A DNA stretch of 64,000 nucleotides from assembly GCA_965279525.1 (NCBI GenBank), contig CBDIIB010000004.1:1280001-1344000 (forward strand). The letters are read 5' to 3'. The DNA comes from Tagaea sp. (lineage in GTDB: Bacteria > Pseudomonadota > Alphaproteobacteria > CACIAM-22H2). Each line of letters begins with the position of its first letter. The stretch's first letter is position 1. The position numbers were made by a program, and so were the translations under genes. The notes beneath the pieces were generated by a model that made no database searches, was not told where the DNA came from, and saw only the letters and a list, made by a program, of their open reading frames with translations. This document shows, one piece after another, positions 1 through 64,000 of the stretch.

Positions 1-1142
1 CCGGCGGCGTGATACTCGCCGAAAGCCACGCGGTCGACCGGCGGTGAATTGGCAAGATCGACCAGCGAGCGGCCGGGCAGCGCCTTCTCGGTCGCGTCTG
101 GCACCAACCCGACGCTTTCGATGATCGTCGGATAGATGTCGACGAGCGTGACCGGCGTGGGACAGATCCTGCCTGCAGGAACCCCGGGGCCCGCGACGAT
201 CATCGGAACAGCGGCGGCTTCCTCGTAGTGGATCGACTTGCCCCACATGTGGCGCGTTCCGAGGTTGTCACCATGATCGGTCGAATAGACGACGCGCGTC
301 GTGTCGGCGAGTCCGGCCGCCTCGAGTGCGCCGAGAACCTGGCCGATATTGTCGTCGAGGAAGCTGACCATTCCGTAATAGGCAGCGAGTGCCACGCGCA
401 CTTTCTCCGGCGTAAAGAAGTCGTCATAGCTCATGCAGCTGCGCAGCGCCGCGACCGAGGGATGCTTCGGATAGTCATCAGGGCCATAGAGGCGCGGCAT
501 CGGAAGCGACTCCGGCGGATACATTGCGTAGAACTCGGGCGGCGCAATCAGCGGGAAGTGCGGCTTCACGAACGATACGAACAGACACCACGGCTTGGAC
601 TGCGCCTTGGCATGATTCGTCAGCCACTCGACGGCACCATCGCGAATATTGCGGTCGTATTTCGCGTAAGTCGACTCACCGGGCCCCGCCGCCTTGGCAA
701 GATCGGGCATACCACCGCGCGTGGCGGCCTTCGGCCGGCGGATAAGGCCCAGAAGGTCACCTTGCCCGTCCACGACATGCAGCGGGATGACTTCCTCGTC
801 GAAGCCGTTGTCGTCCTTCGTCGAGCGGAAATGCAGTTTGCCGATCGACATCGAGAAGTGGCCCGCCTCTTTCAGCCGGTGCGCCCAGCTGCGGATCGAG
901 CCATCGTAAGGATGCGCATTGTCCCAGCATGCGTTCTCAGCCACGTACGTGCCGGTGTGCAGGGCCGCGCGCGCCGGCACACAGATTGGGCAATTCGTAT
1001 AGGCGGCCGTGAACTTGGTTCCGCGTGCCGCGAGCCGGTCGATATGCGGCGTCTTGACGATCTTGTGGCCGTAGCAGCCCGCGACATCGCGGGTATGCTC
1101 GTCCGACAGGATGAAGAGGACATTGGACGGCTTCTGGCTCAT
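1..1142 (-). CDS. Sulfatase-family hydrolase (choline-sulfatase-like), runs off the window edge
   Basis: Not in ORF track. Manual translation from ATG 1142 gives MSQKPSNVLFILSDEH...NCPICVPARAALHTG (CxPxR FGly motif), GKLH, and later YSTDHGDNLG; start overlaps upstream stop (ATGA). Confidence 0.9.
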   Translation of the reverse strand, partial: MSQKPSNVLFILSDEHTRDVAGCYGHKIVKTPHIDRLAARGTKFTAAYTNCPICVPARAALHTGTYVAENACWDNAHPYDGSIRSWAHRLKEAGHFSMSIGKLHFRSTKDDNGFDEEVIPLHVVDGQGDLLGLIRRPKAATRGGMPDLAKAAGPGESTYAKYDRNIRDGAVEWLTNHAKAQSKPWCLFVSFVKPHFPLIAPPEFYAMYPPESLPMPRLYGPDDYPKHPSVAALRSCMSYDDFFTPEKVRVALAAYYGMVSFLDDNIGQVLGALEAAGLADTTRVVYSTDHGDNLGTRHMWGKSIHYEEAAAVPMIVAGPGVPAGRICPTPVTLVDIYPTIIESVGLVPDATEKALPGRSLVDLANSPPVDRVAFGEYHAA

Positions 1143-2329
1143 CGGATCCTCGGAAGCGTTGTGACGAACGGACCGCCCGGCGACTGGTCATTGCGGACCG
1201 GGAACTCATCGGTGGCAGATGGGTGGATGGCTTCGACACGCGCATCGAGCGCCGCGATATCGGCAGCTCCGTGCAGGACGGAAAGGATCGTCGTATAGCT
1301 GCGTGTATCGCCGTGTTCGAGCCACGCGATCTCGTCCCGCCTCGTGGCGTCGGCACGATTTCCCCAGCGTGTCGTCGCCGGCTCGATGCCGAACCCGTAA
1401 ACGCCTTCGCCGAAGGCCTGCCATTGCTGCAGGCATATGAATTGCCGCGCGTCATAGTCCACGAGGAAGCCGAGGCCTATCCGGTCGTTGACGAGAGCGG
1501 CCGGCACGCGGCCGTTCGCGTCTGCGACCGCGTCGTGATCGAAGACCTGCTGGACAAAGCGCGGCGACGGATCGGACTGCGTGCGCCAGCCAACCTGCTG
1601 GCTCTCCCGCGGCACGTTCGCCGCGAAGGTGCCGCGCACGGGTGCCACGAACCGTGCACCTGCCTCCAGCAGCGGCCAGCCAACATTGATGTGATAGAGC
1701 AGCAGGTGCGGCGTACGGGAAAACCCGCGATTCGTGATCGTGTCACGGATGCGGACGTCGGATGTGCCGACCCTCACCTCGACGCGACGGACGAACGTGA
1801 GATTCTCGCCCATGACCTGAACCTGGCCGACCGTGCCTTCGCACCACAGCGTACATTCGTCGCCGTCCCAGATTTCACCATAGCCGTCAAGCCGGGCCGG
1901 CTGAAAAGCGCCGCGACCATGCATCGGATAGGCGATCTCCTTGCGCAACGGAAGATCGAAATGATCGGCTGCTCCTTTGTCGGGCTGACGCACATGGTCG
2001 AAACCACAGGTGCAAAGCAGGCCCGAGAAGCCGCGCATGAACCCGTTGCCGCCGTCGCCCATCGGATCCATATAGGCCGGGTTGCGGAAACCGGTGTCGG
2101 ACTGCCATGCGAACGGCACGCCGCGATAGTCAAACCGGCCGATATCCATCGTGCGGTCGACGAGAACCGAAAAATCGAGCCCGGCGCCCGTCCGGAACTC
2201 GACCGCGCGCACGCCGCGCTCGGCGCCATCGTCCAGCGTCACGAGATTCACGCCGGCAATCTGCCGCGTGGCGCCGACACGGCGTTCAAATTCCCGGCGT
2301 GTCAACCTCTGTCCATAGATCGTCGGCAT
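1139..2329 (-). CDS. Aldose 1-epimerase superfamily protein (DUF4432-like)
   Basis: ORF 1139..2629 re-started at MPTIYG, 2 nt after the permease stop; motifs VLVDRTMDI, TCGFDH, YPMHGR, LLYHINVG, GIEP. Confidence 0.8.
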   Translation of the reverse strand: MPTIYGQRLTRREFERRVGATRQIAGVNLVTLDDGAERGVRAVEFRTGAGLDFSVLVDRTMDIGRFDYRGVPFAWQSDTGFRNPAYMDPMGDGGNGFMRGFSGLLCTCGFDHVRQPDKGAADHFDLPLRKEIAYPMHGRGAFQPARLDGYGEIWDGDECTLWCEGTVGQVQVMGENLTFVRRVEVRVGTSDVRIRDTITNRGFSRTPHLLLYHINVGWPLLEAGARFVAPVRGTFAANVPRESQQVGWRTQSDPSPRFVQQVFDHDAVADANGRVPAALVNDRIGLGFLVDYDARQFICLQQWQAFGEGVYGFGIEPATTRWGNRADATRRDEIAWLEHGDTRSYTTILSVLHGAADIAALDARVEAIHPSATDEFPVRNDQSPGGPFVTTLPRIR

Positions 2330-2331
2330 CT

Positions 2332-3162
2332 TTACTTCACAGCTCCTGTCGTCAGTCCCTTCACGATGTAGCGTTGCCCGAACAGCAGGAACGCAAGCGC
2401 CGGCACCAGCGAGAGGGCGGCCGTAGCAGCCATTTCGCCGTACTTGATCTCGTAGCCTTGCGCGAATTTCGCGATCGCGACAGGCACGGTGGCGGTCTGC
2501 TTGGCGGTCAGGTTCAGTGCCACCGCGAATTCGTTCCAACTGAAGATGAACATCAGGATCGCTGTTGCCGCGAGGCCAGGCGCTACGAGCGGCACGACGA
2601 TCCGCCAGATCAGGTAGGGTGTGGAGCATCCGTCAATACGCGCGGCCTCCTCGAGTTCGACCGGCACGTCGCGGATGAAATTGGTCATCAGCCACAGAGC
2701 CATCGGCAGATGGACCGCGACATGACCAAGTGTCAGGCCAAGATAGGTGTTGTCGAGACCGATCTCGCGATAGAGCGGGAACCACGCTGCGACCAGCGTG
2801 ATCGGCGGCACCATATGGAACACCACGGCCCAGCCCAGCATCGTGTGGACCATCCATCGCGGCGTACCAAGCCGCTCGATCGCATAGCCGCCAAGCGTTG
2901 CCGCGAACACGATCACAAGCGTACTCGCCGTCGCCACGATGAAGCTGTTGAGCGTATTGTCGAGAAACTCGGTCGTGCGCGAGAACAGTACCTCGCGGAA
3001 GCTGTTCAGCGACGGCGTGAAGAATATCTCGCCCTGGAGCAGCGAAATCTGCGTCTTGAAGCCAGCCGCGACGATCCACACGAACGGGACCAGCACGAAC
3101 ACGGCAACCGTCAGCAGGAAGATGTGGAACAGGCCGATGCCGCGACGCTCGGAGGGATTCAT
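2332..3162 (-). CDS. Carbohydrate ABC transporter permease (MalG-like)
   Basis: EAA loop LEEAARIDG, FIFSWNEF, hydrophobic segments. Confidence 0.93.
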   Translation of the reverse strand: MNPSERRGIGLFHIFLLTVAVFVLVPFVWIVAAGFKTQISLLQGEIFFTPSLNSFREVLFSRTTEFLDNTLNSFIVATASTLVIVFAATLGGYAIERLGTPRWMVHTMLGWAVVFHMVPPITLVAAWFPLYREIGLDNTYLGLTLGHVAVHLPMALWLMTNFIRDVPVELEEAARIDGCSTPYLIWRIVVPLVAPGLAATAILMFIFSWNEFAVALNLTAKQTATVPVAIAKFAQGYEIKYGEMAATAALSLVPALAFLLFGQRYIVKGLTTGAVK

Positions 3163-4049
3163 GTCCGGCCTCCCTGCCGACGCGCGGCCGACAGCGCACC
3201 GACGATCAGCAGCGAGATGCCGAAAAGCACGGCCACCGACATCGCCGAGCCGTAACCCATGCGGTCTTGCGTGAAGAAGGTCCGGTAGATCGTGTAACTG
3301 ATGACCTCGGTGGCCGAGCCGGGACCACCGCCTGTCAGCAGATAGATTTCGTCGAAGACTTTAAGCGACGTCACGAAGCGGAACAGGAACGTCACGACGA
3401 TGACTGGCATCATCATCGGGATCAGCACGTAGCGCAACTCGTCCCACGTGCTTGCTCCGTCGACGCGCGCGGCCTCCTGCACGTCCTGCGGCAGCGATTC
3501 GAACCCGGCGAGCAGCAGCAGGAAGCAGAACGGCGTCCAGTGCCAGATATCGACGACGATGACCGAAGGCAGGGCGAGGGCGCGCGTACCCAGCCAATCG
3601 ACCGGATGGATGCCGAAAAGATCGAGAAACCCGTTCGCGAGGCCGAAATCGTAATTCAGCATCAGCTTCCAGACGGCGCCGATCAGGATGCCGGGAACCA
3701 GGATCGGAAGGATGAAGATCGTACGGTAGGCGAGTCGCCCGCTGCGCACGCGGCTGACCGCCCAGGCCAGCAGGAAGCCGATGACGACCTGGGCGGTCAC
3801 GCCGGCGATCGCGAAAATGAATGTGTTGGAGATGCCGGCGCGCAACAGCGTGTCGTCGGCGAGGCGTCGATAGTGCGCCAGCCCGACATAGGTCCAGACC
3901 GACTTGCCGTCGACCCAGGTGATCTCGTTGACGCTCATCGCCACAAGGTTGAGCACTGGCAGGATCGACATCAGGACGAAGATCGTTGCTGTCGGAGTCA
4001 ACGCGATCGTGCGCCACGTCGTATCGATCTTTACGCTTCTTGCGGCCAT
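3159..4049 (-). CDS. Carbohydrate ABC transporter permease (MalF-like)
   Basis: DIWHWTPF, EAARVDGA, TGGGPGSATE motifs. Confidence 0.93.
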   Translation of the reverse strand: MAARSVKIDTTWRTIALTPTATIFVLMSILPVLNLVAMSVNEITWVDGKSVWTYVGLAHYRRLADDTLLRAGISNTFIFAIAGVTAQVVIGFLLAWAVSRVRSGRLAYRTIFILPILVPGILIGAVWKLMLNYDFGLANGFLDLFGIHPVDWLGTRALALPSVIVVDIWHWTPFCFLLLLAGFESLPQDVQEAARVDGASTWDELRYVLIPMMMPVIVVTFLFRFVTSLKVFDEIYLLTGGGPGSATEVISYTIYRTFFTQDRMGYGSAMSVAVLFGISLLIVGALSAARRQGGRT

Positions 4050-4130
4050 GTCCGTCCCGTTCCGTGCCCACTTGCCATCCGGGGCCGCATCGGTCGATGC
4101 GGCCCCGGCGGCCTTCCCCGCGCGTCCCTA

Positions 4131-5486
4131 TCAGAGGGCCGCGATCTTCCCGGTCTTGTAGCCGGCGCGCTGCATGATCGCGTGGCATTCGTCTGCGACC
4201 ATGTTGAGCGCGCGGTCAGTCGTCAGTTCGCCGATGACGGCTTGGTTGAGCCGGAGTTCGAGCACGTCGCCGATCTGCGAGCCTTCCGGCACGCTCCACA
4301 TCAGCTGCACGAAGTCGGAGCTTTGCGCCATTGCAGGCATCCAGCGGTTCTTCGGGTCCTTCCATAGATTCTGGTCGGACAGCACGTCCTGGCGAACGGG
4401 CGGCGCGCCAGCCGCGAGGTACTTCATCTGCGCATCGCGGGTCTGGAACCACTTGAGGAACGTGAGCGCCGCCTCCTGCCGCGGCTTGGGCACGTTCTTC
4501 GGGATGCCGCCAAGCCAGTGGCCCAGCACCGGGGCAGGCTTGCCCTTGGCCGAGCCGGGCACGCGCGCGGCGTTGAGCTTGCCGACGACCGCCGACTTGC
4601 TCGGATCGTCCATCTGCGACCACGCGGCGATGACCAGCAGCGCGTGCGCGGCACGCCCCGTCGCGAGGTTCTGGATGATCTGCGCCTGTGCGAGGCCGCC
4701 CGTCTGCGGATGGCCAGCTTCCTTGGCCATGCGGATGTAGAAATCGAGAGCCGCCTTGCCTTCCGGGCTGTTGATCGTGATCGTATAGTCGCCCTTCGGC
4801 TCGTCGCGGAACAGCTTGCCGCCATGGCTGTACAGATAGGGCCACCAGTCGTACGAGATGTCGTTTGGGGACCCGCGCGCCCCGCGCTGCACGATGCCGT
4901 ACATGCGCGGCGGGTTGTGGAGCTTCTTTGCGTTTGCCAGCAACTCGTCCCAGGTCTCCGGGACCTTCAGCTTGTGCTCGGCGTAGAGGTCGGCGCGGTA
5001 CAGCAGCAGCGGGATATTGCCGTTGACCGGCACCGACATCAGCTTGCCCGTCGGCGCATGCGTCTTGGTTGCTTCGTCCCAGAACACGGTGTTGTCGTAC
5101 TTGATCATCTGAGGATCGAGCCGGAACGACGGATCGATGTCGTTGATCGGCGTCAGGAAACCGCCATGGTACATTTCCTGATAGTAGAGGCCGTTCATGA
5201 TCAGCAGGTCGAATTGGCCGTCGCGTGCGCGCACCGACGCACGCTGCTTCTCGAGACTTCCGCCGAACGGATTGACGTCGAGATTGACCTTGTTGCCGGT
5301 CTCTTTCTCGTACGCCTCGACGACGCCGCGGAATCCGTCGAACCACGGCGAATTGTTGATGACGATGGTGAACGGCCCGACCTTGGCTGTCTGGGCTTTT
5401 GCACCCGGCGCCCACGGCATCGCGGCGACGGCGCCCGCAGCACCGGCGGCTGCGATGGCCTCCCGTCGATTGAATTTCAGTGACAT
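4131..5486 (-). CDS. Carbohydrate ABC substrate-binding protein, Tat signal
   Basis: NRREAI twin-arginine leader; LLYRADL..VPETWDEL motif; RBS AAGGGAGG upstream. Confidence 0.92.
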   Translation of the reverse strand: MSLKFNRREAIAAAGAAGAVAAMPWAPGAKAQTAKVGPFTIVINNSPWFDGFRGVVEAYEKETGNKVNLDVNPFGGSLEKQRASVRARDGQFDLLIMNGLYYQEMYHGGFLTPINDIDPSFRLDPQMIKYDNTVFWDEATKTHAPTGKLMSVPVNGNIPLLLYRADLYAEHKLKVPETWDELLANAKKLHNPPRMYGIVQRGARGSPNDISYDWWPYLYSHGGKLFRDEPKGDYTITINSPEGKAALDFYIRMAKEAGHPQTGGLAQAQIIQNLATGRAAHALLVIAAWSQMDDPSKSAVVGKLNAARVPGSAKGKPAPVLGHWLGGIPKNVPKPRQEAALTFLKWFQTRDAQMKYLAAGAPPVRQDVLSDQNLWKDPKNRWMPAMAQSSDFVQLMWSVPEGSQIGDVLELRLNQAVIGELTTDRALNMVADECHAIMQRAGYKTGKIAAL

Positions 5487-5522
5487 GGTGTCCTCCCTTG
5501 TGAAGTCTTTTTCGGTCTCGGA

Positions 5523-6467
5523 TCAACTCGCCGTCACGTTGTTGCGCGCGGCAAGCTGCTTCATTTGTTCGTACTGGCGGCTGATCTCGGCCTCGAGTTC
5601 GGCTCCCTTCAGGAACGCCGGAATCATGTTGAATTCGGCGAACTTCTGGACGACTTCCGGATCGTTCATCGACGTGCGGAGCGCCTCGGCAAAGCGGTCG
5701 ACGCGATCGCGCGGCGTCGCCTTGGGCATCCACCACCAATAATTCAGGTTAAGAAGCAGGTTGGTTCCCTGCTCGCGCGCGGTCTTCAGGTTGGGCCAGC
5801 TGGGCAAACGCTGTGGTGCGAAGATCCCGGCAATCGTGAGGTCGCCGGAGTCGACAAGCGGCTTGGCCTCATTGACCGTCAGGAAGGCGCAGTCGACGTG
5901 CCCACCTGCAAGTGCCGTACGCGTCGGGCCACCGCCGCCAGTATTGACGTACCGGAACTTGACGCCCGTTGCATCGCCAAGCGAGAGGAACAGGAAGTGG
6001 TTGATGGCGCCGATCTGGACGCCTGCCTTCAACTCGCCGCTCTTCGCGGCAGCGAGGAAAGATGGCAGATCCTGATAGGGCGACTTGCGGTTGACGATGA
6101 CTGCGACATATTCCGTTGCGACTTGCGCCACCTGCGCGAAGGCTTCGGGTCCAAAGTCCATCACTTTCAGAGTTGCGGCCGTGAGCAGCGCCTGATGCAC
6201 GGCAAGAACGGTGTGTCCGTCAGGTGCCGAATCGCGGACTTGCCGGTTTCCGACCGAAGTGCCGGCTCCGACGACATTCGCGACGGCAAGCGGTTGACCG
6301 AGTACGCGCTGAAGCGGCGACTGGAAGAATCGCGCAATGTAGTCGGCGCTGCCGCCGGGCGGATTGGGAACGATGATTCGGATCGGCTTGTCGGGATAGG
6401 ACTGTGCGAGTGCCGGTGCCGCTAACGATGCGGCAAGGGTTCCGGCGACAAATTCTCTGCGACGCAT
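5523..6467 (-). CDS. tctC: Tripartite tricarboxylate transporter substrate-binding protein (Bug/TctC)
   Basis: Start at MRRREFV after a GGAGG RBS; YPDKPIRIIVPNPPGGSAD, PDGHT, ALAGGHVD motifs. Confidence 0.9.
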   Translation of the reverse strand: MRRREFVAGTLAASLAAPALAQSYPDKPIRIIVPNPPGGSADYIARFFQSPLQRVLGQPLAVANVVGAGTSVGNRQVRDSAPDGHTVLAVHQALLTAATLKVMDFGPEAFAQVAQVATEYVAVIVNRKSPYQDLPSFLAAAKSGELKAGVQIGAINHFLFLSLGDATGVKFRYVNTGGGGPTRTALAGGHVDCAFLTVNEAKPLVDSGDLTIAGIFAPQRLPSWPNLKTAREQGTNLLLNLNYWWWMPKATPRDRVDRFAEALRTSMNDPEVVQKFAEFNMIPAFLKGAELEAEISRQYEQMKQLAARNNVTAS

Positions 6468-6481
6468 GGGGATTCCTCCGG

Positions 6482-7978
6482 TCAGAGTAAGTCGATGGCG
6501 GGTTGACGCCGCTTGCGGCGCCAATCGCGCCAAAGCGGCCATATGAACATCAATGCCGAGACAATCAGGAATCCAAGCGTGATCGGACGCTCGAACAGTG
6601 GCGACAGGGAGCCATTCGAAGCCATGAGGCCGGCCCTTAGCTGGCCTTCGGCGAGCGGCGCCAGAATGAGGCCAATAACGAAAGGCCCAAGCGGGGCACC
6701 AACCATCTCGAGCGCGAACCCAACGATGCCGAAGCCGATCATGGTCCAGACGTCAAAAATCCGGCCGTTCTCGGCAAGCCCGCCGATCACGCAAAGAACG
6801 AGAATGATCGGCAAAACGTAGGCACGTTGAACGTACATCAGGCGCGCGATCAGCATGCATCCTGCGACCATCATGACGAACATCACGACGTGTGCGGCAA
6901 GATGCGTCGCCATCAGCGCGTTGACGACCTCGGGCGAATTCGTAAAGAGCGTCGGGCCGGGCTGGATGTTGTGCATTAGGAGTCCGGCTAGCAATATTGA
7001 AGCCGCCGGGCTTCCCGGAATACCGAGGGTGATCATCGGGATCAGTGCTCCGCCGGTATTGGCGTTATTGGCGGTTTCCGAGGCAACGATGCCGTCCTCG
7101 AAGCCAGTCCCGAATTTCTCGGGCGTCTTCGACATGTTCTTCGCCGTCGAATATGCGACGATCGAACTGATGCTGGCGCCTACTCCAGGCAGGATACCGA
7201 TCCAGATTCCGATCACGGCCGACCGGATGATGTTCCATGCCTGCCGGGCATAGTCGGCCGGTGAAAGGAATATCCCCTTGATGCTCGGATCGAGACGCTC
7301 GAAGCGCTGGCGAGCATGCATCGCGTCCGCGAGGACTTGGCTGATCGCGAATATCCCAAGGATGACAGCCAGACTGCTGAAACCAGCTTCAAGGCTCTCG
7401 AAGCCGAATGTCAGGCGCTTCTGGCCCGACGACTCGTCGATGCCGGGAAACGACACCAACATGCCGAAAAGGCCGGAAAGCAGGCCCTTGATGATGGATC
7501 CTTGGCTGAGGGCGGCGATAAGGACAAGCGCCATCAGAACAAGCGCGAAATTCTCGAATGGACCGAAAACCAACGCCAGTCGCGCCATCATCGGCGAGAG
7601 CGTCACAAGTGCTACCCACGACAATGCACCGCCGATAAGCGACGCGGAGATGCCGAGGCCAAGCGCACGTCCCGGGCGACCGCCGCGCGCCATCGGAAAG
7701 CCGTCGAGTGTCGTGACGACGGACGCTGGTTCGCCCGGGATACGCATCAGCGTTGCCGTAATGAGGCCGCCGGATATGCCGCCGACATACATCGAGGTCA
7801 TGAGAATGACGCCGTCGACGCTGCTCATCCGGTAGGTGAATGGCAGTGACAATGCAAGCAGTGCGCCGCCCGTGAGGCCCGGAAGTGCTCCGACAACGAT
7901 ACCGAGCAACGTGCCGATCATCAGCAAAGCAAAAGGCCCTGCCGTGAATAGATGGAGAAATCCCTGGACGAGATCCAT
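6482..7978 (-). CDS. tctA: Tripartite tricarboxylate transporter large permease TctA
   Basis: GALPGL, IPGEPASVVTTLDGFPM, ETANNA, TLGIPGS motifs. Confidence 0.95.
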   Translation of the reverse strand: MDLVQGFLHLFTAGPFALLMIGTLLGIVVGALPGLTGGALLALSLPFTYRMSSVDGVILMTSMYVGGISGGLITATLMRIPGEPASVVTTLDGFPMARGGRPGRALGLGISASLIGGALSWVALVTLSPMMARLALVFGPFENFALVLMALVLIAALSQGSIIKGLLSGLFGMLVSFPGIDESSGQKRLTFGFESLEAGFSSLAVILGIFAISQVLADAMHARQRFERLDPSIKGIFLSPADYARQAWNIIRSAVIGIWIGILPGVGASISSIVAYSTAKNMSKTPEKFGTGFEDGIVASETANNANTGGALIPMITLGIPGSPAASILLAGLLMHNIQPGPTLFTNSPEVVNALMATHLAAHVVMFVMMVAGCMLIARLMYVQRAYVLPIILVLCVIGGLAENGRIFDVWTMIGFGIVGFALEMVGAPLGPFVIGLILAPLAEGQLRAGLMASNGSLSPLFERPITLGFLIVSALMFIWPLWRDWRRKRRQPAIDLL

Positions 7979-7987
7979 CGCGCGCCT

Positions 7988-8488
7988 CTACGGAAGGTCG
8001 ATGAGGAGCGCGCGAAAGCCAAAGTCGAGTCCGGCGCCGCCGACTATCGCGACGGCCGCGACGATCGCGGCGGCACGCGGTGTCCGATCACTCAGCACCC
8101 AACCAAAGACAGCCATGTAGCCGATCGAGGCAAGCATGAATCCCAAATGCGGGATGGCCGCCGCGTAGAGAATTGCAAGGCCGATACCGTAGACCGAAAG
8201 TCGGTGCGAGATCGCGTAGCTGTCGTCGATCGCCTCAGACATGGTGAAAAGCGCCGTCGAACTGCCACGGGTCGAATGACGAAGGCCGACACGCGCCAAA
8301 AGCACGACGGCGAGCGCGAGAACGATCGCGGCCGTCCAGAATGGGACAGCCGCAGCACCGATCGGATCGTACGGCGCTTTCGGCTGGTTGCGTACGCCCC
8401 ACATCGTCAGCAAGGCGACAGCAATCATCGATACGGCGAAGGCAGCATCGCCTTTCGCAAAGCGCGCGGATTCGCCCTGAATGCTCAC
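7988..8488 (-). CDS. tctB: TctB-family small membrane subunit
   Basis: About four hydrophobic segments, YDPIGAAAVP, ends LLIDLP, adjacent to tctA; GTG 8488 start inferred. Confidence 0.75.
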   Translation of the reverse strand: MSIQGESARFAKGDAAFAVSMIAVALLTMWGVRNQPKAPYDPIGAAAVPFWTAAIVLALAVVLLARVGLRHSTRGSSTALFTMSEAIDDSYAISHRLSVYGIGLAILYAAAIPHLGFMLASIGYMAVFGWVLSDRTPRAAAIVAAVAIVGGAGLDFGFRALLIDLP

Positions 8489-8595
8489 CGGCTTATGTAT
8501 CTGTCGATCGGGTGTAGTGGATCGATCAAGTTCGCGCCTCCTCCGCCGGCCGGGCGTTGTGCCGCTTCGGTCCGGAATGTCCAAAAACTTGACAC

Positions 8596-8611
8596 TTCCA
8601 TCGGAATGGAA
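8596..8611. promoter_or_regulatory. Inverted repeat TTCCAT-N4-ATGGAA immediately after a TTGACA (-35-like) hexamer
   Basis: Perfect 6-bp arms in the tctB/LysR divergent gap; TTGACA at 8589-8594. Confidence 0.4.
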
Positions 8612-8635
8612 CAACTACCATCTGGTCTCCAATCC

Positions 8636-8650
8636 ATAACCACTGGATAT
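8636..8650. promoter_or_regulatory. LysR-type binding box ATAACCACTGGATAT (T-N11-A)
   Basis: ATA-N9-TAT dyad 4 nt before the LysR ATG, which is the typical autoregulatory position. Confidence 0.6.
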
Positions 8651-8654
8651 ATCA

Positions 8655-9632
8655 ATGCAGCTTCAGCAACTCCGGCACGTCGTGGCTCTGGTCGAGCATC
8701 GCAGTCTGGTCCGCGCGGCAAAGGCGCTAGGCATATCGCAACCGGCGCTTAGCAAGAGTCTTCGCCGGCTCGAAGCCTATCTCGGCGTCAAGCTCTTCGA
8801 ACGTACTGCACGTGGCGTGCTGGCGACCGAATTTGGCCGTGAGTTCGCACAACACGCCCGGGCCATAGCCGTGGAGGTAAACGAAGCGGAACGAGCGGTC
8901 GGCGCCATCCGCGACGGCCGCGAAGGCCGCATCGTCATCGGATCCGCGCCCAGCGTTATTGCCAGCGTCTTGCCGATTGCCACCGCACGCTTGCTCAAGG
9001 GCCGCAACGACCTGAAGCTGACTGTGATCGGCGGCCTGCACGACCGGCTGTTCGAATGGCTGCGTGCTGGCGAGATCGACGTCGTGATCTCGAACCTCGT
9101 CGAACAGCCGGACGATTCCGACCTCGTCCAAGAGACTCTTTTCGCAGACCGTGTGGTTGTCGCCTGCCGACCGGGCCACCCCCTGCTCGAACGGCGCAAC
9201 CCGCCAAAGAAAGAGATCGAGCGCTATCGCTGGGTATTGCCGGCCACGACCATCCTGACGCGCCAGCATCTTGAGATCGCCATGAAGTCGCACGGGCTGG
9301 CAGCTCCGCGCCTTGCCGTCGAGACGAACGCACTCGCGTTCATGCGTGCGATGATTCTCGAAACCGACTGCCTTGGATTTCTTCCCTCGGTCACCATGGT
9401 GCCTGGACGAGAATGCGCCGGTGTGGTTCCGGCGGGCATCGGCTGGCTCGACTGGGACCGCCCGGTCGGCTTGACACTCCGCCGTAGCGGTGTGCTTTCA
9501 CCGGCCTGCAGGCGCCTGCTCGGCGAGCTTCGCAACGTGTGCGCGGAGAAATTCCCGGCAAACAGGAGTTCGACGGCATTGAAAGCCGTACGTCCGTCGG
9601 GGAAGTCCGCGGATCACCACGGGCTGGTCTGA
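8655..9632 (+). CDS. LysR-family transcriptional regulator
   Basis: HTH SLVRAAKALGISQPALSKSLRRLEAYLGVKLFERTARG. Confidence 0.95.
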   Translation: MQLQQLRHVVALVEHRSLVRAAKALGISQPALSKSLRRLEAYLGVKLFERTARGVLATEFGREFAQHARAIAVEVNEAERAVGAIRDGREGRIVIGSAPSVIASVLPIATARLLKGRNDLKLTVIGGLHDRLFEWLRAGEIDVVISNLVEQPDDSDLVQETLFADRVVVACRPGHPLLERRNPPKKEIERYRWVLPATTILTRQHLEIAMKSHGLAAPRLAVETNALAFMRAMILETDCLGFLPSVTMVPGRECAGVVPAGIGWLDWDRPVGLTLRRSGVLSPACRRLLGELRNVCAEKFPANRSSTALKAVRPSGKSADHHGLV

Positions 9633-9820
9633 ACTATCGTCCGGGTCGGCGTTCAGCCGATGGAACAGCGCATCGCAACGCCTGCGAATGCCGCACGAAG
9701 CCGCCGGCCCACAGACCGGGATTTGACCGCCATCGACTCGCGCGTGCGCTCGCGCCGTGCCATCAATTGCATCACGGGCGCCATGTGCGCACCACAGAAC
9801 GGATTGGACGAGGAGTCGGC

Positions 9821-11230
9821 ATGACAAGATTCGTCGGCATTACGATATTTCCGGAATACTTCCAGAACGAAGGCGTCGAGGCGGCGCTCGACAATCTTGT
9901 GAACCGCGCCGGCGCAACGGCGATCGCGACATCGCCTTACGTGATGGCAACGGCTCCGGATGGTACAGGCTCGCGCGAACCACCGGCGGATGCCGGTGCG
10001 GGGAAGGTCCGACTTCTGGACCGCCCGCTATGGGGCCGACGGGAATTGTTCGTACGGACGTCGCCAAGCTTCGTTCCCGACGCTTCGCTCTATGCCGGCC
10101 TGCGCTATCGCCCCGCCGCAGCCGACGAGCTTACGGCTTCACAAGGAGGCATCATCGCGGACAGTATTCGGGCGGCAAAGGCTCGTGGCCTTGACGTCTA
10201 TCTTCAGATCCAGGCGGCAATCCCACCCGGCTATCGGGTGCAGTTCGGCGGCCCGGATGAGGACGACCGGCCACGCCTTCCAAACGGCACGTCTCCGGTC
10301 GTCCGGGTCGACAACAATGCATCGCTTGCAAGCCCCCATATTCATGCCTATGCACGCGCGCTCGTGCACGACATCGTGCGCGCGTATCCCGAGATTGACG
10401 GGCTGCGGGTTGATTGGCCGGAATACCCGCCCTACTCACTCGATGGTGCCTTCTTCGACTTCGGGACGCACGCCGAAGCGGCCGCACAGCGGCTCGGCTT
10501 CGACTTTCCCGTCATGCGAGCCGCCGCCGCGTCCCTGCGTTCGCACTTGCTGGGCGGACTCGGTCCCGACGATCTTGCCGACTGGTCTGCCGGAAAAGTA
10601 TCGATCGATTCCGTATTCGGTGGCACGGCACCTCTGGCGGCGTGGCTCCGGTTCAAATCGGCGCTATCGGGCGAGATCATCCGGACTTTTCGCGAAGCGC
10701 TTGATGACGCCGATGGCAGCCACATGAAGCTGGTTCCCAATGCGTTCCCTCCGCCCTGGACGAACCTCAGCGGATTTGATTTCGGCTCGCTCGACGGGAC
10801 ATGCGACGGCGTCTCGGTCAAACTTTATACCATGCACTGGCCGATGATGGTCCGCGCCTGGGCGGATTCGATTGTCACGGCGAATCCGCATCTTGCCGGC
10901 GATCAAAATCTCGGGCGCGGCATCGCACGGCTTTTCGGAATCGGCGACGGGCCGGGGCCAGCGCGCCTGGAAGACTGGCGTTACCCGGAACCCGACGAAC
11001 CACATCCAGCCGGCGCAAAGGCACAGGCTGCGAAGATCGAGGCCGCGCGCCGCATGGCCGGTCGAGTACCTGTCTATGCGCTGGCCCACGGCTATGGCCC
11101 GGTCGACGACTTCGAGGCCCGCTGCCGAATCGCCTGGAACGCATCCGGCGGCCGGATCTGGATCAACAGGTACGGATATCTGGCTGACGCGAAGCTCGAC
11201 GCGATCGGCCGCGTATCGAGGCATGCTTGA
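9821..11230 (+). CDS. Uncharacterised protein, probable glycoside-hydrolase-like TIM barrel
   Basis: ATG after GAGGAG RBS; DIVRAYPEIDGLRVDWPEYPPY segment resembles GH-like (beta/alpha)8 proteins; no signal peptide. Confidence 0.6.
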   Translation: MTRFVGITIFPEYFQNEGVEAALDNLVNRAGATAIATSPYVMATAPDGTGSREPPADAGAGKVRLLDRPLWGRRELFVRTSPSFVPDASLYAGLRYRPAAADELTASQGGIIADSIRAAKARGLDVYLQIQAAIPPGYRVQFGGPDEDDRPRLPNGTSPVVRVDNNASLASPHIHAYARALVHDIVRAYPEIDGLRVDWPEYPPYSLDGAFFDFGTHAEAAAQRLGFDFPVMRAAAASLRSHLLGGLGPDDLADWSAGKVSIDSVFGGTAPLAAWLRFKSALSGEIIRTFREALDDADGSHMKLVPNAFPPPWTNLSGFDFGSLDGTCDGVSVKLYTMHWPMMVRAWADSIVTANPHLAGDQNLGRGIARLFGIGDGPGPARLEDWRYPEPDEPHPAGAKAQAAKIEAARRMAGRVPVYALAHGYGPVDDFEARCRIAWNASGGRIWINRYGYLADAKLDAIGRVSRHA

Positions 11231-11286
11231 CCGCCCGCCGCCGAAATCCAATACTCGCAACCAAAGACACAATGGGAGGAAGTCCG

Positions 11287-12237
11287 ATGCTGTTCAAAAT
11301 CGCCGCTGCGATCGTTGCCGTTTTTGCCACCCTCGGACCGGCGATGGCGGCCTGGCCGGAGAAGCCCATCCGAATCGTCGTTCCATTCGGGCCAGGCGGC
11401 ACGACCGACATTCTCGCGCGCACGCTCCAGAAGGTATTCGACGAGCGGAAGATCGTTTCGCAGCCGGTCGCCATCCAGAATGTCGGTGGCCACTTCTCGG
11501 TCGGCGCGCGTCAGGTCATGACCGCACAGCCCGACGGGCACACATTTCTTGCCATCCATCTTGCCCTGTTGTCAGGCGAAGTCGTTGATCCGGCGCGGGG
11601 GGTCTCGTATCGCAACTTTGAGCCCGTCGCGCTGACTGGCGGTTTCTGCTTCCATCCGATCGTCCGCGCGGACTCGAAGTTCACGACGCTCAAGGAACTT
11701 CTCGACGCGGCTAAGGCCCAGCCCAATACGATTGTCACCGGCGTGAATATCGGCGCGCTCAATCACATGATGGCCCTGTTCATGGAGCAGGGGTTCCCGG
11801 GTGCCAAGTTCCGATATGCACAGATCGGCGGTGGCGGCGAGAACTTTGCAGCGATCATGGGTGGACACACCCAACTCACCGTCCTTTCGAGTTCGGAATA
11901 CCAGACGTACAAGGCGAACGGCATTCGCGCTCTCGCCTATTCGGGACCTGAGCGCCTTTCGCTCGAGCCCGGGATCCCGACCGCACGCGAACTTGGGCTC
12001 GGCTTCGACTATTGCGCCGAGAACTTCTGGTTCGCTCCCAAGGGAACATCGCGTGAGGCGATCGACGGCATGGCGGATGCGCTTGAGAAGGCGAACGGGT
12101 CACCGGACATCAAGGATTTCTTCCAGAAGCAGGCTCAAACCGGTCAGTTCATGCGTGGGGCTGCTTTCGCAAGGCGGCTCGACGAGGTGTTCAAGATGAT
12201 TGAGCCTGTCGCCAAGACTGCCGCTCCAGCACGCTGA
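11287..12237 (+). CDS. tctC: Bug/TctC substrate-binding protein
   Basis: Sec signal; WPEKPIRIVVPFGPGGTTD, PDGHT motifs; GGAGG RBS. Confidence 0.92.
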   Translation: MLFKIAAAIVAVFATLGPAMAAWPEKPIRIVVPFGPGGTTDILARTLQKVFDERKIVSQPVAIQNVGGHFSVGARQVMTAQPDGHTFLAIHLALLSGEVVDPARGVSYRNFEPVALTGGFCFHPIVRADSKFTTLKELLDAAKAQPNTIVTGVNIGALNHMMALFMEQGFPGAKFRYAQIGGGGENFAAIMGGHTQLTVLSSSEYQTYKANGIRALAYSGPERLSLEPGIPTARELGLGFDYCAENFWFAPKGTSREAIDGMADALEKANGSPDIKDFFQKQAQTGQFMRGAAFARRLDEVFKMIEPVAKTAAPAR

Positions 12238-12247
12238 GGCTCGGAAC

Positions 12248-12760
12248 TTGTCCAACAGCGATCCGCCGGACGGCGATCGTCGGACCGACACACTCGCTGC
12301 TGTGGTCGTGCTGGCCATTGCTGGCATCGTATTCGTCGCCGGCTGGCGCGAGCCGCCGGCGGTCTACGATCCACTCGGCCCCGGTGCAGTACCGATGGCA
12401 GCGGCGGCGGCACTATTCGCATTGGGGCTCGCTCTCCTCGTGCGTGCGTTGCTCGGCCTGCATATCGGTCAAGCGGCGCAGTCGCTGATCGGGGGCCTGG
12501 ATACTTCGGGCGAAGATGTCGACTACCCGCTCCGACCCGGGCTCGCGGCATTCGCATATGCCGCGACGGCCGCCTATGTCGCTGCTATCTGGCTTGCGGT
12601 TCCGTTCTTCCTTTCGACGTTCGCATTTCTTTCCGTCCTCGGACTTGCAATGGCGCGCTTGCGGCGGCCACTTGCCTACTGGGTCATCGGCGCGGCGCTG
12701 ACAGCGACGATCTCGATCGAGCACGTCTTCCGCAAGGTACTTCTCGTGTCGCTTCCATGA
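12248..12760 (+). CDS. tctB: TctB-family small membrane subunit
   Basis: YDPLGPGAVP, about four hydrophobic segments, ends LLVSLP; TTG start inferred. Confidence 0.78.
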   Translation: MSNSDPPDGDRRTDTLAAVVVLAIAGIVFVAGWREPPAVYDPLGPGAVPMAAAAALFALGLALLVRALLGLHIGQAAQSLIGGLDTSGEDVDYPLRPGLAAFAYAATAAYVAAIWLAVPFFLSTFAFLSVLGLAMARLRRPLAYWVIGAALTATISIEHVFRKVLLVSLP

Positions 12761-14241
12761 CGCTCGCTGACGCATTCCTCAATCTCGCCACGCCACTCCC
12801 GTTCCTGATCATGATGGTCGGCGTGACGATTGGCATTGCCGTCGGCGTCATGCCGGGTATCACCGCCGGAATGCTGATGGCGTTGACGCTGCCATTTACC
12901 TATTCGATGGCGCCGACCAACGCGATCATCCTGCTCATCTCGATGTTCGTGGGCGGGATATCGGGCGGCCTCGTGACGGCAACACTCATGCGCATTCCCG
13001 GCGAACCGAACGCCGTCATGACGACGCTAGACGGCTATCCGCTTGCCAAGAAGGGTTTTCCGGGCCGGGCACTTGGTCTCGGCAACGCCGGTTCGATCGT
13101 CGGCGGTTTCGTGGGCTGGCTCTTTCTGGTGTTGCTGACGCGCCCTGTCGCCGATCTCGCGGTATTGTTGGGACCGTGGGAGAACTTTGCGCTCGTGCTG
13201 ACGGCACTCGTGCTCGTTTCCTCCCTCAGCCGTGGTTCGTTCCTCAAGGGAATGATCTCAGCCTTGCTCGGGGTTCTCGTTGCGATGCCGGGCGTCGACC
13301 AGACTTCCGGTATCGTGCGTCTCACATTCGGCATCGAGGCACTGACCAACGGCTTCCAGTTGCTGCCTGTTGTGATCGGCCTGTTCGCGATGTCGCAGCT
13401 CGTTGCCGATACGATGCATATCGATCAGAGCAACGAACATATCCGCGCGTCGATGCGTGGGGTCGTCCTCCGGCTGCGCGACTATGTCGTGCACGGCTGG
13501 AACATGCTGCGATCGTCGCTGATCGGAGTGTGGATCGGAATCCACCCGGGGGTGGGCTCGGCGGTGTCGTCGATCGTCGCCTATACGGTCGCGAAGAACG
13601 TGTCGAAGACGCCGGAGGCGTTTGGCACCGGCAGCGAGGAGGCGATCGTCGCGGCCGAGAGCGCCAACAACGCGACCACCGGTGGCTCGCTTATCCCGCT
13701 CCTCGCGCTGGGCATTCCCGGTGGGATCGCCGATGCCATCCTGCTGGCGGCCCTCGTCATGCATAACCTGCGGCCGGGGCCCTTGCTGTTCTCGACGAAC
13801 CCGGAAATCGTCAACACAATCATGGCGACGCACCTCGTGGCGCACATCGCGATGTACCTGCTGATGACGGCGGGTGTGCTTCTCTTTGCCCGCCTGATGC
13901 TTGTGCCCCGCGCGGTTCTGTTTCCGATCGTCGTCGTGTTCTGCATTGTCGGTGCGTTCGCGGTCGACGGGCAGGTCTCCGACGTCTGGATCATGCTGCT
14001 GTTCGGATTGGTCGGCTTGTCGATGGAGCTGGCACGCTTCCCGCTTGCCCCGTTCGTGATCGGTTTCGTCCTAGCTCCGATGGCCGAAGCAAAGCTGCGT
14101 TCGGCGCTGATGATTTCGGATGGTTCCATGTTGCCGCTCGTGACCCGCCCCGGCTCGCTCGGCCTGCTGCTCGTCGCGGCCGCATGCTTCGTCTGGCCGT
14201 TCTGGCGGGCATGGCGAGCGGGCCGGCAAGCGACAAAGTAA
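12757..14241 (+). CDS. tctA: TctA large permease
   Basis: GVMPGI, IPGEPNAVMTTLDGYP, ESANNA motifs. Confidence 0.95.
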   Translation: MTLADAFLNLATPLPFLIMMVGVTIGIAVGVMPGITAGMLMALTLPFTYSMAPTNAIILLISMFVGGISGGLVTATLMRIPGEPNAVMTTLDGYPLAKKGFPGRALGLGNAGSIVGGFVGWLFLVLLTRPVADLAVLLGPWENFALVLTALVLVSSLSRGSFLKGMISALLGVLVAMPGVDQTSGIVRLTFGIEALTNGFQLLPVVIGLFAMSQLVADTMHIDQSNEHIRASMRGVVLRLRDYVVHGWNMLRSSLIGVWIGIHPGVGSAVSSIVAYTVAKNVSKTPEAFGTGSEEAIVAAESANNATTGGSLIPLLALGIPGGIADAILLAALVMHNLRPGPLLFSTNPEIVNTIMATHLVAHIAMYLLMTAGVLLFARLMLVPRAVLFPIVVVFCIVGAFAVDGQVSDVWIMLLFGLVGLSMELARFPLAPFVIGFVLAPMAEAKLRSALMISDGSMLPLVTRPGSLGLLLVAAACFVWPFWRAWRAGRQATK

Positions 14242-14282
14242 CGGCTCTGCGGCACGGTGATGGTCTCGCTTTGAATGTCCTT

Positions 14283-14362
14283 TCCGGATATTTGATCAAA
14301 GATTGACTCTATAAACATAATTATGCACGCTGTTATCCAATAATCCGGGCTATTTGATCAAA
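14283..14362. promoter_or_regulatory. Two copies of the palindrome TTTGATCAAA (candidate GntR operator)
   Basis: TTTGATCAAA at 14291-14300 and 14353-14362, each preceded by TCCGG..TA, in the AT-rich gap before the GntR gene. Confidence 0.65.
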
Positions 14363-14384
14363 ACCGGACCGGTTGAGGATACGC

Positions 14385-15044
14385 ATGCTGCCGGAGATCG
14401 AGGAAGGGCCGATCTGTGACCGTTTACGCCAGGACATACTGTCCGGGGTGTTTCCGTTTGGCGGCCGACTCAAGATCGACGAGCTTGCGGCACGCTACAC
14501 GACAAGCCATATGCCGATTCGCGAAGCGCTTCGCCAACTCCAGGGCGAGGGTCTCGTCAATGTCGAGCCGAACCGGGGCGCCCGCGTACGAGCAGTCGAT
14601 GTCGAGTTCGTGCGCGACCTGTTCGACCTGCGAATCGCACTCGAGGCGATGCTGGCGAGGCGCGCGGCAGAGAGGATCGTCTCTTCACAACTCGATGAAA
14701 TCCGCCGGATTGAATCCGACCTCGAGGCAAGCGCCGCCCGGTCCGACTTTGCCGCGGTTCTTGTCGCCAACCAAGCGTTCCATGCAGTTATCAACAATGC
14801 CGCCGGAAACGTCGAAGCGATACGAATCCTCGACCGCCACTGGAACATCATTGTCGCGCTTTGGGGACGTCATGGTTATGGCGAGGAACGTGTCGCAGGG
14901 GTGATCTCCGACCACCGGCAGATCATCGTGGCACTATCCCAGCGCGATGCAGAAGGTGCGGCGATCCTTCAGACCGCACACGCGGCAAAGGCCAAGCAGG
15001 AGATGCTGCGCAGGATCCAGGCGGCCGAAGTGGGGCTGCAATGA
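14385..15044 (+). CDS. GntR-family regulator (FCD domain)
   Basis: LAARYTTSHMPIREALRQLQGEGLV wHTH; NQAFH and DHRQI FCD motifs. Confidence 0.92.
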   Translation: MLPEIEEGPICDRLRQDILSGVFPFGGRLKIDELAARYTTSHMPIREALRQLQGEGLVNVEPNRGARVRAVDVEFVRDLFDLRIALEAMLARRAAERIVSSQLDEIRRIESDLEASAARSDFAAVLVANQAFHAVINNAAGNVEAIRILDRHWNIIVALWGRHGYGEERVAGVISDHRQIIVALSQRDAEGAAILQTAHAAKAKQEMLRRIQAAEVGLQ

Positions 15045-16168
15045 CGGTCGCGACAATCCGTTCCATTGACGGCCATGCCGTCCGAGCCAGCGCGAAAACC
15101 ATCTGGGCTTTCGTCCGCATATGCGACTCCGAGGGCAACTTCGGCTGGGGCGAAGCGACGCTCGCAGGTCAAGAAAGCCGGCTAGCGGCAGCATTGGCAC
15201 CTATAGCTGCAGGTTTGCTCGGCACCAGTGCGCTTCCGAGTGACAACCCGCTTGGGCGCTGCGGCATAAGCCGCACAGATCGAGCCGGTGCCGCGATCGC
15301 CAGCGCGCTCGACCAAGCACTATGGGATGCCGCAGGACGCCGCGAGGGCCGGCCGATGCGCGAAGCCATCGGAACGCCGGTGCTCGACAAGATTCCACTC
15401 TACGCGAACATCAACAGACGGACAGTCGACCGAACCCCGGCAGGCTTCGCCGCCAGCGCGCGAAAGGCGATTGCTGACGGATTCGAGACGGTGAAGATTG
15501 CGCCTTTCGATGCCGTCCGGCCAGGAAGCGGCGACTACGTCACGGAAGGGATCGCGCGTGCCGCAGCAGTCCGCACCGAGATCGGACCGTCACGACGTCT
15601 TTTCATCGACTGCCATTGGCGCTTCGACCTTGCCAATGCGTCGATGGCACTCGACGCATTGGCCGAACTCGGAGTCTCCTGGTTCGAATGCCCGCTGCCG
15701 GAGCACCCGGAAAACTTCGAAGGTCTCAAGCAGCTGCGCGCACGGGCGAACAGGATCGGCGCGGTGCTGGCAGGATGCGAGACGGAAACCACGCTTGAGG
15801 GATTCCGGCCTTTCATCGATGCCGGCACCTATGACGTACTGATGCCCGATATCAAGTATGCTGGAGGCATAGCCGAATTCCGGCGGACTGCTGAATACGC
15901 ATCGACGCACGGCATGAAAGTGGCGCCTCACAATCCGAGCGGACCCGTGTCTCACGTCGCGAGTCTCCAACTCTGCGCGACACTGCCCGGAATGACCATT
16001 CTCGAACACCAATACGACGAGAGTCCTGCCTTCACCTCCATCGTGTCGGACCAATTGCCACGTACCCGTCACGGATCCAGCGAGTTGCCAACAGGCCCCG
16101 GGCTCGGCATCGCGCTCGACTCCGCAAAGCTTTGTCCGCTTTCTGAACTTGGCGGACCGTCGGCGTGA
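15041..16168 (+). CDS. Mandelate racemase/enolase-superfamily acid-sugar dehydratase (DgoD-like)
   Basis: GWGEAT, ALDQALWD, metal ligands DCHW/FECP/GCE, APHNPSGP. Confidence 0.85.
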   Translation: MTVATIRSIDGHAVRASAKTIWAFVRICDSEGNFGWGEATLAGQESRLAAALAPIAAGLLGTSALPSDNPLGRCGISRTDRAGAAIASALDQALWDAAGRREGRPMREAIGTPVLDKIPLYANINRRTVDRTPAGFAASARKAIADGFETVKIAPFDAVRPGSGDYVTEGIARAAAVRTEIGPSRRLFIDCHWRFDLANASMALDALAELGVSWFECPLPEHPENFEGLKQLRARANRIGAVLAGCETETTLEGFRPFIDAGTYDVLMPDIKYAGGIAEFRRTAEYASTHGMKVAPHNPSGPVSHVASLQLCATLPGMTILEHQYDESPAFTSIVSDQLPRTRHGSSELPTGPGLGIALDSAKLCPLSELGGPSA

Positions 16169-16941
16169 TCGCCCTCCACCACGTCCGCAGGCTTGCCGAG
16201 TTCGGCCTCGCATTGGGGGTTGTCGGCATCGCGTGGCATGCGGTGGCGCTACGTGTCGCGAACGCGACCCTTGTTCCCGCGCCGCTCGCCGTCGGCAAGG
16301 CATGGCTGGAACTTCTCCAAAGTGATTTGCCGACCGACATCGCTGCCAGCCTCGTACATCTTGCGACCGGATATGGCGCCGGTGCGACGCTCGGCTTGGC
16401 ACTTGCGGTGCTGTGCGCCCGATTCGAGATCGTCGATGCGATCGCCGACCCGTTCATGGAACTCCTGCGGCCAATCGGCGCAATCGCATGGATCCCGATC
16501 GCGATCATCTTCTTCGGTATCGGACGCGGCGTTCCGATCTTCCTGATTTTTTACGCTTCGGCCTTTCCGATTTTCGTCAATACGCTGGCGGGAATCCGGC
16601 AAGTCGATCTGAACCTCCTCAATGCCGCGCGGTCACTGGGAGCCCCGCCGCGTATGGTCGTCACGCATGTCGTTTTGCCGGCGGCATTGCCGTTGGTGCT
16701 CGCAGGTGCTCGCCTCAGCCTTGGTGTCGCATGGGCCGCGATGGTTGCCGCCGAGCTCACCGGCGCAGATGCGGGCCTCGGATGGCGGATCTTCTGGTAT
16801 CAGGAGTTTTTCGCCATGGACAAGGTGATGGCGGTGATCCTGTCGATTGGCGTTCTCGGTTACGCGCTCGATATGGTCCTGCGGCGCATCCAGTCAGAGC
16901 TCACACGCTGGAGTGCCGATACCCGCATGGAGGCCAGATGA
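16165..16941 (+). CDS. ABC permease, TauC/SsuC/NitT type
   Basis: LRPIGAIAWIP, NAARSLGA, WAAMVAAEL motifs. Confidence 0.9.
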   Translation: MIALHHVRRLAEFGLALGVVGIAWHAVALRVANATLVPAPLAVGKAWLELLQSDLPTDIAASLVHLATGYGAGATLGLALAVLCARFEIVDAIADPFMELLRPIGAIAWIPIAIIFFGIGRGVPIFLIFYASAFPIFVNTLAGIRQVDLNLLNAARSLGAPPRMVVTHVVLPAALPLVLAGARLSLGVAWAAMVAAELTGADAGLGWRIFWYQEFFAMDKVMAVILSIGVLGYALDMVLRRIQSELTRWSADTRMEAR

Positions 16942-17717
16942 CGCTGAATCAGCGCCGGGCCGCACCGCTTGTTTTCTTCTCGATTGTCCTGGTCGCATGG
17001 GAAGCGGGCGTCCATGCCACAGGATCAGCGAGAATCGCGCCATACCCGGTTGGCATCGCCGAGGCGGCCGTACGTGCGCTCGCGGACGGCACACTACTGA
17101 CCGCCATTGCCGGCAGCCTGCAGCGGGTCACGACCGGATTCGTGATCGCGGCTCTGCTCGGCATTCCGCTCGGCCTGCTCATGGGGCTCGCCGAACCCGT
17201 CCGCCGTGCTCTCGACCCGATCGTCGACTCGCTACGTGCGATCGCACCGATCGCTTGGATACCGATGGCGCTGCTCTGGCTTGGCATCCGCGGAAATGCC
17301 GCGCTGTTTATCGTCGCATACGCCGCCTTCTTCCCGTTCGTGCTCAATACAATTCAGGCAGTCCGGCTCATCGACCGTCGCCTGGTCGACGCCGGGCGGG
17401 CGCTCGGCGCCGGGCGATGGCTGACATTGCGCGCGATCATCATCCCTGGAGCGCTACCCGTCGTGCTCACCGGCGCACGAATCGCGATGGCATTCGCATG
17501 GGGATCGATCATCGCGGCAGAGATGGCGATCGGCATCAAGGTCAATCCGGGTGGAGCGGCAACTGTTGGGTTGGGGCAACTTATGGTCAATACTCTCTAC
17601 ATAAAACGGGACATAAACGGCCTTGTCCTCTACATGGCCAGCATCGGACTTATCAGCATGGCGATTGACTATGGCGTTCGCTCGCTCCTGCGCGCGGTGA
17701 CCCCATGGCAGAAATGA
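16938..17717 (+). CDS. ABC permease, TauC/SsuC/NitT type
   Basis: Re-started at MTLNQ; LRAIAPIAWIP, WGSIIAAEM motifs. Confidence 0.9.
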   Translation: MTLNQRRAAPLVFFSIVLVAWEAGVHATGSARIAPYPVGIAEAAVRALADGTLLTAIAGSLQRVTTGFVIAALLGIPLGLLMGLAEPVRRALDPIVDSLRAIAPIAWIPMALLWLGIRGNAALFIVAYAAFFPFVLNTIQAVRLIDRRLVDAGRALGAGRWLTLRAIIIPGALPVVLTGARIAMAFAWGSIIAAEMAIGIKVNPGGAATVGLGQLMVNTLYIKRDINGLVLYMASIGLISMAIDYGVRSLLRAVTPWQK

Positions 17718-18520
17718 GCGCGCCCAAGATCGAGGCGATTGGCCTCGGGAAGACCTACGTTTCGGCCCGCAAGGGAACGCAGGTCGAAGCACTGCGTGAC
17801 GTGTCGTTCCAGGTCATGCCGAACGAGTTCGTGTCGATCGTCGGACCCTCGGGCTGCGGAAAGTCGACACTCCTATCTCTTGTCGCAGGATTTTCAACAC
17901 CTTCGTCCGGCGCCATCCGCTTCGACGGCCGGACGATCACGGGACCAGGCCCGGAGCGAGGCGTGATGTTCCAAGACTACGCCCTGTTTCCATGGCGAAC
18001 GGTCCGCGGAAACATCGAATTCGGCCCGCTTGCCCGGGGCCTCGACACCGCACGACGGATCGATCTCGTCCGGCGGAATATCGAGATGGTGGGACTTGCG
18101 GGATTCGAGGATCGATATCCGCACGAACTCTCCGGCGGCATGCGGCAGCGCTGCGCCCTCGCTCGCCTGCTCGCCAACGAGCCGGAGGTCTGGCTCATGG
18201 ATGAGCCGCTTGCGGCCGTTGACTTGCAGACGCGCGTTATCCTGCAGGACGAGCTTCTCCGACTGTGGGGTGATGCAAGCTTCGGGGTCGAACGGAAATC
18301 GGTGCTTTTCGTCACACATGGAATCGACGAAGCCGTCTACCTGTCCGACCGCGTGGTTGTGCTCGGCCGCAGGCCGGGCCAGATCAAGGAGATCGTCACG
18401 GTCGACCTGCCTCGTCCGCGCGTCGGTATGCGCTCGTCGCCCGAGGTGGCTCGGCTCGTCGAACACATCTGGAACCTGATCCGCGCAGAGGCCGCGCGGG
18501 CGATCGTCGAAGAGCCATAG
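17714..18520 (+). CDS. ABC ATP-binding protein, TauB/SsuB type
   Basis: Walker A GPSGCGKS, LSGGMRQR signature, LMDEP, VTH. Confidence 0.95.
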   Translation: MSAPKIEAIGLGKTYVSARKGTQVEALRDVSFQVMPNEFVSIVGPSGCGKSTLLSLVAGFSTPSSGAIRFDGRTITGPGPERGVMFQDYALFPWRTVRGNIEFGPLARGLDTARRIDLVRRNIEMVGLAGFEDRYPHELSGGMRQRCALARLLANEPEVWLMDEPLAAVDLQTRVILQDELLRLWGDASFGVERKSVLFVTHGIDEAVYLSDRVVVLGRRPGQIKEIVTVDLPRPRVGMRSSPEVARLVEHIWNLIRAEAARAIVEEP

Positions 18521-18557
18521 AAACCAGAAACGCAAAACCAAAACCCGGAGGAACCCA

Positions 18558-19775
18558 ATGGAACGCGATGCGAATACGACACGACGTTCGGTCCTTAAGG
18601 CTGGCGGCGCCGCTGCCCTGGCGGCATTGCCGCTCTTCCGTGCCAGCCCGTCGCTCGCACAGGCACTGAAGATGTCGATGGGAGTCGGCCTCACGAATGA
18701 CGGAGCGCCGCTCGTTTTCGCGATGCAGCGCGATAAGCTCCTGGAAAAGGCGGCGGAAGAACTCGGCATCCGCATCGATGCCGAGTACCTGAACTTCCCG
18801 GTGCTGCTCCGGATGCTCCAGGGACTTGCCGCCGGCCAGCTCGACATCGGCATGCTCGGCTCGACGCCGACGATCCGCAACCTCGCCCAACCGAACCCGG
18901 CCGTGCCGATCGCGATTGGCGGCGGCGGGATCAAGTTTCCACTGCAGGTCCCGAAAGGATCGCCGATCAGGAAACTCGACGACCTGCGCGGCAAGACGAT
19001 CCTGACGATCGTCGGATCCGATCTCCATCTTGTGCTGATGCTGATGTTGAAAGCACATTTCGGGACAGACGACGTCAAGGAACTGAACATCACGGTCAAG
19101 AACATCCAGGCATTCACCGAATTGACGCGCGCGCAGCCCGGGATCGATGCCGTTCTGAACGTCGATCCGGCTGCCCGGGGTGCCGAAAACGCAGGCGAGC
19201 TCGTGGCGCTCGTGCGCAACGACGGATCGACCGGTCCGGCCTACGACGGCCCGGAAGGAAAGGGCGAGGGTCACAAGGTCGCGAGCTTCAGCAAGACCGG
19301 ATTTCATCCTGAAGCCTACTATCCGCACCGGATCTGGTGGGTCGCGCGCGAGCAGTTCATGCGCGAGAACCCGAAGGCCGTCGTGGCGCTTCTCGTCGCC
19401 AATGCGCGTGCCGTCCAGTTGACGACAAAGATGACGACGGACGAGGTGATCGATCTTGCAAACAAGGAATGGTTCAGCGACCGCGCGGCCCAGCGCCCCT
19501 ATGTCGAGAACATCCTTTACCGCAAGCGCGGCTGGTCGTGGATCACCGAGGGAGACGCGCGCTCCCTGATAGGCATGTCGAAAGTCAAGACGATCTTCCA
19601 AAGCGAGCTCAATCCTGACTCCGTCAAGCGCACGCTTGCTCTCGGAGCGCCGCTTTCTCGAGAGGCTTGGGAACGGGTCGGCAAGGACCCCGCCCCGGCC
19701 GCATTTTCCGACCGCACGGCGCCAGACACCCGTGGCGCACCGGTATGGGAAGTCGACACTTGGAAGCTCGCATGA
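18558..19775 (+). CDS. ABC substrate-binding protein, SsuA/TauA/NMT1-like, Tat signal
   Basis: TRRSVLK leader; LAAGQLDIG, SPIRKLDDLRGKTI motifs. Confidence 0.85.
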   Translation: MERDANTTRRSVLKAGGAAALAALPLFRASPSLAQALKMSMGVGLTNDGAPLVFAMQRDKLLEKAAEELGIRIDAEYLNFPVLLRMLQGLAAGQLDIGMLGSTPTIRNLAQPNPAVPIAIGGGGIKFPLQVPKGSPIRKLDDLRGKTILTIVGSDLHLVLMLMLKAHFGTDDVKELNITVKNIQAFTELTRAQPGIDAVLNVDPAARGAENAGELVALVRNDGSTGPAYDGPEGKGEGHKVASFSKTGFHPEAYYPHRIWWVAREQFMRENPKAVVALLVANARAVQLTTKMTTDEVIDLANKEWFSDRAAQRPYVENILYRKRGWSWITEGDARSLIGMSKVKTIFQSELNPDSVKRTLALGAPLSREAWERVGKDPAPAAFSDRTAPDTRGAPVWEVDTWKLA

Positions 19776-20674
19776 CGAAGGCAGACGTCCAGACGATCGG
19801 TCGTCACGAGTCCGTCGCGATCCACCATGGCAATGCCGTCACAGGCGAATGCCCGTTCTGGGACGTCCGTTCCGGCATGCTGTGGTGGGTCGATATCCAG
19901 GGACAACGACTTCTTGGCTGTTCGCCGGACAGCGGCGAGACGGTCGAACACGCGCTTCCGAGCATGCCGGGGCTGCTGGTGGGGCGAAGGAAAGGTGGGC
20001 TGCTCGTCGGCCTCGAAGACGGCCTCTATCCATTTGATCCCGCTGGCGGGCTCGGTGAACGCATTTTCGCCGTCGAGGACGACATGCCGGCGACGCGGAT
20101 CAACGAAGGCAAGCCCGATCCAGTCGGCAGGCTCTGGTTCGGCACGATGGACAAATCCGGATCCGGCGCACCGCTCGGCTCGCTCTATCGGCTCGACCTT
20201 GACGGTCGCCTGACACGTGTCCGCACGGAGGTCCGCATCCCGAATGCGATTGATTTCACGACGGACGGATCCCAGTTCTTTTTCTGCGATACGCGCAGCC
20301 GGACGATCGAGGTCGCGGCATACGATCAGGTAGCCGGAACTGCCGGCGCGCCGCGAACGTTCGCGCAGTTCGCCGAGCCCGGCGCACCAGATGGCAGCTG
20401 CATCGATGCCGAAGGCGGACTTTGGGTGGCCGTGATCGACGCCGGTAGGATCGAGCGGTTCCGGCCGGACGGCACGCTCGATCTCGTCGTGGAACTTCCG
20501 GTTTCGCGCCCCACAATGCCCACGCTCGGCGGGCCTGACGGACGCACCCTGTTCGTGACGTCCCAACGCCGCGTCCTGTCCGCGCAGGAACTCGCCCGCC
20601 AACCGCTTGCCGGCGATCTCATCGCAGTCCGCGTACCCTATTCCGCACGCCCGCCTTTCCTCGCCGCGTTCTAG
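19772..20674 (+). CDS. SMP-30/gluconolactonase-family sugar lactonase
   Basis: GECPFWD, WWVDI, RINEGKPDP.GRLWFGTM, PNAI, PDGSCIDAEG motifs. Confidence 0.9.
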   Translation: MTKADVQTIGRHESVAIHHGNAVTGECPFWDVRSGMLWWVDIQGQRLLGCSPDSGETVEHALPSMPGLLVGRRKGGLLVGLEDGLYPFDPAGGLGERIFAVEDDMPATRINEGKPDPVGRLWFGTMDKSGSGAPLGSLYRLDLDGRLTRVRTEVRIPNAIDFTTDGSQFFFCDTRSRTIEVAAYDQVAGTAGAPRTFAQFAEPGAPDGSCIDAEGGLWVAVIDAGRIERFRPDGTLDLVVELPVSRPTMPTLGGPDGRTLFVTSQRRVLSAQELARQPLAGDLIAVRVPYSARPPFLAAF

Positions 20675-21030
20675 GACTGGCCCGCGCGCAGGCTGAATAC
20701 GCGTTCCAGCGCGATCCGCAGCGGGCCATCGCCGTCCTGGAGGAGAATGTCGGACATGTACGCCTGCCAGCGCCGCCAGACCGGGTTTCCGCGAAACGCA
20801 TCCATCTGATGGTCGGCACGACGAACGACAAACGCGAACAGCAGGCCATACTCGCGCATCAGATGGATTTCGAAATGGAGAATGCCTGCGCCTTCGATCG
20901 TCGCGCGCATTTCCGGCCATATCTCGTCGTGCCGCTTCTCGTACTCGGCCTCGGTGCCCGGCCGCAGGCGCAGGCAAAAAGCGATACTCTCGGCCGCAGG
21001 CAACGGCCCGATCAGGTTAACGGCGTTCAT
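20671..21030 (-). CDS. L-rhamnose mutarotase-family protein
   Basis: EYEKRHDEIWPEM and WRRWQAYMSDI are hallmark RhaM-family segments. Confidence 0.85.
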   Translation of the reverse strand: MNAVNLIGPLPAAESIAFCLRLRPGTEAEYEKRHDEIWPEMRATIEGAGILHFEIHLMREYGLLFAFVVRRADHQMDAFRGNPVWRRWQAYMSDILLQDGDGPLRIALERVFSLRAGQS

Positions 21031-21060
21031 ATGCCCTCCTTCAATCGGAAAATCGGCACT

Positions 21061-21081
21061 TGAGATATGACTGATATCTCA
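21061..21081. promoter_or_regulatory. Inverted repeat TGAGATAT-N5-ATATCTCA (candidate GntR operator)
   Basis: Perfect 8-bp arms between the divergent mutarotase and GntR genes. Confidence 0.7.
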
Positions 21082-21096
21082 GTTATAGATCAAGCC

Positions 21097-21747
21097 ATGA
21101 GCCAAGCGATGCTACGTCACAAGGCCTATGACCGATTCAAGGAGCGGCTTTTCGCCCGCGCCCTTGAGCCAGGACAATTCATCACGCAGCGCGAATTGAG
21201 CGAGATCGTCAAGATCCCCATCGGTCCGCTTCGCGAGGCGCTCAAGAAGCTCGAAGCCGAGGCCCTTGTCCGGCTGATCCCGCAGCGCGGCATCCAGATC
21301 GCTGACGTGAACGTCACCCTGCTGAACGAAGCCTTCGGACTGCGCCGGATACTGGAACTTGCGGCCGCGCGCCATTTCGCGGCGGAAGCGCCGATGTCGC
21401 TGATCCGCGATCTCGAGGCGCAGACCGCTCGAGTGTTGAAGCGTATTCGCCCGAACCCGGATCGAGAGGCGCTCGACGAGGCACTGCGGGTCGACTGGAT
21501 GATGCACGATCTGGTGATCGACCGGCTCGGGAACCGAACGCTATCGGACGTCCATCGCCTGAACTTCGACAAGATCCGTCTTGCGCGACTGCACCGCCGT
21601 TTCACGCCGGAGCGCGTGCGGCCGGCGATCGAGGAGCACATGGCCGTCATTGCCGGGTTCCGCGCCCGCAGCCCGGACGCCGCCGCGGCCGCCCTCGACC
21701 GCCATCTGACCATCGCTCACCAGAGGGCGGTCGGGTTGGCACCATGA
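21097..21747 (+). CDS. GntR-family regulator (FCD domain)
   Basis: QRELSE..PLREALKKLEAEALV; DWMMH, EEH; start placed after the operator. Confidence 0.9.
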   Translation: MSQAMLRHKAYDRFKERLFARALEPGQFITQRELSEIVKIPIGPLREALKKLEAEALVRLIPQRGIQIADVNVTLLNEAFGLRRILELAAARHFAAEAPMSLIRDLEAQTARVLKRIRPNPDREALDEALRVDWMMHDLVIDRLGNRTLSDVHRLNFDKIRLARLHRRFTPERVRPAIEEHMAVIAGFRARSPDAAAAALDRHLTIAHQRAVGLAP

Positions 21748-23219
21748 CGAAGCGGCCCAACCTGCTATTCCTTTTCTCCGATCAGCATGCTTTCCATGTA
21801 GCGGGATGCTACGGCGACCGCATCGCGAAAACGCCCAATCTTGACTCGCTAGCGGCATCCGGCGTTACGTTCGATGCCGCCTACTGCCCATCGCCGATCT
21901 GCGTTCCGTCGCGCATGTCGATGCTGACGGCATGCCATCCCTCCACTCAGGATTGCTGGACGAACGACGACTTTCTCGCCTCCGACCGGGCGACCTGGCC
22001 GCATGCCTTGGGGGCCGCCGGTTATCGACCCATCCTGATCGGCCGATTGCACGCGATGGGCCCGGATCAGCTGCACGGCTATGCTGAGCGCGAGATCGGC
22101 GATCACAGTCCAAACTGGGCTGGCGTCCCGCGCCACGACATGGGCGTGCTCAACGAAACGAATGATCCGCACCGCACGAGCGTCGTGCGCAGCGGGTCCG
22201 GCGAAAGCGCCTACGAAATCAAGGACCGGGATGTGACCCGGGCCGCAGTCGCGTGCATCGATCGCCTCGGCACGCAGCGTAGATCCGGAAATACCGAGCC
22301 ATTCGCACTATCCGTTGGATTCATGCTGCCCCATCCGCCCTATGTCGCGACCAAGGCGGACTATGCGCTTTTTTCAGGAAAAGTGAGCCCGCCGCGACTC
22401 GCGGCGCCCTCACCGGACAGCGAGCATCCGTGGCTCGCTTGGTGGCGCAACAACAGGGGTATCGAAACTGTCGATCCGGAAGATGCGCATCGCGCACGCG
22501 CCGCATATTACGCACTCACATTCAGGCTCGACGCGATGATCGGCGAAGTACTCGACGCACTGCATCGCAACGGCCTCGCCGAGGATACACTGATCGTCTA
22601 CACGACGGACCACGGCGACCAGATCGGCGAGCGTGGACTTTGGTGGAAGCACACGTTCTACGAGGAGTCCGTTCGGGTTCCGATGATCCTGTCCTGGCCC
22701 GGGACGATCCCGGCCGGCCAGCGCCGCTCTCAGGTCGTCAACCTCGTCGATCTGTCCGCGACAATGCTCGCGGCGTTGGGCGCTCCGCCCCTTCCTGGTT
22801 CGCAAGGTCGCAGCTTCCTCGACGTGGCAAAGAACGGTGACGCGCCTTGGCTCGACGAAACCGTATCGGAATACTGCACCGATGAAGTTCCGGTTTGGAC
22901 CGGCGGAATGGCCGTGCGCCAGCGCATGCTGCGCCGGGGCAGGTGGAAGCTCGTCTACTATCACGGATATCGCCCACAGCTCTTCGACCTCACGACGGAT
23001 CCCGACGAATTATGCGACCTTGCGGAATCCCCGACACATGCATCGGTCGTGGCAAGCCTGCTGGAACGTCTCCTGTCGGACTGGAACCCGGACGACGTGG
23101 ATTTGCGGATGCGCGCACGCCGCCGCAACAAGGACATGATCGGCGCCTGGGCACGCCGAACGAGCCCGCCCAACGCCTATCTCTGGCCAACGAAGCCAGA
23201 GCAGAACCGCCTCGATTGA
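21744..23219 (+). CDS. Sulfatase-family hydrolase (choline-sulfatase-like)
   Basis: PNLLFLFSDQH, CVPSR motif, LPHPPY, TTDHGD, WWKHTFYEESVRVP; no signal peptide. Confidence 0.92.
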   Translation: MTKRPNLLFLFSDQHAFHVAGCYGDRIAKTPNLDSLAASGVTFDAAYCPSPICVPSRMSMLTACHPSTQDCWTNDDFLASDRATWPHALGAAGYRPILIGRLHAMGPDQLHGYAEREIGDHSPNWAGVPRHDMGVLNETNDPHRTSVVRSGSGESAYEIKDRDVTRAAVACIDRLGTQRRSGNTEPFALSVGFMLPHPPYVATKADYALFSGKVSPPRLAAPSPDSEHPWLAWWRNNRGIETVDPEDAHRARAAYYALTFRLDAMIGEVLDALHRNGLAEDTLIVYTTDHGDQIGERGLWWKHTFYEESVRVPMILSWPGTIPAGQRRSQVVNLVDLSATMLAALGAPPLPGSQGRSFLDVAKNGDAPWLDETVSEYCTDEVPVWTGGMAVRQRMLRRGRWKLVYYHGYRPQLFDLTTDPDELCDLAESPTHASVVASLLERLLSDWNPDDVDLRMRARRRNKDMIGAWARRTSPPNAYLWPTKPEQNRLD

Positions 23220-23269
23220 AACTGAAACAACGGCCGACAGAGCCGAACGACGCAAGGAGGAAAACGAAT

Positions 23270-24295
23270 ATGCTCAAGAAACTGATCGCCGCATTCGCGC
23301 TGCTTGGCGCGAGTGTTGCCACGGCCCAGCCACTCGAGATCAAGATCGGCGCTGCCTATGCTACCGACCATGCCGCCGCTTTCATCGGCGTCGAACGCGG
23401 CATATTCGCCAAGCACGGTCTCGACGCGAAAATAGTCATGTATCAGACCGGCGTCGAGATGATCAACGGACTGCTCGCCAACGCGCAGGACGTCAACATC
23501 ATGGGATCAATTCCGTTCCTCGCAGGCGTGTCGCGCGGGCAGCCCATCGTCCTGATCGGCCATCTGCACGGCGACGCGCTGTCGACGAACTACTCGCAGA
23601 ACAACGCGCTGATCACGACACCGCAGGGCGGTGTCCGCAAAGACGATCTTCAAAGCCTGCGGGGCAAGAAGATCGGCCTTGCGCGCGGAACGGGCGCGGA
23701 AGGTTATCTTCTCGGCATTCTCGCCCAGGCAGGTCTCAAGGACACGGACATGACGCTCGTGAATTTGCGCCCAGCCGATACAGCCACGGCTCTTCGCCAG
23801 GGAGACGTGCACGCTGTTGCGGCATGGGAACCATGGGCGACCGTCACGACACTTCGCACGCCCGGCGCCATCGAGATTATCCGGGGCAACTGCAATAGCT
23901 GCTATGATCCGGGATCCATCCTGACCACACGCGCGACGATCGCCCAGAAGTCGGAACAGCTCCGCCGTTTCATGGTCGCATTTTCCGAGTCGCACCAGTG
24001 GCTCCGCCAGAACTACGACGCGGCAGCGGAAATCAACATGCGCTGGATCACCGGGATCGAAATGGACATCATGAAAGTGGCCATCCGGAACTCCCTCTAC
24101 GATCTCCGGGTGACCAAAAACACGCTCGAAGGCTATGACAAGAAGACGATTCCGGCCCTGGTTGCCGACAAGCGGATGGCGCGTTCGCTGCCCGCAGCGA
24201 GCGTCGTAGATGCCCAATTCTACAAGCACGTCGAGGCTGTTGCACCGCAGTTTTTCTCCGATCTGAAGCCGGTCCCGGCGGACCGCCGTCTCTGA
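23270..24295 (+). CDS. ABC substrate-binding protein, SsuA/TauA-like
   Basis: AGGAGG RBS; Sec signal; LRGKKIG, ALRQGDVHAVAAWEPW motifs. Confidence 0.88.
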   Translation: MLKKLIAAFALLGASVATAQPLEIKIGAAYATDHAAAFIGVERGIFAKHGLDAKIVMYQTGVEMINGLLANAQDVNIMGSIPFLAGVSRGQPIVLIGHLHGDALSTNYSQNNALITTPQGGVRKDDLQSLRGKKIGLARGTGAEGYLLGILAQAGLKDTDMTLVNLRPADTATALRQGDVHAVAAWEPWATVTTLRTPGAIEIIRGNCNSCYDPGSILTTRATIAQKSEQLRRFMVAFSESHQWLRQNYDAAAEINMRWITGIEMDIMKVAIRNSLYDLRVTKNTLEGYDKKTIPALVADKRMARSLPAASVVDAQFYKHVEAVAPQFFSDLKPVPADRRL

Positions 24296-24308
24296 GAAGG
24301 TTGGAGAG

Positions 24309-25097
24309 ATGACGAATGTTCGGATCGCCGCACGCGATCTAAGACTGGAGTACCGCGACGAGACGCGTGGCGAGCGTCACGTCGCGGTCGACCATCTGTC
24401 GCTCGACGTTCTCGCCGACGAGTTTTTCTGTGTCGTCGGTCCGAGCGGTTGCGGCAAGTCCACGCTGATATCGGCGATCGCGGGCTTCCTCAAGCCGCGT
24501 GCCGGAACCCTGACTCTCGACGGGAAATCGATCGACGGACCCGGGGCCGACCGCGGTGTCGTATTTCAGGAGTATGCCCTACTCCCCTGGATGACGGTTC
24601 TCGACAACGTGGCCCTTGGCCCCAAACTGAAGGGCGTTCCGAAAGCCGAGCGTCATGAACGTGCGCGACACTATCTTGAAATGGCGAACCTGGCGGACGC
24701 AGCACAGAAGTATCCCCACGAACTTTCGGGCGGCATGAAGCAGCGTACGGCCGTCGCGCGGACGCTGGCAAACGAGCCTGAAGTGATGCTGATGGACGAG
24801 CCGTTTGCGGCGATCGATGCGCAGACGCGAATGACCCTCCAAGAGGAGCTGCTCCGCATCTGGGCCGCCGCGCGGATTACGGTCCTTTTCGTAACGCACA
24901 GTGTCGAGGAAGCCTGTTTTCTTGGCGACCGGGTAGCCATTCTCACACCCGGACCTGGTCGCGTGAAGGAGATCGTCGACGTGCCGATCGCCCGCGACCG
25001 CCGCAGTTGGGCGGAACTGGGTGCCGATCCCGAGTTTACCCGCATCAAGGATCATGTCCTTGCGTCGGTCCGCGGCGTGGACCGACAGGCAGCATGA
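24309..25097 (+). CDS. ABC ATP-binding protein, TauB/SsuB type
   Basis: GPSGCGKS, LSGGMKQR, LMDEPF, VTHS. Confidence 0.95.
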   Translation: MTNVRIAARDLRLEYRDETRGERHVAVDHLSLDVLADEFFCVVGPSGCGKSTLISAIAGFLKPRAGTLTLDGKSIDGPGADRGVVFQEYALLPWMTVLDNVALGPKLKGVPKAERHERARHYLEMANLADAAQKYPHELSGGMKQRTAVARTLANEPEVMLMDEPFAAIDAQTRMTLQEELLRIWAAARITVLFVTHSVEEACFLGDRVAILTPGPGRVKEIVDVPIARDRRSWAELGADPEFTRIKDHVLASVRGVDRQAA

Positions 25098-25417
25098 TCG
25101 ATCGCCGGCATCCGTTGTTCCGGACTTTCGCTTCCACAATGGCCGTACTCGCCGTCGCTGCGGGATGGACGGCGTGGGGGCGCAGCCACGCCGACTCCCT
25201 CGCCCAAGCAGGCGGGGTTGGAACAGCCAAGGGTCACTACATCGTCACGCTGGCGTTTGCGCCGGAAGGATTTCACGTGACTCGTCTCCAGGCAATCGGA
25301 CGCCTGATCGAGGTGCGCGGCTCGGAGATATTCCTGATGGATGTCGATCCAACGGCACTACGCGAAGCCGCAACGGCCTACTGGGTCCGCGGGGTTCGGC
25401 AATGGCCGGGTCGATAG
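25094..25417 (+). CDS. Small uncharacterised membrane-anchored protein inside the ABC operon
   Basis: ATGA-coupled to the ATPase and overlapping the permease start; one N-terminal hydrophobic segment; 107 aa. Confidence 0.65.
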   Translation: MIDRRHPLFRTFASTMAVLAVAAGWTAWGRSHADSLAQAGGVGTAKGHYIVTLAFAPEGFHVTRLQAIGRLIEVRGSEIFLMDVDPTALREAATAYWVRGVRQWPGR

Positions 25418-26220
25418 CGTCGTCCGGGATTCCACTGCGCAAGAAGCTGGAGCGCCCTGCCAAAGGGGCATTTGGCATCCTGCTTTTCCTGCTGGCGTGG
25501 CAGGTCTCGGTTCCGCTTGTCGGGCTTGAGCCCTATTTCTACCCGGCACCGTCCGACGTCGCGGCCGCATTCGTCGATCTGGTGCGCAAGGGGATTCTTC
25601 CGGTCTATGTCATCGATAGCCTGGAGCGCTATACCGTTGGCGTCGCGATCGGTGCGTGTGCCGGCATCTTTTTCGGAATCCTCATCGGGCTCAACGCGAC
25701 CGCCTCGCGGCTCCTGTCACCGACGATCAACTTCCTTTTCGCGATCGTTGAGGTCGCATGGATACCGATTTTCGTTATCTGGTGGGGCTACGGTTACAAG
25801 ACGATCCTCATCGCGCTGACATACGTGGTGTTCTTTCCAGTCGTCTACAACACGCTGGTTGGAGTGCGGACGGTTCCGCAGCCATTGATCAATGCCGTCC
25901 GGGTTCTTGGCGCGAACCGATGGCAGGTCCTGACCAACGTGATCCTTCCGGCTGCCCTGCCGAGCATAATTACGGGTCTGCGTGTTGGCGCCGGCTTTGC
26001 GTTCCGAGGGCTGATCTTCGCGGAAATCGTCGCGGCAAAAACCGGTCTCGGCTATCTGATTTTCGAAGGAGCGCAGACCCAGCAGACGGCACGTACGATC
26101 GTGGGCATGATCTCGGTCGGTCTGCTCTGGTTGTTGATCGACCAGTTCTACCTGAAGCCACTTGAGCGGGCGACCATCGAGCGCTGGGGCCTCGTAATCG
26201 AGGCGGAGCAGCGCGCATGA
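25402..26220 (+). CDS. ABC permease, TauC/SsuC type
   Basis: YPAPSDV, VAWIP, NAVRVLGA, PAALPSIITGLRVG motifs. Confidence 0.9.
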   Translation: MAGSIASSGIPLRKKLERPAKGAFGILLFLLAWQVSVPLVGLEPYFYPAPSDVAAAFVDLVRKGILPVYVIDSLERYTVGVAIGACAGIFFGILIGLNATASRLLSPTINFLFAIVEVAWIPIFVIWWGYGYKTILIALTYVVFFPVVYNTLVGVRTVPQPLINAVRVLGANRWQVLTNVILPAALPSIITGLRVGAGFAFRGLIFAEIVAAKTGLGYLIFEGAQTQQTARTIVGMISVGLLWLLIDQFYLKPLERATIERWGLVIEAEQRA

Positions 26221-26978
26221 AAGCCGATTCGCTGATCGGGCTTGTTCCGTTCGGGCTGGCGCTCGCGGCCTGGGCGATTCTGCCCATGGTGATTGACTAT
26301 CCATCCTACATGCTGCCGCCACTGCCGGACGTCTGGATCCATCTCCAGGAGATCGTGTCGGACGGAACTCTCGCAGACCATGTCGTCAGCTCTCTGGGCC
26401 GGCTCGCGCTCGGCTTCGCCCTAGGTGCCGGCATTGCCGTACCGCTCGGCATTGCGATCGCGCTCAACCGGCACGTCGCCGACACTCTGAAGCCTCTGTT
26501 GACGTTTCTCCAGTCGATCGCCGGGATTGCGTGGGTTCCGCTGGCAATCATCTGGTTCGGAATCGGTATCGGCTCCGTCGTCTTCGTCATCGCGAACACG
26601 ATTTTCTTTGCTACGCTCTACAACACGGTCGTCGGCGTACAGGCGATCCCTCAGGCGCTGCACCGGGCGGTCCGTTCGCTGGGTGGACGCGGACTTAGTC
26701 TTGCCACGGTCCTGATTCTGCCCGGCGCCCTCGTCCAGCTCATCGTCGGTTTCCGTACCGCAATGGCCTACGGATGGCGTGCATTGGTCGCCGGCGAGAT
26801 GATCGCCGGGACCAACGGGCTCGGATACATGACGATCGAAGCGGTTCAATGGTATCGCACAGAAACGGTCCTGATCGGCATGATCGCAATCGGACTGATC
26901 TGGTTGGTAATGGATCGTCTCGTATTTGTCCCGATCGAGCGCGCGACGGTCCAGCGTTGGGGGATCGTCCAGCGATGA
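26217..26978 (+). CDS. ABC permease, TauC/SsuC type
   Basis: QSIAGIAWVP, WRALVAGEM, GLGY motifs. Confidence 0.9.
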   Translation: MKADSLIGLVPFGLALAAWAILPMVIDYPSYMLPPLPDVWIHLQEIVSDGTLADHVVSSLGRLALGFALGAGIAVPLGIAIALNRHVADTLKPLLTFLQSIAGIAWVPLAIIWFGIGIGSVVFVIANTIFFATLYNTVVGVQAIPQALHRAVRSLGGRGLSLATVLILPGALVQLIVGFRTAMAYGWRALVAGEMIAGTNGLGYMTIEAVQWYRTETVLIGMIAIGLIWLVMDRLVFVPIERATVQRWGIVQR

Positions 26979-27910
26979 AAATCCCGTACGAGCGCCTCGG
27001 TCTTGGCGGTGCCGCTCTCGGCGTGCTCTTCAACCCTGTCGACGATGCGGACGCCCTGGCCGCGATCGACGCAGCCTGGGATGCAGGCATACGGACGTTC
27101 GATACATCCCCGCTCTATGGCGGCGGACTATCCGAAGAAAGACTCGGCCGCGCGCTATCGCGACGGCCGCGCAACGCCTTCTTCCTGTCGACCAAGACAG
27201 GTGTCAACCGTCCTTACGGGCAGGCTGCCGCCCCGCCGGGTGGGGCCCGCCGGGCAGCCGACGTCTGGGACTATTCGCCGGATGCGACACGAAGCTCCGT
27301 GAAGACCAGTCTCGGGCGCCTGGCAACCGACCGGCTCGATCTTGTCCACCTCCACGATGTCGAAGGCCGGACCGATGCAGCCATGGCCGCTTATCCGGAA
27401 CTTGAGCGCCTGCGTTCGGCGGGCACGATTCAGGGCATCGGGATCGGGGCGAACAAAGTCGAAGCACCACTTGATCTGATGGCACGGGCGCACTTCGACG
27501 CCGTTCTTGTGGCAGGCCGGTATACTCTTCTTGACCAAACGATGCTCCATCTCGTTCCGCTCGCCGAGAATGCCGGGACGCGCTTGATCGTCGGTGGCGC
27601 CTTCAATTCGGGCATCCTTGCGACCGGTGCAGTTGCCGGCGCCATGTTCCATTATGACCCGGCGCCGGCAGGCATTCTGGACCGAACAAGGGCGATTGAG
27701 GGGCACTGCGCAGCCCACGGCGTCCCCTTGCGGGCGGCCGCGCTGCAGTTCCCGCTGGCCCATCCGGCAGTCCATACGCTTCTGCTCGGAGCACGCAACC
27801 CCGCCGAACTCCGGGACTGCCTGGAAATGCTCGCGTTCCCCATTCCGGCAGCCTTCTGGCATTCGCTTCAGCAGGCTGGACTCGTCGACCGAGCATGTCC
27901 GCTGCCATGA
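26975..27910 (+). CDS. Aldo/keto reductase (D-threo-aldose/L-fucose 1-dehydrogenase-like)
   Basis: FDTSPLYGGGLSEERLG, LSTK, HLHD, AGRYTLLD, AAALQFPLAHPAV. Confidence 0.85.
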   Translation: MKIPYERLGLGGAALGVLFNPVDDADALAAIDAAWDAGIRTFDTSPLYGGGLSEERLGRALSRRPRNAFFLSTKTGVNRPYGQAAAPPGGARRAADVWDYSPDATRSSVKTSLGRLATDRLDLVHLHDVEGRTDAAMAAYPELERLRSAGTIQGIGIGANKVEAPLDLMARAHFDAVLVAGRYTLLDQTMLHLVPLAENAGTRLIVGGAFNSGILATGAVAGAMFHYDPAPAGILDRTRAIEGHCAAHGVPLRAAALQFPLAHPAVHTLLLGARNPAELRDCLEMLAFPIPAAFWHSLQQAGLVDRACPLP

Positions 27911-28743
27911 TCGACGCACACATCCATTTCTGGGACATGCGTCGACAGGACGACATCCTGATCGTCCGTCGCGAGCCGTCGCTGGCACGTCAGGCCATGC
28001 CGGACGACCTGCGGCCACTGATGGCCGATGCCGGGGTGAACGGTGCCGTCGCGATCCAGTCGGCGCCGGACTTCGGCGAGACAGACCATCTGATCGAGGT
28101 CAGCGCGCGCACGGCCGAGATATTTGGAATTGTCGGATGGGTCGACCTTGCGGCAGACGAGGTGCGCGAGCGCATCCGCGCTCTTGCAGCACGGCCGAAA
28201 ATCGTCGGCGTACGCGCGATGCTCAACCGCGTCGATCCGGTCGGCTGGCTTGCCGAAGATCGGGTTCGTCCGGGTCTCGCGGCACTTGTCGAGGCTGGTC
28301 TCTCACTCGATGTCATCGCACGCGCCGAACATGCGCCGGCGATCGCAAAAGTGGCCGCTGCACTTCCCGACCTCCGCATCATCGTCGACCATGGGGCGAG
28401 CGCACCTTTGCGTCGATCCGACAGGCAGGACTGGCTCGAGGCTATCGAGCAGATCGCGGCCTTTCCATCGATTTCCACGAAGTTTTCCGGACTTGCCGAA
28501 GAAGCTCCTGAGAGTTGGGCTCCGGAGACGCTCGAACCGGCATTCCGGCACTTGCTTGCTTGCTTCGGTCCGGCCAGAATCATGTGGGCCAGCAATTGGC
28601 CGGTCATCAATCTGCGCGGCGGTTATGCCGGCTGGGCTTCGGCCAGCCGGACCCTGCTCGACAGGGCCGCGCTGGCACATCATGATCGGCAGGCCATCGA
28701 AGATGGCAATGCACGACGCATCTACAGGATCGCAGCGGTCTAG
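27907..28743 (+). CDS. Amidohydrolase-2 family sugar lactonase (L-fucono-lactonase-like)
   Basis: IDAHIHFW, VGWVDL, IVDH, KFSGL, FGPARIMWASNWP. Confidence 0.82.
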   Translation: MIDAHIHFWDMRRQDDILIVRREPSLARQAMPDDLRPLMADAGVNGAVAIQSAPDFGETDHLIEVSARTAEIFGIVGWVDLAADEVRERIRALAARPKIVGVRAMLNRVDPVGWLAEDRVRPGLAALVEAGLSLDVIARAEHAPAIAKVAAALPDLRIIVDHGASAPLRRSDRQDWLEAIEQIAAFPSISTKFSGLAEEAPESWAPETLEPAFRHLLACFGPARIMWASNWPVINLRGGYAGWASASRTLLDRAALAHHDRQAIEDGNARRIYRIAAV

Positions 28744-28746
28744 CCA

Positions 28747-29652
28747 CTAGGATTTCCCCGCATAGCGGATCTTGACGCCGGCCTCTTCCTCGCGCAGGCG
28801 CACGACACTCGAGATGTCGTCGGCGTCGTATCCCTTGTCGCATGTCTCCTTGAGCGACGCCTGCAGGCCTAGACCCACCGGCGTACCGACACCGGCGTCT
28901 TTCGCCATTGCCAGAGCCAGACGGACGTCCTTTGCAGCCAGCCTTGTCATGAATCCGCGCCGGAAGTCGCCCACAAAGCTCTTCACAGGCTGGATCTTGA
29001 GAAGGTGCGCGCTGGAGGCTCCCGTACTGCCGACCAGTTCCACAATCTTCTCGAGCGACAGTCCGGCTTTCATTCCGAAGGCGAGAGCTTCGGCGTGCAG
29101 CGCGAGAATCCCGGCCGAGACGTAGTTGTTGACGAGCTTGAGGGCGTGACCGTTACCGAGCGGTCCGGCATGGACGATGTAGTTCCCCATTACGTCTAGG
29201 ACCGGGCGAACCTCGGCGACATCCGCCAGCTCCCCGCCGACCATGATCGCAAGAGTCCCCTTCTCGGCGTCCTCGACGGCACGTGCCACGGGCGCGTCGA
29301 CCATCCGTGCGCCGGCCGCATGGATCGCTGCGGCAATTCGACGGGTCGTGCCAGGGTCGATCGTACTCATATCCATGTAGATCTTGCCCGGCCGGATCGC
29401 AGACGCGATCCCGTCGGGCCCTGTCGCGACGGTCTCGACGTCCGGCGAGTCCGGAAGCATCGTGATCACGATATCGCTTGCCGCTGCGACCTCTGACGGT
29501 CGCCTCATCGCTCGCACGCCACCACGCACGAACGCATCCATAGCCGACGCATTGCTATCGCAGACGATCAGAGGAAATCCGGCCTTCTGGATGTTACGTG
29601 CCATCGGCGCTCCAATCGTGCCGATGCCGATGAATCCGATGGTCATTTTCAT
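28747..29652 (-). CDS. NAD(P)-dependent beta-hydroxyacid dehydrogenase (YihU-like variant)
   Basis: GFIGIGTIG, DMST, DAPVARA in place of DAPVSGG, KLVNN, KD. Confidence 0.85.
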   Translation of the reverse strand: MKMTIGFIGIGTIGAPMARNIQKAGFPLIVCDSNASAMDAFVRGGVRAMRRPSEVAAASDIVITMLPDSPDVETVATGPDGIASAIRPGKIYMDMSTIDPGTTRRIAAAIHAAGARMVDAPVARAVEDAEKGTLAIMVGGELADVAEVRPVLDVMGNYIVHAGPLGNGHALKLVNNYVSAGILALHAEALAFGMKAGLSLEKIVELVGSTGASSAHLLKIQPVKSFVGDFRRGFMTRLAAKDVRLALAMAKDAGVGTPVGLGLQASLKETCDKGYDADDISSVVRLREEEAGVKIRYAGKS

Positions 29653-29705
29653 GTCAAACTCCGTTCCTCGTCGGATTGGCGCCTCACTAGCGGTGCCGCG
29701 TGAAC

Positions 29706-30731
29706 TCAGGCACTGTCGCGGACGATCAGTTCAAATCCGAGGTCAACGATCCGCTTCGAGAGACGTCGCCCCGCTAGGCAATCGCGCAGCATTCTTCCGG
29801 CGGCACGGCCGATCTCGTAGCGCGGGATCCGAATGGTCGTGAGCGCCGGAATCAGCTCGCCGGCGAACTCCAGATCGTCGAACCCGATGATCGAGATGTC
29901 TTCCGGGATCCGGATCCCGAGCCTGTTGCACTCCTGGACTGCGCCTATCGCGAGCACGTCGGATGCGCAGAATAGCGCTGAAGGCGTAGGTTTCATGGCC
30001 AATAGTTGACGCAAGGCCCGAGCTCCAGCCTCGACGGCGAGATCTGTGGCTATCGACCATTCTGGCCTGACGCGGATTCTCGCTGACTTCAGGGCACGGA
30101 CATAGCCGAGATGACGATCGCGCATTCGATCGTTGTTCTTCTCGTCGAGGCCTATATGCGCGATTCTGGTATGCCCCTTCGAGACGAGATACACGGTTGC
30201 TGCCCGGGCGGCCGCCTCGTTCGAGAAGCCGACAACGAGATCGAGCGGCGAATCGGGGATGTTGTTGCCCTCGATAACTGGAATACCGGACGACGAAAGA
30301 AGATGGACTGTCGATGTGGAGTGAGTCGTTCCCGTCAGGAAAATCGCGTCGACACGTCGGGACAGAAAGGCTCGGACGATCGCCTCTTCCTTCTCGAGCG
30401 AGAAGCCGGTCACGCCGACGAGAATGTGGAATCCGTCGTCGGACAACTCGTCGGACATCCCCTGGATCGTTTCGGTAAAACTCGAGTGACCGAGATGCGG
30501 CACGAGCACCGCAACGACACCGGTCTGACGCACGGACAACGAGCGCGCGACAAGATCGGGCGTATAGCCGGTCGACTTCAGCGCCGCCTCCACCCGACTT
30601 CGGGTCTCCGCAGAAACCCGATCCGGGTCCCGAAGCACGCGTGCGACGGTCATCGTCGAGACCTTCGCCATCGCAGCCACGTCCCGGATCCGTGCGCGTC
30701 CCGGCGGGGACTGGTTCGAGCTCCGCTTCAT
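29706..30731 (-). CDS. LacI-family regulator (E. coli GntR/IdnR-like branch)
   Basis: IRDVAAMAKVSTMTVARVLR HTH; IPEDISIIGFDD, PALTTI. Confidence 0.93.
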   Translation of the reverse strand: MKRSSNQSPPGRARIRDVAAMAKVSTMTVARVLRDPDRVSAETRSRVEAALKSTGYTPDLVARSLSVRQTGVVAVLVPHLGHSSFTETIQGMSDELSDDGFHILVGVTGFSLEKEEAIVRAFLSRRVDAIFLTGTTHSTSTVHLLSSSGIPVIEGNNIPDSPLDLVVGFSNEAAARAATVYLVSKGHTRIAHIGLDEKNNDRMRDRHLGYVRALKSARIRVRPEWSIATDLAVEAGARALRQLLAMKPTPSALFCASDVLAIGAVQECNRLGIRIPEDISIIGFDDLEFAGELIPALTTIRIPRYEIGRAAGRMLRDCLAGRRLSKRIVDLGFELIVRDSA

Positions 30732-31558
30732 CCTTTAAGTGCCCCGCCGACAAGACCCTGGACGAGGTATTTCCGGATGAACACGGTGAATGCCACGATC
30801 GGCGCCATCACGAGGACCGCACCGGACGAGACAAGCCCCCAGTCCGCTCCTTCGTAGGCAAGGAAGCCGACGATGGCGACAGGAAGTGTCCGCGCCTCGC
30901 GGCTTGTCAGGACGAGAGCTAGGAGAAACTCGTTCCACGCCATGATGAAGGTCAGGATGGCGGTCGCCGTCAATCCCGGTGCGGAGACCGGCAGAATCAC
31001 CTTGAGGAAAATCTGCCAGTGGCCCGCCCCGTCGATCCGAGCGGCTTCGTCCAGTTCGCGGGGCACGTCGTTGAAAAAACTCCAAAGGGACCACATCACA
31101 AGAGGGATATTAAGGTTCGCATAGGCGACGATCAGGATCCACCAGGTATCGTTGACCCCAAATGCGCGCGCCGCCAGGAAATACGGGATTATGAAGACCG
31201 TCGGCGGCACGATCCGCACGAACAACGAGTAGCCCAGCGCGATGTTGCGGAATTCTCGCCAGCGCGACCGAGAAACCACGTAAGCCGCCGGCGCACCGAC
31301 CGCGAGCGAGACGACAACCGTGCCGATCGCGACGACGACGCTGTTGACTAGGTAGGACATGAATGTCCCGTCCTCCAGCAGGCGCCGGTAGTTGTCAAGG
31401 GTCGGCCAGAAGACAAAGACTTGGGTCCGGTCGAACGCCTGCAACTGCGTCTTGAGCGACAGCAACACGATCCAGAAAAGCGGCAACAGGATTAGGGCCA
31501 GGAACACGAGCGTGCCCAACGACATCACGACGACAGGAAATTTGCGGCGGACGATCAT
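30728..31558 (-). CDS. Carbohydrate ABC permease (MalG-like)
   Basis: LDEAARIDGA, AWNEF motifs. Confidence 0.93.
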   Translation of the reverse strand: MIVRRKFPVVVMSLGTLVFLALILLPLFWIVLLSLKTQLQAFDRTQVFVFWPTLDNYRRLLEDGTFMSYLVNSVVVAIGTVVVSLAVGAPAAYVVSRSRWREFRNIALGYSLFVRIVPPTVFIIPYFLAARAFGVNDTWWILIVAYANLNIPLVMWSLWSFFNDVPRELDEAARIDGAGHWQIFLKVILPVSAPGLTATAILTFIMAWNEFLLALVLTSREARTLPVAIVGFLAYEGADWGLVSSGAVLVMAPIVAFTVFIRKYLVQGLVGGALKG

Positions 31559-31571
31559 TCCGGTATTCGGC

Positions 31572-32462
31572 TCACGACTGGACCTGCGGACGGACCAGCG
31601 ATCTGTAGAGCGGTGCGCAGATGACCGCCATCATCAGCAGGATCACGACGAGCATCGTCGCCGAATAGCCAAGATCGAAGTACCGGAAGCCGGTCAGATA
31701 GGCATAGAAATCCATGTTTTCGGTCGCGTTGCCCGGGCCGCCACCGGTGATCGTGAAGATGACCGGAAACACTTTTGTGCTTTCGATGATGCGGAACAGC
31801 AGGACGACGAGAATTGTCGGAATCAGCATGGGAATAGTCACGTGGCGCAGTACCTGCCAGGAACTCGCGCCGTCGATATGTGCCGCCTCAAAGACGTCCT
31901 GCGGCAGCGACTCAAGTCCGGCAAGTAGCAGCAGCATGACATAGGGTGTCCACTCCCATGTCAGGGTCAAGATGAGCGCTCCCATCGCGCCGTTCGCCGT
32001 TTCGAGGAAGCCGGGGGTACTCAGGCCCAGCAGCGACATGAAGTAGTCGAGCCCGCCAAGATCGGGAATCAGGAACGCCTTCCACAGAACTCCGACGACG
32101 ACCGGCGGCAACACCATCGGCAATATGAAAAGCGACCGTATCGCCTTGAGCGATCGGATCGCCGAGTGGAGAAGGAGCGCGAGCGACAGACCGAGGAACA
32201 TCTGCAAGATAGTCGGGACAACGATGTAGATGAGACCGTTCATGACGGTCGACCACCAGCGTGCGTCGGTCGCGAGTCGGACATAGTGCTCGAAGCCAAT
32301 CCAATCCCAGCGCGCAAGGCGGTTGAGCCGGAGGTCGGTAAAGCTGACGAGAATCGCGAAGGCAAGCGGAATGACCGTCAGGAAAAGTAGCGCCGCAACC
32401 AGCGGTGCCACCATGACGATCTGCGTCCCCTTTTCGCGCCCGGTCCGACTCACGCCACGCAA
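31572..32462 (-). CDS. Carbohydrate ABC permease (MalF-like)
   Basis: WEWTPY, EAAHIDGA, TGGGPG motifs; start uncertain. Confidence 0.9.
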   Translation of the reverse strand: MRGVSRTGREKGTQIVMVAPLVAALLFLTVIPLAFAILVSFTDLRLNRLARWDWIGFEHYVRLATDARWWSTVMNGLIYIVVPTILQMFLGLSLALLLHSAIRSLKAIRSLFILPMVLPPVVVGVLWKAFLIPDLGGLDYFMSLLGLSTPGFLETANGAMGALILTLTWEWTPYVMLLLLAGLESLPQDVFEAAHIDGASSWQVLRHVTIPMLIPTILVVLLFRIIESTKVFPVIFTITGGGPGNATENMDFYAYLTGFRYFDLGYSATMLVVILLMMAVICAPLYRSLVRPQVQS

Positions 32463-32463
32463 C

Positions 32464-33834
32464 CTAGCGGAAGTATCCTGCCTGTCTCAGTATCCGCTCG
32501 ACCTCGCCGTCGGCCTGCCGCATTGCGTCGGCCGCAGTCTGACGACCGATCGTGGCACGGCTGATCGCATTGCTGATGGCGTCGCCGACCTCACCCCATT
32601 CCGGAATTGGCGGCGTATAGACGGGCGACCGTTCTTCGAGCATGCGCCGGACGGCTGGGAGATACTCGCCATCTGCCAGATTGTTCTTCTTCTGGAAGTC
32701 CGCATTGTCGACCGTACTGCGTCGCGGCGAAGCGACATAGGGCGTGCGCATCGCAAGATCGAGCAGTACACCCTTGCTCGTCGCCCACTTGATGAATTCC
32801 CACGCTGCAGGCTTGTTGCGCGCGTTCTTCGCCATGCCGATCCCGTGCTCGGCAAAAGCCGGAAAGCGGCCCGCCGGGCCGCGCGGCACCGATGCGATGC
32901 CCGTCTTTCCGTGGGCCTGCGAGCGATCTGCGCTGAGGAACAGGTTCGCGAGCGGATGGCCGTCCATGACCATGGCAACCCGCCCCTGTTGCATCGCAAC
33001 GATGACTTCCTCGTGGGTCGCGTTCACTGAGCCTGGAAAGCCGTACTGGCGGACGAGCGTCGACCACATCTCGACAGCCTTCACGGTATTCGGGTCGGAA
33101 AGTGCCGGACGCATGTCGGACGGGAAATTCCGGAAGAATTTTCCGCCTTGCGCATACAGGAGAATCGGGAAAGGCCACAGGTTTCCTTCGACTCCGGCCG
33201 CACCGCGCAGACCGATCGGCGCCACGTCCGGCACCCGCTCGCGCAGTATCCGGCAGGTTTCCATCATCTCGTCGAATGTCTCGGGAGGCTTGGTAAGCCC
33301 TGCCTTGGCGAAGATGTCCCGTCGCCAATACAGAAGAATGGTGGCCGAGAAAATCGGAAGATCGTATCTCTTTCCGGACGAAACGCCCTGCGCCACCGAG
33401 ATCGGGAAGAAGTCGTTGAATTCATAGGCCGCCGGCGTCAGCGCCGGATTTGACAGGAACGGATCGAGAGGCGCCAGCCACTCCGACTTGTGATAGGCGG
33501 GTCGATTGAAGGGCGGTATCTGGTAGACGTCATATGCACTGGAGCCGGTGGAAAGCTCGAGCTGCTGCTTCTGGAGATTGTCGAGCGTGCCGAGTAGCTC
33601 GAAATTGACCTTGATGCCGGTCTGTTCTTGGAACGCCGGCAGGACAGTCCGCAAGCCCGTGCTGAACAGATAGTTCAGACTGATGAAGTTGAGGGTCGTG
33701 CCGCGGTAGGGCTGTCCGGGAAGAAGTACATCGGAGCCGACCGTCGAGGATTGCGCCTGCCCGGGATTGGACCCGATTGCGAGAAGCGCCGAACCAGTCG
33801 CTGCACCCATGAAGTCACGTCGCGTGATACCCAT
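32464..33834 (-). CDS. Carbohydrate ABC substrate-binding protein, Tat signal
   Basis: TRRDFM leader; LYWRRDIF..KPPETFDE; AWEFIKW. Confidence 0.92.
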   Translation of the reverse strand: MGITRRDFMGAATGSALLAIGSNPGQAQSSTVGSDVLLPGQPYRGTTLNFISLNYLFSTGLRTVLPAFQEQTGIKVNFELLGTLDNLQKQQLELSTGSSAYDVYQIPPFNRPAYHKSEWLAPLDPFLSNPALTPAAYEFNDFFPISVAQGVSSGKRYDLPIFSATILLYWRRDIFAKAGLTKPPETFDEMMETCRILRERVPDVAPIGLRGAAGVEGNLWPFPILLYAQGGKFFRNFPSDMRPALSDPNTVKAVEMWSTLVRQYGFPGSVNATHEEVIVAMQQGRVAMVMDGHPLANLFLSADRSQAHGKTGIASVPRGPAGRFPAFAEHGIGMAKNARNKPAAWEFIKWATSKGVLLDLAMRTPYVASPRRSTVDNADFQKKNNLADGEYLPAVRRMLEERSPVYTPPIPEWGEVGDAISNAISRATIGRQTAADAMRQADGEVERILRQAGYFR

Positions 33835-33976
33835 GGCCGATTCCTCCCTGTCAAAGACCGCGGATGCTCTCGTGCAATCTCTGGTCCCAGCATGGAAGCG
33901 AATCCGCGCCGAACAAGTGAGTGCAGGTCATCCTTGCGATCGCGTTTTCTGCGGCAGTTTCCTCGTATTTTATCTT

Positions 33977-33992
33977 ATGTTACCGAGTACAT
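33977..33992. promoter_or_regulatory. LacI-type operator ATGTTACCGAGTACAT
   Basis: Imperfect palindrome with central CG, resembling the E. coli GntR site ATGTTACCGGTAACAT, in a divergent intergenic region. Confidence 0.65.
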
Positions 33993-34051
33993 TATCAGTC
34001 TGGAAAGCCGGGCGCAATCCTGTTCCTTGACGCTTTCAAGGAGAAGCAATA

Positions 34052-35677
34052 GTGGCCAGTCTCGAAACGGAACACGACTTCGTCGTTATCGGCGCCGGAT
34101 CAGCTGGCTCCGCTGTCGCAAGCCGGCTGTCAGAGTCTGGTGCAAACAGTGTTCTTCTCCTTGAAGCGGGCGAAGACGATCCGTGGATATGGTTCCGGGT
34201 GCCACTTGGCGCAGGCTACATCCTGCTTACCCAGCGCGGCATGTGGCGCTTTCGCACGGAGCCCGAGGCGCGGATGGGCAACAGAGCGATGTATTGGCCG
34301 CGCGGCCGGATACTCGGCGGATCTTCGACGGTCAATGGCATGCTGTGGGTCCGCGGTGAGCCGGCGGAGTACGACAACTGGGCAGCACTCGGCAACGGCG
34401 GATGGAGTTATGCGGATATCCTGCCGTATTTGAAGAAGATCGAGCGATATGCCGATGGCGATCCGGAGTTCCGCGGCGCGCAAGGACCGATCCATATCGA
34501 CCGGTTTCCAGGCGACAAGCTCGACAATGCCTTTCTCGCCGCCTGCATCGAGGCGGGCATTCCTTCGAACGCCGACTATAACGGTGCCCGATATGAAGGC
34601 GTTGGCCATCTTCAGAGCAACACCAGACGCGGCATGCGCCACGGCGCGCGGGAGGCCTATATTTACCCGGCGCGGGAGCGGCCTTCACTCGAGATCAGGA
34701 CGAACGCCCGTGCACGGAAAGTCCGGATCGAAGAGGGCCGCGCGACCGGCGTCGAGTATGATTCCGGAAGCGGTATCCGGTTTGCCCGCGCAAGGCGGGA
34801 GGTGATTATCAGTGCCGGCGCTATCCAGAGTCCGCAGATCCTCGAGCTATCGGGAATAGGGAATCCCGCGATCCTCTCCCGTCACGGCATTGCTCCGATT
34901 GTCGATCTGCCCGGTGTCGGTGAGAATTTGCGCGATCACCTTCACACACGGATCTCATACGAGTGTCGAGAGCCGATCACGCTCAATGACAGACTCAATA
35001 ATCCGCTCCGCAAGATTTTGATGGGACTTCGATACCTTCTGCTGCGACAAGGCCCCATGAGCGCGTGTACGGCAATGGTTCACGCCCTCGCCAAGTCTGA
35101 TCCGTCCCTCGACCGGCCGGACGTCAAGATCCAGATGCACAACGTCAGCGCCGACGATCCCCGGCATCCGACCGAGTTCCGTGTCGATCCGTTCTCAGGC
35201 TTTGGCATCGGAACATTCATGCTGCGGCCGGAGTCGCGTGGCTCGGTACATATCCGTTCGTCGGATCCAGCGGACGCACCGGCCATCGTCGCGAACTATT
35301 TGTCGGACGAGCGCGATCGACAAACAAGCATCGCCGCCCTGCGACTGGCGCGACGGGTCGCCGAGCAGCCGGCACTGAAAGCACTGATCGTACGAGAGGT
35401 GCGCCCTGGTCTGGACAGACAGTCGGACGAGGAGCTGCTCGAACACATCGCAAGGCAGGGTGCAACTTCATACCACCCGATCGGAACCTGCCGTATGGGG
35501 AATGACCGCATGGCCGTCGTCGATCCGGAACTGCGCGTTCACGGGGTTCGATCGTTGCGTGTGGCTGATGCTTCGATCATGCCGACAATGGTCTCGTCGA
35601 ACACGAACGCACCATCATTCATGATCGGCGAGCGCTGCGCCGAATTCGTAATTCGGGAACTGCGGCGCAACTCCTGA
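34052..35677 (+). CDS. GMC-family FAD oxidoreductase (choline dehydrogenase-like)
   Basis: GAGSAG, PRGRILGGSSTVNGM, GVGENLRDH, YHPIGTCRMG, SSNTNAP. Confidence 0.93.
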   Translation: MASLETEHDFVVIGAGSAGSAVASRLSESGANSVLLLEAGEDDPWIWFRVPLGAGYILLTQRGMWRFRTEPEARMGNRAMYWPRGRILGGSSTVNGMLWVRGEPAEYDNWAALGNGGWSYADILPYLKKIERYADGDPEFRGAQGPIHIDRFPGDKLDNAFLAACIEAGIPSNADYNGARYEGVGHLQSNTRRGMRHGAREAYIYPARERPSLEIRTNARARKVRIEEGRATGVEYDSGSGIRFARARREVIISAGAIQSPQILELSGIGNPAILSRHGIAPIVDLPGVGENLRDHLHTRISYECREPITLNDRLNNPLRKILMGLRYLLLRQGPMSACTAMVHALAKSDPSLDRPDVKIQMHNVSADDPRHPTEFRVDPFSGFGIGTFMLRPESRGSVHIRSSDPADAPAIVANYLSDERDRQTSIAALRLARRVAEQPALKALIVREVRPGLDRQSDEELLEHIARQGATSYHPIGTCRMGNDRMAVVDPELRVHGVRSLRVADASIMPTMVSSNTNAPSFMIGERCAEFVIRELRRNS

Positions 35678-35684
35678 CTGTTGC

Positions 35685-37916
35685 TTAGGCCGGTGCCGGA
35701 TTGCCCGGGACGATCCGTACTTCGGAAATCCGCCCGGTATAGCGGAACGTGCCATGCCGCTCGTAGAGATCCCAATAGACCGGTGCCCGCCGGTCGATAC
35801 CGACGTCGAGCCCTTCGAACAGGCCGACCATCAGGGTCGGCGAGAGTTCGGTCCAGTCGACGCGCTGGGTTCCGTCGATCAACAGCCGTCCCTCGCCTCT
35901 TCTTTTGCCGAGCGCACGATATTCAAACTTTGCGATCCTCTCCCCGGGGTCAAGGGTTACGCCCGGCAGATTCGAAGGTTCACCGAAGCCGTTGTAGTGG
36001 ATGTTCAGGCGGTCGGCTTCGACGTAGGCGACGATCCCACCGATGACGTCACCGAGTGCCCAGAGCACGCCCTGGTCACCTTGGCGTTGCTCAAAATCCA
36101 CCGTGATCTCGAACGAACGGTTTGCAACCATCGGCACGACGTCGATCCGGTGCACAGACTGTGCGCCGGGATGGAACCGGCGCGGCTGGCTCGCGCGCTC
36201 GCGCCGCCAGGCAGGTACGTCGCCGAACTTTCCCGGCCGGCCTCGATTGTCGAGCGGATAGACGAGGTTCTTCCACGCGGCCGCATCGAAGGCGTCGACA
36301 AGCTCCTTGAGCAGGCCGGAATTTTCGGCAGCGAGGTCTGTGCTCTCCGAAAAATCCTTTTGAAGATCGTGAAGAGTCCAGTTGTCCATGTCGATTGGCG
36401 TGTCGCGTACCTGGAGGGATCGCGCGAGCCAGCCCTTGCGGAAATAGGCGCGGTTCGACCAGCACTCGTAGTATTGCTCGTCGCGCGGCGCGGGCGCGTC
36501 GGCAAGCCAGACCTGCGCATAACTCTTCCCGTCGGATGTACGCGTCGGCTTTCCCTGATTGCTGTCCAACGGCGCGACACCTGCCACATCCAGCAAGGTC
36601 GGCATGATGTCGGTCACGTGCATGAACTGGCGGCGTATTGCGCCCGCATCTAGTATCTTCGCAGGCCACGACACGATCATGCTGACACGCCGGCCACCCG
36701 CACCGGTATATGTCTTGAAGCTGGGAAACGGCGTATTCGAAACTTCACCCCACGCCGTCGGATAGAGCGACACGCTTTGCGGACCGCCAAGCCGATCCAC
36801 CATTGCCCTCTCGCGGTCAAGTGGTTGGAGCGGAAGGCCAGAGTAGCGGCGGTTGTTGTTTATCATGCCGACCGAGCCGCCGGCATCCGTACCGCCATTG
36901 TCCGACGAGAACAGGATGATCGTGTTGTCGAGTTCGCCGATCCGGGTCAGGAATGCGACGAGTTTGCCGACATTCTGATCGGCGTTGTCGAGCATTGCCG
37001 CATAGGCCTCCATGTGGCGCTCGAAAAGCGGTCGATCGGCCGGATCTGTCTTGCTCCAGTCGGGCACGCGCGGGTCCGACGGCGGCAGGCGCGTGCTCTC
37101 GGGAATGAGTCCAAGTTCGATCTGCCGACGATAGCGATCAAGGCGCGCCTTGGTCCAGCCGCCCGAATAGCGGCCGGCATACCGGCTCATATCCGACAAC
37201 TTGGCCTGGATCGGCCCGTGCATGGCATTGTTGGCGACATAGAGAAGGAACGGCTTCGCCGGGTCGCTCTCCCGCAACTCTTTGACGAACCTGATCCCCT
37301 GATCCATCCAGTCGTCGCCGGAGTAATAGTCGCGCGGATACTCGTCGATCGGCAGGGTCTGATTGTTAAGCATCAGGCGAGACGGAAAGAAGTGATGCGT
37401 CTCTCCGTCCATGAATCCGTAAAACGTGTCGAAGCCCCGCTGAGACGGCCAATTGTGCTTCGATCCACCGGGAACCGTGTCGCCGGCCGGGGTGTTGTGC
37501 CATTTCCCGCACATGATCGTCTCGTATCCCGACGCACGGAGCGTTTCGGCAACCGTGGCGGCTTCGATCGGGATCTCGCCTGAATAGCCGGGGTATCCGG
37601 GATGGTTGTTCGCGAGCCAGCCGCTGCCGACCGTATGCGCATTGCAGCCCGTCAACAGGGCTGCACGCGCGGCTGAACAGATCGGGTGGGTCGTATAGTG
37701 CGTGAACAGGAGGCCCCGCCGCGCAAGCGCGTCGATATGCGGCGTATCGATCTCGGACCCGTAGCATCCCGGATCGGACCAGCCCATGTCGTCCATGTAG
37801 ACGATGACGATGTTGGGTGCATCGGGCCGTGCCTGCTGTCGGGGCGGCCACCAAGGTGACGATTCCTCGCGCGTACGGCCGATCTTGCCTTCGAAACGAG
37901 TATCTTCGCCTGGCAT
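35685..37916 (-). CDS. Arylsulfatase (AtsA-like with C-terminal LamG-like extension), non-canonical CSAAR motif
   Basis: Re-started at MPGEDTRF; PNIVIVYMDDMG, ICSAARAALLTG, GKWH, SDNGG, NTPF. Confidence 0.88.
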   Translation of the reverse strand: MPGEDTRFEGKIGRTREESSPWWPPRQQARPDAPNIVIVYMDDMGWSDPGCYGSEIDTPHIDALARRGLLFTHYTTHPICSAARAALLTGCNAHTVGSGWLANNHPGYPGYSGEIPIEAATVAETLRASGYETIMCGKWHNTPAGDTVPGGSKHNWPSQRGFDTFYGFMDGETHHFFPSRLMLNNQTLPIDEYPRDYYSGDDWMDQGIRFVKELRESDPAKPFLLYVANNAMHGPIQAKLSDMSRYAGRYSGGWTKARLDRYRRQIELGLIPESTRLPPSDPRVPDWSKTDPADRPLFERHMEAYAAMLDNADQNVGKLVAFLTRIGELDNTIILFSSDNGGTDAGGSVGMINNNRRYSGLPLQPLDRERAMVDRLGGPQSVSLYPTAWGEVSNTPFPSFKTYTGAGGRRVSMIVSWPAKILDAGAIRRQFMHVTDIMPTLLDVAGVAPLDSNQGKPTRTSDGKSYAQVWLADAPAPRDEQYYECWSNRAYFRKGWLARSLQVRDTPIDMDNWTLHDLQKDFSESTDLAAENSGLLKELVDAFDAAAWKNLVYPLDNRGRPGKFGDVPAWRRERASQPRRFHPGAQSVHRIDVVPMVANRSFEITVDFEQRQGDQGVLWALGDVIGGIVAYVEADRLNIHYNGFGEPSNLPGVTLDPGERIAKFEYRALGKRRGEGRLLIDGTQRVDWTELSPTLMVGLFEGLDVGIDRRAPVYWDLYERHGTFRYTGRISEVRIVPGNPAPA

Positions 37917-37942
37917 GTTTCTCTCTGCTTTGACGCGCGGCG

Positions 37943-40243
37943 TCATTGATCGGTGAAAGCGGACCTCAGCTTCGCACCGGAATCGTCCGGGCCGCCCTTT
38001 GCTTCGACTGTCACGACAACCCGCACGATCGTACCCGTGAACCGGAACGGAGCCGCATAGTCGGCTGTGACAGGCAGGCCACTGTCGTATCCGCAGCAAA
38101 GGCCTTCGCCGGATGTCTCGATGACGGCGGGAACAGTATTAGGGACATCGCCGACGCCGACGATACGATCGTCGATCAGCAGTATCCCGCGTCCGGCATG
38201 GTCCGCCGTCCGCTCGAAGCGGAACGAAAGAATATGCTTACCCGGCAGTACGGGTTCGGACGACGAGATCCGGTACTCCGCAAGACCGAGATAGTTGTGC
38301 ACGTAGTGAAGGCGGCCACCCTTGACATAGAGCGAATAGCCGGCGAACCAGCTGCCGTGCGCCAGGAGAACGCCCTCGGCGCCGCCGGTTGGAATTTCGA
38401 CCTCGGCTCGGATCAGGTGAGAACGGTCCTTCAGGTCGACGGCCGTGTACTCGAACTGCGGTGCTGCTCCGGAATAGTAGACCACCGGTCCGTCGGCACG
38501 TGCGGTCCCCGGCTTGCGCTCGCCCATACGTGCCTGCATGCGCGAGTCGAGCGGTAGAACGTTGTATTTTTCCGCCTCCTGCCACCAGATCGCGACGAGC
38601 GCCTTGAGCTTCTCGGGATGCACGTCGGCGAGATCGTTGGATTCCGAAAAATCTTTCTCGACGTGATAAAGCTCCCACTTCTGCTTCGCGAGAATTTCCT
38701 CGGTCAATTCTTGATTCTGGGGCTGTTCGACGACCGCCTTCCAGCCGTCCGCCCAGATCGCGCGCGAACCGATCATCTCGTAGTATTGGACCTTCTTGCG
38801 CGTGGGTGCCGCAGATTCTCGGAACGTATGTGCGAAGCTGACGCCTTCAAGCGGCCTCTGGGGCACGCCACCAAGTGTCTCCGGTGGCACCACGCCGAGC
38901 GCTTCGAGAATCGTCGGTGTCATGTCAACCACATGGACATACTGACCCCGGACCTCGCCGCGACCCGTAATACCCTTGGGCCAATGCGCGACGAGAGGAT
39001 CGCTCATCCCGCCCTGATGCAGATAGCGCTTCCACCGACGCAGCGGCGTGTTCCCGGCCCATGCCCAACCCCACGCGTAGTTCGGATAGGACCGGACCCC
39101 GCCCCACTCGGGCAGGTGCTCGAGGTTCTGCGCCACAGTCGCCTCGACGCGGTTCGGGAACTGCAGCTCGTTGAACGAGCCGTGGACACCGCCCTCCGCA
39201 CTCGCGCCATTGTCGGAACCGATCAAGATCAGGGTATTGTCGAGTTCGCCCAACCTCTCCAGGAAATCCACGACGCGGCCGATATGATGGTCCGTCTGCT
39301 CGATGAATCCGGCATAAACTTCATGCTGGCGCGCATAGAGTCGCCGCGCGTCGATCGACAGGGTGTCCCATCCCGGCACCCACTCCGGCCGCGGCGAAAG
39401 GATCGTATCCGGCGGGACGATTCCGCCCGTGACCTGGCGCTCGAAGACGCGCTCGCGCCAGCGGTCCCAGCCAATGTCGAATTGGCCCGAGTATTTTTCG
39501 ATCCATTCGGGCTCGACATGGTGTGGTGCATGCCCTGCTCCCGGACAGTAGTACATGAAGAACGGTTTGCTCGGGCTGACCGTGCGGAGGTCGGTGATGT
39601 ACTCGATTGCCCGATCCGCGAGATCCGCATTCAGGTGGTAACCGTCCTCCGGTCGCGCCGGCGGATCGATGTAGTGATTGTCGTGAACGAGCGTGGGAAC
39701 CCATTGGTTCGTTTTTCCGCCGAGAAATCCGTAGAAACGCTCGAATCCGCGCGACAGCGGCCAGCGTGCTTTCGAAGCGCCCGACGCATAGTCGCCCGGC
39801 GTGGTCAGGTGCCATTTCCCGATGGCGAACGTCGCATAGCCTTCGGCGAGAAGAATTTCGGAAAGAAAGCCGTTCTCCTTCGGCACGAGGCCGTTGTAGC
39901 CAGGGAATCCCGTCGCCATCTCCTGGATGATGCCAACGCCATTGGAGTGGTGGTTGCGGCCGGTCAGCAGACAGGCTCGCGTCGGCGAGCAGATCGCCGT
40001 GGTGTGGAAATCCCGATACCGCAGGCCGCCGGCGGCCAGACGATCGAATGTCTTCGTACGGATATCGGAGCCGAAGCATCCGAACTGGGCGAACCCGACA
40101 TCGTCCAGCAGCACCACGATCACGTTCGGCGCGCCAGGGCGAGTACTTTTTCCCACGGGCCAGGCGCCTTGCGACTCGCGCGCCGTCTTGCCGATGCGCC
40201 CCGGGAACGGCGAACCTTCCGGATAAGTGCGGAACTCCGACAT
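37943..40243 (-). CDS. Arylsulfatase (AtsA-like with C-terminal LamG-like extension)
   Basis: PNVIVVLLDDVG, CSPTRACLLTGRNHH, GKWH, SDNGAS, NTP. Confidence 0.93.
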   Translation of the reverse strand: MSEFRTYPEGSPFPGRIGKTARESQGAWPVGKSTRPGAPNVIVVLLDDVGFAQFGCFGSDIRTKTFDRLAAGGLRYRDFHTTAICSPTRACLLTGRNHHSNGVGIIQEMATGFPGYNGLVPKENGFLSEILLAEGYATFAIGKWHLTTPGDYASGASKARWPLSRGFERFYGFLGGKTNQWVPTLVHDNHYIDPPARPEDGYHLNADLADRAIEYITDLRTVSPSKPFFMYYCPGAGHAPHHVEPEWIEKYSGQFDIGWDRWRERVFERQVTGGIVPPDTILSPRPEWVPGWDTLSIDARRLYARQHEVYAGFIEQTDHHIGRVVDFLERLGELDNTLILIGSDNGASAEGGVHGSFNELQFPNRVEATVAQNLEHLPEWGGVRSYPNYAWGWAWAGNTPLRRWKRYLHQGGMSDPLVAHWPKGITGRGEVRGQYVHVVDMTPTILEALGVVPPETLGGVPQRPLEGVSFAHTFRESAAPTRKKVQYYEMIGSRAIWADGWKAVVEQPQNQELTEEILAKQKWELYHVEKDFSESNDLADVHPEKLKALVAIWWQEAEKYNVLPLDSRMQARMGERKPGTARADGPVVYYSGAAPQFEYTAVDLKDRSHLIRAEVEIPTGGAEGVLLAHGSWFAGYSLYVKGGRLHYVHNYLGLAEYRISSSEPVLPGKHILSFRFERTADHAGRGILLIDDRIVGVGDVPNTVPAVIETSGEGLCCGYDSGLPVTADYAAPFRFTGTIVRVVVTVEAKGGPDDSGAKLRSAFTDQ

Positions 40244-40256
40244 CGCCTCTCCCGTC

Positions 40257-41078
40257 CTATTGCTTGACCGACCCGGCCGCTAGGCCGGCTACCATATATT
40301 TCTGAAGCGGAAGAAACAGGAGCAGCGTCGGCAAGGTCGTGAGTGCCGACCCCGCCATGACGTTCCCCCAATCCGTGACGTTCTCGCCGAAATAGATGTA
40401 AAGGGCGAGCGGCACAGTCTTCATGTCCTCTTGTGTCAAGATCGCGACGGAGAAGAGATACTCCGACCAGCAGAGCAGGAAGGCATAGGTCGCGGTCGCG
40501 ACGATGCCGGGAAACATGATCGGGAAGATTATTCGCCAGACGACTTGGAAATAGCTCGCACCATCCATGATCGCGGCTTCATCGAGGCTGCGCGGCACCG
40601 AGCGTAGGTAGCCAACCAGTAGATAGACCGAGAATGGCACCGACACCGCGACGTAGACGAAAATCATGCTGATCCAGTTGTTCAGCATGCCTGTACGCGC
40701 GAACAGGATGAAAACGGGTGTCACGAGGATGATCCACGGGAAGGTCTGCCCGAGCAGGATGCCGCCGAACAGGACATCGCGCCCGCGGAAGCGCAACCGC
40801 GAGAACACGTAAGCCGCGTTGACCGACACGATCGTAGACAGCAGAACCGCCGAGACGCACAGGGTGACGCTGTTTGCAATGTTGCGCCCGAACCCGGCGC
40901 CGAAAAGCCGGATGTAATTTTGTAGCGTCCAATCCCAGCGGGCGGCCGAGAACATCGTCTCCGGCGTCTTCAGCGACGCGACAAACACCCAGAGCGTGGG
41001 ATAGACAAGAAACGAAAGCGCGGCGACCGTCAGCCCGACGATCCCGATCTCAGCGAGGATCCGGCGCCGCTGGATCAT
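40257..41078 (-). CDS. Carbohydrate ABC permease (MalG-like)
   Basis: LDEAAIMDGA, WSEY motifs. Confidence 0.92.
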   Translation of the reverse strand: MIQRRRILAEIGIVGLTVAALSFLVYPTLWVFVASLKTPETMFSAARWDWTLQNYIRLFGAGFGRNIANSVTLCVSAVLLSTIVSVNAAYVFSRLRFRGRDVLFGGILLGQTFPWIILVTPVFILFARTGMLNNWISMIFVYVAVSVPFSVYLLVGYLRSVPRSLDEAAIMDGASYFQVVWRIIFPIMFPGIVATATYAFLLCWSEYLFSVAILTQEDMKTVPLALYIYFGENVTDWGNVMAGSALTTLPTLLLFLPLQKYMVAGLAAGSVKQ

Positions 41079-41986
41079 CGGTTTGCGTCCTCGACGAGTT
41101 CGCGCGACGCGATTACGCGCAGGTAGATGAGCCCGAAGATCGTCATGATGGTTGCCATCACGACGCCGGCAGCAGCGCTGTAGCCCAATCGCCCGTCAAT
41201 GAACCCCTTGATATAGACCTCCGTCGCCATGACGTTGGTGTAGAGACCTGGCCCCGCGCCGGTGGTCAGCCAGACATAGATGAAATTATTGAATGTCCAG
41301 AAAGTCGACATCAGCACCATCACGATGATCGCCGGCTTGAGGTGCGGCAGGTAGATGTAGCGGAGGACCTGGATGCGGCTCGCGCCATCGATCTCGGCCG
41401 CTTCGATCAGCTCACTCGACAGCGACTGCAGGCTGGCGAGGAAGGTCAGCGTGACGAGTGGGAGCGTATTCCACGTGATGATCGTGATGATCGCCGGCCA
41501 GACCCAATGCGCATCGGACAGGAACGGAATCGGTTGGTCGACGACGCCAAGCCACATCAGCGCGTGGTTGATCGAGCCGACGCGCGGATCGAGCATCCAG
41601 CGCCAGACGATGATCGCCACGACCGGCGGCGTGGCCCACGGCACGATCAGCAGCAGGCGTGCGGGCGTCGTAAGGCGCAGGCGCTGAAGTGTCCGGCTAT
41701 TGAGCAGGAATGCGAGCGCGAGGCCCAGCAGGATACGCACGGTCACGCCAGTAAGGGTCAGCCATACGACAGTGTTGAACAGCACCCGCCGGAAGTCGGG
41801 GCTGGTCAGCAACTCGACATAATTCTCCGTCCCGATCCAGCTGCCGCCGCGGCGCAGCGTGAAGATGCCGAGATCAGTAAAGCTAGTCTCGAGATTGAAG
41901 ACCGTCGGATAGACGTAGAATGCCGCCAGGAAGAAGAACGCCGGGACGAGCGCAAAAGCGATGAACGCCCGTGGAACAGTAATCAT
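41075..41986 (-). CDS. Carbohydrate ABC permease (MalF-like)
   Basis: IVPWATP, EAAEIDGA, TGAGP motifs. Confidence 0.92.
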   Translation of the reverse strand: MITVPRAFIAFALVPAFFFLAAFYVYPTVFNLETSFTDLGIFTLRRGGSWIGTENYVELLTSPDFRRVLFNTVVWLTLTGVTVRILLGLALAFLLNSRTLQRLRLTTPARLLLIVPWATPPVVAIIVWRWMLDPRVGSINHALMWLGVVDQPIPFLSDAHWVWPAIITIITWNTLPLVTLTFLASLQSLSSELIEAAEIDGASRIQVLRYIYLPHLKPAIIVMVLMSTFWTFNNFIYVWLTTGAGPGLYTNVMATEVYIKGFIDGRLGYSAAAGVVMATIMTIFGLIYLRVIASRELVEDANR

Positions 41987-42016
41987 CGTTGATCGTCCTT
42001 CCGCCTCCGCGCCGCG

Positions 42017-43333
42017 TCAGCGCTGGTTCTTCGCCAGCTCGCGCGAAATCAGCTCGTGCAGCTCGCGCGCCGCGACCGCGCTCGACTTTTCGCCGATGAA
42101 AACCGAGCCGGCGGCCCGGCCAACCGCATTCCACATGAACGGGATCGGTACCGGGCCCGTCGCGTAAGCTCCCCAGCTCCGCGCGGTCGCGAGCTGCTTG
42201 GGATAGCCCAGAAGTTCTGGCCGCCAGTTGCGCTGCGATACGGCCGACCGCTGCGACGGCGTATAGTTCGAGATATGCTTGGTGAATGTCGGATCTGGCG
42301 TCACAAGGAAGCGGACCAACTTCCACGCCTGCTCGATGTTCTTGCAGTTCGGGTTGATGCCGAGCATCCGGCCACCGGCATGTGTGACCGACCCGTTCCG
42401 GCCACCGGGATGCGGAGCGGTCGCAAAGGGTGACTTCTTGCCTGGATTGCGCTGGTCCCACGTCGCAAGAATCTCGGATGAAACGGCATCCGGAGCGCTT
42501 GAGATCGCAATGTTGCCGTTGATTAACCCCTCCGCAATTTCGGGGGCACCCCACAGGCAGATCGACAGGTTGCTGCGTGGGTTGTGGCCTTCGTCGAGGT
42601 AGCTTTTGAAATAGTCGAGGGCTTCCTGCGCCTTCTCAGGCGTGACCCCCATGACGTACCGGCCATCGGCAGCCCTGTCGATCCAACCGGGACCATCCGA
42701 CCACAGATAGAAATTCGTGAAGAACCAGATCGACGGCGTAGCGCAACTGCCCGCAGGGAATCCCCAGCCCGCCTTGCCGGTCTTCTGGAAAATCGTCCGG
42801 CTCGCGTCGCGCAAGCCCGCCCATGTCGTCGGAAACTCGGCGATGCCAGCCTGCGCGAACAGTTCGGTGTTGTACATCATCGAGAACGTATCGGATGTGA
42901 ACGGCACGCCGTAAATCTTCCCGTCGGCGCCTTCGGCGAGATCGCGTGCGAAGAAATCGTCCCAGCCCTTTGCGCCGAGCGTGGCACCATCGCGCTTGAT
43001 CAGATCGTTGAGCGGGTAAAGCGCGCCGCCCGCACCGAACGGCCGGGGTTGAACGAGCGCGATCTGGAGGACGTCGGGGCCGCCGCCGGTCGCGGCTTCG
43101 CGCAGATACTGCGCCTGCATGTCTGCCCAACTGATGCGCTGCAGCGTCACCTTGATTGCGGGATTCTGCCGTTCGAACTCGTCAAGCGCCGCGCGCATCT
43201 GCGGCGCTTCAGGGTCATTGAAACGGAAACTGATCGATACCGGCGCTTGCGATCGGACGGCTGGCGCTCCAAGCACGCCTAGCGTCAGTGCGGCACCCGC
43301 TACGAACTTGCGCCTCGCGATCCTGGTTGCCAT
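42017..43333 (-). CDS. Carbohydrate ABC substrate-binding protein, Tat signal (paralog A)
   Basis: ARRKFV leader; YGVPFTSD, YNTELF..FPTTW. Confidence 0.92.
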   Translation of the reverse strand: MATRIARRKFVAGAALTLGVLGAPAVRSQAPVSISFRFNDPEAPQMRAALDEFERQNPAIKVTLQRISWADMQAQYLREAATGGGPDVLQIALVQPRPFGAGGALYPLNDLIKRDGATLGAKGWDDFFARDLAEGADGKIYGVPFTSDTFSMMYNTELFAQAGIAEFPTTWAGLRDASRTIFQKTGKAGWGFPAGSCATPSIWFFTNFYLWSDGPGWIDRAADGRYVMGVTPEKAQEALDYFKSYLDEGHNPRSNLSICLWGAPEIAEGLINGNIAISSAPDAVSSEILATWDQRNPGKKSPFATAPHPGGRNGSVTHAGGRMLGINPNCKNIEQAWKLVRFLVTPDPTFTKHISNYTPSQRSAVSQRNWRPELLGYPKQLATARSWGAYATGPVPIPFMWNAVGRAAGSVFIGEKSSAVAARELHELISRELAKNQR

Positions 43334-43374
43334 GTCGTCCTCCCGCCGGGTTTCAGTTTCTTGATATTTCCCTT

Positions 43375-43390
43375 ATGTTAGCGCATACAG
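43375..43390. promoter_or_regulatory. LacI-type operator ATGTTAGCGCATACAG
   Basis: 14/16 identical to the site at 49680; sits in the divergent SBP/sulfatase gap. Confidence 0.7.
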
Positions 43391-43451
43391 TTTCATACAC
43401 AAGAATTATGACCGTCCCCGCACGAAATCCGGGGATGTGGGGAATTTGCCG

Positions 43452-44843
43452 ATGAAACGCCGTCCGAACATCCTGTTGCTGATGCCTGACCAGCACCGGG
43501 GCGACTGGCTAGGCCTGTACGGCAAGCTGCCGGTCCGCACGCCGAACATTGACGCGCTCGCCCGGCGCGGCGTCTTGTTCGCGCAGGCGGTCTGCCCCTC
43601 GCCGCTGTGCGCGCCTTCGCGCGCGGCATTTGCGACCGGGCTCTCCTTCGATCGCTGCCCGGTGAAGCACAACAGCGAAGATCTCCCGGACGGTACTCGG
43701 ACGTTCTACGCAGACATCCTCCAAGCGGGCTATCACGTGACAACCTGCGGGAAACTGGATCTGCTCAAGATGTCAGGCAGCTGGGGGCCAGACGGGCGGC
43801 ACGGTAGCGGAGCGCACTCCAAGTTGGCGGCAATGGGCTTTTCGGCCGGCTGCGATAACGGCGGCAAGCACGACGCGGTCGTCGCCTTCCGGGACGGGCG
43901 CGCCGAGCCCTATACACACTACCTCTCAGGCAGGGGGCTCGCCGAGGTCCATGCCGACGACTACGCGCGCCGAGGGAAGGCCACGGGCGGAACCATCTCA
44001 GGTCATTCGGTGCACTATCTGGATACGGACCCGACCGCACTTCCCGACGACGCCTACTGCGACAACTGGATCGGACGGAACGGCATCGAGCTCATCCGGC
44101 AGGCGCCGTCCGACCGGCCGTGGTTCCTGCAAGTCAATTTCTGCGGCCCACACGAGCCGATGGATGTGACGGCGGAGATGAAGGAGCGTTGGCGCAGTGT
44201 CGAATTCCCTGTTCCCGAACAGAGCAGCGGCCTCGCCCCGTCGCATCATCAAGAGATACGACGGAACTACGCGGCAATGATCGAGAACATCGACCGGTGG
44301 GTCGGGACCTACGTCGAGTTCCTCGAGTCTCGCGGCCTGCTCGACGACACCATCATAATTTACACGAGCGATCACGGCGAGATGCTGGGCGAGCACGGGC
44401 TCTGGGAAAAGCATGTCCCATGGCAACCATCAGTGAATGTACCACTCGTCGTGGCTGGGCCCGGCTATTCTGGCGGCACCTGGGATGATCGAGGCGTTTC
44501 GCTGATTGACCTGACGGCGTCGATCCGGGCGTTTGCAGGCGTCCCCCCCTCAACCGGCGCCGACGGAACGCCGCTCGATCCTGGCAATCCGACGCCTCGG
44601 ATCGCACTTTCGGGCCTAGGTGGCTGGCGCATGGCGAGCGACGGGCGTTTCAAGCTCGTCGTCGGCTACGACAGCCACCATTCGCGCAAGCAAATGATGC
44701 AGACCCGGTTCGATCCGGGATCGACATTGGTGCAACTCTACGATCTTGCCGGAGACCCGGGCGAGACGAACGACATCGCTGCCGCCGAGCCGGCGCATGT
44801 TGCGCGTCTGATGTCGTGCATCGACGGCGCAACACGCCCCTAG
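43452..44843 (+). CDS. Sulfatase-family hydrolase
   Basis: PNILLLMPDQH, LCAPSRAA motif, GPHEP, TSDHGEMLG, DPGE; no signal peptide. Confidence 0.9.
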   Translation: MKRRPNILLLMPDQHRGDWLGLYGKLPVRTPNIDALARRGVLFAQAVCPSPLCAPSRAAFATGLSFDRCPVKHNSEDLPDGTRTFYADILQAGYHVTTCGKLDLLKMSGSWGPDGRHGSGAHSKLAAMGFSAGCDNGGKHDAVVAFRDGRAEPYTHYLSGRGLAEVHADDYARRGKATGGTISGHSVHYLDTDPTALPDDAYCDNWIGRNGIELIRQAPSDRPWFLQVNFCGPHEPMDVTAEMKERWRSVEFPVPEQSSGLAPSHHQEIRRNYAAMIENIDRWVGTYVEFLESRGLLDDTIIIYTSDHGEMLGEHGLWEKHVPWQPSVNVPLVVAGPGYSGGTWDDRGVSLIDLTASIRAFAGVPPSTGADGTPLDPGNPTPRIALSGLGGWRMASDGRFKLVVGYDSHHSRKQMMQTRFDPGSTLVQLYDLAGDPGETNDIAAAEPAHVARLMSCIDGATRP

Positions 44844-44855
44844 CCTCCCGAAGTC

Positions 44856-46172
44856 TCAGCGCTGGAGTCGAGCCAGCTCGCGCGCGATCGTGTCATGGAG
44901 TTCGCGGCCGGCCACTGCGCTCGTCTTCTCGCCGATGAAAACGGATCCGGCCGCGCGGCCCACCGCGTTCCACATGAACGGGATCGGCACGGGACCTGTC
45001 GCATACGGTCCCCAGCTACGGGAGTTCGCAAGCTGCTTGGGGTATCCGGCGAGCTCCGGCGCCCAGCTGCGGCTGTTGAGTGCGGCCCGCTGCGCCGGCG
45101 TGTAGTTCGTATAGTGGCGCGTGAAGGTCGGCTCGGGCGTCACAAGGAACTTGATCAGGCTCCATGCCTGCTCGACATTCTTGCAATTCGGGCTGATACC
45201 GAGCATGCGCCCGCCGAAATTGGTGACCGACCCGTTGCGTCCGCCTGGGAACGGCGCGGTCGCGAAGGGCGCCTTCTTGCCCGGGTTGCGCTGCTCCCAT
45301 TTCGACAAGATCTCCATCGCGACCGTATCGGGAATGCCGCAGATCGCGATGTTGCCGCCGAGCATGCCCTCGACAAGCTCGGGTGCGCCCCACAGGCAGA
45401 CCGACATGCTGCTGCGTGGATTGTGGCCCTCGACGAGGAAGGAATTGTAGTAGTCGAGAGCATCCTGCGCCTGCTGCGGCGAAACGCCGACGACGTACTT
45501 GCCGTCCGCGCCCTTGTCCATCCAGCCCGGGCCATTGGACCAGAAGAAGTAGTTCATGAAAAACCAGATCGTCGGGGTGGCACAGCTGCCCGCCGGGAAG
45601 CCCCAGCCGGCCTTGCCGGTCGTCCGGTGAACTGCACGGCTCGCGTCGCGCAGCCCCTCCCACGTCGTGGGGAACTCACGCACGCCCGACTGCGCGAGCA
45701 TCTCGGTGTTGTACATCATCGTGAACGTGTCAGTCGTCCACGGGATCGCGTAGGTCTTGCCGTCCGGGCCTTCGGCGAGATCGCGTGCGAAGAAGTCGTT
45801 CCATCCCTTGAGGCCAAGAGAGGCACCGTCGCGCCCGATCAGGTCGTCCAGCGGCCGCAACGCGCCACCGCCGCCGAACGAGCGGGGCTGGACGAAGGAG
45901 ATATGGGCGACGTCGGGCGCGGTGCCTGTCGCCGCCTCGCGCAGATACTGCTGCTGCATGTCGGCCCAGCTGATGCGCTGCATGTTCACTTTGATTGCCG
46001 GATTCGAACGCTCGAATACGTCAAGGGCAGCACGCATCTGTGGCGCTTCGGGATCGTTGAAGCGGAAGCTTATCGTGACCTGCGATTGCGACCGGACCGC
46101 CGGCGCGGCGAGCAGTCCGGCGGCAAGGACGCTGCCACCAACGAACTCTCTACGTGCGATTTTCCTAGTCAT
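44856..46172 (-). CDS. Carbohydrate ABC substrate-binding protein, Tat signal (paralog B)
   Basis: Re-started at MTRKIARREF after a GGGGAG RBS; 438 aa, collinear with 42017..43333. Confidence 0.92.
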   Translation of the reverse strand: MTRKIARREFVGGSVLAAGLLAAPAVRSQSQVTISFRFNDPEAPQMRAALDVFERSNPAIKVNMQRISWADMQQQYLREAATGTAPDVAHISFVQPRSFGGGGALRPLDDLIGRDGASLGLKGWNDFFARDLAEGPDGKTYAIPWTTDTFTMMYNTEMLAQSGVREFPTTWEGLRDASRAVHRTTGKAGWGFPAGSCATPTIWFFMNYFFWSNGPGWMDKGADGKYVVGVSPQQAQDALDYYNSFLVEGHNPRSSMSVCLWGAPELVEGMLGGNIAICGIPDTVAMEILSKWEQRNPGKKAPFATAPFPGGRNGSVTNFGGRMLGISPNCKNVEQAWSLIKFLVTPEPTFTRHYTNYTPAQRAALNSRSWAPELAGYPKQLANSRSWGPYATGPVPIPFMWNAVGRAAGSVFIGEKTSAVAGRELHDTIARELARLQR

Positions 46173-46212
46173 CTTGATCTCCCCTTGGGTTTCTCTTTGC
46201 GGATGGATCCGC

Positions 46213-47238
46213 TTATGTACTTGACGGCAATGGTGCCAGAGGATCGACGAGACCGTCTGCCGACAGATCTTGCCAGAACGCAGGCGGAATCCGTGCCGAA
46301 CATGCGGCCAAGGCAATTCCGACTTCTTCCGGTGACCGGTAGCCGGCAGCGACGCTCGCGACCGCCGGGTGGGCAAGCGGGAACTGCGTCGCGGCCGCCT
46401 GAAGCGAGATGCCGTGCCGGGCGCAGTGCACTTCGATCCGGCGGACCCGATCGAGAATTTCGGGAGGTGCATCCGCATACCAGTATTTGGCGCCTGGAAC
46501 CGCGCCGGTCGCGAGAATTCCAGAATTATACGGAGCAGCCAGAAGGATCGATATCTGCTTCGACGTGCAGATCGGCAAAAGCTTTGGCAATGCCGTGGTA
46601 TCCAGCAGCGTGTAGCGGCCGGCAAGCATGAAACAGTCGAAGTCTCCGTCGTTCGCGTACCGGATGAGCGTGTCGACATCGTTGATGCCCACGCCGATCG
46701 CGCCGATCGTACCGGCCGCGCGCAAATCGGACAGGGCGCGAAATGCGCCATCGATCGACTGGCGATAGGATTCTTCGAACCGGTCGCCGCGCCATTTGGC
46801 AGTAACGTCATGGATCAGCACGATATCGATGCGCGCCATGCCGAGCCGCTGGTAACTGTCCTCGATCGAACGCATCGCGCCGTCGTACGAGTAGTCGTAC
46901 TCGATATCGAAGGGCAGCGTCTTCGTGAATGGCCCGGGCGAGCGCCCGAGATCCGTCCGCGGCCTCAGGCGTCGCCCCACTTTCGTCGACAGGACGAAGC
47001 CATCGCGTGGATGGCTCCGCAGCGCTTCACCAAGGCGATGTTCCGACAGGCCATGTCCGTAGAACGGTGCCGTATCGAAATACGTGATCCCGGCGGCACG
47101 TGCCGCATCCACGGCCGCGCGCGTCGCCGAGTCCGGAACATCGGCAAGCAGGTTGCCGAATGGTGCGGCCCCGAACCCGAGTTGTGAAACCTCGATCGCG
47201 GTTCGACCGATCCGGCGACGGCCGGCGGGACTGGTCAT
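46213..47238 (-). CDS. Aldo/keto reductase (D-threo-aldose 1-dehydrogenase-like)
   Basis: FDTAPFYGHGLSEHRLG, LSTKVGR, LIHD, LAGRYTLLD. Confidence 0.88.
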   Translation of the reverse strand: MTSPAGRRRIGRTAIEVSQLGFGAAPFGNLLADVPDSATRAAVDAARAAGITYFDTAPFYGHGLSEHRLGEALRSHPRDGFVLSTKVGRRLRPRTDLGRSPGPFTKTLPFDIEYDYSYDGAMRSIEDSYQRLGMARIDIVLIHDVTAKWRGDRFEESYRQSIDGAFRALSDLRAAGTIGAIGVGINDVDTLIRYANDGDFDCFMLAGRYTLLDTTALPKLLPICTSKQISILLAAPYNSGILATGAVPGAKYWYADAPPEILDRVRRIEVHCARHGISLQAAATQFPLAHPAVASVAAGYRSPEEVGIALAACSARIPPAFWQDLSADGLVDPLAPLPSST

Positions 47239-47543
47239 CGTGCGCTTCCCTCTCGCTTGCGGGCGCGATTGCTCGCGATGTTGTGAACATGGACGTGCTG
47301 GCCCGCAGCGATATCGACCGAAGCCGATGCGATCGACTCGCCATACTTGTGGACATGCGCGCCCGCCGAAATGGGACGGCGTGCGATCTTGTGGCCAAGG
47401 GCGACCATGTCCGTCGCCATAACGGTTTCAAGAATACCGTCGACACGGATACGTACTGAGGTACCTGCAACGACATCACGTAACAGCACGGCCACGTCGT
47501 CGCGCGGGTCGATCACGATCGCATCCCAGCCCGAAACCGTCAT
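47235..47543 (-). CDS. SAF-domain small subunit of a UxaA/SuyA-type dehydratase or lyase
   Basis: Re-started at MTVSGW; DDVAVLLRD, GHKIA, KYGESIA, GQHVHVHN. Confidence 0.85.
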   Translation of the reverse strand: MTVSGWDAIVIDPRDDVAVLLRDVVAGTSVRIRVDGILETVMATDMVALGHKIARRPISAGAHVHKYGESIASASVDIAAGQHVHVHNIASNRARKREGSAR

Positions 47544-48436
47544 TTTGCCGTCCGGACCTGGATGCCTGCCTTGTCCTCGCGCATCTTCAGCAGGACACCG
47601 ACATCGTTCGCGCCCATGCCCCGGTCGATGCCGTCCTGGCAGGCCGCGAGCGTCGCCTTGCCGATGGGCGCATCGAGCCCCATCGCATCGATCATCTGGA
47701 GCGCGATCCGGCAATCCTTGTGGGCAAGGCGCAGCATGAAGCCCGGTGCAAAATCGCCTTTCAGTGGCCGGATGGGGAAGGCAACCGCAAGCTGGCTGTT
47801 CCAGGCCATCGTCTTCTGCATCACGGCGGTCATCGTCTCGAGCGTGAGGCCCGCCTTGATACCGGCAGCAAGGACCTCGGCATTGGCCGCGACGAGGGTC
47901 GTCGCGAGAAGGTTGTTTGTCGCCTTCATCGCATGGCCATTTCCAAGGCCGCCACACGTGAAGAAATCGGTTCCCATGCAGTCGAGGATCGGGCGAACCC
48001 GCGCCACAGCCGCAGGATCGCCGCCGACCATCAGCGTCAATGTTCCGGAAACGGCGTGCTCCGCCGTCTTTCCGACAGGACTGTCGACCATGTGGCAGCC
48101 CTTCGCGGCAAGTGCGGCTCCGATCTTGCGCGTCGTGCCGGGGGCGCTGGTGCTCATGTCGATCATCGTGCTGCCGGCTCTCAGGCCTTCGATCACGCCG
48201 CCGGGGCCAAGCGCGACACGCTCGACGTCCGGGGCATCTGGCAGCATCGTGATGACGACGTCGCTCGCTGCGGCGACGGCTGCGGGCGAAGATGCCGCCT
48301 TTGCACCCTGGGCCACCAATCGAGCAACAGCGCCGGCATCGACGTCGAAGACTGTCAGCGTGTTGCCCTTTTTGAGAACGTTCGCAGCCATCGGGCCGCC
48401 CATTATCCCCAATCCGATGAATCCCACTGCCGCCAT
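47540..48436 (-). CDS. NAD(P)-dependent beta-hydroxyacid dehydrogenase, YihU (sulfolactaldehyde reductase)-like
   Basis: Re-started at MAAVGFIGLG; DSPVGKTAEHAVSGTL parallels YihU DVPVGRTSANAITGTL (recalled); LAHKD. Confidence 0.85.
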   Translation of the reverse strand: MAAVGFIGLGIMGGPMAANVLKKGNTLTVFDVDAGAVARLVAQGAKAASSPAAVAAASDVVITMLPDAPDVERVALGPGGVIEGLRAGSTMIDMSTSAPGTTRKIGAALAAKGCHMVDSPVGKTAEHAVSGTLTLMVGGDPAAVARVRPILDCMGTDFFTCGGLGNGHAMKATNNLLATTLVAANAEVLAAGIKAGLTLETMTAVMQKTMAWNSQLAVAFPIRPLKGDFAPGFMLRLAHKDCRIALQMIDAMGLDAPIGKATLAACQDGIDRGMGANDVGVLLKMREDKAGIQVRTAK

Positions 48437-48446
48437 TTTTCCCTCC

Positions 48447-49619
48447 CTACATCGATCCGCCAGCGCGATAGAACGCCTCAGCGCCTTCACCGTGAACTTC
48501 GCCCCATGTCGAGGCGCCCGACGCGATTGCAAGTACGAGGTCGAACAGGCGCGCACCTGCCGAAGCGATATCTTCACGCCCTTCGAATACCGGGCTGGCG
48601 TCAAAATCGATCTGGTCGACCAAGCGCCCGGCCGTATCGGGCCGTCCGGTGATCTTGATCGTCGGCGCGATCGAGTTGCAGAAGCTGTTGCCGGCACCAG
48701 TCGTGAAAAGCATCAAGTTGGCACCGGAAGCCGCGAAGCCGGTCAGCGATTCAGGCGAGAAGCTGGGTCCGTCCATCAGATAAAGCCCCGACTCGGATGG
48801 CTCCTCGGCAACGGCGAGGACACCGCGTATCGGCCGGGTGCCGGTCTTGGCGATGGCGCCAAGCGACTTTTCCTCGATCGACGACAGACCACCGCGAATG
48901 TTCTCGGCACCGGGATTGTTCCCGGTCAGATCATGTCCGCCCGCCGCCACTTCAGCTTCGCGCCGCAGGACGACGGCAACGATGGCCGCCGCTGTCGTCG
49001 CGTCGACCGCGCGGCGCGACACGATATGCTCGGCGCCGAGCCATTCGACCGTCTCGCCCACGACCGCCGTTCCGCCCGCATCCACGACCCGATCGACACA
49101 GTTTCCCGCCACGGGATTGGCGACCAGGCCCGATGTAGCGTCGGAATGACCGCATTCCACGCCGAGGAAGAGTGACGAAGCAGCCTGTGGTGTCCGGACA
49201 AGGCGGGAGGCCGCGTGGACAAGTTCGGCAGCAATCCGGATGCCCTGCGCACTTGCTTCGACAGCATCCTCATGCGTGTCGTCGAGTGCCACGAAACGCA
49301 CCGGCTTGCCGGTTGACGCGACGGCGGCCACGACCTGATCGACCGATATCCGGTCCGCTCCGACCACCAGCACGGCAGCGATGTTCGGATTGCGACACAA
49401 TCCGACAAGTTGAGCGCGATGGAGTGTCCTGTCGGCGCCATAGTGGCCGCGACCATAAGGGGTCGCGACGAGTAGCGTGCCTGGAACGGCGCTGGCAATC
49501 CGCTCGGCCACGCGGGTCACGAGGCCGAGGATGGAAACGACAAGAACGCGATTGCGAGTTCCCGCACGACCATCGGAACGCAGATATCCCATGAATGTCG
49601 GTCGACCGCCGGCTGGCAA
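48447..49619 (-). CDS. UxaA/SuyB-family dehydratase or lyase, large subunit
   Basis: GYLRSDGRAGTRN, ECGHSDATSG..ANP, GN..GGLSSIEEKSLG, FTTG. Confidence 0.88.
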   Translation of the reverse strand: MPAGGRPTFMGYLRSDGRAGTRNRVLVVSILGLVTRVAERIASAVPGTLLVATPYGRGHYGADRTLHRAQLVGLCRNPNIAAVLVVGADRISVDQVVAAVASTGKPVRFVALDDTHEDAVEASAQGIRIAAELVHAASRLVRTPQAASSLFLGVECGHSDATSGLVANPVAGNCVDRVVDAGGTAVVGETVEWLGAEHIVSRRAVDATTAAAIVAVVLRREAEVAAGGHDLTGNNPGAENIRGGLSSIEEKSLGAIAKTGTRPIRGVLAVAEEPSESGLYLMDGPSFSPESLTGFAASGANLMLFTTGAGNSFCNSIAPTIKITGRPDTAGRLVDQIDFDASPVFEGREDIASAGARLFDLVLAIASGASTWGEVHGEGAEAFYRAGGSM

Positions 49620-49679
49620 GGCTTTCCCCCGATGCGGGACGGTCCGATGGCCGTCCGCGTTGCATCTTGAATTTGACCG

Positions 49680-49695
49680 ATGTTAACGCATACAT
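49680..49695. promoter_or_regulatory. LacI-type operator ATGTTAACGCATACAT
   Basis: Imperfect palindrome between the divergent UxaA-like gene and the LacI gene. Confidence 0.7.
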
Positions 49696-49715
49696 TTGCA
49701 TGAGCAACAAGAATA

Positions 49716-50762
49716 TTGGGGGAAGCTGTCCTGCGATCCAAGAACATCCGTCGCTCGCGCCAGCAGGCACGATCGCGCCTGGAAGACGTCGCGCGGCATG
49801 CCGGTGTCTCGAAGATGACGGTCGTGCGCGTCCTGCGCGAGGCGCACAAGGTTGCCCCCGCGACACAGGCGCGTGTCACCGCCGCTCTGGACGCGACAAA
49901 ATATTCGCCTGACCTCGTCGCGCGCGCCCTGGTCTCGCGCCGCTCAGGTGTCGTTGGTGCGATCGTGCCGACCCTGTCGAACTCGTTGATAGCCGATGTG
50001 ATCCAAGGCATGTCCGAGGAACTGGAACGCGATGGCCGTCAGTTGATGGTCGGTGCGTCAGGTTTTTCGGCAACCGCCGAAGAAGCGCTGGTCCGGAGCT
50101 TCCTGTCTCGGCGAGTCGATGCGCTCTATCTGACAGGCACCAGTCACACATCCGCGACGTTGCGATTGCTCGCCGCGGCGGGAGTTCCCGTTGTCGAAGG
50201 CGGGAACATCCCGTCAAATCCCATCGACCTTGTCGTCGGCGTCTCCAACATCGATGCGGCTGCTTCGGTCGTGGCGCATCTGATCGGACGCTATGGACGG
50301 AGTGTCGGATTCGCGGGTGGCTCCCCGATCGACAACGACCGGATGCGCGACAGGCGCGCCGGGTACGAGCTTGCGCTGCGAAGGGCCGGCATGCGTGCAC
50401 CACCGGCTTTCAAGGTCGAGGTGCCGATCTCCATGGGCGGCGGGCGGGAAGCACTCGGGCGACTGCTTGCGTTGCCGGACCGTCCGCGAGCGATGTTCTG
50501 TGCGACGGACGTCATCGCCGCTGGCGCCATCCAGGAATGCCTGCGACGCGGATTGCGCTTGCCGGACGACATTGCGATCGCGGGGTACGACGATCTGGAC
50601 ATCGCGAGGGAGCTTGTCCCTGCCCTCACGACCGTACGCGTGCCCCGCTACGAGATCGGCCGCCAAGCCGCGCGCCTGTTCCAGCTCAGCCTGACAGGTC
50701 GCAGGCCACGCCAAGCGGTTCTCGACATCGGTTATGAACTTGTCGTGCGCGAAAGCGCCTGA
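49716..50762 (+). CDS. LacI-family regulator (GntR/IdnR-like branch)
   Basis: LEDVARHAGVSKMTVVRVLR HTH; IAGYDD, PALTTV; start uncertain. Confidence 0.92.
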   Translation: MGEAVLRSKNIRRSRQQARSRLEDVARHAGVSKMTVVRVLREAHKVAPATQARVTAALDATKYSPDLVARALVSRRSGVVGAIVPTLSNSLIADVIQGMSEELERDGRQLMVGASGFSATAEEALVRSFLSRRVDALYLTGTSHTSATLRLLAAAGVPVVEGGNIPSNPIDLVVGVSNIDAAASVVAHLIGRYGRSVGFAGGSPIDNDRMRDRRAGYELALRRAGMRAPPAFKVEVPISMGGGREALGRLLALPDRPRAMFCATDVIAAGAIQECLRRGLRLPDDIAIAGYDDLDIARELVPALTTVRVPRYEIGRQAARLFQLSLTGRRPRQAVLDIGYELVVRESA

Positions 50763-50779
50763 AGGAAGGAAACCCGCCA

Positions 50780-51529
50780 ATGCAGAGATCCGTGATCGTT
50801 ACCGGCGCCAGCCGCGGCATCGGCGCCGCCACAGCAATCCTCGCCGCCCGCGACGGCTGGCAAGTCTGCGTGAATTATCGCAGCCACGCAGACGAAGCCG
50901 AAGCAACGCTTCGGGCGGTACGTGCATATGGCGTCGAAGCGATTTCGGTGAAGGCGGACGTCGCCGACGAAAGTCAGCTCGTTGCAATGTTCGAGCGCTG
51001 CGACCGGGAGCTGGCCCCGCTCGGCGGACTGGTCAACAACGCGGGCTACCTTGGCGGCGAAAGCGACATCGAAGACTTCGATCCGGTCGCCATGCGGCAG
51101 CTGTGGGATGTGAACGTCGTCGCCTACTTCATCTGCGCGCGCGAGGCCGTCAAGCGGATGTCGACCAAGCGTGGCGGCAAGGGTGGCTCGATCGTAAATG
51201 TCTCGTCGATGTCGGCCGACAGCGGCGGCATCGGGCCGCGCATCCACTATGCGACGACGAACGGCGCTCGGCGCACCTTCACATTCGGCCTTGCAAAGCA
51301 GTCCGGGCCGAAGGGCATCCGGGTCAACGGCGTCATGCCGGGCGTGATCGACACGCATTTCAACGATGACTTCGACAACGAGGGACGAAATGCCCGGCTG
51401 GGGCCGAGCATCCCGGTTGGCCGGGTCGGCGTGGGCACAGATGTCGCGGAAATGATCGTGTGGCTGCTATCGGAGAATGCTGCGTTCGTCAGTGGCGCGG
51501 TCATTCCCGTCAATGGCGCTCACTTCTGA
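50780..51529 (+). CDS. Short-chain dehydrogenase/reductase with atypical YxxxN motif
   Basis: TGASRGIG, VNNAG, NVSS; HYATTNG where YxxxK is expected. Confidence 0.85.
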   Translation: MQRSVIVTGASRGIGAATAILAARDGWQVCVNYRSHADEAEATLRAVRAYGVEAISVKADVADESQLVAMFERCDRELAPLGGLVNNAGYLGGESDIEDFDPVAMRQLWDVNVVAYFICAREAVKRMSTKRGGKGGSIVNVSSMSADSGGIGPRIHYATTNGARRTFTFGLAKQSGPKGIRVNGVMPGVIDTHFNDDFDNEGRNARLGPSIPVGRVGVGTDVAEMIVWLLSENAAFVSGAVIPVNGAHF

Positions 51530-52481
51530 CACCGGTAAGTCGGTAGACACGCGCCGCCGTCCCGCCGAAGACGGCGGCGCGCCCGCCCGGCGGGATGTCA
51601 GCGAGGATTCGGGATAGGATGTCGATCTGCCGCATCGCGGTGCACATCAGACCCTCGATCGGAAGATTGCTGCCCCACATGCAACGCTCCGGGCCAAACG
51701 CCTCGACTGCGAAGCGGACCGGATCGCGCAGCCGTTCGAAGTTCCAGTCTCGGGCGATCGTCCATAGACCCGATATTTTCACGAAGACATTCTGAAAGCC
51801 GGCATTCAGCCTTATTCCGCTGCGCCAAACGTCCATCACACCGGGTATCTCCGGCTGGAGCGTGGCAAGATGATTTATGATGATCGTCAGCTGCGGAAAC
51901 TTCGCGGCGAGTTCGGCCATTTCCGGAAGCTGTTCGGGCAGAAGGATCACCTCCAGGATGCAGCCGCGGCGCGCGATTTCGGCGATGCCTTCGCGAAAGC
52001 CGGATGCCTTGGATATCTCCGGGCCCCGTGCGAATTTCCACGGCGAATCCGCTCTCCAGGCGATGCCCGTGCGCACGCCCCTGGCGCCGGGGTAGGCAAG
52101 AATCGCGCCTAGGTCGCGCGTGATCGACGATGATGCTGGATCGATATGGGCGATGCTCGCGTTCGGAACGCCATGCGAGACGCGTAAGTCCTCGAGCCAA
52201 GCCGTTTCGGCTGCAGGGTCGATCGCCCCGGGTGCGGCCTCCACATGCACGCTCGCCGCTATGCCGATACCGAGCGTGTCACGGCGGTAGTCGTCCGGCA
52301 GATAGTCGCGCTTGATCGGCGCATGGTCCCCGAACGGTCGCGGTGGCGCTTCCGGTCGCAGCCACGGATAGGGGAGTTTGGCCAGATCCCACAAATGATG
52401 GTGCGCGTCGACGATCCCGACGACAGGCCGGGTCTCGGTCGTGGCGGAAGAATTCGTGACCAGATCAACTTCGACCGGCAT
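51510..52481 (-). CDS. Amidohydrolase-2 family lactonase-like protein
   Basis: DAHHHLWD, SVHVEA, IINH, KISGL, FGPERCMWGSNLP; start inferred. Confidence 0.82.
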   Translation of the reverse strand: MPVEVDLVTNSSATTETRPVVGIVDAHHHLWDLAKLPYPWLRPEAPPRPFGDHAPIKRDYLPDDYRRDTLGIGIAASVHVEAAPGAIDPAAETAWLEDLRVSHGVPNASIAHIDPASSSITRDLGAILAYPGARGVRTGIAWRADSPWKFARGPEISKASGFREGIAEIARRGCILEVILLPEQLPEMAELAAKFPQLTIIINHLATLQPEIPGVMDVWRSGIRLNAGFQNVFVKISGLWTIARDWNFERLRDPVRFAVEAFGPERCMWGSNLPIEGLMCTAMRQIDILSRILADIPPGGRAAVFGGTAARVYRLTGVRSERH

Positions 52482-52500
52482 AGAATCTCTCGCGACCTGC

Positions 52501-53442
52501 TTAGCTGCAGGCCGCGCCTCCAAGCACGCAGAACTTCGCACAATGGCGGTGGTTGAGTGGCACCGGGCCTGCAGCGCCCGCGAGGGTCGGGCCGAGATCA
52601 AACGCCGCCTCATACGGCAACAGCGTGCAGGCGATCACGCTCGCGTGCTCCGCCCCCTTGCGATGCACGACCATGCGCGAGGACGCGCACATCACATCGT
52701 TCGGCGATTTGTCGAGAATTCCCCAGCAAGCCTCGCTGATCTCGGGAACGTCGGCGGTCGCGTCCATCTCCGGGAAGATAACCAAAGCATGTGGGTCGGA
52801 TGCGTCGACGGGGATGCCATCGTCCGCAAAAAGTGCCGCAAACCCGCGACGCAGCGCAGCCTCGTTGTCCGGCCCGACGAGACGCGCGGCGACGGCGATG
52901 CTTGCGCCGGTACCGGCGAGCCACTTCAGGCCTTCGACCGCCGGAGCCCACGTATCGGCGCCCCGGACCGCCTCGTGCGGTCCGCGTGAAAAATGGTCGA
53001 GCGAGACCCGCAGTGTGAGCCGGTCCGGATAGGCGGCGATCAAAGCCGCGATGTCGGCGCGCCGGTTCAGCATCGGCTTCATCGCGTTGGTGAGGACCAG
53101 CACGCGCATCCCCGTGGCCAGCGCATCCGCTAGCATGCCGACGATATCAGGGTTCATGAACGGCTCGCCGCCCGTGAAGCCGATCTCAACCAGGGCCGGC
53201 GACAGCGCCTGCGCTTCGGCGACGAATCGCGCGGCTTCGTCCCGACCCAGATAGGCAAGCCGGTCGTTGCGCGGCGAGGATTCGATATAGCAGTTCGTGC
53301 AGGCGATATTGCACAGCGTGCCGGTATTGAGCCAGAGCGTGCGCAGCGCCAAGAGCCGGACCGCCGCCCGCTTCTGGCCCGTCAGAGTGACCTGCGGGTC
53401 GATGAACTTCCCGGTCTGCTGCAAAATGGCCTCGGCTTCCAT
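52501..53442 (-). CDS. Radical SAM protein with Cys-rich C-terminus (ArsS-related neighbourhood)
   Basis: CNIACTNC (CxxxCxxC), FTGGEPF, VLTN, VSLD; tail HCAKFCVLGGAACS. Confidence 0.88.
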   Translation of the reverse strand: MEAEAILQQTGKFIDPQVTLTGQKRAAVRLLALRTLWLNTGTLCNIACTNCYIESSPRNDRLAYLGRDEAARFVAEAQALSPALVEIGFTGGEPFMNPDIVGMLADALATGMRVLVLTNAMKPMLNRRADIAALIAAYPDRLTLRVSLDHFSRGPHEAVRGADTWAPAVEGLKWLAGTGASIAVAARLVGPDNEAALRRGFAALFADDGIPVDASDPHALVIFPEMDATADVPEISEACWGILDKSPNDVMCASSRMVVHRKGAEHASVIACTLLPYEAAFDLGPTLAGAAGPVPLNHRHCAKFCVLGGAACS

Positions 53443-53452
53443 GGTCCTGCCC

Positions 53453-54082
53453 TTACGCTCCTGGTTCGGGCCGTCGGGCACATTGGTTTCGGCCGGCACG
53501 TCGCTGCCATGAAATATAGTCCGCCCGGTCGTCGATGTCGTTCAGAACCGGTCCCAGTGCGACGGTCCGGAAACGGAGATTTGCTAGACAGTCGCCGAGC
53601 GCATGCGGGCCCGACCATCTGACGCCGGCGAACGCACGACCGACAAGGCGGCCGCTGCGGAAGCCGACCGCCCAGAAGCCGCCATCGGTTGCCGGGCCGA
53701 AAACCGCGGCATGCGTACCAAGCAGGGCAAATGCCGCATGCAGCTGAAACTGCATCATTTCCGGGATGTCGCATCCGACGAGAAGCACTGGCCCTCGATG
53801 GCGGCCAAGTGCCCTGCCCATCCGCATGCCGAGATCGCCACGCCCCTGCGGTACGAGACCGGCGCCGGCGGGCAGCATCCATATCCGCCGATTGCGTGCC
53901 GCTCGGTCTGGCGTCACGCAGATTTCAATGCGCCAGGGTCCGTGCGCGACGATCCGGCAAGTCCGAGCCAGGGTGGCCCGGTGGAAAGCGAGCGCTGCCG
54001 CATCGCCGATGCCGGAAGCCAGACGCGTTTTGACCCGGCCGAGGACAGGCAGGCGCGCGAACACAACGACTGTCGGTCTCAT
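53453..54082 (-). CDS. DUF2064/TIGR04282-like nucleotidyl- or glycosyltransferase (CofC-like)
   Basis: VFARLPVLGRVKTRLA, QGRGDLGMRM, VGCDIP, FGPATDGGFW, DIDDRAD. Confidence 0.85.
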   Translation of the reverse strand: MRPTVVVFARLPVLGRVKTRLASGIGDAAALAFHRATLARTCRIVAHGPWRIEICVTPDRAARNRRIWMLPAGAGLVPQGRGDLGMRMGRALGRHRGPVLLVGCDIPEMMQFQLHAAFALLGTHAAVFGPATDGGFWAVGFRSGRLVGRAFAGVRWSGPHALGDCLANLRFRTVALGPVLNDIDDRADYISWQRRAGRNQCARRPEPGA

Positions 54083-54792
54083 CGGCGTCCCCGATAGAGG
54101 CCGGCAAGCCTGTCGGGCGACATGCCCGCGAACCAGAGGGCCAGGCACGCGAGGTTTCGTGCCGGTCGAAGCCACCAGCCATCACGACGGTATCGGTCGG
54201 CGGATGTCGTCGCGACGGCGTCCAATCCGACCAGACGCGCACGCCCGATCCGCCGGACGAGATCGACATCCTCCATCAGCAGAACAGGCCGGAAGCCGCC
54301 CGTCGAGCGATAGAGCGCCGCCGGAACGAGTAGACCCTGGTCGCCATAGGGAAGCCCGAAATGCCGCGCACGCCAGTTCGCGAGCCGCGCCACGCGCGCG
54401 GCCCGCCTGTCGGGATCGTCGAAGGCAAGCCTGAAATATGCGGCGTGGCCGTGCGCGGGCGTCCCTTCGACGAACGCGCGTGCGGCGCACATCCAACCTG
54501 CTTCAAGCCGCGTGTCGGAATGAACGAAAAGCAGCCATGCAGCACCCTGGGCGAGCGCTTCCTCGGCACCGGCGACGAGTTGCGCCCCCCGTCCGCGGGG
54601 TGACATCACCACGACCGCACCGGCGTCCCGGGCGATCGCGACAGACGCGTCCGATGATCCGCCATCAGCGACGATCATTCGTCCGGCGGGCATTTTCAAC
54701 GCTGCGAGGGAAGCACCAAGACCTGCCGCCGCGTCGAATGTCGGAAGGATCGCCCACAGGCCGTGACGCAGGAGTGCCGACATATCGTCCAT
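54079..54792 (-). CDS. GT2 glycosyltransferase, TIGR04283-like
   Basis: VADGGSSD, RGRGAQL, LFVHSD, LPYGDQGL, LMEDV, TSADRY. Confidence 0.85.
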   Translation of the reverse strand: MDDMSALLRHGLWAILPTFDAAAGLGASLAALKMPAGRMIVADGGSSDASVAIARDAGAVVVMSPRGRGAQLVAGAEEALAQGAAWLLFVHSDTRLEAGWMCAARAFVEGTPAHGHAAYFRLAFDDPDRRAARVARLANWRARHFGLPYGDQGLLVPAALYRSTGGFRPVLLMEDVDLVRRIGRARLVGLDAVATTSADRYRRDGWWLRPARNLACLALWFAGMSPDRLAGLYRGRR

Positions 54793-54848
54793 GACGGAGC
54801 GTCACCCGACCCGGCCACCAACCGCAAGGAGAAGGAATGTTCGGATCA

Positions 54849-54876
54849 GTAGGGCTCGATCCTGCGACCCGCCGAT
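54849..54876 (-). repeat. Degenerate direct repeat of the tRNA-Lys 3' half (att-site relic)
   Basis: gtagggctcgatcctgcgacccgccgat vs 62187-62214 gtagggctcgaacctacgacccgctgat: 25/28 identical, same orientation, intergenic. Confidence 0.75.
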
Positions 54877-54896
54877 GGGCGGCATCCGGATGTGCG

Positions 54897-55232
54897 TCAC
54901 GCCTTCAAATGGATTGTCACGAGCACTGTGGCCTCCGCCCCGGCCTTGAAGTCGGCGGCAACGCGCAGCCAGTTGCCGAAATGCGCTACGCGAAGCGCCA
55001 CGACCTCGTCCTTGCCTGCCGGCATCGGCGCCGACGTCCCTTCGGGTACCCATCGCATTCCGTCGGGAGAGATTTCAACGCGGCAGTCGGGCTGGGCGCC
55101 TTTCGGTTCCTTGAGCGCGCGGACGAAGATGACGGCCTCGCGCGCCCAGCCCGCCTCGTAAGGCTCGCTGGCGGCCTTGCCCGACCATGTTTCGTTCCGG
55201 GCCACGATCGCGGTGATGTTCTCGGGCAGCAT
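54897..55232 (-). CDS. Small uncharacterised beta-rich protein
   Basis: Start MLPENIT coupled by TGATG to the upstream stop; EPYEAGWA, EISPDG, FGNWLR; 111 aa. Confidence 0.7.
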   Translation of the reverse strand: MLPENITAIVARNETWSGKAASEPYEAGWAREAVIFVRALKEPKGAQPDCRVEISPDGMRWVPEGTSAPMPAGKDEVVALRVAHFGNWLRVAADFKAGAEATVLVTIHLKA

Positions 55233-56137
55233 CAGAAGTCTCCCGAAATACAGACGGAATCGACGTAGAGGAAAGCCCGCTTGTCGGTGTCGGTTTCCGC
55301 GAACATGCAGAAATTGAGCATGCACCAGAGGTTTTTCATCGCCGGAATCCGGATCGAGTCGAAACCTGTCATGTCGAAGACGCGGTCGTTGCACTGGAGA
55401 CCCGTCGCCCGCATCGATTCGAGATCGAAGTCGAAGCGGAAATAAGTCCAGTTCACCTTCGTCGGAATCTCGTTGTAGCAGAGCCGCTGTCCACCATCCG
55501 GCAGATCTATCCAGCCGGCCGGTGCCAGATGATAGTGCGTGAAGGTCTTGTTCGTGTTGCCGAGCGACTTGAAGGGCGTCGTCTCGGTCTTGTACTGCCA
55601 CTTCTGCAAATGCTTGCCATTCTCGGCATTGAGGAAGCGCAGATGCGGCATGACGCGATCGCTATCGCCATCGCGGTCGCCGCCTTGGAGATCGAAGAGG
55701 AAGCCGACCGAGCGGACATCCGTTTCGCCGAGCTTCAGCGTGTTGGCCTCCGGCTTGAACGTGAAATAGGCCTCGAAGCGGATCGGGCCGCGCTTGCGAA
55801 AGGTGTGGCGCTTGATGGCGACGTTCTGGGCTCCTGCACGGGGCCGGGTCGCGATCTTCAGCGCATATGACGAATCCATGCCGCCGTGCGAGCCGGCGTC
55901 CCAATGGCCGAGCGTCGACAGCATGGCACTGGTGTGCTGCGCGTAGCCGGGCAGCATCGCGTCGAGGTCGTCCTCGTAGTTGCCGACCAGCTGCGACCAT
56001 CCGCAATGCCCGCGCGAAAAATCGTCGTGCGAGATGATCCGGGGGAGCGGATCAAAGCGGCTCAACTCGGGATCGGACCGAAGCATTGCCAGGCGCAGTG
56101 CTTCAGCCATTTCGATTGTCGCATTCTTTACGGTCAC
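55232..56137 (-). CDS. Uncharacterised protein (lectin/jelly-roll-like; DUF6772-like from memory, unverified)
   Basis: GTG after a GGAGGAG RBS; HDDFSRGHCGW, NWTYFRFDFD, FLYVDSVCIS; strong coding-like codon usage. Confidence 0.7.
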   Translation of the reverse strand: MTVKNATIEMAEALRLAMLRSDPELSRFDPLPRIISHDDFSRGHCGWSQLVGNYEDDLDAMLPGYAQHTSAMLSTLGHWDAGSHGGMDSSYALKIATRPRAGAQNVAIKRHTFRKRGPIRFEAYFTFKPEANTLKLGETDVRSVGFLFDLQGGDRDGDSDRVMPHLRFLNAENGKHLQKWQYKTETTPFKSLGNTNKTFTHYHLAPAGWIDLPDGGQRLCYNEIPTKVNWTYFRFDFDLESMRATGLQCNDRVFDMTGFDSIRIPAMKNLWCMLNFCMFAETDTDKRAFLYVDSVCISGDF

Positions 56138-56150
56138 GCTACTCCTCCCG

Positions 56151-57293
56151 TCATTGAACGCGCAGGCGCCGCACGGCATCCCAGTCGACCTCGATCCCGA
56201 GACCGGGCCCGGTCGGCACGGGAAGCATCCCGTTCTTCTGCCGCTCGATACCCGGAGCGGCCCCCGTGATCCACGTCTTGAACGGGCTGGCGTCGCTCTC
56301 GCATTCCATGGCCTTGATGTTCGGCATCGCGGCGGCGAGGTGGACGCTCGCCGTCTCGCAGATGATGCCGGACATGCCGATATGCGGCGCATATCCGACA
56401 TCGTGCGCGGCGGCGAACTCCGCCATCCGCCGGGTTTCCGTGATGCCGCCCGAACGCGCCACGTCGGGCTGCAGATAGGAGATGGTGCGGCTTGCGACCA
56501 GGCGCATCGCCTGATCGAGCGTGTAGTTGCTTTCGCCCGCCGCCAGCGGCGTTTCGCATCGCCGGTGCAACTCGACGTAGCCGTCCTCGTCCTCCGGCCG
56601 GAGCGGCTCCTCGAACCAGAAATAGCGGTTCGCGGTCAGCGCGCGGCCGACTTCGACGGCGTCCTCGAGCGAGTATGCCCAGTTCGCATCGACACAGAGG
56701 TCGATACCGTCGCCGGCACGCTTGCGCAGCCGCTCGATGCGGCGGCACGCATCCCTGACCGGGCTCGCCATCTTCACCTTGATCCGGGGAAAACCGGCCG
56801 CAAGGTAGCGGTCGAGCTCGCTTTCCATCGCGGCATCGTCGCCCCAGTTGACCGAAGCCGCGTAGACCGGCACCTCGCTGCGCCCCATTCCGCCGAGCAG
56901 GCGATGGATCGGCAGGTTCGCGACTTTCCCGAGGATGTCCCAAAGCGCGATATCGACCCCCGATATCGCTTCGAACAGCATCCCGCCCGAACGGCCCGAA
57001 AGGGCGCGGCGCATGTCGCGCCAAAGTGCCGAAATATCTGTCGGGTTCCGTCCAACGAGGCGCGGCTTCAGCGCCGTTTCAATCAGTTCGGCATAGGCCT
57101 TCGGGGCGAATCGCGCGAGTGCCTCGCCGACGCCCGTGATCCCGGCATTCGTGCGCACCTCGACGAGGCAGATCGAGACGTCCGTGTACTTTCCCCAAGA
57201 CGTGACGGTCGGTCGCGGCAATGTCTGCGACAATGGGTGCGCGATGACGTCCGTGATGCGGATGCCGGCACCGCTAGCTGCATTCTCGTCCAC
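56151..57293 (-). CDS. Mandelate racemase/muconate-lactonising enzyme family dehydratase
   Basis: GVDIALWDILGK, KVKM, DANW, FEEP, AGES, QPD, APH. Confidence 0.92.
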   Translation of the reverse strand: MDENAASGAGIRITDVIAHPLSQTLPRPTVTSWGKYTDVSICLVEVRTNAGITGVGEALARFAPKAYAELIETALKPRLVGRNPTDISALWRDMRRALSGRSGGMLFEAISGVDIALWDILGKVANLPIHRLLGGMGRSEVPVYAASVNWGDDAAMESELDRYLAAGFPRIKVKMASPVRDACRRIERLRKRAGDGIDLCVDANWAYSLEDAVEVGRALTANRYFWFEEPLRPEDEDGYVELHRRCETPLAAGESNYTLDQAMRLVASRTISYLQPDVARSGGITETRRMAEFAAAHDVGYAPHIGMSGIICETASVHLAAAMPNIKAMECESDASPFKTWITGAAPGIERQKNGMLPVPTGPGLGIEVDWDAVRRLRVQ

Positions 57294-57356
57294 GTCCCGC
57301 CTCCCAATCTCTCCGCATGGCAGGGTGCAGGATTAGCCGGAGATGCGGCATCCTGA

Positions 57357-57375
57357 CAACTACTAAACTTAGTTG
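57357..57375. promoter_or_regulatory. Inverted repeat CAACTA-N7-TAGTTG (candidate FadR-type operator)
   Basis: Dyad with an overlapping ACTAA-AC-TTAGT in the divergent gap before the GntR/FadR gene. Confidence 0.55.
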
Positions 57376-57433
57376 CTATGTTTCCGGATGTCGTGATAGG
57401 GAGTCATTCGCTCGACAAACGCCGGGAGAATCG

Positions 57434-58201
57434 ATGTCCGCGCAGCTCAGCCGGAAGCCCGTCTTCGGAACACAGCGGGTCGCAAGCCCAACCCGGCTCG
57501 CCGACACCGTTTCCGACGCGATCGCGGCGGCACTTCTTGACGGCCGCATCTCACCCGGCGAACCGCTGCCGTCGGAAGGCGAGATCGCGAAGGAATTCGG
57601 CGTTTCCAAGCCCATCGCGCGCGAAGCGCTCCGGAATCTGACATCCGCCGGGCTCATCTTCACGCAGCAGGGCAAGGTTGCCCGTGCGAAGGGCCTGAAC
57701 GGCGAGCAGCTCGAGCGGATCTACGGATACGCCGTGCGCTCGAGCCTGACGCGCCTGCGCGAAGCCAACGAGATGCGCCGGGCGATCGAATCCGGCATCG
57801 CGCGCCTTGCGGCACAGCGACGCGAGAAGGCGGGGCTCGCAGCCATGAAACTGGCGCTCGACGAGATGTACGCGGCACTCGGTGATCCGAACGCGTTTAC
57901 CGAAGCCGACATCCTGTTCCATCTGGGTCTTGCCATGACCACCGGCAATTCGATGATCCGCGTGCAGATGGAGGGCATGCGCTCCGTCCAGCGCGAGGTA
58001 TCTGATCTGTTCGCCCGCCGGGCGAACAGGTCTGTTGCCGACTGGCGAGCGACGATCGACCGCCACAAGGTGCTCTACGAAGCGATCTTTGCCGGCGATG
58101 CGCCGCTCGCTGAGAAATGCATCGCCCGGCACTATGCAGCTGCAGACATCGCATCGCTCGAAGTGGCGGGAAAGCCCAAGCGGGAGGCGGTAGGAAAGTG
58201 A
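57434..58201 (+). CDS. GntR/FadR-family regulator
   Basis: PGEPLPSEGEIAKEFGVSKPIAREAL; ADILFH, RH FCD motifs. Confidence 0.92.
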   Translation: MSAQLSRKPVFGTQRVASPTRLADTVSDAIAAALLDGRISPGEPLPSEGEIAKEFGVSKPIAREALRNLTSAGLIFTQQGKVARAKGLNGEQLERIYGYAVRSSLTRLREANEMRRAIESGIARLAAQRREKAGLAAMKLALDEMYAALGDPNAFTEADILFHLGLAMTTGNSMIRVQMEGMRSVQREVSDLFARRANRSVADWRATIDRHKVLYEAIFAGDAPLAEKCIARHYAAADIASLEVAGKPKREAVGK

Positions 58202-58986
58202 CCTACGATCGCTTCACCCTCGCGGGCAAGCGCGCGCTCGTCACGGGCGCCAGTTCCGGCATCGGCCGCGCGATCGCCATCGGGCTTGCCGAAGCAGGCG
58301 CGAAGCTTGTGCTGCACCATTTCGCGGATGCCGACGGCGCGTCGCAGACAGCGCGATCGGCTGGCGGCGCGCCCGTGTTCGAGGCGGATTTCAGGCACGC
58401 CGGTGCCGCCGGAGCACTTGCGGACGATGTCCTTGCCCACGGCGGTCCGATCGACATCCTCGTCGCCAACGCGGCCATTGAGCGGCGAATCCCATGGATC
58501 GGCATTTCCGAGGCGCATCTCGCCGACCATGTCGCCGCAAACTTGATGTCGCTTCTGGCGCTGTCGCAGCGACTTGTACCGCTCATGGCGGACCGGGGAT
58601 GGGGACGAGTCGTCGCGATCGGAAGCGTCATGGCGGGGCGACCACGCGCCGAGACCCTCGCCTATGCCGCAATGAAGGCGGCACAGCTTGCCGCAGTCCG
58701 CTCGATTGCCCGCGACGTCGCGGCGAAGGGCGTCACGATGAACGTCGTGTCGCCTGGCGCCGTCGAAATCGACAAGAACACAGCTAGATACGCCGATCCC
58801 GACTTCCGGAAGGCGGTCGTGGCCAAGATTCCGGCCGGGCGGCAGGGACGACCGGAGGACATCGCGGGCGCTGTCGTATTCCTGTGCTCGGGCGCGGCGG
58901 CCTATATCACCGGCGTCGACATTCCGGTCGACGGTGGCTGGACGATCGGCGATGCGCCGGGAGCGCTTCCGGGAGAAGTGGCGTGA
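58198..58986 (+). CDS. Short-chain dehydrogenase/reductase
   Basis: GTGA-coupled start; TGASSGIG, YAAMK, VSPG, VDGG. Confidence 0.9.
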   Translation: MTYDRFTLAGKRALVTGASSGIGRAIAIGLAEAGAKLVLHHFADADGASQTARSAGGAPVFEADFRHAGAAGALADDVLAHGGPIDILVANAAIERRIPWIGISEAHLADHVAANLMSLLALSQRLVPLMADRGWGRVVAIGSVMAGRPRAETLAYAAMKAAQLAAVRSIARDVAAKGVTMNVVSPGAVEIDKNTARYADPDFRKAVVAKIPAGRQGRPEDIAGAVVFLCSGAAAYITGVDIPVDGGWTIGDAPGALPGEVA

Positions 58987-59039
58987 TGCGCGAACCCGCA
59001 CGAGACGGACTTCAACGACAAAAGAATGGGAGGCAACCG

Positions 59040-60281
59040 ATGAAAGCCCTGAAACAGTTCCTGATCGCGACATCCGTCGCGGCCATGCTCGCGTCGCCCG
59101 CAACAGCCGCTGAGCTCCGTTTCACGATATGGACCGGAAACGAGGCCCACCTGCGGATGCTCAACGGCTTCGCAAACAGCTTCAAGGCCGCACGCCCCGA
59201 CGTGACGGTGAAATTCGAAACGATCCCGCCGGACAGCTATACCCAGAAACTGACGATCCAGATCGCGGGCGGCAATCCGCCCGACGCCGGGTGGCTGATG
59301 GAAGATGCCGCGCCGACTTTCGCGAGTGCGGGCGTTCTGGAAGATCTCGCGCCGACGCTGAACTCGGCGAAGGATTACGATTTCGCCGACTTCTCGAAGC
59401 CAGCCCTCGGGCTCTGGACCGCGGGCGCCAAGGTCTTCGGCGTGCCGTTCTCGACATCGCCGTTCGTGATCTTCTTCAACAAGGACATGTTCGACAAGGC
59501 CGGCCTCGAAGACCCGATCGCCCTCGTGGCGAAGGGCCAGTGGGACATGGCCAGATTCCAGGACACGGCGAAGAAGCTCGCCGCCGCGAACGGCAAGTTC
59601 GGGTTCGAGTTCAAGGACGGGCAGGGCTACGATTCACGCATCATGCACGCGCTGATGCCGCCGATCCGCGCCTATGGCGGCGACGTTTGGGCAGGCAGGC
59701 AGTGCGGACTCGACACGCCGCAGGCCGTCGCCGCGGTCCGGCAGCTCCACGACATGGTCTTCAAGGACAAGTCGATCGTGCCGCCCGGCGAGTCCGGCGA
59801 CTACTTTTCGGGTAACGCGGCAATGACGATCAACCAGATCTCGCGTGCCTCGCTCATGCCGAAAGCCGGCTTCAAATGGGGCATTGCACCGCTTCCGGCC
59901 GGCCCCTCTGGCGAATCGCCGGTGATCGGCCAAGCCGGCATCGTCGTCTTCGCCGCAGGCAAGCAGAAGAAGCTGGCGGCGGAGTTCGTCGCCCACATGA
60001 CGGACAAGGCGAACGTCGCGACCGCCGCCCAGTTCTTCCCGCCGGCGCGAAACAGCGTGCTGGCCAGCGCCGGTTTCCTCGACTCCAACAACCTTATCCC
60101 GCCGGCCCAGATGAAGTTCGTCGCGGAAGCGATCGCCAAGGGCAAGGTGCTGCCCAGCCACGAGAAGAGCCCGCAGATCGTCGCGGCGATGAAACCGCGC
60201 GTCGACGCGCTCTGGCGCGCCGACGCGAATGTGGAGAACTCCCTGAAGGCCGTCTGCACGGCGATCCGGTCGCTACTCTGA
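59040..60281 (+). CDS. Carbohydrate ABC substrate-binding protein (Sec signal)
   Basis: GGAGG RBS; IAGGNPPD, FFNKDMFDKAGL motifs. Confidence 0.92.
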   Translation: MKALKQFLIATSVAAMLASPATAAELRFTIWTGNEAHLRMLNGFANSFKAARPDVTVKFETIPPDSYTQKLTIQIAGGNPPDAGWLMEDAAPTFASAGVLEDLAPTLNSAKDYDFADFSKPALGLWTAGAKVFGVPFSTSPFVIFFNKDMFDKAGLEDPIALVAKGQWDMARFQDTAKKLAAANGKFGFEFKDGQGYDSRIMHALMPPIRAYGGDVWAGRQCGLDTPQAVAAVRQLHDMVFKDKSIVPPGESGDYFSGNAAMTINQISRASLMPKAGFKWGIAPLPAGPSGESPVIGQAGIVVFAAGKQKKLAAEFVAHMTDKANVATAAQFFPPARNSVLASAGFLDSNNLIPPAQMKFVAEAIAKGKVLPSHEKSPQIVAAMKPRVDALWRADANVENSLKAVCTAIRSLL

Positions 60282-60319
60282 AACCGACGTCCGTGACAAG
60301 GGAACCTGCACACGCAGCC

Positions 60320-61219
60320 ATGGCGCGCGCCCGACGTGCGCCATGGCTGACGCTCAAGACACGCGAAGCCATGGAGGCATGGCTTTTCGTCAGCCCGACT
60401 GTCGCCGGTTTTCTCATCTTTTTCGCAGGCCCGCTCATCGCGGTCGTCTGGTACTCGCTGACCGAGTGGAATCTGCTGACGCAGCAGATGAAATTTGTCG
60501 GACTCGCGAACTACCGCGACGCGCTATTCGACAACCCTGACTTCTGGCACGTCGTCGGAAATTCCACGATCTTCGCGATCGGGCTCGTGCCGTTCAACAT
60601 GATGCTCGCACTCACGCTGGCACTTGCGCTTTGCCGGCGCTTTCCGGGCGTGATCTTCTTCCGTGCCGTCTTCTTCGCGCCTGTCGTGACTTCGGCGGCG
60701 GCGTGGGCGATCGTATGGAAGTTCCTGCTCCAGGGCGAAAGCGGATTCGTCAACCAGATCCTAGCCACGGCCGGAATCGTGGGGCCGAACTGGCTGCGCG
60801 ATCCGAACTGGGCGATGGTCGCGGTGATCTTCACGCGCGTCATCAAGATGGTCGGTCTCAACATGATCCTCTATATCGCCGCATTGCAGGCGATCCCGCG
60901 CGACTACGAAGAGGCGGCGCGGCTGGAAGGCGCCACGAACTGGCAGGTCTTCCGCTGGATCACCTGGCCGCTGCTGGGCCCGGCGACGCTGGTGATCATG
61001 GTCATCACCACCATCGGATCGTTCAAGGTATTCGACCATATCTACCTGATGACCGGCGGCGGCCCGGAGAACGGCACCCTCGTCCTCGCCTTCTACATCT
61101 ACGAGCAGGGATTCAAGTTCTTCAATGTCGGCTACGCCTCGGCGCTCGCGATGATCATGTTCGTGATCGTCATGGCGCTCACGGTCGTCCAGCTGACGAT
61201 CCGCCGGAGAGACACGTGA
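60320..61219 (+). CDS. Carbohydrate ABC permease (MalF-like)
   Basis: FFAPVVTS, EEAARLEGA, TGGGPENGT motifs. Confidence 0.93.
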   Translation: MARARRAPWLTLKTREAMEAWLFVSPTVAGFLIFFAGPLIAVVWYSLTEWNLLTQQMKFVGLANYRDALFDNPDFWHVVGNSTIFAIGLVPFNMMLALTLALALCRRFPGVIFFRAVFFAPVVTSAAAWAIVWKFLLQGESGFVNQILATAGIVGPNWLRDPNWAMVAVIFTRVIKMVGLNMILYIAALQAIPRDYEEAARLEGATNWQVFRWITWPLLGPATLVIMVITTIGSFKVFDHIYLMTGGGPENGTLVLAFYIYEQGFKFFNVGYASALAMIMFVIVMALTVVQLTIRRRDT

Positions 61220-62070
61220 TCGACCGGCTCGGACCCAGACAGTTGCGGATCGTCAGTCGTACCTGCTGGACGCTGGGGCTGTCCGTTGCGGCCATTCCGT
61301 TCGTCTTTCCGCTTCTGTGGATGGTCTCTTCCGGCTTCAAGAGCTCGGCCGAGATATTCGGCTCGCCGAGCATCGTGCCGCGCGAATGGCGATGGCTCAA
61401 CTTCGTCGAGGTCTTCACGTACCAGCCGTTCGCACAGCAGTATTTCAATTCGCTCTACATCTCCGTCTCGGTGACGGCGATCACCCTTGTCGTCGCGTCG
61501 CTGGCCGGCTACGCACTTGCGCGCCTTCGCTTCGCCGGCTCTTCGCTGGTCGGCCTGTTCCTCGTCTCCGCCCTCATGGTGCCCGAAGAGGTGACGATCA
61601 TCCCCAACTTCTTCCTCATGAAGAACTTCGGCCTTGTCGACTCCCATCTGCCGCTGATCCTCCTGCCCGTTTTCGGGCCGCACGGCATTGTCGCGACGTT
61701 CCTGATGCGGCAGTACTTCCTTGCCCTTCCCAAGGAGGTCGAGGAGGCCGGCCGGATGGACGGGCTGTCGACCTTCGGTATCTGGTGGCGCATCGCGGTG
61801 CCGATGTCGCGTCCGGCGCTCGCGGCCGTCGCGATCATCACGTTCCTTCACTCGTGGAACCAGTTTCTCGAACCGCTGATCTTCGTGTCGTCGCTCGACA
61901 AGTTCACGCTGCCGCTGGCACTGTCGAATTTCACCGATCCTTACGGCGCACCGCTGTGGCACCTGCAGCTCGCGGCGACCAGCCTTTCGGTCGTGCCGAT
62001 CCTGATCGTCTACCTGATCGCACAGCGCCAGATCATCGAGAGCTTCGCGCTCTCGGGCGTCAAAGGCTGA
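61216..62070 (+). CDS. Carbohydrate ABC permease (MalG-like)
   Basis: GTGA-coupled start; FLMRQYF, EEAGRMDG, SWN, SGVKG. Confidence 0.93.
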   Translation: MIDRLGPRQLRIVSRTCWTLGLSVAAIPFVFPLLWMVSSGFKSSAEIFGSPSIVPREWRWLNFVEVFTYQPFAQQYFNSLYISVSVTAITLVVASLAGYALARLRFAGSSLVGLFLVSALMVPEEVTIIPNFFLMKNFGLVDSHLPLILLPVFGPHGIVATFLMRQYFLALPKEVEEAGRMDGLSTFGIWWRIAVPMSRPALAAVAIITFLHSWNQFLEPLIFVSSLDKFTLPLALSNFTDPYGAPLWHLQLAATSLSVVPILIVYLIAQRQIIESFALSGVKG

Positions 62071-62131
62071 TGTGTAATTCGGCGTTCCCGAAGCTCCCAC
62101 GGCAAGCTGGGATCGGGGACGAACCGGAGCG

Positions 62132-62156
62132 CCGATACGACCTTGGCCTGTATCGG
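62132..62156. terminator. Stem-loop CCGATAC-N11-GTATCGG between the convergent permease and tRNA
   Basis: 7-bp perfect arms; no U-tract, so terminator function is uncertain. Confidence 0.3.
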
Positions 62157-62175
62157 GATCGCGTCCCCGGGGAAG

Positions 62176-62251
<76 letters not shown>

Positions 62252-62329
62252 GCCGTTTTCGCGACGGACGCGCCATATAGCAAAGCGGTCGGGGCTTGTC
62301 GATAGCGATTCGATCCACAGGCCGGCGGC

Positions 62330-64000
62330 CTATCCGGGCGGCCCCTGGGCCACGCGGGCGGGGCCGCCGGGGGCCTTGGGCGGCTCGCGTTTCATGGCGC
62401 CGAGCAGCAGGTCGCGCACGATCGGGGCGGCCACGCTCGACCCGCCGCCGCCATGCTCGACGATGACGGCGCACGCGTAGCGGGGCGAATCGACCGGCCC
62501 GTAACCGACGAACAGCGCATGGTCACGCTCGCGCCACGGCACCTGCTCGATCTTGCGCAGGCCCACGCGGCGCTCTTCCTCGGTGATGCGGCGGACCTGC
62601 GAGGTGCCGCTCTTGCCGCCATAGCCCAGGCCCGCCTCCATGACGCGCGCGCGGAACGCGGTGCCGCGCGGGTCGTTGACCACGCCGCGCATGCCGCGCA
62701 GCATCAGCGCCAGATGCGCCTGCGGGATGCCGGTCGAGGCGAACATGGCGGCCGACCGCTCGCCGATCCGCCGTCCCTGGACGAAATCGCGCGTGAGGTG
62801 CGGCACGACGGCATAGCCGCCATTGACGATGCGTGCGGTCATCGTGGCGAGCTGCAGCGGGGTGGCCAGCACATAGCCCTGCCCGATCGCCGCGACCAGC
62901 GAATCGCCCTGCGCCCAGCCCTTGCCGGTGCGCGCCATCTTCCACGCGCGCGTGGGGATGAGCCCGCCGCGCTCGCCCGGCAGGTCGAGCGACAGCGTCT
63001 GGCCGAGGCCAAGCTTGCGCGCCATGTCGGCGACGCGGTCGGGGCCAAGACGCTTGCTCAGCTCGTAGAAATAGACGTCGCAGGACTGCACGAGCGCGTC
63101 GACCATGTCGATGCCGCCATGCCCGCCCTTCTTCCAGCAATGGAAGCGGTTGTCGCCCAGATCCATGTGCCCGGGGCAAAAGACGCGCATTTCCGGCTGC
63201 ACGCCAAGCTCGAGTGCCGCCAGCGCCACGACCATCTTGTAGGTCGAACCCGGCGCGTACTGGCCGGAGACCGCCTTGTTGGTGAGCGGGGCACGATGGT
63301 TGTTGAGCAACGCGCGCCACGAAGCACCCGAGATGCCACGCGCGAACTCGTGCGGGTCGTAGCTGGGATGGGAGGCGAGCACGAGCACGCCGCCGTCGTT
63401 GACGTCCATCAGGACCGCGGCCGCACTCTCCTCCTTCGCCAGCCGCTCGGCGGCGAAGTTCTGGAGGTCGGCGTCGATGGTCAGCGCCAGGTCCTGGCCC
63501 GCCTCGCCCTCGTTGCGCGACAGCTCGCGGATCGGCCGGCCCAGCGCGTTGACCTCGATCTGGGTATTGCCCGCCCGCCCGCGCATGGCGAGGTCGTAGA
63601 CGCGCTCCACGCCGTTGCGGCCCACGCGGAAATCGGGGAGTTCGAGCAGCGGATCGCCGGTGAGGTCCGACTCGGCCGGCGGTGCGACGTAGCCGATCGT
63701 GTGCGCCATCTTCTCGCCGTGCGGATAGAGCCGCGTCGAGCCGACGTCGATCGTGATGCCCGGCAGGTCCGGCGCGTTGACGGCGATGCGGCTCACGTCC
63801 TCCCAGGAGAGGTTCTCCTTGACGGTCGTGGGCAGGAACTTGCGCTTGCGCGCCACCTCGCGCAGCACGCGCCGGCGCTCCACGTCGGTGATCGGCACGA
63901 TCTCGGAAAGCGTGTCGAGCGTGGCGGGGATCGACCCGGTCTGCTCGGCCACCAGCACGACGCGGTAGTTGAGCTGGTTGTCGGCAAGCACCGCGCCGTA
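62330..64000 (-). CDS. mrdA: Penicillin-binding protein 2 (transpeptidase), N-terminus beyond the window
   Basis: PGSTYK (SxxK), SCD, KSGTSQV, RDHALF motifs. Confidence 0.93.
   Translation of the reverse strand, partial: YGAVLADNQLNYRVVLVAEQTGSIPATLDTLSEIVPITDVERRRVLREVARKRKFLPTTVKENLSWEDVSRIAVNAPDLPGITIDVGSTRLYPHGEKMAHTIGYVAPPAESDLTGDPLLELPDFRVGRNGVERVYDLAMRGRAGNTQIEVNALGRPIRELSRNEGEAGQDLALTIDADLQNFAAERLAKEESAAAVLMDVNDGGVLVLASHPSYDPHEFARGISGASWRALLNNHRAPLTNKAVSGQYAPGSTYKMVVALAALELGVQPEMRVFCPGHMDLGDNRFHCWKKGGHGGIDMVDALVQSCDVYFYELSKRLGPDRVADMARKLGLGQTLSLDLPGERGGLIPTRAWKMARTGKGWAQGDSLVAAIGQGYVLATPLQLATMTARIVNGGYAVVPHLTRDFVQGRRIGERSAAMFASTGIPQAHLALMLRGMRGVVNDPRGTAFRARVMEAGLGYGGKSGTSQVRRITEEERRVGLRKIEQVPWRERDHALFVGYGPVDSPRYACAVIVEHGGGGSSVAAPIVRDLLLGAMKREPPKAPGGPARVAQGPPG

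Follow-up and report, generated by a model that had tools for sequence, protein, structure and literature searches.

The window, a stretch of 64,000 nucleotides from a Tagaea sp. genome, carries on its minus strand four genes which, read 5' to 3', encode a UxaA-family large subunit, a HIBADH-family dehydrogenase, a SAF small subunit and an AKR. This order, claimed in an earlier note on the same DNA, is borne out by the open reading frame listing, the translations, and Pfam and NCBIfam scans (Table 1). The large subunit starts at a TTG (49619) or, more likely, at an ATG at about 49592 (residue 10), giving 381 amino acids; the ATG is favoured because a 100% identical database homologue (P0001) has this length. 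GGGAGGG lies between the large-subunit stop and the HIBADH ATG, and ATGA stop/start overlaps join HIBADH to the small subunit and the small subunit to the AKR. The same order, with or without an ABC transporter after the large subunit, recurs in loci of Rhodospirillales, Hyphomicrobiales and Betaproteobacteria, and is therefore not due to chance.

Table 1. Features of the operon and the surrounding island, in window coordinates.
Feature	Position	Strand	Evidence and remarks
SsuA-like substrate-binding proteins	18558-19775 and 22895-24295		Left part of island (18558-29652)
SMP-30 lactonase	19667-20674		Left part of island
GntR/FCD regulator	21067-21747		Left part of island
Choline-sulfatase-like sulfatase	21744-23219		Left part of island
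NitT/TauT-type permeases	25021-26978		Left part of island
Second AKR	within 26774-27910		Left part of island
Second Amidohydro_2 protein	27895-28743		Left part of island
Second YihU-like HIBADH	28747-29652		Left part of island
Large sulfatase	35685 to ~37946	-	CSAAR motif
Large sulfatase like P. aeruginosa AtsA	37943-40243	-	CSPTR motif
CUT1 ABC transporter	40257-43333	-	Binding protein 42017-43333, permeases 41075-41986 and 40257-41078 (Pfam)
Cys-type sulfatase	43437-44843	+	CAPSR motif; no signal peptide evident
CUT1-type ABC substrate-binding protein	44856-46124	-	Pfam; directly downstream of AKR; structure matches weak (SmoF 9e-11)
AKR	46213-47238	-	Aldo_ket_red E 1e-42; aldose 1-dehydrogenase-like
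Small subunit, 102 aa	47235-47543	-	SAF E 4e-5; N-terminal part of galactarate dehydratase model TIGR03248 E 7e-6
HIBADH-family NAD(P) dehydrogenase/reductase, YihU-like	47540-48433	-	NAD_binding_2 and NAD_binding_11; motif PVGKT
Large subunit	48447-49619	-	GD_AH_second E 6.5e-24, GD_AH_C E 9.7e-78; no SAF domain (Pfam)
LacI-family regulator, divergent	49716-50762	+	Nearest GntR and IdnR (gluconate, idonate repressors), both below cut-off
SDR oxidoreductase, glucose 1-dehydrogenase-like	50780-51529	+	Homologue in 12/43 related loci
Amidohydro_2 protein, probable sugar lactonase	51510-52613	-	Pfam

The window holds four Cys-type sulfatases without a visible signal peptide, which are predicted to be cytoplasmic. 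The genome has about eight sulfatase places, including these four and two overlapping ones at or across the left edge of the window, and two matches to the formylglycine-generating-enzyme family elsewhere. Homologues (45-72% identical) of the sulfatase closest to the AKR, that with the CAPSR motif, adjoin the operon in Tagaea locus L002 and in three Bosea-type loci. The closest solved structures of the AKR are plant L-galactose (1-)dehydrogenases. The Amidohydro_2 protein at 51510-52613 has L-fucono-1,5-lactonase as its sole NCBIfam match (78.7 bits, cut-off 400), with 4dlf/4dnm as its best solved structure (E 4.7e-13).

Across 43 related loci, HIBADH is found near the enzyme in 32, an AKR in 22-23, a NitT/TauT ATPase in 26, an SsuA-like binding protein in 25, a LacI homologue beside the large subunit in 22 and an SMP-30 lactonase in 21. 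The importers often lie between the two subunit genes; for examples from Bosea and Mesorhizobium, their type was confirmed with Pfam, with NCBIfam and against solved structures (SsuA 2x26, E 3.8e-9). Linkage of sulfatases to the operon is partial (they flank only 11 of the 43), and no sulfatase is listed in any of ten annotated loci that served as references for other UxaA subfamilies. The sulfatases and SsuA-like importers in the surroundings support the earlier proposal of a pathway for a sulfo- or sulfated sugar.

Phylogeny and signature of the split enzyme

Among the best 120 matches, homologues of the large subunit are all 357-427 amino acids long. In a quick tree of 53 sequences the window clade comprised 41 (SH-aLRT 100) and stood beside three SuyB-context sequences (SH-aLRT 90) within a split-enzyme clade (96), outside which the fused UxaA, GarD and idonate-type enzymes fell. 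Careful trees of 32 and 34 sequences gave the window clade a support of 100/100 on a stem of 0.76-0.81. Its grouping with the SuyB-context sequences received 83/79 in the smaller tree and 91/85 in the larger, to which the host genome's own paralogues had been added. An L-fuconate-dehydratase-type sister was not rejected by the AU test (p = 0.073, log-likelihood difference 17.1), and the position next to SuyB-type enzymes is favoured, not decisive. The large subunit belongs to a separate, well-supported clade which is neither UxaA, GarD nor canonical SuyB; in the phylogeny against these three that the earlier note had proposed, it clusters with neither UxaA nor GarD.

Four cysteines are conserved across the superfamily, sulfolactate sulfo-lyase excepted (Watanabe et al., PMC6336799, section 8). 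Read at positions 33, 57, 88 and 156 of the window's large subunit, this signature is C, C, C, C in 6/6 fused reference enzymes and in the fused paralogue of the host genome, as well as in the two split enzymes from fucose contexts and a Sporomusa enzyme. Six SuyB-context sequences have non-Cys (I/L/N/Y), R, non-Cys (I/L/G) and C at these positions, and the window clade has L (41/41), R (41/41), A/V and C (41/41). Haloarchaeal split enzymes also lack three of the cysteines and occur in plain sugar contexts (GH28, GH4, Gfo/Idh/MocA), so cysteine loss is no proof of new chemistry. A second set of positions, H53, G158, S237, G239, D288 and R309, is (near-)invariant in 10/10 sampled dehydratases, among them the split enzymes of the fucose type and the Cys-less haloarchaeal ones. 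Here the window clade has T/S/L53, H158, G237, E239, S288 and A/P309, with H158, G237, E239 and S288 fixed in 41/41 sequences; the SuyB-context sequences are also without D288 and R309. None of the six core-SuyB residues (E158, T237, K238, A288, Q309, R347) is present in the window enzyme, in which both cationic ones are replaced and acidic D89 and E239 are gained. The active-site signature of the clade is unlike both dehydratases and core SuyB.

The proposal that this is a SuyAB-like split lyase is therefore upheld in part: the favoured sister, the three lost cysteines and the Arg at the second position agree with it, but the core-SuyB residues do not and a canonical pair lies elsewhere in the genome. 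Nor is the split architecture confined to SuyAB; it is found in the favoured sister clade, in sulfolactate-type clusters, but also in the Bacillus-plasmid L-fucose enzymes that keep the full dehydratase signature.

The canonical SuyAB-type pair, with the exact core-SuyB signature, is on contig C5 beside a TauE sulfite exporter and a NitT-type ABC system. The window enzyme is thus not simply the genome's sulfolactate lyase, and with none of the six core residues, sulfolactate appears an unlikely substrate for it. These two facts also make a second sulfolactate sulfo-lyase (a SuyAB isozyme), used to degrade dihydroxypropanesulfonate or sulfolactaldehyde with the YihU-like enzyme run oxidatively, highly improbable. 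Such an isozyme would leave the AKR and lactonases unexplained, and the gene families common to the 43 loci include neither an aldehyde dehydrogenase nor a ComC/SlcC-type dehydrogenase nor a sulfite exporter. In its favour, a HIBADH-family gene (31% identical) is also found in a Rhodococcus Suy-type cluster, beside an aldehyde dehydrogenase and dehydrogenases resembling SlcC and ComC, and a plasmid-borne homologue of the reductase that ranks among the closest (42% identical, with the best E-value) has an Ldh-family oxidoreductase and the genes of a split TPP enzyme as neighbours, which resembles a sulfolactate setting.

The split enzyme may conceivably eliminate sulfate or sulfite, as it could if it worked like SuyAB on another 2-hydroxy acid with a C3 sulfate (C-O-S) or sulfonate (C-S), e.g. 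glycerate 3-sulfate or a 3-O-sulfo-aldonate that the AKR and lactonase produce. A sulfur oxyanion would then leave instead of water, giving a 2-keto-3-deoxy acid or pyruvate directly. The favoured sister, the common L33 and R57, the shared loss of D288 and R309, and the loss of the Cys-ligated iron site proposed for dehydratases (PMC6336799, sections 7 and 8) are in keeping with this. So are surroundings rich in sulfate-ester genes and sulfonate-type importers, and the lack of a linked downstream aldolase or kinase, which would fit a product that is already a common metabolite. We nevertheless consider such a lyase unlikely: the core-SuyB residues are missing, with acidic residues gained and cationic ones replaced, the 43 loci yielded no family of sulfite exporters or sulfite dehydrogenases whereas the canonical pair has TauE, hydrolytic desulfation is already supplied by the four nearby sulfatases, and the YihU-like enzyme would have no clear role. 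We also know of no sugar with a C3 sulfonate.

The YihU-like reductase and sulfoglycolysis

The translation of the HIBADH gene carries DSPVGKTAEHAVSG and includes MVDSPVGKTAEHAVSGTL. Its description as YihU-like agrees with YihU being the top NCBIfam model, with YihU 6sm7 being its joint best solved-structure match (8.7e-57, tied with 3cky), and with its being the best homologue of E. coli YihU in the host genome (39.5% identity). However, it scores 243 bits, below the YihU cut-off of 348, and Ser178 of the YihU sulfonate pocket is Ala in 32/32 orthologues. K171 and N174 are retained in all 32, and PVGKT in 31/31 covering the motif. The YihU pocket is thus only half kept, which counts against a sulfo-sugar reading, and the previously noted Lys-for-Arg exchange in the PVGRT-type motif carries little weight as an argument.

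The reported absence of the sulfoglycolysis genes YihQ, YihS, YihT and YihV extends to the whole 4.35 Mb genome, in which tblastn with the E. coli proteins gave no match for YihS or YihT. YihQ matched only GH31 proteins at 25-28% identity, the better of which (C2) has A/A/F at SQase R301/W304/Y508, and YihV only a generic PfkB kinase beside a KDPG aldolase. As no sulfoquinovosidase was found in the genome, a link to sulfoquinovose is not supported, which also counts against a sulfo-sugar.

A candidate route for sulfur-bearing sugars

A split enzyme with a favoured SuyAB-type sister and two sugar-type dehydrogenases, inside a sulfatase/transporter cluster, probably belong to an undescribed route for the breakdown of a sulfur-bearing sugar. 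We tentatively propose that these four genes form the centre of a conserved anionic-sugar catabolic operon, for a non-phosphorylative Entner-Doudoroff-like oxidative route acting on a sulfated or sulfonated sugar. A sugar sulfate ester would be the most likely substrate, with a sulfonated sugar as the alternative. From the domains, operon, conserved neighbourhood and clade described above, we infer the following chemistry. The sugar would be taken up by an ABC system (CUT1-type here, SsuA/TauA/NitT-type in most relatives) and oxidised at C1 to a lactone by the AKR, or by a glucose-1-dehydrogenase-like SDR that takes its place in some lineages, and the lactone would be opened to the aldonate by an Amidohydro_2 or SMP-30 lactonase. 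The split enzyme would abstract the proton alpha to the carboxylate and eliminate the C3 substituent, leaving a 2-keto-3-deoxy acid with the distal sulfate or sulfonate still attached. An aldolase encoded elsewhere would cleave this to pyruvate and an anionic C3 aldehyde, which the YihU-like dehydrogenase would reduce, as YihU does with sulfolactaldehyde. Sulfate may be released by the neighbouring cytoplasmic sulfatases, before or after the other steps. The model needs an aldolase in trans because no aldolase family is among those common to the 43 loci, and all 21 genome matches to KDPG, DHDPS and HpcH aldolase families fall outside the window.

The genes could instead encode an ordinary pathway for a sugar or sugar acid, likewise non-phosphorylative, which we regard as rather unlikely, if a serious contender. 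The AKR and lactonase would then yield a plain aldonate comparable to L-fuconate, L-galactonate or gluconate, the split enzyme would only dehydrate it to a 2-keto-3-deoxy acid for use by the housekeeping KdgK/Eda pair or others, and the HIBADH enzyme would act on a neutral or carboxylate aldehyde. The sulfatases would be uninvolved or would desulfate the imported sugar first; this could lessen the need for a sulfur-sugar pathway, since an ordinary sugar would be left. SsuA-like and TTT transporters may equally carry carboxylate sugar acids.

Both Pfam domains of the large subunit are those of altronate and galactarate dehydratases, and this ordinary pathway is also consistent with the unrejected fucose-type sister and the Cys-less haloarchaeal enzymes in sugar contexts. 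The AKR, Amidohydro_2 and UxaA-family trio is not specific to sulfur; it also occurs around a fused dehydratase in Burkholderia (an AKR homologue, 41% identical, adjoins the fused UxaA-type gene of B. cenocepacia) and in Bacillus L-fucose clusters, where 41% identical split enzymes are found with FucU, FAH hydrolase and GH95 fucosidases. In addition, the AKR is L-galactose dehydrogenase-like, the only named lactonase relative is L-fucono-1,5-lactonase, the regulator is akin to gluconate and idonate repressors, and Eda is encoded together with a KdgK-like kinase at C5:264566-266066. However, the window clade has replaced six positions (near-)invariant in all ten sampled dehydratases, the families common to the 43 loci include no FAH hydrolase or FucU mutarotase as in the fucose route, and it would be left unexplained why a YihU-like enzyme is conserved, why SsuA-type importers lie within the operon and why sulfatases recur.

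Comparison with known systems

Like the heteromeric (2R)-sulfolactate sulfo-lyase SuyAB of the UxaA/GarD superfamily, the window enzyme has separate SAF small and large subunits, and it shares with this favoured sister the three replaced cysteines, the Arg at the second and the loss of D288 and R309. It differs in its separate long-stem clade, its lack of the core-SuyB residues, and its gene order, with genes between large and small subunit rather than small-large. In an alignment of 42 small subunits (window and related loci) with SuyA-type, fucose-type and fused N-termini, the C-terminus is S-x-R-A-R, against K-T-K-R-W in SuyAB. Unlike the SuyAB reference loci, the operon has neither an exporter of the TauE or PSE kind nor SlcC/ComC dehydrogenases nearby.

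A heteromeric UxaA-family L-fuconate dehydratase was proposed from gene contexts, citing unpublished data (Watanabe et al., PMC6336799, section 8). The Bacillus plasmid enzymes of this type (loci L055 and L060) resemble the window enzyme in their split subunits, about 41% identity, and accompanying Amidohydro_2 lactonase and sugar 1-dehydrogenases. Unlike it, they retain every one of the four cysteines, as well as the invariant H, G, S, G and D, with Leu at R309 in one of the two, and their clusters have FucU and FAH hydrolase (GH95 in one locus) and no HIBADH, SsuA-type transporter or sulfatase.

E. coli GarD and GarR (galactarate dehydratase and tartronate semialdehyde reductase) also combine a UxaA/GarD-superfamily eliminating enzyme with a nearby HIBADH-family reductase. 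GarD, however, is fused, keeps its cysteines and falls outside the split clade, GarR has PVSGG where the window reductase has PVGKT, and the E. coli GarL aldolase and GarK kinase are absent at the window locus. The 3-sulfolactaldehyde reductase YihU, the best-scoring curated family, shares the unusual PVG-basic-T motif, catalytic Lys171 and Asn174, but differs in its identity of 39.5%, the sub-equivalog score, Ala for Ser178, and the absence of sulfoglycolysis genes nearby.

In the sulfo-Entner-Doudoroff pathway, sulfoquinovose is degraded through ABC uptake, a sugar 1-dehydrogenase, an SMP-30-type lactonase, an IlvD/Edd aldonate dehydratase and a C3 sulfo-aldehyde oxidoreductase. The window differs in having a UxaA-family rather than an IlvD/Edd dehydratase, with no linked aldolase and no sulfoquinovosidase found. 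The proposed route follows the same step logic, including ABC uptake, but whereas that pathway handles sulfonates, the window sulfatases point to sulfate esters.

The operon and its genomic setting

The earlier note had read four genes in the order large subunit, reductase, SAF small subunit and aldo-keto reductase (AKR) at 46213-49619, an order borne out by the open reading frames, their translation and the Pfam and NCBIfam domains. The architecture of the UxaA/GarD superfamily (SAF, second domain, C-terminal domain) is found across the large and small subunits, which are paired here because homologues with both parts fused exist; among solved structures the large subunit matches GarD (6u7l, 2.2e-36). 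Two operon junctions are ATGA overlaps of a stop with a start codon, and a GGGAGGG ribosome-binding site lies 5' of the HIBADH gene; therefore the four genes form one translationally coupled operon. A 381-aa database form (P0001) suggests that the true start of the large subunit is an ATG near 49592.

Features of the window, of other contigs of the source genome (C3, C4, C5) and of related loci (L028, L033); positions without prefix are window positions
Feature	Position	Strand	Remarks
UxaA/GarD-family large subunit, no SAF domain	48447-49619	minus	PF04295 6.5e-24, PF20629 9.7e-78 (Pfam)
HIBADH-family dehydrogenase	47540-48433	minus	contains DSPVGKTAEHAVSG; Pfam/NCBIfam
SAF small subunit, 102 aa	47235-47543	minus	SAF domain 4e-5 (Pfam)
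AKR	46213-47238	minus	Pfam
Imperfect palindrome TGTATGCGTTAACA, candidate operator	49681-49694		between divergent LacI gene and large-subunit gene
Island	18.5-52.6 kb		~34 kb
Sulfatase, first	21744-23219		Cys-type C-x-P/A-x-R motif
Sulfatase, second	35685 to ~37946		Cys-type C-x-P/A-x-R motif
Sulfatase, third	37943-40243		Cys-type C-x-P/A-x-R motif
Sulfatase, fourth	43437-44843		Cys-type C-x-P/A-x-R motif
Second module: AKR, Amidohydro_2, HIBADH	26774-29652		AKR 45% and HIBADH 47% identical to the operon's; no UxaA-family gene
HIBADH of second module	28747-29652
CUT1 ABC system (LacI regulator also adjoining)	29706-33834		adjoining second module
GMC oxidoreductase	34052-35677		adjoining second module
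Transporter-rich stretch	1-16941
DUF4432 protein	1139-2629		in transporter-rich stretch
CUT1 binding protein and permease	3159-5486		in transporter-rich stretch
TTT systems, two	5523-8614; 11227-14241		in transporter-rich stretch
LysR regulator	8655-9632		in transporter-rich stretch
Further sulfatase-like gene	C4:1278247-1281145		spans window's left edge
Unrelated cluster	52501-56401	minus	also DUF6385-like ORF, DUF6772 (55232-56401)
Radical SAM protein	52501-53499	minus	in unrelated cluster
DUF2064 protein	53453-54175	minus	in unrelated cluster
Family 2 glycosyltransferase	54079-54792	minus	in unrelated cluster
AKR paralogue directly adjoining DHDPS-family aldolase-type gene	C3:276589-278569		49% identical; may be a separate non-phosphorylative sugar cluster
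KdgK-Eda pair	C5:264566-266066
SuyB-type large subunit (L069)	C5:404732-405940
Inserted ABC transporter, examples	L028:9152-12840; L033:9152-12773

The operon lies within an island of 62.4% GC versus 66.4% for the 4.35 Mb genome, a difference which, with a third-position GC below that of a C5 region, suggests horizontal acquisition. None of the four island sulfatases has a visible signal peptide; one is like P. aeruginosa AtsA (2.6e-72) and another like choline sulfatases (1.5e-52). Genome-wide there are about eight sulfatase places, four in the window and two overlapping ones at or across its left edge, and the formylglycine-generating-enzyme family has two matches elsewhere in the genome. 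The island also carries three CUT1 ABC systems, one NitT/TauT-type ABC system with two SsuA-like binding proteins, an SMP-30 lactonase, two Amidohydro_2 proteins, an SDR, a GMC oxidoreductase, and two LacI and one GntR/FCD regulators.

Signature and placement of the split enzyme

Watanabe et al. (PMC6336799) describe four cysteines conserved across the UxaA/GarD superfamily except SuyAB, the sulfolactate sulfo-lyase; these are proposed as iron ligands, the reaction being abstraction of the alpha-proton with elimination of the 3-OH. The window's enzyme keeps C156 alone, with L, R and A/V at positions 33, 57 and 88 in all 41 rows of its orthologue clade (the window's clade). Six further residues, kept in at least nine of ten dehydratases in a small sample (six fused, two fucose-type and two haloarchaeal rows), namely H53, G158, S237, G239, D288 and R309, are all replaced. 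Eight positions are invariant in 41/41 clade rows (L33, R57, D89, C156, H158, G237, E239, S288). The active-site signature is remodelled relative to both dehydratases and core SuyB.

Residues at signature positions, numbered on the window's large subunit
Position	Dehydratases (fused, fucose-type)	Core SuyB-context rows and own C5 paralogue	Window's clade (41 rows)
33	C	L (I in one row)	L
53	H	H	T/S/L
57	C	R	R
88	C	I	A/V
89	E	E	D
156	C	C	C
158	G	E	H
237	S	T	G
238	P	K (Q in one row)	A/E
239	G	G	E
288	D	A	S
309	R	Q	A/P
347	G	R	G

An ordinary sugar-acid dehydratase would have the usual chemistry of the family, and split enzymes of the fucose type as well as haloarchaeal split enzymes in sugar contexts, which have lost cysteines 33, 57 and 88 and kept all remaining dehydratase residues, are precedents for it. 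It leaves unexplained, however, why six invariant positions are replaced and why the loci have the YihU-like gene, importers and sulfatases, and we consider it somewhat unlikely.

For the trees, reference sets were drawn from annotated plasmid and E. coli records. Reference SuyB rows were assigned by gene context only, that is small and large genes, a TauE or PSE-type exporter, SlcC-/ComC-like dehydrogenases and TTT or DctA carriers, from Paracoccus aestuarii, Methylobacterium radiotolerans, Variovorax, Rhodococcus koreensis and Halomicrococcus; Caballeronia insecticola, whose locus is without annotation, was put with this set by tree position and signature alone. Split references of L-fucose context (Bacillus sp. 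F19, S3) have FucU, FAH hydrolase, amidohydrolase and glucose 1-dehydrogenases, with GH95 in one locus, and further split references come from haloarchaeal sugar contexts and a Sporomusa TTT/LarA context. Fused references include E. coli UxaA and GarD and a Paracoccus denitrificans enzyme adjoining a KDGal kinase and aldolase, among others. The careful trees used 15 of the 41 clade rows, the long-branch L052 and a second Halostagnicola copy being dropped, and L040, L041 and L043, with fragmented large-subunit matches, were excluded from every tree.

In the careful trees all split enzymes group as one clade (support 93/97), in which the window's clade has support of 100/100 and a stem about 0.8 changes per site long. 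The trees favour the SuyB-context group as its partner, with SH-aLRT of 90 in a 53-row quick tree, 83/79 in a 32-row careful tree and 91/85 with the own-genome paralogues added. Joining the window's clade to the fucose-type enzymes was not rejected by the AU test (p = 0.073), and therefore the SuyB-sister placement is favoured, not proven. The phylogeny proposed in the earlier note thus sets the enzyme apart from UxaA and GarD, with the SuyB-context clade as favoured sister, and places it outside that clade rather than within it. An ordinary UxaA or GarD orthologue is ruled out by the trees and by a TIGR03248 score of 162.6 bits against a cut-off of 730.85.

All of the 120 best database matches to the large subunit are at least 64% identical and of split form; the longest among them has 427 aa, although fused forms, at about 500 aa, were within reach of this search. 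A search of longer homologues (684-2000 aa) gave two distant matches alone, at 31-32% identity. Members of the subfamily currently carry the annotation 'altronate dehydratase large subunit' or 'UxaA family hydrolase'.

Partner genes and their conservation

The best NCBIfam model for the operon's HIBADH is YihU (NF012005), with a score of 243.3 bits that is below the cut-off of 348; GarR scores 217. The operon's HIBADH shares 39.5% identity with E. coli YihU, is the best YihU match in the genome, and among solved structures matches YihU (6sm7) at 8.7e-57, tied with 2-hydroxymethylglutarate dehydrogenase. According to the structural literature (PMC8006165), Asn174 and Ser178 form the sulfonate pocket of YihU together with the backbone NH of residue 123, and Lys171 is catalytic. 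Lys171 and Asn174 are kept in 32/32 orthologues, and PVGKT is present in all 31 that cover the motif (PVSGG in GarR), so that the YihU motif with Lys for Arg claimed previously stands; the exchange itself means little, and Ser178 is Ala, with Thr, Ser or Asn as the next residue. Residue 123 is Lys, a position of which only the backbone matters in the YihU pocket. The HIBADH of the window's second AKR/Amidohydro_2/HIBADH module keeps Arg123, Asn174 and Ser178, and its pocket is therefore nearer to YihU's than that of the operon's HIBADH. HIBADH-family genes also occur in the Rhodococcus Suy-type cluster and, in Methylobacterium currus, next to sulfopyruvate-decarboxylase-like TPP genes.

The nearest solved relatives of the AKR are plant L-galactose dehydrogenases (1.4e-34), and a homologue (41% identical) accompanies a fused dehydratase in Burkholderia. 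Named relatives of the Amidohydro_2 protein are L-fucono-1,5-lactonase models and structures only, and the LacI regulator is closest to gluconate and idonate repressors. Uncharacterised SDRs and glucose 1-dehydrogenases are the best solved relatives of the SDR, no L-KDF dehydrogenase appearing among its listed solved-structure matches. The substrate-binding protein adjoining the AKR has weak structural matches only (SmoF, 9e-11).

A scan of species-representative genomes gave 43 loci, in which families were counted by tblastn with window proteins and by clustering of conserved ORFs. ORF length and third-position GC failed as gene callers in this 63% GC DNA, and gene families were defined by cross-locus conservation, in which antisense artefacts are possible (families f20 and f21). 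The closest relative is a Tagaea sp. MAG (L001, 95% identity), and 42 rows from the window and related loci have a small-subunit homologue. HIBADH is present in 32/43 loci, followed by the NitT/TauT ATPase (26), SsuA-like binding protein (25), AKR (22-23), LacI (22), SMP-30 lactonase (21), TctC (19), GntR/FCD (12), two kinds of SDR (12 each), sulfatase (11) and an enolase-superfamily (MR_MLE) protein (8). MR_MLE genes recur by split UxaA-family genes of the SuyB-context kind as well as of the window's clade (L044, L058, L061, 8/43 loci).

A whole ABC transporter of about 3.7 kb (SsuA/TauA/NitT type; many of L013-L021 and L027-L041) follows the large-subunit gene and precedes those for HIBADH and the small subunit in Casimicrobiaceae, Mesorhizobium, Microvirga, Bosea and others, so that up to about 4.6 kb separates the genes for the two subunits of a single enzyme. 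In the two loci checked, L028 and L033, the transporter's permease is like SaoP/TauC, its ATPase like SaoA, nitrate and taurine types, and its binding protein matches SsuA_fam (3.8e-20) and E. coli SsuA (3.8e-9). Loci of Mesorhizobium, Bosea and Microvirga that lack the AKR have a glucose-1-dehydrogenase-like SDR and SMP-30 lactonase upstream. Relatives of the fourth island sulfatase (45-72% identity) adjoin the operon in Tagaea L002 and three Bosea-type loci, and relatives of the second do so in L011 (74%) and a Casimicrobiaceae locus (45%). Cultured carriers include Bosea sp. Root483D1, Mesorhizobium spp., Microvirga zambiensis and Falsiroseomonas sp., which makes the question of function directly testable.

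Possible pathways and comparison with SuyAB

The SuyB affinity, the remodelled active site, the YihU-like partner, the importers of sulfonate/sulfate-ester type inside the operon and the recurrent sulfatases point to a sulfur-bearing substrate, and the AKR or SDR with a lactonase, together with the gluconate-repressor-like regulator, to a sugar oxidised at C1. Our preferred, though tentative, reading is an Entner-Doudoroff-like pathway for a sulfated or sulfonated sugar. The sugar would be taken up by an ABC importer, oxidised at C1 by the AKR or SDR and its lactone opened by the lactonase; the split enzyme would carry out an alpha,beta-elimination, aldol cleavage would follow, and the YihU-like HIBADH would reduce an anionic C3 aldehyde, with sulfatases possibly acting before or after other steps. 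Such a route assigns every operon gene a role. Its weak point is the lack of a linked aldolase: the genome has 2 KDPG-type, 12 DHDPS-type and 7 HpcH-type matches, all of them outside the window, and neither an aldolase nor an FAH hydrolase is among the gene families common to the 43 loci.

The sulfo-ED pathway uses an IlvD/Edd-type sulfogluconate dehydratase, a KDSG aldolase and a sulfoquinovosidase, and none of these families was found among the window ORFs scanned. YihS and YihT are absent from the genome. A link to sulfoquinovose via a sulfoquinovosidase was rejected, as the better-matching GH31 protein (contig C2) is without R301/W304/Y508.

The absent downstream enzymes fit equally well with a lyase that eliminates sulfate or sulfite, since its product would already be a hub metabolite, KDG or pyruvate; if KDG, it would be the substrate of the KdgK-Eda pair on C5. 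Against this stand the missing cationic residues of SuyB and the acidic residues gained, the lack of a sulfite exporter, and the sulfatases already at hand, and we regard such a lyase as unlikely. With the same low probability, the split enzyme would form a new functional class, which uses alpha,beta-elimination instead of hydrolysis to remove sulfate (or sulfite) from an aldonate, sulfated or sulfonated, that the neighbouring AKR and lactonase make from a sugar sulfate. The probability left over by all readings named in this text falls to something else.

Sugar sulfate esters and sulfosugars are large organic sulfur pools, for which the known bacterial routes are sulfatases or sulfoglycolytic pathways ending in SuyAB-type lyases. 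If such a lyase were confirmed, desulfation independent of sulfatases would feed a 2-keto-3-deoxy acid or pyruvate straight to central metabolism and, with the YihU-like enzyme and SsuA-type importers, would constitute a hitherto undescribed, widespread route mineralising sugar sulfate esters in soil and freshwater Proteobacteria. On any reading, characterisation would give a function to the whole subfamily and would reveal which residues direct the reaction to dehydration or to sulfo-lyase chemistry; it could also extend the organosulfur cycle by one pathway.

Neither the protein family nor its split architecture nor any accessory family is new in itself. The novelty lies in a large and coherent subfamily, as yet uncharacterised, that has an active-site signature of its own, in subunit genes parted by a dehydrogenase (in most relatives by a whole transporter too), and in the fixed association with a YihU-like enzyme at sulfatase-rich loci. 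A literature search, with supplements outside its scope so that a hint could be missed, found no publication linking UxaA-family enzymes to sulfatases; for SuyAB together with sulfatase it returned a review only, and for sulfoquinovose with altronate dehydratase a GH188 note and Watanabe 2019.

The genome has three UxaA-family genes. One paralogue of the window's enzyme is fused, has the full dehydratase signature and groups with the idonate/arabinonate-type enzyme. The other, on C5, has the exact core-SuyB signature and nests in the SuyB-context clade; its neighbours encode an Fe-S protein, a TauE/SafE sulfite exporter and a NitT-type ABC system whose binding protein is NMT1-like, and a 94-aa ORF upstream, with no Pfam match, is its candidate small subunit. 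Canonical SuyAB is ruled out for the operon by the signature and by this canonical-type paralogue. From residue comparisons the window's enzyme is probably a functionally diverged paralogue, with sulfolactate an unlikely substrate, and a second sulfolactate lyase in this genome is very improbable.

SuyAB requires Fe2+, and the PSE exporter family has SuyZ as its founding member. An exporter and SlcC/ComC-type dehydrogenases are present in the sulfolactate reference loci, unlike the window, where neither a sulfite/sulfate exporter nor such dehydrogenases were found among the ORFs scanned, nor among the families common to the 43 loci. Unlike core SuyB, the window's enzyme has none of the six residues E158, T237, K238 (Q in one row), A288, Q309 and R347, and SuyB's two cationic core residues are thereby missing. 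Like SuyAB, however, it is heteromeric, with separate small and large genes, and its cysteine pattern is that of six SuyB-context rows; the derived characters common to it and SuyB are Arg57 and the absence of the cysteine triad, of D288 and of R309.
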